23,283 nt of DNA, taken from the NCBI GenBank assembly GCA_016839785.1, contig JAEOTQ010000123.1, positions 1 through 23,283 of the forward strand, given 5' to 3'. A program made the position numbers and the translations under genes. Source of the stretch: Candidatus Hodarchaeota archaeon (GTDB taxonomy: Archaea > Asgardarchaeota > Heimdallarchaeia > Hodarchaeales > Hodarchaeaceae). The notes below the pieces were generated by a model, which ran no database searches, was not told the DNA's origin, and saw nothing but the letters and a program-made list of their open reading frames with translations. Shown here piece by piece: positions 1 to 23,283 of this stretch; the first letter of the stretch is position 1, and every line of letters starts with the position of its first letter.

Positions 1-30
1 AAAAAACCGTGAAGGGAGAAAATCTAGTGA

Positions 31-309
31 TTAGGTTATACCTTGATCTTCTAAGAAGAGGGTTCTCATTTGGTACATCCCCAAAAGACCTGGCTCGGTA
101 GGGTAGGATGTGATTTCTTTCTTCTTTCCTATTTCTTCTACAAGAAACTCTTGGATTCGTATCCAAGGGGCCATCGGCTCATTGCCTAGATACTGATAGA
201 GCTGCTCTATATACTGATTGACCATCGTCCCTTCATAACCTTTACCAAACCCTGGGTGCCCCTCTGGATAGAAGATTGCATGTTCTGTGGTGGAGAGATG
301 CAGCAACAT
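31..309 (-). CDS. Hypothetical protein (92 aa), possibly a gene remnant
   Basis: Open frame divergent from the acyl-CoA operon, with protein-like composition but no recognisable motif. The frame is closed upstream by TAA at 340-342, and an in-frame ATG at 408 lies beyond that stop. Confidence 0.35.
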   Translation of the reverse strand: MLLHLSTTEHAIFYPEGHPGFGKGYEGTMVNQYIEQLYQYLGNEPMAPWIRIQEFLVEEIGKKKEITSYPTEPGLLGMYQMRTLFLEDQGIT

Positions 310-446
310 TAGATCTGCGTATCTGTTATTTAACCTGTGTTAAATGGCTGAATTGTAAAGCATAAGCTTTATCCATTTCCATTTTCTAGCCTGTCCTCGA
401 GAATCCATATTTCATTCTGAATTTAATTTAACATAAAGGTCGAAAT

Positions 447-2348
447 TTGTCTATGGTTGCAGAAAATCAGAATAAAAAAGCATATTCAACACTGATTGAA
501 CAATATCCGTTAAAATTCGTGACCCCTACAAGAATCTTTCAAAATATACACAGAGGGGACAGAATTTTTGTACACACAGGATGCGGTGAACCCCAATTCT
601 TGATAAAATCACTTGCCCAATATTTAAAGAAGCATCCAAAAGCTTTCTTTGATACAGAGGTTCTATCTTGGTATAACTTGGGTGTTACTCCATATACAGA
701 CGCTGCATATCAAATAAATTTCAGACACAACTCATTTTTCGTTGCAGATTCTACTCGAGATGCTGTTAATAGTGGTCTTTCCGATTATACACCAATTTTT
801 CTTTCGAAAACACCTAGTCTATTTTACAGTGGATTAGTTCCGATAGATGTCGCACTAATTCAAGTATCCCCCCCAGACGACCATGGATATGTAAACCTTG
901 GGGTTTCTGTTGATATTGTGAAATCTGCAATCGATAATGCAGGTATTGTCATTGCACAAATGAATAAACACATGCCTCGAATACATGGAGATGGGTTTTT
1001 GCACATTAAGGATATTGATTACATTATACCTTTTGATGAACCTATTTTAGAATTCAAGCAAGAACCAACGAGTGATGAGGTAGCAAATAAAATTGGACAA
1101 TATGTTTCTCGATTAATCCAAGATGGAGATACAATACAAGTTGGTTACGGAAGTATACCAAATGCTGTAATGGCGAATTTAAAAGAGAAAAAGCACCTAG
1201 GTGTTCATACAGAACTTGTAAGTGATGGTCTTGTTCAATTAATGAAGTTAGGAGTTATCGACAATACAAAAAAATCTATCAATCGTGGAAAATCTGTAGC
1301 GTCTTTTTGTATGGGATCTCAAGCAACCTATGGGTTTATTCATGACAACCCCTCCATTGAACTCCGTCGGATTGAATATACGAACGATCCGCTAAATATT
1401 GCCCAACACGATAATATGACCGCTATTAATAGTGGTTTGCAAATAGATCTTACTGGACAGGCTTCTTCCGAGTCCATTGGTAAAACATTCTATTCTGGTA
1501 TTGGTGGTCAAGCAGATTTCATGCGTGGAGCAATTCTGGCTAATAGGGGAAAATCAATCTTAACCATACAATCCACTGCAGATAATAGAAAAACATCACG
1601 AATTGTACCATTCCTATCTGAAGGTGCGGGTGTTACCCTTAATCGTGGAGACATCCATTATGTAATTACTGAATACGGTATTGGTTATTTACATGGAAAA
1701 AACATACGTGAACGTGCAATGCAATTAATCTCTATTGCACACCCTAAATTCAGACCACAACTTATCAAAGAAGCAAAAAAAGCCAATTTAATTTATTCTG
1801 ATCAGGCTTTTATTCCAGGTAAAAAAGGAGAATATCCTGAACATCTGGAAACCTGGCGTACTACCACACGTGGTCTTGAAATATTACTCCGACCTGTTAA
1901 AATTAGTGATGAACCACTTTTGAAGGACTTTTTCTACGACCTGTCTGATCAATCACTTTATCGTCGATTTATGAGTGTCAGAAAAGATATACCTCATTCT
2001 CGGTTACAGGATTTTTGCATTATCGATTTTTCCACAGAAATTGTTGTCCTTGCTGTTATATCTAAAGGTATATCACAAGAGATTGTAGGTGTGGGTCAAT
2101 ATGGAATTGATCAGCATTCTCATACAGCGGAAGCTGCATTTGTTGTCAAAGATGACTATCATAGAAAGGGTATTGGAACAGAATTAATGAAATACCTTAC
2201 TTATCTAGCGAAATCTGCTGGATTACTTGGATTTAGTGCCGAGGTACTATTAGAGAACAGAGGTATGCTCACTTTATTCGAGAAGTTGTTCCCTAACTTG
2301 GATAAACGACTTACTGAAGGTGTTTATGAGCTCCGGATGACTTTTTAA
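447..2348 (+). CDS. Acetyl-CoA hydrolase/transferase (4-hydroxybutyrate CoA-transferase-like) fused to a C-terminal Pat-type GNAT acetyltransferase
   Basis: Family motifs IDVALIQVSPPDDHG, GDTIQVGYG, HLGVHTE (catalytic Glu, E256), SGIGGQADF and VITEYG. From about residue 463 a GNAT domain follows (LRPV..SDE.LL..FF..LS..SLY.RF, AEAAFVV, acetyl-CoA motif YHRKGIG). The start is TTG 447 or ATG 453. Confidence 0.92.
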   Translation: MSMVAENQNKKAYSTLIEQYPLKFVTPTRIFQNIHRGDRIFVHTGCGEPQFLIKSLAQYLKKHPKAFFDTEVLSWYNLGVTPYTDAAYQINFRHNSFFVADSTRDAVNSGLSDYTPIFLSKTPSLFYSGLVPIDVALIQVSPPDDHGYVNLGVSVDIVKSAIDNAGIVIAQMNKHMPRIHGDGFLHIKDIDYIIPFDEPILEFKQEPTSDEVANKIGQYVSRLIQDGDTIQVGYGSIPNAVMANLKEKKHLGVHTELVSDGLVQLMKLGVIDNTKKSINRGKSVASFCMGSQATYGFIHDNPSIELRRIEYTNDPLNIAQHDNMTAINSGLQIDLTGQASSESIGKTFYSGIGGQADFMRGAILANRGKSILTIQSTADNRKTSRIVPFLSEGAGVTLNRGDIHYVITEYGIGYLHGKNIRERAMQLISIAHPKFRPQLIKEAKKANLIYSDQAFIPGKKGEYPEHLETWRTTTRGLEILLRPVKISDEPLLKDFFYDLSDQSLYRRFMSVRKDIPHSRLQDFCIIDFSTEIVVLAVISKGISQEIVGVGQYGIDQHSHTAEAAFVVKDDYHRKGIGTELMKYLTYLAKSAGLLGFSAEVLLENRGMLTLFEKLFPNLDKRLTEGVYELRMTF

Positions 2349-2480
2349 CATCTAATCTGGAATGACAATCATCATTATATTGAAGAAGGATAATCAATAT
2401 TATAAAAGAACTAAAATCAAATTATTCCTGCATAAATTTACTTAGAATCGAATAAATCTTGATCCTCTGGATTGTAGGAC

Positions 2481-4637
2481 ATGGAGAATAAGTATCGTAT
2501 GCTAGAAATCAAAGCTCCGAACATAAAACATTTATTTGAACCGAAATCAATTGCAATCATCGGTGCATCATCGAATCGAAATAAAATTGGCTATAAAGTA
2601 GTCGATAATATTGTAGCATCAGGTTATCAAGGAAAGATTTATCCCGTTAATCCAAAGGGTGGAACAATCCTTGATTCCAAAGTTTACACATCAATAGAAT
2701 CAATAGATGATACGATTGATCTTGCCACTATCTGTGTTCCAGCAAAATACGTATTTGATTCATTAAAGAGTTGTGCAAAGAAGAAAACAAAATTTGTTTC
2801 AATAATTACTAGTGGTTTTTCTGAAATTGGAAATCTAGAAGGGGAGGAAGAATTAGTTAATTTTGCCAGAGAGAATGGAATGCGATTGCTTGGTCCAAAT
2901 ATCTTCGGAATTTTCTCTGCTAAAGCACCTGTAAACGCCACTTTTGGTTACAAGCACATTGAACCCGGATCAGTCGCTATTGTCACACAATCAGGAGCTC
3001 TGGGAGTAGCGATGATTGGTAAAACTGCTACTGAGGGAATCGGACTATCAGCGATCGTTTCAGTCGGAAATAAGTGTGATATTGATGAAGCTGACCTGAT
3101 TGAATATTTCATCACTGATGATAATACTCGAGTTATTTTATTATATATTGAGGGACTTAAACGTGGGAATAGACTGACACAAGTTCTTGAAAAGGCCACA
3201 AAAATCAAACCCGTTATCATCATAAAATCGGGCAGATCAAAACGTGGTGCAATGGCAGCTGCCTCCCATACTGGATCATTAGCAGGAGCAGATAATGTTT
3301 TCACCGATATAATTTCACGACAAGTTGGCGCGTTAAGAGCTTTAAGTGTACAGGAAGCATTAAACTGGGCTAAGTTTTTAGCTATCCAAAAAAGTCTTCC
3401 AGTAGGAGAAAATGCTGTTATAGTCACGAATGGAGGAGGAATAGGTGTTCTTGCGACCGATGCCTGTGAATTATATGGTGTAACTCTTTATGATAATCGA
3501 GAGGTTTTGAAAGAAATATTCTCTCCCGTAACACCCTCTTTTGGGTCAACTAAGAATCCTGTTGATATTACTGGACAAGCCTCCAACGAAATATATGAAC
3601 AAGCTCTTCAAGCCGCTTTAGACAGTCCTGATATTCACTCAGTAATCGTTTTAGGTTGTGAAACCGCAATATTTTCTGCAGATCAATTAGCTGCCGTTGT
3701 ACAAAGAAGGTATTTAGATGATAAGCCTGACAAACCCGTAGTTTTTTCATTTTTTGGAGGAGGTGAATTTGAGCAAGGATTGTTTGCTTTAAAATCGAAA
3801 GGAGTGCCGATTTTTTCTGATGTTTATGAAGCAGCTAGTTGTCTAGGAGCTTTGTATAAACATTATCACAACATCATAAATACTGATGATGAATTGTCCG
3901 AGTTAGATGACCCTGAAATTGATATAAAATCCATTCAAACTGTAATCGACGAAGTGCGGGCCGATAATCGACGTTTTCTACTAGTCCCTGAAGCTTTGAG
4001 GGTTATGAATGCTGCGGGAATTCCGACACCAAAAAGTTATGTGGCTAAAGATCTCGAAGAAGTTATTTATTATGCAGAGGAAGTTGTGAAGTATCCAGTT
4101 GTCATGAAGATCGTTTCCAAGGATATTATCCACAAATCTGATGCTGGCGGAGTAGCTCTTGATTTAGAAAATCGTGATGAGCTTTTGGATGCATATGAAG
4201 CAATTCTTGCCTCAGCTCGGAAATATAAACCTGATGCAAAAATTGAAGGGGTGGAAATCGTCCGAATGATCAATATGAATGAAGCGATGGAAACTATAAT
4301 TGGTGCAAGGATTGATAATACGTTTGGTCCAACCGTTATGTTTGGATTAGGCGGTATTTATGTAGAAGTACTAAAAGATGTTGCTTTTCGGGCAGTTCCA
4401 ATAAAACGATCGGATGCCATCGAAATGATACAACAGATACGCTCATATCCATTATTACTTGGGGTTCGAGGGGAAGAAGCCAAAGATATCGGAGGATGTA
4501 TCGACATCATTCTCCGATTAAGTAAGATTATACAGTTATGTAAAGATATTTCTGATATTGAAATCAACCCAGTATTAGTATTTGAACAGAATCAAGGAGT
4601 CCTAGCAGTAGATACTCGTATCTTGTTAAATCCCTAA
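2481..4637 (+). CDS. ADP-forming acetate/acyl-CoA ligase, alpha-beta fusion (CoA-binding + ligase + ATP-grasp)
   Basis: LFEPKSIAIIGAS CoA-binding fold, LLGPN, TQSGALG, phospho-His motif AASHTGSLAG (H263), TNGGGIG and NPVDITG. The ATP-grasp domain shows YPVVMKIVS, HKSDAGGV, FGPTVMFGLGG and EINP. Confidence 0.93.
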   Translation: MENKYRMLEIKAPNIKHLFEPKSIAIIGASSNRNKIGYKVVDNIVASGYQGKIYPVNPKGGTILDSKVYTSIESIDDTIDLATICVPAKYVFDSLKSCAKKKTKFVSIITSGFSEIGNLEGEEELVNFARENGMRLLGPNIFGIFSAKAPVNATFGYKHIEPGSVAIVTQSGALGVAMIGKTATEGIGLSAIVSVGNKCDIDEADLIEYFITDDNTRVILLYIEGLKRGNRLTQVLEKATKIKPVIIIKSGRSKRGAMAAASHTGSLAGADNVFTDIISRQVGALRALSVQEALNWAKFLAIQKSLPVGENAVIVTNGGGIGVLATDACELYGVTLYDNREVLKEIFSPVTPSFGSTKNPVDITGQASNEIYEQALQAALDSPDIHSVIVLGCETAIFSADQLAAVVQRRYLDDKPDKPVVFSFFGGGEFEQGLFALKSKGVPIFSDVYEAASCLGALYKHYHNIINTDDELSELDDPEIDIKSIQTVIDEVRADNRRFLLVPEALRVMNAAGIPTPKSYVAKDLEEVIYYAEEVVKYPVVMKIVSKDIIHKSDAGGVALDLENRDELLDAYEAILASARKYKPDAKIEGVEIVRMINMNEAMETIIGARIDNTFGPTVMFGLGGIYVEVLKDVAFRAVPIKRSDAIEMIQQIRSYPLLLGVRGEEAKDIGGCIDIILRLSKIIQLCKDISDIEINPVLVFEQNQGVLAVDTRILLNP

Positions 4638-4643
4638 AGGTGA
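4638..4643 (+). promoter_or_regulatory. Ribosome-binding site AGGTGA
   Basis: AGGTGA lies immediately after the ligase stop codon and 6 nt before ATG 4650, supporting operon linkage. Confidence 0.65.
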
Positions 4644-4649
4644 AAAAAA

Positions 4650-5696
4650 ATGAAAAGAATTGTGGTAGCTTCCACTCATAAAGAAGCAGGTAAAACCAGT
4701 TTAATGATAGGTATTGCAAAAGCTCTTTCTAAAAAGGATATTTCATGCGGATACATGAAACCTTTAGGAGACAGGTTGCTTTATCAAAAGAAACGTCTCT
4801 GGGACTATGATGCCTCTTTAGTTTCTAGTATTTTAGATCTTAAAGAAAAACCTGAGGATATTTCACTAGGTTTCGATCATAGCAAGTTACGTTTTATGTA
4901 TGATGAACAATCGACAAGTAAGAAGCTAAAAGAACTCTGTGATAAAGTTAGCAAAGATCATGACGTGGTTCTAATTGAGGGAGGAGAAAATCTAGCCTCG
5001 GGTCATTCCGTATATTTAGATCCGATAACAATAGCAAATAATGTCGATGCGCAGCTCTTGTTAATATTGAGTGGTGAAGGAAGTGAGATAGCTGATGAAA
5101 TTGGATTTTTAAGGAAATGTGTCCTCTCTGATCCAAATATTCTTGCAGGAGTCATAATCAATCAAGTAAGGGATATTGAGGAATTTAATAATATATACAT
5201 GGGAATTTTTGATGAATTAGAAGTCCCAGTTTTGGGAATTATTCCCTATGAGGACACCCTAGCTCATTTTACAATCGATTATCTCTACAAGACATTATTC
5301 ACTAAAGTGATCGCAGGAGAAGGGGGATTAATGAATGTGGTAAATCACATTTTCGTTGGAGCGATGAGTGCTGCACAAGTAACCTCAAAACCGCTGTGGC
5401 AGTATGAAAACAAATTGATAATCACTCCAGGTGATAGAGTAGATATGATAACCGCTGCATTAGATTCTAGTACAGCAGGAATTGTTCTTACAAACAATAT
5501 TCTACCTGATGACCCAATAATTCATTCTAAAGCTGATGCTAGGAATATTCCCATTCTTCTGGCAACTAATGATACTTTTGCTGTTGCGAAGCTAATTGAT
5601 GACATGGAAATTCTCTTTACTAAAGATGAGATACAGAAAATAAACATCTTAGAAGAACTTGTAAAAGAACATGTAAACTTAGACTTTCTGAACTAA
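4650..5696 (+). CDS. Phosphotransacetylase N-terminal-like protein (BioD-like P-loop/AAA_26 + DRTGG domain), without the catalytic PTA domain
   Basis: N-terminal STHKEAGKTS P-loop, GYMKPLG, DVVLIEGG and GVIINQV. The C-terminal part has DRTGG-type motifs VGAM and LIITPGDRVD. It begins 12 nt after the ligase gene. Confidence 0.88.
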   Translation: MKRIVVASTHKEAGKTSLMIGIAKALSKKDISCGYMKPLGDRLLYQKKRLWDYDASLVSSILDLKEKPEDISLGFDHSKLRFMYDEQSTSKKLKELCDKVSKDHDVVLIEGGENLASGHSVYLDPITIANNVDAQLLLILSGEGSEIADEIGFLRKCVLSDPNILAGVIINQVRDIEEFNNIYMGIFDELEVPVLGIIPYEDTLAHFTIDYLYKTLFTKVIAGEGGLMNVVNHIFVGAMSAAQVTSKPLWQYENKLIITPGDRVDMITAALDSSTAGIVLTNNILPDDPIIHSKADARNIPILLATNDTFAVAKLIDDMEILFTKDEIQKINILEELVKEHVNLDFLN

Positions 5697-5855
5697 TTCA
5701 TATTTAGACATTTTAAAGAAATATAAAAGGAATTATTATTACACTTCATTTACGGTAAGATACACTAGGATTTTTTATTAACCTATAAATGATAGAAGTA
5801 TGTAGGAGACCGTTTTGAATTATTCAAATGTAAAATATCGAGGACGTCATTAGAC

Positions 5856-6875
5856 ATGAATAGGAAAGAAACAACCAAAGCATTAACTGATGGATTAATT
5901 ATAACAGTATTCGAAGATGAAGGTCCTACAAACATTTACAACTCCTCTCCTTTAGCTGATGACGAAGCTTTTACCATGGCAATAAAAACGTTAACCGCAA
6001 TTGGTACAAGTCAGCCTTTTAATCCAGGAGAAATACGAGCTTACGGCCCGATTCCAACCCCCAAAGATCCTTATATATCGGAAGCTTTCATGTTTTCTTT
6101 AGCAGCAAAAGATTCTATGGACAATAGAATTGCTCAATTCGGTCGAATGATTTTCTTCTGGATTATTACTACTTCAAATTCAATAAGTAAGTACACTGAA
6201 TTCCTGAAGCTCATGGTTAAAAGAACGCTTCGGGTCTATAACATAGTAAATGACAAAGATCTATATAATGAAGAGATTCTAAAGAAGATAGACGAAAATA
6301 TTCAGATTATAGATTCAGGCATTGATGCCTATTACTTAACCGAGGCAGAGACAATCGAAGCCTTTGGAAATATCTCAATGATACCTGAAAACTCAACAAT
6401 TCTGCTTGTCACTCCAGAAAAATCTCAGATTCAAGTGATATTCCGTGATCAACCAACTCCAATTGTAAAGACAAAAGTGCGGAGTATTGTGGATGAATTC
6501 AAAAAGAAAATGCCAAGAGGAAGTCTGTACAGGTTAGAAATAGTGACCGATCCAATCATGGGAAAACAATTACTCTCAAAGTCTGGATTGGAATCACAAG
6601 CGGATATGGGGCTTCAATATCGACTTAGACTTTCAGGAAAGCTCGATTTTGAAGAACTAGATCAATTTTTGACCTTACCCGTAAAGAAGATTAGAGGTGT
6701 ATTAGCCAAACGGATTCTGGATGCTTTTAATAACAAATCCTCCCTAGATCTGACTTTACTGGCCTCAGAGGTTGGATTTTCGGAGAAATTCATAATCGAA
6801 GTCCTTCAACTTGCGATTCAAACAAATGTGATGTCGGGGTGTAAAGTTGAGGGAGGCCTTCTGAAATTTGATTAG
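5856..6875 (+). CDS. Longin/uDENN-like domain protein with a possible gelsolin-like middle domain and a C-terminal PCI-like winged helix
   Basis: 339-aa ORF. N-terminal GLIITVFEDEGP hairpin, then a helix, then AFMFSL-[loop DSMDNRIAQFGR]-MIFFWII, matching the longin strand/helix order. The C-terminus SLDLTLLASEVGFSEKFIIEVLQLAIQTNVMSGCKVE fits a PCI/winged-helix pattern. The CDS is confident; the domain calls are by eye. Confidence 0.6.
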   Translation: MNRKETTKALTDGLIITVFEDEGPTNIYNSSPLADDEAFTMAIKTLTAIGTSQPFNPGEIRAYGPIPTPKDPYISEAFMFSLAAKDSMDNRIAQFGRMIFFWIITTSNSISKYTEFLKLMVKRTLRVYNIVNDKDLYNEEILKKIDENIQIIDSGIDAYYLTEAETIEAFGNISMIPENSTILLVTPEKSQIQVIFRDQPTPIVKTKVRSIVDEFKKKMPRGSLYRLEIVTDPIMGKQLLSKSGLESQADMGLQYRLRLSGKLDFEELDQFLTLPVKKIRGVLAKRILDAFNNKSSLDLTLLASEVGFSEKFIIEVLQLAIQTNVMSGCKVEGGLLKFD

Positions 6876-6891
6876 AACTCGTGAACCATGC

Positions 6892-7830
6892 TTATAATAA
6901 TTCACTGACGATTTCTGCAAGTTTTTCCATTTTAACAAGTACATACTGAAGAGGAGAAACTTTGCGGGCAATTCCAGCTAGAAAGATTTCTGTTTTGATT
7001 TGTTGAAATACGAACATATAGTCATTGGTTTCTAAAGTCGTTTTGAAGTTATTACCCGGAAAATCCCCTCTGAGTCGTTCATAATTTGTCAACCATAAGT
7101 TCGCAGGAAGAATAATTTTATTTGCTAAGTCACCTTCTTCGAACACTGGCAGTCCATCTTCTGAATAAATAGCAATACCCGATAATTCTGCATTCTGTCT
7201 AACAAATTCTTGAATGGCCTCAGAAACAGTTTTCGCTTTGATACTTTTGGTAATAAGCGTCTGAACCATCTCTCCCACAACGGCGAATGTTGATTGATCG
7301 TATATTGAGGTTCCTCGATAAACTATTTTGATGTCTTTATCACTGGTAAAAAATGACTCCATTGTTTCAATAACTTGTTCACGCATATCTAATAACAGTA
7401 GATCAATTTTATGAAATAAACAATATATTACAGCATCAGGAGAATATTGATATAGTCTATTTACGGCATGATCAAAATAAAATTTTGATGTAGAAACAGC
7501 ATCAAAATTAGAAACATCTACAACCCAGACAAGTATGGATACATTACTGAAAATGAATTCAGCTTGATCTCCTACGAATACTGAGATAAAAGATTCTTGG
7601 CCTCCGCAATCGAAAATTTGAAAGGCAGAATCGATAATATTACGAGTAGAACGAGTATAATTTATCGTTGCATTATAATCCTTTACATCGTCAAGGGATT
7701 TTCCCTCAAATACGATGGATCGGATACTACTTTTTCCACTAGCTCCGAGGCCCATAAATAAAATCTTTGATACGGGTGTTCCAGACATTTTTAAAGGTTC
7801 CTCTAATGTGATTCTCTTGTGATAATCCAT
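6892..7830 (-). CDS. Rag (RagA/Gtr1-like) small GTPase with C-terminal roadblock domain
   Basis: G1 GLGASGKSS followed by IRSIVF, switch I ATINY, G3 DCGGQ, IFSNV, SPDAVIYCLF, Rag-type G4 HKID and G5 TSIYD. Residues about 201-312 show a roadblock pattern (helix, GIAIYSEDGLPV, helix, three strands, helix). An alternative start is ATG 7788. Confidence 0.92.
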   Translation of the reverse strand: MDYHKRITLEEPLKMSGTPVSKILFMGLGASGKSSIRSIVFEGKSLDDVKDYNATINYTRSTRNIIDSAFQIFDCGGQESFISVFVGDQAEFIFSNVSILVWVVDVSNFDAVSTSKFYFDHAVNRLYQYSPDAVIYCLFHKIDLLLLDMREQVIETMESFFTSDKDIKIVYRGTSIYDQSTFAVVGEMVQTLITKSIKAKTVSEAIQEFVRQNAELSGIAIYSEDGLPVFEEGDLANKIILPANLWLTNYERLRGDFPGNNFKTTLETNDYMFVFQQIKTEIFLAGIARKVSPLQYVLVKMEKLAEIVSELL

Positions 7831-7966
7831 TTCAATAAAGAATTGTTTTACAACTTCTGTATTGTTAAACCAGAGGTATGTACTTTCGGTCTATCCATTT
7901 TAATTTTATACTTTTTCATAAATCCAAAAGAAAAAGCACAAAACTAGGTAATTATTCATAATAACT

Positions 7967-8013
7967 AAAGGCCCAACTAGTTTTCACAAAGGCCCAACTA
8001 GTTTTCACAAGGC
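7967..8013. repeat. Perfect 21-bp tandem direct repeat (2 copies plus a 5-nt remnant), each copy containing the palindrome AACTAGTT
   Basis: AAAGGCCCAACTAGTTTTCAC at 7967-7987 and 7988-8008, then AAGGC at 8009-8013. It lies between the two divergent GTPase genes. Confidence 0.95.
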
Positions 8014-8048
8014 ATTTGAAATTCAAGAATTATATCCTTAAGAATTAA

Positions 8049-10316
8049 TTGGAAATCCTAAAAAGAAACATTCACAAAGAAACATTAGAAGCGGTACATC
8101 GTATCAATGAACACAAGGTCGTCGTTATGTCAGAATGGGTATCTGAAGCAGAGATTAATTCCCGTTTAGGTCACAAAATCCTCATTGCTGGCCTTTCAGA
8201 AGCGGGAAAAACCGCAGTTAAACGGATCTTCTTTTTAAAACAACGCACTGAAGACGTGAACAAACTCTCAGCCACGATAAATTACGAGAGATTATCAGTT
8301 ACTGTAAAAGACACTCCAATTACCATTGTGGACTTGGGTGGCCAGAAAATTTTCCTAAAAAAGTTCTTAAGTGCCTTTAGTCCATTTGTATTCAGTAATG
8401 TGAAGATTTTTATCTTTTTAATTGATACTGCTAATAAAACTACCCGGAATAATGCTTTTCAATATTTTAAAGCTTCAATTGAGAAACTAATAAATTACTC
8501 TCCTGAAGCTGAAGTTTTTGTTTTTTTACATAAGAATGATCTTGTACGAAATTCTCCTAATTATGAATCGGTACACACGCAACTAAAAGAAAGTTTTCAA
8601 CTCGAATATAGTGACCCTCTTCGCTTCTTTAGAACTTCTATTTTTAAGCCAGAATCCGTGATTGATGCTTTTGGTCGTATCTTCGAACTTGCGGTTCCTG
8701 ACATTGCACAGAGTGATTTTGTTGAGGGAAGGACTATTGGTGAAATTGAAGAATATCAGAAGAAAGGGATGACTCTTCGGAAAGTTAAAGCCAAAGTTAA
8801 GACACCAACAGAAACTAAAATTCAAATCAAAGCTCCTAAAATGGCAGGTGATCCTGCTGTCCTGCAACGTTTACAATCACTCATGCAACAAGCAACTGGA
8901 AGTGCGGAAGGAGTAAGCCCTCCCTCACCCTCCCTACCACCAGCACCAACAAGTACACCTAGTCCTGTAAAGGTAAAAACAACCCCAGAAGTAAAACCAA
9001 TAGAACCTAGTGTTGAACCAATAAAAAAACCTTCGGAAATACCTCCAAGCCCTGCTATTTCGCAAGAGACGGAACCAGTAGAGGCACCATCCTCTTCTGA
9101 ACCTGAAATAATCGTAACTTCAGAAATCACTGAACCAGAAACACCTAGTGATGCTGAAGAGGTGGTAAATCAAATTGTTTATCTTGTGGAATTTTGTGGT
9201 ATAGAACCCGATGAAGCAACTGAAGTAGTTAAATCAGGATATGGGGAATTATTTAAAATTGCCGCTTCCTCAGGAATTCCAGTTCCATTACTGAGTGAAT
9301 TTTTTCTAAAATATATTCCTTTTGTTCGAACCTCACAAGGAGAAGACAAATTCAAGAATTTAACGGGTCAAAGATTACTGGATATCTTTTCTGCTCATCT
9401 TAAAAACGAATTAGATGAAGAAATGATTATCAAATGTCTAGTTATTGCAGTAGAAAGACCAAAATTGGCAATAGACGAAATCGTCAGTAAATATTTAGCT
9501 CCCAAGATAGAGGAGAAAGAAAAGAAAGAAGTTAAGAAAAAGCCAACAGTCATACCAACGGAAATACCAGTTCAGACAGAAACCGTTGATGGAACTATTG
9601 CTTTACCTGGAGCAAGAGGAATTAGTTTTAAAGTGGAATTGATCGAAGACTCCTCAAACGTGCAAATAAGTCTTTATCTTCAAAATCATTCAGGTAAAAA
9701 AGGAGTAATCGGTAGCTCTCAAATCCCTCTTGGCATAAATGAAGATGAGATTCTCTATTTACTTGCTTACGAAATGAATCTAGCTAATGTCGGTTATTAT
9801 GAAGATGGAATCTCCTCAATGGCATTTTCAGCAAGAGTTATTTTTGAAGCTATTAAGAAGTTGAATGAACAACCCCTTGTTACACCCCCAATGGAGAAAG
9901 GAAGTTTAGCGGAAACTATTGATTATATAATTCCATTAGAGATCAAAACAAATGGAGAATTCGTAATTCTTCCCGACACTGATAAATTAGGTTTTTCAGT
10001 GGAACAATCTCAGAAGAAAGGAGTATTAATTAATTTTGTACAACGTGGTTATCCCATTGGAAAAGTTAACGTTATTGAAACCGTTAGTCCAACCCAATTA
10101 AGCGGACTAATGACTCAAGTCATGCAGTTACCTATAGAATCAACTAGTGCCGTGGATTTCGCAGCGCGGATGATAAGCATAATTATCAAAACTTTAGTCC
10201 AAAGTAAAGAGACTAAATTTCCACGAAAAGGTGAACCAGTACAGAAAGAAGTGAAAGAGGATGAAGAAACGTCTCAAAAATTAATCCACTATCTTTCTCT
10301 ACTTGAAAGCGATTAG
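8049..10316 (+). CDS. Multidomain Rag-like GTPase (N-terminal G domain, Pro-rich linker, helical region, two copies of an unknown alpha/beta domain)
   Basis: G1 GLSEAGKT, switch I ATINY, G3 DLGGQ, VFSNV, SPEAEVFVFL, G4 HKND and G5 RTSIF. A Pro/Ser/Glu-rich linker spans residues about 291-366, and an internal repeat occupies residues about 502-605 and 624-716. The start is TTG 8049 or, more plausibly, ATG 8127 (AAGGT just upstream). Confidence 0.88.
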   Translation: MEILKRNIHKETLEAVHRINEHKVVVMSEWVSEAEINSRLGHKILIAGLSEAGKTAVKRIFFLKQRTEDVNKLSATINYERLSVTVKDTPITIVDLGGQKIFLKKFLSAFSPFVFSNVKIFIFLIDTANKTTRNNAFQYFKASIEKLINYSPEAEVFVFLHKNDLVRNSPNYESVHTQLKESFQLEYSDPLRFFRTSIFKPESVIDAFGRIFELAVPDIAQSDFVEGRTIGEIEEYQKKGMTLRKVKAKVKTPTETKIQIKAPKMAGDPAVLQRLQSLMQQATGSAEGVSPPSPSLPPAPTSTPSPVKVKTTPEVKPIEPSVEPIKKPSEIPPSPAISQETEPVEAPSSSEPEIIVTSEITEPETPSDAEEVVNQIVYLVEFCGIEPDEATEVVKSGYGELFKIAASSGIPVPLLSEFFLKYIPFVRTSQGEDKFKNLTGQRLLDIFSAHLKNELDEEMIIKCLVIAVERPKLAIDEIVSKYLAPKIEEKEKKEVKKKPTVIPTEIPVQTETVDGTIALPGARGISFKVELIEDSSNVQISLYLQNHSGKKGVIGSSQIPLGINEDEILYLLAYEMNLANVGYYEDGISSMAFSARVIFEAIKKLNEQPLVTPPMEKGSLAETIDYIIPLEIKTNGEFVILPDTDKLGFSVEQSQKKGVLINFVQRGYPIGKVNVIETVSPTQLSGLMTQVMQLPIESTSAVDFAARMISIIIKTLVQSKETKFPRKGEPVQKEVKEDEETSQKLIHYLSLLESD

Positions 10317-10338
10317 AAAACGAAAAAGATTGAAAATT

Positions 10339-10935
10339 TCAATCCTCATCATCTTCAATAAGATCAGTAGTCCCATAGATATTGACATAACTCAAAATTA
10401 TGGCACTGACGTATTTACGAACTTCATTAGCTTTAACTCTGATAAGCACCTTATTTCCAGAATCACTGGCCATTGTCATATGGAAATTATGCACTTTTTC
10501 TTGAATCTCATCTTTAAATTGTTCAACAAGGTTGAAAATATCCTTATGGACGAGAATATTCATTGTAAGGTTTTCTTGCCCACCACGTGCGTCTGGTTTA
10601 TCTAATGCAAATCCAAAACTCATCACACTAATCCGGAGTTGTTCACCCAGAACAAAATCATATGAAGATGGAACTTCGCTAGTATAATCATCACTAAACC
10701 CTGTTCCACTGAATGATCGATCAGAGAGTGCAACTAATTTACTATAATTATCTTTCAGCATCTCAGGAATGACAATAATTGGAATTGGCCCATGTAACTG
10801 GTCGAAAAAGCTGACAACTAGTCCTAGAGTATGTCTATCAACATCAGCAATGATTTCCTCTTCGTCTACATCTGCTACACCTTTCATTACTAGTTCCTTA
10901 TCAAGTCCGACAATCTCTGGTTTTCGGATAAAGCG
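10339..10935 (-). other. Cytoplasmic longin/uDENN-like domain of the giant protein
   Basis: About 198 aa after the TM helix (10936-10995). LGLVVSFFDQLHGPIPIIVIP (FDQLHGP at 10786-10806) and SVMSFGFALDKPDARGGQENLTMNILV (Arg3033 codon at 10585-10587). Confidence 0.78.
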
Positions 10936-13900
10936 AACATAAACAATTGCGCCAATAAATATTAGAAAAACAGCAAGTCCAGCAAGCATTAGTAGCTCAG
11001 GTGGGAGTCCTCCAGGCTGAAATGAGATAAGTTCAATACGTTCAGGATGGTTTCTAATATCAAACGCATTTGGATTGCTATTTCCTGCAACATCAGATGT
11101 AGAAACAAAAAATAGTGGTTCATAGTCATTTCCATCTTGAATATATTCAACAGAGACTGTATAAATCAGGGTTTCACCCTCAGTTCTAAGATATGACATT
11201 TCTAGTGGGATAAATTCATTGTCTTCTTGGACGATGGAGGATCCATCTCCCTCAGATTCAACGAGATTTAAATAGTAATATAGCACAACACTAGAAACTC
11301 CAGACCCATATTCTTCAATTGCAGCATAGAAAGTGAGATTAGTGGGATTAGGGTCGATATCTTTCTCATACCAGACACCAGAAGAACCACCAGTCGTTTT
11401 TATTCTAGGGGCCACACCATCAATCAATGTGAAATTAAATGACGCAATGGTTGTAACTCCGATAATAGATTGAGCAGTAATTGTAATAATGGCGGATGTA
11501 TTAAAATAAGTACCATCAGCATAATCTAGTAACTCAAAGACAAAGAACCAATGAGTAGCATTCCCATCTAAGAAGCCAGTCTTAACTAGTGTTCCTGATT
11601 TGTTCAAATGCACATCATATCGTCCAAGAAGGATATCATAATCCAATGCATCAGTCATTTCGATAGAAAATATGAAAGTTCCATCAATTTCCTCTTTCAC
11701 TATAGTTGTTGTGAAATTGTGGATTTTTGGACGACTTTCAATAAAGAGCGAGAAAAAAGCAAAGCTAGTGGCATTATCAAATCCATCTGAGGCAAGGATT
11801 GTTGCGTTCCATGTATCGCCTGCCTGTGTTGCATTGCTAGGAATTGTGTGTAGATTATCATACAGCGAATTATACACGCCATTTACTGACCAGGTGATAT
11901 AAGATAACTCGGAATCTCCTGTATCTACATCAAATACAGAAATTGAGATGCTAACGTCTTCACTCTCAACGAAAAATCCTATATATTCATTTCCAGTCAA
12001 AGTAACTGAAATAACAGTTGGTGCTTTATTCACGATAGTTATATTCTGAGAAGTTTGATTTAATGAATACACCACTAAGTCATCAGTAATTTGTACCTCA
12101 ACATACCAATAGTCTCCTTTGAAAAGTACCGAACTGGGTAAGAGGGCTGCATTGTCAAAACTTGACTGATGGATTCCATTTCTATACCACCGTGTAATCG
12201 TACCGAAATAAAGAATGAAATCTCCATCGACATCAGTGTAATTAACACCATCAAAGAAATCAATCTCAAGATTCGTATCAGCATACGTCTCAGAGGTATT
12301 TCCACTATCACTTATTATTGCTACTGAGATAATTATAGGTGGAGTATTCTCTACTATAAGTGGGGCAGATATTTTGGGGTCTTTACTCCATTCCATCCCA
12401 TCAAAGACAAAAATTTCAACTGTCCACACATCACCTTTACTAATAATATCTGAAAGAATCGAACTCTGATTTTCAAACATAGGCTGAGGAATTCCCTTGT
12501 TTTTCCAGATAATCTTTGCGAGCGATGTCACTTCAAGATCATTATCTGGATCTGAATATAACCAAGAGACATTTAGATTATCAGTTGTATAAGCTGTAGT
12601 ATCAGTTCCATTAGGCTGCAGGTTTACATTAAAGGCATAAGGTCTCGCATTCCCAATAATCATACCAAAACTTGTATTTGATTGAAGTGCCCATTCAGTA
12701 CCATCATGTGGTTGAACTTCTACTGTAATGTTGTCTCCTCTAATGTAGTGATCCGAGAATAAGCGAATGACTACAATATACTCATTCCCGACCTGTTCTG
12801 TAGATATAACCGTAATTTCTGTACCCACAATAAGAGTACTATAATTATACCATTGAATAATTGTGTTTGAAAGATTGATAGGATCTCCGTCATAATCTGA
12901 GTAAGTAAACTCAATGTCAAGATTCATGTCCGAAGTGGTGTAAGGGTTAACCTCACGAAATTCGCTAATGAGAGGTCGACTATTCGTAATAATGATAACC
13001 GTTGAATTTACCCACGGACCAAAATCTCCGAAACGGTCACGTGGTTTAACACTTGCTTTCCACTCGTCACCACGTACCAGATATGCTATTGGTACTATAT
13101 GTGTATTGAGTTCAGAAACCTTGTTACCATTTCGGTACCAACGATATTCTGCTCCTACCACATATCCATCAGGATCGTAATCTATATTATACAATGGACT
13201 ACTTTCACCAAAATCTGGATCTGTAGCAGTATAGTTGAGATGAAGCTCATCAGAAGCGTAAAAATCTGTAGTATTTTCAGGACCTAGAATATTTGGTTGT
13301 CCTGAAATTGTAGGAATGGCATTACCAATTATTAATCTTGTTCTATACGGTTGCCAAGTCACACCAAGACTTTCTCCATCATGAGGTGTGATTTCTACTG
13401 TTACAGTATCACCTGCGACAAAGTACGTATTGCTTAATGTCCACACTCCATCAACAGATAAATTACCTCCAGAAGCAAATTCAATTGTCCAATTAATTTT
13501 TGTTTGCCCCAAATTAATTAGATCACTATCCAAATCTGTATAAGAATAACCAATTCCAATATCCTCTAGTGTATCAGCTCCTCCCGATAATGAAACACTA
13601 TCGAACGACATTAGAGAGTTTAAAACCGTGATAGTCTCTGAGGTTTTATTAGCAGACCAATTAGTACCATCAAAAATCCTAAGTACATATTTCCACGTTT
13701 CTCCTTTCTTTAAATATGAGGAGGGAACTTCTGTTTCATTATATAATCCCACTATTTCTTGACTACCATTAATCCACACAACGGAAATTGTAATAATACT
13801 ATCCTCGTCTATATCAGTTCCTTGATAGTTTATTAATAATGTACTAGAGGTATATACGTTTGTAGCTGGAAAAATTTCCGCTGTTACTACTACTGGAACA

Positions 13901-16900
13901 GTATTAAGAATTATTATAGGTTGACTGGAATTCCACTCTCCATAATCGTTTTTATTATCTTGAGGTCTGACTTCTACTGTCCAATTATCACCTTTTATTA
14001 GAGTAGCAGTAAGAAGATTGCGAATACCATCGAATTGGGGTTGATAAATTCCATTCTTATACCAACGAAAAGTCGTTAGAGATTCACTATCGCCTTCAGG
14101 GTCGTAATAAGTATAATTCGCATATAAAGATCCTCCAGCTACTGGATTACTTGAGGTTAAATTAACATAAAACGCGCTAGGCGCCTGATTAGGGGCAACA
14201 CCGATACTAATTGTGGCAGAGGAGGTCCATTCACTATAATCTGTCCCATCATTTACCCACATGTCTACACGCCATAATTCAGATGTATTTGTTGAGGTAG
14301 ATAATATTGTGAAAGTACCATTAACAACTGACTCGAATTTCCCAGTTGTCAAATTGAATCGCCACCAGCGGATTTCTAAAGATGTAAGGTTAATGCTATC
14401 TCCATCTACATCTGAATATTGATAGGTAGCATCTAAATCTGTGTCATTAGCAACTGTTGCTGGTTGAGCATTATCATTAAGTTTAACAATTAGTGTGGGA
14501 GGTGTATTAAGGATAGTTATGGTTGTAGAAGTGTATGTATTTCCTAATCCGATTCCGTCTCCAGGAGTTATTGTAAAATAAAATTGGTCACCCTTTGTGG
14601 TCTCATTTTCTGGAAGCTGCAACAAATCATTATACTGACTAAGAAGTAGAAAGCCAGATCCATTTCCATTATCCCTATACCATCTGATTTGACTTCCTGT
14701 TTCGGTATCTCCAGAATCAACATCTAACCAGCTATATTCAGCAACCAAGGTTGAATTTGTTGTAGGCATACTTGGACTTATCACAGTACCGAAAGCGATA
14801 GGAACAGTGTTTTCAATAGTGATATTACCTGAAATATACCAATCACCAAAGTCTTTTCCATCATTAGGTCTAAATTGTACTCGCCATACATCGTCACGAG
14901 TCAGTGCTCCAGCTGTGATATTGTTCAAATCATTATAAGCGGATTGAATATTCCAATGTGTATCATTCCATTTTTCCCACCGAATCTCTGATCCAGATTC
15001 TGGATCAAGTTCAGCATCATTGTAAATATACAAAAAGTACAAGGTGTCATTACTAGTCACTGGTAGCAAAACAGAGGAAGAATTCTGAGACAAGTTTAAG
15101 CTGGAGGCCTCTGGTGGCGTGTTTAGGACAAATCCTGGATGTTCTGATGAAGTGAATGAATTTCCATATGTATCATTTACGGTAATAACAAAATTCATCG
15201 TCCCCTCAATCATTATAATAGTATCGTTCTGGAATCCAGAGGCTGTATTCTGCATGATTGCCCATAGTGAACTTGTGTCAGCCATGTTTTCATGGTAAGT
15301 TACATTAATTATTACAGTGTCAATTACTCCCCAAGTGTCAGAAACATTAGCTTTAAATTTCTTCGTTCCTGAATAGTAATCCCAGTCTATCACACCAGGT
15401 AAAATAGAATCATAATAAAAAGTGATATTCTTTTCTATTGAAGCAATTGTTAAGTAATTCCCAACAGTATCTGAAGCATTAACTATTTGATAATCGTAAT
15501 AATCTCCATAAGAAACTCCAACTGGTTGATAAATCCAGAATCCGCTTCCATTTTGACTCATTAGATAATATGTCCCATTTAGATTGAGAGTGACGCTTGA
15601 CACTGAAGCATCATGGTCAGTTACGTTCGCCCAAAAAATTGGTTGCCCATCACCAGGATCATCTATACCAAAATCGATTATGACTGGAGCAGCATGGTCA
15701 TTTTCAGAACTTATGGTTAACAATGTACTAGAAGGTATTTGGTTTAGGTAAGTTAATTTCAACCAATCAGTTGATCTTGCAGTTCTAGAGAGGCGAATTT
15801 CATCAAGAAAGCCATCCCATATTTCGTTTGGCCAACCTTCATTATAACCGATATAGAGTGGATTTGAGTTACTCTCCAGTGATAAAATTCCTTCACCAAA
15901 ACTTGAAGCACTTAAAATACCGTTTTTATAAACTCGAATTGTTTCTCCATTATATGTAACTGCGACATGGGTCCATGTTCCACTAGTAACGCTAATTCCA
16001 GTGTTCCAATCTACTCGTATTGGATGTAAGCCAATATAAAGATTGGTATTATCTAGTACAAAATAGAGATGTTCTGTTTGACCATCCATTTTTGAAATGA
16101 TGGTTTGCCACACACTTGTAACATCAGGGTTAATCCAAGCAGAAACAGTCAAAAATGTATCATACCGAAGGCTGGGATCATCTGCAATACTTATATAGTC
16201 ATCTACAGCAACATCACCATCTAAACGAATACTAGTTCCAGCTACTCCTAGAGTACCAAAGGTTGGAGATCCGAAATCAGTACCTGTGTTATTATTAGAA
16301 GTTGCATCCTTAATAGCATCAGTTCCTCCACCCAACTCATCGAGATGCCAAGATGCACTGTAGAGATCATCCCACACTGCATCTGGGTTTTGCTGATTGC
16401 CAATTGTTGAATTTCCGTAATACATTGAGATAATAGTGTTACTTGATATAGAAATTCTGGGGATATTGATGTGAGCTAATAAATGCGCGTGGGTGGCATT
16501 AAAGTCCTGATCAAAGGTCATATCATGGTCTAATTTCCTTCCTATTGTATCATAAAAAACAATATCGTCAGCGTCAGGTTGAACATCTGTTTTTAAATCA
16601 GAATCATAAATATCTAATGATAATGGAAAGTTAAAGATATCTTTATCTCTTGTGTAAGTAATCTCGGCATATAGCTGAGTAATTCTCAATTCCACTACAG
16701 TCTCGGTCTGGTTATAATCGATGTATCCTCTTACACCAATTTCAAGATCTGAAAGATCATCCCAAGACCAAGGTTGGCCAGTGACAGGATTAGTACTCCA
16801 TGCATCAGAGTAAGAAGTATAACCTGTACCAGCCCAACGTGAACTTCCATAGTAATTCACCGATGTAGGTCTTACGAAAACACGAATATTTGAAGAAAAT

Positions 16901-19683
16901 ACCGACCCAGTTCCCGAAACTGCCCTTCTTCTAACCCGACTATGAAGGGTAATACTTGTAATACTTCCGCTAAATTCGTTTTGGAGGCCTTTAAGTTTGA
17001 ATGAGCTATAACGATTTGAGGCATCAATGGAACTGTAGATAAAACTCCCATCATCATCTGATTCTACCTCATCGACTGCTAGATAATCCTGTACTACACC
17101 AAACCGATTATAATGATTCCAAGTTTGTGTATATCCCGGTGCCCATGGTCTCATATTTACATTCTCATCTGTTTGTCCTAATTGTCCACTGTCAATAATA
17201 ATATCCTTTTTTCTTCCATAAGATTCAGCTAACCACCAGTTGCTATTTTCAACCTCGCTAGCAACGCTATAGAAGCTACTAGGATCGTCTAGATTTGTAA
17301 ATTCTGTTGCGATATGATCTGAGGATAACAACTGTTGTGAAAAACGGATGTCATCGATCTTACCATCAAAAAAGTCAGAATTACCTGAAGTTGCACCAAG
17401 TGTAAACGGTGCAGAAGTTACGAATCCATTCATCCAGAGTAGGGAAGCACCAGCTGGTGGCCCATATCCCTTTTTTATGGCAGTATCGTTTGTACCATCT
17501 ATAAATAGGTTCCAGTTTGATGTGGATACTCCTGTATCAAACGTAATCGTAAAATGATGCCAACTTCCGATCATAAGGTTGAAGTTGGATATTGAATTCA
17601 GGAAATATCCGTCATCATCATCGTCTGATGCAATAAAATAGAGTTTACCATCTGTTTGATTAATGTATAATGTATAGCCCGTGAAATCATCTATATCGCT
17701 TTGAGTCTTGTCTATGATTACATCAGTATTAGAGGAACTAGCTCGATAAATCCATCCAGATAAAGTGTAAAGATATCCAACTCCCGAGTCAGTGTTTAGT
17801 TCATTAAGATCTAAGATATCAATATCCCCCATCTCCACATAATCGTTTGTACCATCAAAATTTTGTGCAGTGCCAACTACTCCAATTGAATCATCATTTC
17901 CATGTTGATTACCATGATTAGTATTTGCAGTAGAATCAGTGTGAGCATTTACTGCTGTACCCTCATCATTTACGGACTCATCGAGGTGCCATACACCGAG
18001 ATAATCATTCCAAACTGTACTCGGACTATGATAGCCATAATTCGCTTGATTTCCATAATACAGGGTAATAAGAGTATCAGTATTAGCATATAGGGTATCT
18101 ACTTGAACCCAAACACGTAAATGAGCATGTGTGGTGTTGAACAGCTGGTTCCATTCCTCAACCTCATAATAAAGCTCTTTAGTTGTACCTTGATTTTTGA
18201 ATACAAGATTATCACCACTACTTTGAATTCTCCCATCTTTACGAAGATCAGTATCATAAATATCAAACAAAACATTGATCTGTGAAAGATCGCTACTTCC
18301 AGAAACTTTAGTATTATCAATTACTAAATCTTTTCTAAATCTGTAAAGTTCTGATGAAGGAGGTTCTTCTAGCGCACCTACTGAATAGAAAGAGTAAGGG
18401 GAATACTGATTGTTAAATTCTGTGCCTATCCAATTTGCCGAACGGGCAACATTTGAAAGCCGCACTTCATCAATTTTTCCATCATAATACCGATCATCTG
18501 CCCCAGTATTTACATTAGCTAAAATAACGGGTAAAGTTGAATCATCAATAGAATCTCCATCTTTAAAATAATTGTTACTATCTTGTGATCCATCAATGTA
18601 TAAATAAATTCTTTCTGAAGCACTATCCCATGTGAAAGCTACATGATGCCATGTACCAGTCGTGAATGTTAGGACAGAGTCTCGACTGATAGCTGCAGAT
18701 CCTCCAATACCATCTGTTGATAATCGAACTCTCAATCGATCATTTGAACCACTATTGACTACAGCTAAGGATATGATATGCTCTGCTGTTACTCCAGATG
18801 GAGATTTGCAAATAATACGATCATCACCAGTTGTATCATGGAAAATCCATGCTTGAGCAGTAACCCCAGTCCAAGAATTCGAATTTACATCTCCAATGTT
18901 TATTAGATCATTTGATCCATCGAAATCTATACTTCCATCAAAGATTCCTTCTACTTGATCAGAACTTGTCATAGAACCTGTTGATGTTCCATCATTATTA
19001 TTAGCGGTACTATCATAGATTGTTCCCGTCGGATCTTCACTTAGATGATATATCCCCTCATAATTATTAGCCCATACTCCAGTTGGATTAGCTTGATTAG
19101 GAATTGTGTCGTTGCCGAAATACATAGAGATTGTGGTATCTGTTGAACTTAATAGATCCGTTTTAACCCATGCAATTAATCGGGGAATTTCCTGTTCAAA
19201 ACTTTCGACTTCATGATCAAGTTTATTACCACTCGCATCTGTGAACATTATATCATAACCAGTTGATTGACGTACCCCGAAAAGATCCTTATCTCCATAA
19301 AGATCAATCAATACAGGAAAATCATTCAAATTTGCTAATACTTTAGACGAATCAATTGTTAAATTCTTTCGAAACATGAACCCCGCTCCACCCCAAGTAG
19401 GAAGAGAGAAACTGTTTACAATTTTTGACGACGCGATAGATACGGGATTAATTTCCTTTTTTTCATCAAAATTGGCTAGATCTACAGATGTTAAACGTGG
19501 AACCGAGGATTTCAGACTATCCTCATTTTGTACTGGAATCCCTAATCCTCGTAACAAGTCTGCAGTGAATCCTTCAGCTTCCCCTCCTAATACACTATTG
19601 AGGTTAATCATTAAAGTAAAAACGTTTAACGTTAAAATAGTTAATAACACAATATGTCGTAATTGAAATATTCTAAGTCTCAT
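10339..19683 (-). CDS. Giant single-pass surface protein (3114 aa): signal peptide, 3x(DUF2341+LamG), Ig/cadherin-like stalk, TM helix, cytoplasmic folliculin/SMCR8-like longin domain
   Basis: Uninterrupted 9.3-kb ORF with a basic/hydrophobic N-terminus. Three DUF2341-like units (RK.L.ID..., FP...D, DI.F.D..G.KLDH) are each followed by LamG (FDG..D, W.H....T, DG.IDE.R.S). Eleven NxxP/DxDxD repeats follow, with many NxS/T sequons. The TM LLMLAGLAVFLIFIGAIVYV is followed by RFIRK, and the tail contains FDQLHGP and DARGGQ. Confidence 0.9.
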   Translation of the reverse strand: MRLRIFQLRHIVLLTILTLNVFTLMINLNSVLGGEAEGFTADLLRGLGIPVQNEDSLKSSVPRLTSVDLANFDEKKEINPVSIASSKIVNSFSLPTWGGAGFMFRKNLTIDSSKVLANLNDFPVLIDLYGDKDLFGVRQSTGYDIMFTDASGNKLDHEVESFEQEIPRLIAWVKTDLLSSTDTTISMYFGNDTIPNQANPTGVWANNYEGIYHLSEDPTGTIYDSTANNNDGTSTGSMTSSDQVEGIFDGSIDFDGSNDLINIGDVNSNSWTGVTAQAWIFHDTTGDDRIICKSPSGVTAEHIISLAVVNSGSNDRLRVRLSTDGIGGSAAISRDSVLTFTTGTWHHVAFTWDSASERIYLYIDGSQDSNNYFKDGDSIDDSTLPVILANVNTGADDRYYDGKIDEVRLSNVARSANWIGTEFNNQYSPYSFYSVGALEEPPSSELYRFRKDLVIDNTKVSGSSDLSQINVLFDIYDTDLRKDGRIQSSGDNLVFKNQGTTKELYYEVEEWNQLFNTTHAHLRVWVQVDTLYANTDTLITLYYGNQANYGYHSPSTVWNDYLGVWHLDESVNDEGTAVNAHTDSTANTNHGNQHGNDDSIGVVGTAQNFDGTNDYVEMGDIDILDLNELNTDSGVGYLYTLSGWIYRASSSNTDVIIDKTQSDIDDFTGYTLYINQTDGKLYFIASDDDDDGYFLNSISNFNLMIGSWHHFTITFDTGVSTSNWNLFIDGTNDTAIKKGYGPPAGASLLWMNGFVTSAPFTLGATSGNSDFFDGKIDDIRFSQQLLSSDHIATEFTNLDDPSSFYSVASEVENSNWWLAESYGRKKDIIIDSGQLGQTDENVNMRPWAPGYTQTWNHYNRFGVVQDYLAVDEVESDDDGSFIYSSIDASNRYSSFKLKGLQNEFSGSITSITLHSRVRRRAVSGTGSVFSSNIRVFVRPTSVNYYGSSRWAGTGYTSYSDAWSTNPVTGQPWSWDDLSDLEIGVRGYIDYNQTETVVELRITQLYAEITYTRDKDIFNFPLSLDIYDSDLKTDVQPDADDIVFYDTIGRKLDHDMTFDQDFNATHAHLLAHINIPRISISSNTIISMYYGNSTIGNQQNPDAVWDDLYSASWHLDELGGGTDAIKDATSNNNTGTDFGSPTFGTLGVAGTSIRLDGDVAVDDYISIADDPSLRYDTFLTVSAWINPDVTSVWQTIISKMDGQTEHLYFVLDNTNLYIGLHPIRVDWNTGISVTSGTWTHVAVTYNGETIRVYKNGILSASSFGEGILSLESNSNPLYIGYNEGWPNEIWDGFLDEIRLSRTARSTDWLKLTYLNQIPSSTLLTISSENDHAAPVIIDFGIDDPGDGQPIFWANVTDHDASVSSVTLNLNGTYYLMSQNGSGFWIYQPVGVSYGDYYDYQIVNASDTVGNYLTIASIEKNITFYYDSILPGVIDWDYYSGTKKFKANVSDTWGVIDTVIINVTYHENMADTSSLWAIMQNTASGFQNDTIIMIEGTMNFVITVNDTYGNSFTSSEHPGFVLNTPPEASSLNLSQNSSSVLLPVTSNDTLYFLYIYNDAELDPESGSEIRWEKWNDTHWNIQSAYNDLNNITAGALTRDDVWRVQFRPNDGKDFGDWYISGNITIENTVPIAFGTVISPSMPTTNSTLVAEYSWLDVDSGDTETGSQIRWYRDNGNGSGFLLLSQYNDLLQLPENETTKGDQFYFTITPGDGIGLGNTYTSTTITILNTPPTLIVKLNDNAQPATVANDTDLDATYQYSDVDGDSINLTSLEIRWWRFNLTTGKFESVVNGTFTILSTSTNTSELWRVDMWVNDGTDYSEWTSSATISIGVAPNQAPSAFYVNLTSSNPVAGGSLYANYTYYDPEGDSESLTTFRWYKNGIYQPQFDGIRNLLTATLIKGDNWTVEVRPQDNKNDYGEWNSSQPIIILNTVPVVVTAEIFPATNVYTSSTLLINYQGTDIDEDSIITISVVWINGSQEIVGLYNETEVPSSYLKKGETWKYVLRIFDGTNWSANKTSETITVLNSLMSFDSVSLSGGADTLEDIGIGYSYTDLDSDLINLGQTKINWTIEFASGGNLSVDGVWTLSNTYFVAGDTVTVEITPHDGESLGVTWQPYRTRLIIGNAIPTISGQPNILGPENTTDFYASDELHLNYTATDPDFGESSPLYNIDYDPDGYVVGAEYRWYRNGNKVSELNTHIVPIAYLVRGDEWKASVKPRDRFGDFGPWVNSTVIIITNSRPLISEFREVNPYTTSDMNLDIEFTYSDYDGDPINLSNTIIQWYNYSTLIVGTEITVISTEQVGNEYIVVIRLFSDHYIRGDNITVEVQPHDGTEWALQSNTSFGMIIGNARPYAFNVNLQPNGTDTTAYTTDNLNVSWLYSDPDNDLEVTSLAKIIWKNKGIPQPMFENQSSILSDIISKGDVWTVEIFVFDGMEWSKDPKISAPLIVENTPPIIISVAIISDSGNTSETYADTNLEIDFFDGVNYTDVDGDFILYFGTITRWYRNGIHQSSFDNAALLPSSVLFKGDYWYVEVQITDDLVVYSLNQTSQNITIVNKAPTVISVTLTGNEYIGFFVESEDVSISISVFDVDTGDSELSYITWSVNGVYNSLYDNLHTIPSNATQAGDTWNATILASDGFDNATSFAFFSLFIESRPKIHNFTTTIVKEEIDGTFIFSIEMTDALDYDILLGRYDVHLNKSGTLVKTGFLDGNATHWFFVFELLDYADGTYFNTSAIITITAQSIIGVTTIASFNFTLIDGVAPRIKTTGGSSGVWYEKDIDPNPTNLTFYAAIEEYGSGVSSVVLYYYLNLVESEGDGSSIVQEDNEFIPLEMSYLRTEGETLIYTVSVEYIQDGNDYEPLFFVSTSDVAGNSNPNAFDIRNHPERIELISFQPGGLPPELLMLAGLAVFLIFIGAIVYVRFIRKPEIVGLDKELVMKGVADVDEEEIIADVDRHTLGLVVSFFDQLHGPIPIIVIPEMLKDNYSKLVALSDRSFSGTGFSDDYTSEVPSSYDFVLGEQLRISVMSFGFALDKPDARGGQENLTMNILVHKDIFNLVEQFKDEIQEKVHNFHMTMASDSGNKVLIRVKANEVRKYVSAIILSYVNIYGTTDLIEDDED
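11737..15123 (-). repeat. Eleven degenerate ~100-aa cadherin/Ig-like protein repeats
   Basis: Units start NTPP, NTVP, NTPP, NQAP, NTVP, NSLM, NAIP, NSRP, NARP, NTPP and NKAP. Each contains Y..D.D.D, a conserved W (for example IRWY.NG), GD.W.V.V.P.DG and a terminal I.I strand. The repeat is visible at protein level only. Confidence 0.85.
15739..19380 (-). repeat. Three tandem DUF2341 + LamG/concanavalin-like modules
   Basis: Repeated blocks FRKNLTID / FRKDLVID / RKKDIIID; ISMYFGN / ITLYYGN / ISMYYGN; YHLSE / WHLDE / WHLDE; YDGKIDEVRLS / FDGKIDDIRFS / WDGFLDEIRLS. Confidence 0.85.
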
Positions 19684-19690
19684 AATACAT

Positions 19691-19695
19691 CCACC
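19691..19695 (-). promoter_or_regulatory. Ribosome-binding site GGTGG of the giant gene
   Basis: CCACC on the + strand reads GGTGG on the - strand, 7 nt upstream of ATG 19683. Confidence 0.55.
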
Positions 19696-20044
19696 AACAG
19701 ATTCTGACCGAGTGAATCAGGAAATATCAGAAATCTCGCTTTTGAATATGTCTCGGGCCAAGAAATTCGCCAAGATGATAGGATATGCCGAATTTGGACA
19801 GATTCATAATCATTGGCTTAACCGTCTTATTGCAGTTAAGCGAATTAAACTTAATATACATTCCCTAATCCTTTTACTAGAGAAGTTATCCATAGTATTG
19901 AAATTCTACGATAATAGTAATAAATTTCAATAGAGAATAACCAGTTGAGATGAAGTTATTTTGTAAGCACTTCTTTCACCATGAATTTTCTTCACTATAA
20001 TTTCGAAAATTATCTTAACACCAGCGTATCTGTCTAACTTAATC

Positions 20045-21442
20045 ATGAACAGATGTACAATTGGTAAAATGTCTATTTTCTTGCTTTTATTTGTTATCTC
20101 TCAGAGTAATCCGAATTTACAGGCAAATTTAGGTCAAGTTGCCTATCTATCTCCCGATCAAGATCTTCCAAGGGATCACTTCAGAAAATTCATCGTAATA
20201 ACCTGGGATGGAACCAGGGCGAGATGGCTTGATGAATTTTCAAGGTCAGGTGAGCTTTCAACTGTTCAAACATTGAGAGAGGAAGGAGGAGAAGCCTACC
20301 TTAAATTAGGCACCACTATACCATCTACAGATCCATGTCTAGCAACAATTGAAACAGGACTCGGGCCAGATGATAACAAAATCAATTCTAATCAATTTTA
20401 TTCCAATACTCTTGGAATCAGTATTCCAAATGGACTTCAGACATCTGAACGTTTTAAGTATTTCTTTGGTGAAGAATTTAATAAAGGTCATCTGAATAGC
20501 TGGATGCATCACGACGCTAATGACTCGATATTCGCTTTTCCTGACGGTCACATTGGTCAACGAGAAAGATACGATTCCATATTCCTTAATGCCCAACCAG
20601 GAATCGATGTTGATCATTGGTTTGCCAGTGAAAATGTTAGCTGGAATCCAGAAGATGAAGTTTCCCATCTCGCATCTTTTGATGAGCATTGGTACGGTTC
20701 CTGGATTCATGGCAATACATCAAATGGAATCCTCTCACCCTATGATCCATCCAAGTACTCTTCATTTGGATATATCGAAAGATATTCAGAAGACTATGAC
20801 CAAGATATTCAGTATTGGAACACCCTGTTACTGAATGCACAATTTCTAGCAGAGGAAGCATCGAGATTTATAGATTCGTATAGCTCTGAGGACTTCTATC
20901 TTCGAATCCATATGACTGAACCTGACTATATTGGACATCGGTATGGTGAAACAACCGATTGGCATAGTTTCAATCAAATTTCTCCTGAGTATTTAAAAAG
21001 TTTAGAAGAATGTGATTCTGCTGTTGAAATAATAACACAGAGTTTAAAATCACACGATATTTATAACGACACATTTTTACTAGTGGGGGCTGATCACAGT
21101 TTTCTTGGGACTTCCCATTCAGAAGATCCTGTTCTTTGGATAAGTAATCAGGAGATATGGGGATATTTTAAGGATCAACAGTCCTCCCCAACCTATGGTT
21201 ATCAACATGATATCCAACCGACAGTGTTAGCCCTGGCAGGAGCCAAATGGATTACAATTAATTATCCTTTGGCAATACCGCTCTTTGATCTCTATGGGAA
21301 TAATACTAGACCAACCCAGTCAATACCAAGCATTATCACGACGACATCTACTGACTCTAAAAAATCAGGTACTATTTTAATACCCATCTTTCCCCTCTTC
21401 ATTTCCTTAATTGTCATAGCTTTTGAGAAAAAAAGACGGTAA
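20045..21442 (+). CDS. Secreted, C-terminally anchored alkaline phosphatase superfamily enzyme (nucleotide pyrophosphatase/phosphodiesterase-like)
   Basis: Signal-like N-terminus, metal ligands in FIVITWDG, EPDYIGH and GADH, nucleophile segment STDP...TIETG and DIQPTVL. It ends in a Thr/Ser-rich linker, a hydrophobic helix and KKRR. Confidence 0.85.
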   Translation: MNRCTIGKMSIFLLLFVISQSNPNLQANLGQVAYLSPDQDLPRDHFRKFIVITWDGTRARWLDEFSRSGELSTVQTLREEGGEAYLKLGTTIPSTDPCLATIETGLGPDDNKINSNQFYSNTLGISIPNGLQTSERFKYFFGEEFNKGHLNSWMHHDANDSIFAFPDGHIGQRERYDSIFLNAQPGIDVDHWFASENVSWNPEDEVSHLASFDEHWYGSWIHGNTSNGILSPYDPSKYSSFGYIERYSEDYDQDIQYWNTLLLNAQFLAEEASRFIDSYSSEDFYLRIHMTEPDYIGHRYGETTDWHSFNQISPEYLKSLEECDSAVEIITQSLKSHDIYNDTFLLVGADHSFLGTSHSEDPVLWISNQEIWGYFKDQQSSPTYGYQHDIQPTVLALAGAKWITINYPLAIPLFDLYGNNTRPTQSIPSIITTTSTDSKKSGTILIPIFPLFISLIVIAFEKKRR

Positions 21443-21457
21443 CATTAAATATATCAA

Positions 21458-21468
21458 TTTTCTTTTTT
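21458..21468 (+). terminator. Possible archaeal oligo-T terminator
   Basis: TTTTCTTTTTT begins 15 nt after the phosphodiesterase stop codon. Confidence 0.35.
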
Positions 21469-21565
21469 AGGTGGATACTAGAGGTTGAACCATGTTAGTA
21501 TTCATCATTTTTACACTTCTTTGCCAATAATCGTACCTTTTTAGGTAGATATTCGATAACCACAA

Positions 21566-21590
21566 TCTATATATAGAATCAATATATAGA
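21566..21590. promoter_or_regulatory. Candidate PadR operator / TATA region: tandem 12-bp palindromes
   Basis: TCTATATATAGA (perfect palindrome, 21566-21577) and TCAATATATAGA (one mismatch, 21579-21590), ending 12 nt before the PadR start. Confidence 0.55.
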
Positions 21591-21602
21591 CTGTAAACAG
21601 AG

Positions 21603-21950
21603 TTGAAATCATTGGACTTGGAAAAAGAACAGCAAAAATTCGAGATTGAGTTCAAGAAGGGATTTTCAAAGCCTTTACTGCTTTTCGCTCTCGCAGAAAC
21701 ACCAGATTATCCCTTTCAAATCTCCAAAACCCTCAGAGAAAAGACCAAAGAAAAGATTAAAATTGAAGGATCTAATATTTATCCTATTCTCAAAAATTTA
21801 GAAGAAAATGGATTGATACGGGGAGTAAAAGAGGGCGACTCCCGCAAAAGGATATATTCATTGACAGGTGATGGAAAGAAATTCTTAGTTTCCTTACAAC
21901 AGTCAATGAAAGAGTTTATTGATATTATCCAAGAAATGATTGATACTTAA
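21603..21950 (+). CDS. PadR-family transcriptional regulator
   Basis: KKG...LLL..L....YPFQI....., GSNIYPILKNLEENGLI and RKRIYSLTGDGK, which is the PadR winged-helix pattern. TTG start. Confidence 0.92.
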   Translation: MKSLDLEKEQQKFEIEFKKGFSKPLLLFALAETPDYPFQISKTLREKTKEKIKIEGSNIYPILKNLEENGLIRGVKEGDSRKRIYSLTGDGKKFLVSLQQSMKEFIDIIQEMIDT

Positions 21951-21967
21951 AGATGTGTTGAAATAAA

Positions 21968-22690
21968 ATGGGTAAAAAATCCAAGATAAATCAAATAGAT
22001 TTGTATATCGACGAGGTAAGTCGATACCTTCCATATCCAAAGGAAAAGAAACAAGATGCTCTAGATGAACTTCGTATAGATGTTCAGTCAGCACTGAATG
22101 AGTCTGAAGGAAAAACTCCTTCTTCAGTATTTGGATCACCTCGTGACGTCGCTTTGAACGTGAGTCAAGGAAATAATTGGCATAACGAACGTGTTAATTG
22201 GCTTACTCGATTCTTTGCCTGGATGATAGACATTTTTGCCTTAATGGCAATAATACTGGTATTTCTCTCTGCAGGATTTCTACTACTTATAATCACAATT
22301 ATTCCTTTTGATGATTTGATGAATGAATTCTCAAACTGGGAAACGGGAGTTGTCGATCTTTCACTTCAAGGGATTCTTCTGTTAACCTTTATTTCTATTC
22401 TAACGATTCTTACCGTAATAATATTCGTTGGGTATAATGTTGTATTAGAATATAGATACGGGACTACCATCGGTAAGAAGCTCTTCCACTTAGCTGTCGT
22501 CGATCAAACGGGAATAAAAATCACCTGGAAACAGGCGATTATTCGTAATTTCTCTAAAATCTTCGTATTTCAAGAATTTTTACCAATCGATGTCATTTTA
22601 GGTATGATTCTAGAAAGGTTTGACCCAGAAAAGACAAATAGGCAACGTGGTATGGATATTTTAGCAGAGACGATTGTTGTTAGTGTTTAG
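21968..22690 (+). CDS. RDD-family membrane protein with N-terminal HAAS-like signalling domain
   Basis: The N-terminus YIDEVSRYL...ALDELR...VFGSPRDVA is HAAS/DUF1700-like. RDD motifs RFFAWMID, GTTIGKKLFHLAVV, AIIRN and RQRGMDILAETIVV follow, with hydrophobic helices. Confidence 0.88.
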   Translation: MGKKSKINQIDLYIDEVSRYLPYPKEKKQDALDELRIDVQSALNESEGKTPSSVFGSPRDVALNVSQGNNWHNERVNWLTRFFAWMIDIFALMAIILVFLSAGFLLLIITIIPFDDLMNEFSNWETGVVDLSLQGILLLTFISILTILTVIIFVGYNVVLEYRYGTTIGKKLFHLAVVDQTGIKITWKQAIIRNFSKIFVFQEFLPIDVILGMILERFDPEKTNRQRGMDILAETIVVSV

Positions 22691-22708
22691 GAAGAAAGTG
22701 AGTATGTT

Positions 22709-23185
22709 ATGGCAGGTATAGCACACTTAGGGATTGGATTAGCCTTTAAGCTTCTCCTCCCTGATGTTTCAGTAATAGTTCTAGTTTTATGCTCATATCT
22801 TATCGATTTGTTATTCTTAGTTTTTATGATTGCGGGTCTAGAAGATATGCCAAGTTCTGAACGTATAACAGAGGCTCCATGGTCTCACAGTCTATTGATG
22901 GCCACAATCTGGTCTATTCTTACTTTTTTAATTGTTATGCTACTTAGTCAGGATTCTTATACTAGCATCATCATTGGACTTTTGGTCTTCAGTCACTGGG
23001 TGATAGACTTCATTGTTTCCCCAATGACCTATGCTTTCCCTAATGATACTGGAAAATTACTCCATCCTTTTGGAAAGTCACCCAAAGTAGGGCTCGGAGT
23101 TATGAAAACCAAAACTGGAGTTATAATAATAGAAGGAGGATCTCTTATTATTGGGGGAGCAATTTTTATTTCTACTTTGTTTTGA
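22709..23185 (+). CDS. Membrane-bound metal-dependent hydrolase (YdjM-like)
   Basis: Highly hydrophobic, with ligand pattern AH(LGIG), ID(LL), WSHSL and SHWVID. Confidence 0.78.
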   Translation: MAGIAHLGIGLAFKLLLPDVSVIVLVLCSYLIDLLFLVFMIAGLEDMPSSERITEAPWSHSLLMATIWSILTFLIVMLLSQDSYTSIIIGLLVFSHWVIDFIVSPMTYAFPNDTGKLLHPFGKSPKVGLGVMKTKTGVIIIEGGSLIIGGAIFISTLF

Positions 23186-23218
23186 AATGATGTAATTTAA
23201 GCAATAAGATGATAAATC

Positions 23219-23283
23219 ATGAATAATACGATTTTAGTGTATGCCACCCGATGGGGTGCAACAACAGAGACAGCAAAAGAAAT
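23219..23283 (+). CDS. Flavodoxin-domain protein (HemG/Flavodoxin_5-like), truncated by the window end
   Basis: Not in the ORF track. ATG 23219 reads MNNTILVYATRWGATTETAKE, matching the flavodoxin first strand and FMN phosphate-binding loop (Y-x-T-x-x-G-x-T-x-x-x-A). Confidence 0.8.
   Translation, partial: MNNTILVYATRWGATTETAKE

Follow-up and report, generated by a model that had tools for sequence, protein, structure and literature searches.

The window, by which we mean the whole 23,283-nucleotide stretch of DNA analyzed here, comes from a Hodarchaeales-like Asgard archaeon, belonging to a lineage near eukaryotes. It holds a gene for a giant surface protein and, beside it, genes for two Rag-like GTPases (here Rag755 and Rag312) and for a conserved hypothetical protein (unk339) (Table 1). 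Rag755 and the giant gene are convergent, with their stop codons 22 bp apart, and a 218-bp spacer separates Rag755 from the divergently transcribed Rag312. The genes of the window alternate in strand and do not form an operon.

Table 1. Genes and protein features discussed in the text, numbered along the window.
Feature	Position	Strand	Basis
unk339, conserved hypothetical protein, 339 aa	5856..6875	+	AF2 pLDDT 78.9
Rag312, Rag/Gtr1-like GTPase, 312 aa	6892..7830	-	Pfam Gtr1_RagA 8.9e-37
Rag755, long Rag-like GTPase, 755 aa	8049..10316	+	Pfam Gtr1_RagA 1.1e-30
Giant single-pass surface protein, ORF of 3114 aa	10339..19683	-	ORF list and translation
Predicted C-terminal cytoplasmic longin domain, FLCN/NPRL2/SMCR8 type, aa 2945-3114 (fold ~2952-3103)	10342..10851	-	AF2, fold search
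Segment of the earlier note, aa 3019-3045 (strand beta4, ARG loop, strand beta5)	10549..10629	-	Translation, AF2
Arg3033 codon, candidate arginine finger	10585..10587	-	AF2: tail residue 89, in the beta4-beta5 loop (strands 72-84 and 92-102)
Gly2965-Pro2966 (GP motif), beta1/beta2 turn or start of strand beta2	10786..10791	-	Tail residues 21-22, beta2 at 21-28 (AF2)
Transmembrane (TM) helix, aa 2897-2919	10927..10995	-	Mean Kyte-Doolittle 2.74 over 19 aa

From its N-terminus, the 3114-residue protein consists of a hydrophobic signal or anchor segment, a DUF2341 domain (Pfam, 3.2e-15), three Laminin_G_3 (ConA-like) domains (2.3e-54, three stretches), a long run of unannotated repeats, the TM helix, and a cytoplasmic longin tail. 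Basic residues (RFIRK) lie on the tail side of the helix, and the topology is that of a single-pass protein with the longin tail in the cytoplasm. Relatives carrying the longin domain (E<=1e-3) amounted to 137 cluster representatives, and the 103 with full coverage were aligned together with the query, giving 104 tails. A comparable hydrophobic segment was found 24 to 35 aa (median 30) upstream of the longin domain in 91 of the 99 relatives with at least 70 aa upstream, and in all 103 full-coverage relatives the domain ended 0 to 15 aa from the C-terminus. The ectodomain of the giant protein was similar to that of 62 of the 83 family members having at least 300 aa ahead of the TM helix. The tail family represents a lineage-specific expansion on surface proteins, with matches in 18 of 20 further genomes from the same genus and as many as 10 in a single genome.

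The last 170 residues were confidently predicted to adopt a longin fold. The AF2 model of the tail, built from 35 sequences, had a pLDDT of 93.2 and a pTM of 0.88 and followed the longin topology b-b-a-b-b-b-a-a, with strands (tail numbering) at 8-17, 21-28, 60-68, 72-84, and 92-102 and helices at 30-50, 103-129, and 134-159. Its best match among solved structures was a Lokiarchaeota longin (8yqg_B; VIA Z 14.7, rmsd 3.1, 141 aligned residues, 12% identity), followed by an entry of the FLCN-FNIP2 complex (6nzd_H; VIA Z 12.6, rmsd 2.6, 135 aligned, 16% identity). Further entries of GAP complexes were Lst4 (4zy8_C, VIA Z 12.0), C9orf72-SMCR8 (11.8 for 7o2w_A, and 10.7), and GATOR1/SEA (11.6 for 8fw5_B, and 11.1). 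Lower in the ranking came DENND1A (Z 9.3), TRAPP (9.0), VAMP7 (8.6), AP subunits (7-8), and Mon1-Ccz1 (7.1), and roadblock chains reached only Z 6-7 in the same search. Taken as classes, the GAP-complex entries (FLCN-FNIP2, Lst4, C9orf72-SMCR8, GATOR1/SEA) spanned Z 10.0-12.6 against 7-9.3 for generic longins, which places the modeled tail nearer to the longins of GAP complexes than to the rest, in a search that scored complex entries with chains unnamed, so that Arg-bearing subunits were not separated from their non-catalytic partners. Lst4, a non-catalytic partner of the FNIP type, ranked as high as the others; it is described as an FNIP orthologue in the accessible part of PMC4703059. Foldseek concurred on the GAP-complex neighbors of the tail (6ulg_N, 1.2e-4; 8dhb_J, 5.6e-4). 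A DENN domain is absent, as the protein stops 11 residues past the last longin helix.

The sequence-only reading had picked out 27 residues within this tail, aligned them without gaps to the catalytic loop of folliculin, and taken the arginine of their ARG tripeptide as a retained GAP finger. The minus-strand translation of 10549 to 10629 is exactly SVMSFGFALDKPDARGGQENLTMNILV, residues 3019 to 3045 of the ORF, and the arginine had been correctly numbered 3033; read on the plus strand, the same interval has a stop in frame and lacks the peptide. Position 3033 was Arg in 103 of the 104 aligned tails, the sole exception being the weakest full-length member (P0133), and in the AF2 model it lay inside the beta4-beta5 loop. 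The arginine is thus neither variable nor outside the loop, the two sequence-level findings that had been named as speaking against the proposal. Around it runs a motif P-x-A-R-G-G-x-E-N, with P3030 in 99, A3032 in 89, G3034 in 92, G3035 in 93, E3037 in 100, and N3038 in 96 of the 104 sequences, confirming conservation far beyond chance. The Gly-Pro pair near the start of the domain was equally constant: G2965 occurred in 104/104 tails and P2966 in 103/104, the exception (P0090) having GA.

Both positions are familiar from eukaryotic GAPs. The counterpart of the longin-loop arginine in NPRL2 is R78. For SMCR8 (R147) and FLCN (R164), the accessible part of 10.1101/2020.04.16.045708 places the arginine finger in the beta4-beta5 loop. 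The GP motif is described, in the portion of PMC12290439 available to us, as present in C9orf72, SMCR8, FLCN, and NPRL2 and missing from FNIP2, NPRL3, and non-GAP longins (adaptins, TRAPP, DENND proteins), and as shared between the GAP longins of eukaryotes and 15 longins of Asgard archaea. The loop assignment in the AF2 model, taken with this literature, supports the view that Arg3033 and the GP pair occupy the positions reported for GAP longins.

Similarity to folliculin at the level of sequence was sub-threshold. Among the residues that had been called identical to FLCN, F3025, A3032, R3033, and G3034 were conserved in the family, whereas V3020 (33/104) and Q3036 (29/104) were not. The tail of the window matched 0 Pfam families even at E<=10, and hence neither Folliculin (PF11704) nor NPR2 (PF06218), and it had no match in NCBIfam. 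Searches of PDB chains with the tail (phmmer) and with a 35-sequence profile reached no FLCN, SMCR8, or NPRL2, and the 27-residue peptide gave 0 matches to PDB chains at E<=10. When relatives were scanned, PF11704 was found in 5 of 40, with E values of 5e-4 to 9e-3 and 16.3 to 20.3 bits, below the cut-off of 23.3. All five of these matches began at beta4 and spanned the ARG loop; assuming an ungapped stretch before it, the Arg falls at nearly one position of the profile. Folliculin was the only Pfam family matched by more than one member (5/35 in one scan and 5/40 in another). Among the named neighbors in the ESM Atlas, which serve as leads only, were an LST7/Folliculin cluster (0.81) and, at 0.88, an archaeal cluster in which 19% of members carry NPR2.

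Both neighboring GTPases scored above the Pfam Gtr1_RagA gathering threshold of 22 bits, at 127.2 and 107.3 bits, and their G4 motifs read HKID and HKND; HKxD in G4 is typical of Rag GTPases. In Rag755, a linker separates the G domain (~aa 40-220) from a helical domain, and the C-terminal domain that follows is duplicated; the nearest PDB sequences of this protein were RagA/Gtr1 (5e-19), and its motifs are GLSEAGKTA, DLGGQK, and HKND. Rag312, with the motifs GLGASGKSS, DCGGQE, and HKID, matched Gtr1 (1.3e-27) and RagA (4e-25) in the PDB. The third neighbor, unk339, begins with a second longin domain, has a gelsolin-like domain in the middle, and ends in a winged helix. No Pfam or NCBIfam match was obtained for it, and every source-given name among its 44 homologs was "hypothetical protein". 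Its invariant residues include a GP of its own (G23, P24), D89, and R91, and there is an Arg in its beta4-beta5 loop. By fold, its longin domain matched 8yqg_B (Z 10.5), 4zy8_C (10.4), and 6nzd_H (10.1), residues 155-244 matched 7c2f_D (Z 9.1), and residues 274-339 matched 8b9x_B (Z 9.7).

Eukaryotic longin GAPs pair with second longin subunits, namely FNIP/Lst4 with FLCN/Lst7, NPRL3 with NPRL2 (GATOR1/SEACIT), and C9orf72 with SMCR8, and the predicted longin domain of unk339 makes this protein a candidate dimer partner of the tail. We also considered that the two longins might be detectable paralogues; since hhalign found no relation between them (E 0.084 over 11 columns), this idea was dropped. 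One of the 137 family representatives (P0052) is a natural fusion of a unk339-type N-domain with a tail-type longin, and none of the 137 contains a GTPase domain. With a single fusion and no fusion to a GTPase domain, a "Rosetta stone" argument is thin.

The two Rag-like GTPase genes and the second longin gene are conserved neighbors of the giant gene in related MAGs. The giant protein occurred together with Rag755-like and Rag312-like genes at four related loci (L008, L009, L010, and L024) and with a Rag755-like gene at two more (L019 and L020), and a Rag-like gene also lay near tail genes at L018 and L026, so that 8 of 20 related loci had a Rag-like gene nearby. The Rag755-like gene adjoined tail-bearing genes at the first six of these and was 6 kb away in L026; Rag312 was syntenic in L008-L010, L024, and L026, and unk339 in L008-L010. 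As the genomes are closely related, the syntenic loci are not independent. At the other 12 of the 20 loci a Rag-like gene was absent from the DNA examined, which at 9 of them included at least 3 kb downstream. Within the window's own genome, a Rag-like gene lay within 6 kb of 3 of 6 tail loci (contigs C78, C211, and C41), and a paralogous Rag pair on contig C79 had no tail gene beside it.

Co-folding of the tail with the G domain of Rag755, GTP, and Mg gave a score of 0.39 (0.39, 0.49, and 0.13 in the individual runs) against 0.01 for the best of three controls. Of 157 solved complexes, 116 reached the mark applied, as did 2 of 215 mismatched pairs; at scores up to 0.60, it was reached by only 18 of the 157 solved complexes, plus both of the passing mismatches. 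The runs shared at least 18% of contacts, and the pLDDT of the partner was at least 78. These models lend weak support to docking of the tail on the Rag755 G domain, and, because longin-Rag complexes have already been solved, the pass may reflect likeness to known complexes.

Our leading interpretation, to which we assign even chances, is that the tail is a longin of the FLCN/NPRL2/SMCR8 kind acting under a surface ectodomain as an Arg3033-finger GAP on a Rag-like GTPase. The tail, about 30 residues below the membrane, would dock on the G domain of Rag755 and/or Rag312, probably as a longin dimer formed with itself or with unk339. Arg3033 would then be supplied in trans to the gamma-phosphate, making the tail a GTPase-activating protein, and the variable giant ectodomains might in this way tie the nucleotide state of Rag-like GTPases to what happens at the surface of the cell. 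GAP activity of the tail is plausible, and a conserved surface Arg could also serve binding instead of catalysis.

This last point leads to the strongest competing account, possible though in our judgment somewhat unlikely, in which the tail is a non-catalytic platform that binds a Rag-like GTPase as a plasma-membrane anchor or exchange factor, with the Arg and Gly-Pro serving binding or folding. Ragulator, TRAPP, Mon1-Ccz1, and DENN proteins are platforms built of roadblock or longin domains, and DENND1A (Z 9.3), TRAPP (9.0), and Mon1-Ccz1 (7.1) are among the fold neighbors of the tail. The accessible part of PMC10933270 likewise treats longin and roadblock domains as mainly GEFs or platforms and occasionally GAPs. 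An anchor would suit the fixed spacing of 24 to 35 aa to the TM helix (91/99 relatives), the partner-type Lst4 (Z 12.0) ranks level with the rest, and the neighborhood and the weak docking fit a platform as well as a GAP. Against this, the GAP-complex entries scored 2 to 3 Z units above the GEF longins, and the loop Arg is near-invariant in the tail, as is the GP motif that, in the consulted portion of PMC12290439, is missing from non-GAP longins. The tail might also have nothing to do with GTPases and serve dimerization, sorting, or binding of another cytoplasmic partner (e.g., the cytoskeleton via the gelsolin-like neighbor), as longins of SNAREs and adaptors do. VAMP7, Ykt6, Sec22, and AP sigma/mu longins are indeed fold neighbors (Z 7-8.6), the best solved neighbor (8yqg) is a dimeric Lokiarchaeota longin, the family has expanded on surface proteins in a lineage-specific manner (18/20 same-genus genomes), and 12 of 20 related loci had no Rag-like neighbor in the DNA examined. 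We regard such a role as distinctly improbable, however, given the repeated adjacency to Rag-like genes (8/20 loci; 3/6 in the own genome), a fold nearer to GAP-complex than to SNARE/adaptor longins, the weak docking support with clean controls, and the sub-threshold Folliculin matches.

Least of all do we credit chance, by which the ARG tripeptide would merely look like the FLCN loop in a domain with no specific folliculin-type kinship. The tail has no significant sequence match to FLCN-family models or chains, two of the claimed identities (V3020 and Q3036) vary within the family, and a tripeptide match alone is weak evidence. Yet Arg (103/104) and GP (103-104/104) are kept at both positions that define GAP longins, GAP complexes are the top fold neighbors, and five co-linear Folliculin matches put the Arg at one profile position, all of which makes coincidence very hard to believe.

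Compared with the eukaryotic longin GAPs (FLCN/Lst7, NPRL2, and SMCR8), the tail shares the predicted five-stranded longin fold, the Arg of the beta4-beta5 loop, and the Gly-Pro of the beta1/beta2 turn. These proteins are its best eukaryotic structural neighbors (Z 10-12.6), and Rag-family GTPases are the likely clients, judged from the gene neighborhood. We know of no longin-based GAPs other than FLCN, GATOR1, and C9orf72-SMCR8. The tail differs from these in being the C-terminus of a 3114-aa single-pass surface protein, whereas they are soluble and recruited to lysosomes, and the window's protein has no significant Pfam Folliculin or NPR2 match. FLCN and SMCR8 possess a C-terminal DENN domain that the tail lacks; yeast Lst7, in contrast, consists of the longin domain only, according to the accessible part of 10.1101/2020.04.16.045708, and is DENN-less like the tail.

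Asgard longins of this kind are already known. "FLCN/SMCR8-type" or NPRL2-like longins, including ones from Heimdallarchaeia, with a GAP-longin structure, the conserved Gly-Pro motif, and the arginine finger have been published (PMC12290439; 10.1101/2020.10.19.343400, both as far as their accessible text goes). The suggestion of the sequence-only reading that a longin arginine-finger GAP predates eukaryotes is therefore not new, the same hypothesis having been raised for Asgard longins in the available portion of PMC12290439, with groundwork in that of 10.1101/2020.10.19.343400. The former also poses the question whether the partners are Rag/Gtr or ArfR GTPases, and the latter (Liu et al.) describes longin-DENN proteins and NPRL2-like longins fused to two-component domains. 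We found neither the membrane-anchored, receptor-like layout nor its genetic linkage to Rag-like genes in the literature: our search turned up no giant Asgard protein described as membrane-anchored or as a "C-terminal longin" protein, and the accessible parts of these two sources make no mention of a giant surface form or of a conserved Rag-like neighborhood, the 15 proteins of PMC12290439 being compared by description only. In MK-D1, gene order rarely pairs GTPases with regulators, as stated in the consulted part of PMC10933270. In the lineage nearest to eukaryotes, the present locus suggests a concrete pairing that can be tested: a membrane-tethered FLCN-type longin with a candidate finger Arg adjoins two Rag-like GTPases and a second longin, and related genomes conserve this entire arrangement. 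Should the tail be a GAP, longin arginine-finger catalysis on Rag GTPases would be older than eukaryotes and would have operated first on receptor-like proteins of the cell surface, not on an organelle inside the cell. A wider proposal, in our estimation unlikely to hold as a whole, is that the FLCN-type tails of receptor-like giant proteins in Hodarchaeales-like archaea are direct arginine-finger GAPs on the Rag-like pair, maybe pairing with the soluble longin-gelsolin-winged-helix protein. The lysosomal FLCN/GATOR1-Rag axis would then have had a forerunner at the plasma membrane, with ectodomain encounters outside the cell setting the Rag nucleotide state.

Two prokaryotic systems are also comparable. 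The Lokiarchaeota Roadblock-Longin protein (PDB 8yqg), the best solved neighbor of the tail, is likewise an Asgard longin and was crystallized as a dimer; our literature search found no publication for its structure or for that of LokiRagM. The longin is fused there to a roadblock domain, where the tail is joined to a membrane protein, and it has no detectable sequence similarity to the tail. Bacterial GAPs of the MglB type are similarly small alpha/beta platforms of the roadblock/longin superfamily with a small GTPase client encoded nearby. MglB, however, is a roadblock and not a longin domain and, to our knowledge, supplies no arginine finger.

The longest ORF of the window encodes a giant protein of 3114 residues (see table), whose translated sequence suggests that it sits at the cell surface, crosses the membrane once, and ends in a cytoplasmic tail. 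Its N-terminus was hydrophobic, resembling a signal peptide or anchor, and Pfam assigned DUF2341 and three Laminin_G_3 (concanavalin-like) domains to the N-terminal 1300 residues, with no matches beyond them. The transmembrane-like segment left 195 residues at the C-terminus, the last 170 of which (the tail) were predicted to form a longin domain. The remaining ectodomain was a long array of repeats, each ~95 residues, in which W...DG.D...W motifs recur and N-x-S/T sites are numerous; these repeats were common to many family members and had no Pfam model.

Features of the locus in the window
Feature	Position	Strand	Residues	Remark
Acetyl-CoA metabolism cluster	447-5696	+		
339-aa protein	5856-6875	+		without family match
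312-aa GTPase (Rag312)	6892-7830	-		Gtr1_RagA 8.9e-37
755-aa GTPase (Rag755)	8049-10316	+		Gtr1_RagA 1.1e-30
Giant gene	10339-19683	-	3114 aa	
Peptide with Arg3033	10549-10629	-	3019-3045	
Codon of Arg3033	10585-10587	-	3033	Arg of ARG
Ectodomain repeats	~11000-16000	-	~1300-2850	
Hydrophobic (TM) segment		-	2897-2919	mean Kyte-Doolittle 2.74, basic residues after

The sequence-only reading had likened a peptide of the tail to the loop bearing the FLCN arginine finger (R164) and proposed GAP activity. The peptide was recovered exactly on the minus strand, with Arg3033 correctly numbered, while a plus-strand reading was rejected because its frame contains a stop. We aligned the tail with 103 full-coverage relatives (104 rows), and position 3033 was Arg in 103 of these, the single exception being P0133, the weakest full-length member. 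The surrounding motif, P-x-A-R-G-G-x-E-N, was conserved in 99, 89, 103, 92, 93, 100, and 96 of 104 rows at its specified positions. G2965 was present in all rows and P2966 in 103 (Ala in P0090), and P2968, P2973, F2960, F2991, and R3089 were invariant.

AlphaFold2, given a 35-sequence alignment, modeled the tail with high confidence (pLDDT 93.2, pTM 0.88) in the longin order: b1 8-17, b2 21-28, a1 30-50, b3 60-68, b4 72-84, and b5 92-102, followed by helices 103-129 and 134-159. In this model Arg3033 (tail residue 89) fell in the b4-b5 loop and the Gly-Pro (residues 21-22) where b2 begins. Tang et al. (10.1101/2020.04.16.045708) assign SMCR8 R147 to the longin domain's 'betaL4-betaL5 loop' and equate it with FLCN R164, and PMC12290439 locates the GP motif in the loop before the second strand or at that strand's start; the tail therefore has both signatures at the published positions. 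VIA, run exhaustively against 48,161 chains, gave the top rank to a Lokiarchaeota longin (8yqg_B, Z 14.7), followed by the lysosomal folliculin complex (6nzd_H, Z 12.6; rmsd 2.6, 135 aligned, 16% identity), the Lst4 longin (4zy8_C, 12.0), C9orf72-SMCR8 (7o2w_A, 11.8), GATOR1 (8fw5_B, 11.6), the SEA complex (8adl_S, 11.1), C9ORF72-SMCR8-WDR41 (6lt0_B, 10.7), and FLCN-FNIP2-Rag-Ragulator (6ulg_N, 10.0). Foldseek returned the same neighbor set (E 1e-4 to 7e-3). The tail is a membrane-tethered longin of the FLCN/NPRL2/SMCR8 type.

A family of giant surface proteins carries tail-type longins. When the last 170 residues were scanned against all 1.84 billion representatives, 137 clusters matched at E<=1e-3, 119 of them at <=1e-10, and 103 matched over the domain's full length. 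In each of these 103, the domain ended 0-15 residues from the C-terminus, and these proteins were 166 to 4285 aa long (median 940); partial matches reached 5809 aa. A TM-like segment preceded the domain by 24-35 residues (median 30) in 91 of the 99 relatives with at least 70 upstream residues, the other 8 being short soluble proteins, and the ectodomain resembled that of the window's protein in 62 of 83 relatives with at least 300 residues ahead of the segment. Every named member looked up was annotated 'hypothetical protein' and came from Hodarchaeales, Kariarchaeaceae, Hodarchaeota, or Promethearchaeota MAGs. At E<=1e-5, 43 of 301 sampled genomes of the phylum had matches, including 18 of 20 other congeneric genomes (max 10 per genome), with weaker matches in 15/29 and 4/11 genomes of two further families of the same class, and only 4 elsewhere in the sample. 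Open frames extended to 10,431 aa in relatives' genomes; tail-type domains at G062:C193:39751-40209 and G102:C10:124939-125388 end frames of 10,431 and 10,069 aa, and some members are among the largest archaeal proteins.

Rag-like GTPase genes are conserved neighbors of the giant gene. The four genes of the locus alternate in strand, the stops of the giant and Rag755 genes lying 22 bp apart, and they form no operon. Both GTPases carried P-loop, DxxGQ, and HKxD motifs and had RagA/Gtr1 as nearest solved chains. The Rag755 G domain was 62-100% identical among the 120 Asgard homologs listed of 172, which were usually annotated 'ADP-ribosylation factor-like protein'. A linker rich in Pro, Ser, and Glu follows this domain in Rag755, and then a helical region that NCBIfam GatE matched weakly (aa 353-495, E 8.9e-6). 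Where a canonical roadblock domain would be expected, the protein ends in two similar C-terminal domains, repeats that were recognized by eye. Among related loci of other genomes, all from Asgard MAGs mostly labeled Hodarchaeota or Heimdallarchaeota, the giant gene accompanied Rag755-like and Rag312-like genes in L008, L009, and L010 (tails 83-89% identical, 339-aa gene also present) and in L024 (tail 60%). L019 and L020 had the giant and Rag755-like genes, in L026 the Rag pair and a tail protein of 489 aa were 6 kb apart, and in L018 a Rag-like gene sat between two tail genes, giving 8 of 20 loci, a count that is not of independent cases since these loci are related by descent. Within the window's own genome, which has ~13 strong Rag-like genes in 4.04 Mb, one lay within 6 kb at 3 of 6 tail loci (contigs C78, C211, and C41), and a paralogous Rag pair on C79 had no tail gene nearby. 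A second copy of the module on C41 (24160-27078) comprised a gene of the 339-aa type, one of the Rag312 type (E 6.5e-108), and an 86-aa tail remnant. This remnant kept just the C-terminal half of the domain, had an in-frame TGA close by, and probably stems from a tail gene that decayed or was truncated. On C129 (10611-14385, minus; 17729-18658, plus), three same-strand Rag-like genes enclosing a 339-aa-type longin of 269 aa are a true operon-like module, with a fourth Rag-like gene 3 kb away.

The 339-aa protein had 44 homologs, whose names, where a source supplied one, were always 'hypothetical protein', and an AlphaFold2 model (pLDDT 78.9) in three parts. Its N-terminal longin shared the tail's topology; G23-P24, where b2 begins, and D89 and R91, both in the b4-b5 loop, were invariant. 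Its nearest neighbors were 8yqg_B (Z 10.5), Lst4 (10.4), and 6nzd_H (10.1), with adaptor longins just behind (9.5). The middle domain (residues 155-244) was gelsolin-like (7c2f_D, Thorarchaeota ProGel, Z 9.1) and the C-terminal end winged-helix (8b9x_B, Z 9.7), a longin-gelsolin combination that could tie GTPase control to actin. A profile comparison of this longin with the tail longin gave no sequence relation. Only one of the 137 tail-family representatives, P0052 (340 aa, Promethearchaeota MAG), was a soluble fusion of a 339-aa-type N-domain (35% identity, E 3e-18) and a tail-type longin. By analogy with FNIP, NPRL3, and C9orf72, the second subunit may be the 339-aa protein. A 315-aa ORF on C204 (7222-8166, minus) weakly matched both the tail-longin HMM (4.9e-4) and the 339-aa-family HMM (1e-8) and may, judging from these matches, be intermediate between the two longin types.

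We co-folded the tail with GTP, Mg, and aa 25-235 of Rag755, its G domain. The score of 0.39 (runs 0.39, 0.49, and 0.13; best of three controls 0.01) supported the pairing weakly; the runs shared at least 18% of contacts, and partner pLDDT was at least 78. Of 157 solved complexes, 116 attained the co-fold mark, as did 2 of 215 mismatched pairs, but only 18 of the 157 passed with a score of 0.60 or under, and both passing mismatches fell in that range. Longin-Rag complexes have already been solved, and the pass may therefore reflect likeness to them. The model raises the odds of tail-Rag755 binding a little and bears nothing on the orientation of Arg3033.

How far the likeness to folliculin extends was mixed. 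The window's own tail matched no Pfam family at E<=10, PDB chain searches with tail, profile, or peptide returned no FLCN-family chain, and two of the identities claimed by the sequence-only reading, V3020 (33/104) and Q3036 (29/104), were not conserved. Folliculin was nevertheless the only Pfam family matching more than one relative (5/35 in one scan, 5/40 in another), at sub-threshold values (E 5.2e-4 to 8.8e-3; 16.3-20.3 bits against a cut-off of 23.3), and 2 of the 5 were paralogues within the window's own genome. All five matches began at b4, spanned the ARG loop, and reached the next helix, with Arg at about profile position 61 in each, assuming no gap in the first 15-19 residues. Because they fall on the very segment chosen, the likeness noticed there probably reflects true homology that is only just detectable, and chance resemblance to the FLCN loop appears highly improbable. 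ESM Atlas leads pointed the same way: NPR2 on 19% of the members of one archaeal cluster (0.88), and clusters for LST7/Folliculin (0.81) and C9orf72/NPR2 (0.76).

Conservation of the Arg is strong, at the position of the catalytic loop in a folliculin-type longin, and we give a putative GAP role about an even chance. The tail would bind a Rag-like GTPase at the membrane, work within a longin dimer, and provide Arg3033 as the finger. That it is instead a non-catalytic platform or a GEF seems a weaker, still tentative reading, set against the conserved Arg; VIA names entries rather than subunits and thus cannot place the tail nearer the Arg-bearing subunits or nearer their partners, and Lst4, an FNIP orthologue according to PMC4703059, scored as high as other GAP-complex entries, all of which stood above DENND1A (9.3) and TRAPP (9.0). 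A longin with a role unrelated to GTPases is unlikely: VAMP7 (8.6) and adaptor subunits (7-8) scored below the GAP-complex entries, and on the other side, 12 of the 20 related loci showed no Rag-like gene, 9 of them with at least 3 kb of downstream DNA.

The general idea of GAP-type longins in Asgard archaea is known. Liu et al. (10.1101/2020.10.19.343400) describe longin-DENN proteins that resemble FLCN in Heimdallarchaea and, in Asgard archaea, an abundance of NPRL2-like longins, and PMC12290439 reports 15 Asgard longins retaining the GP motif along with the arginine finger, proposing shared ancestry and possible GAP activity, with partners that might be Rag/Gtr or ArfR proteins. The suggestion that this GAP mechanism predates eukaryotes had thus already been printed as a hypothesis. 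New are the architecture, which resembles that of a receptor, and the link with Rag-like genes: our literature search found no account of the tail family on giant single-pass surface proteins (the 15 sequences might include a member) or of its conserved place beside a Rag-like pair and second longin gene. GTPase genes of MK-D1 usually share no operon with longin genes, according to PMC10933270, which makes partners hard to match; the window's locus supplies a pairing that MK-D1 gene order seldom gives.

The acetyl-CoA metabolism cluster of the window included a 633-aa acetyl-CoA hydrolase/transferase-GNAT acetyltransferase fusion and a 718-aa ADP-forming acetyl-CoA synthetase-like protein, and its AAA_26 + DRTGG protein (348 aa) was syntenic with the longin/Rag genes in L008-L010.
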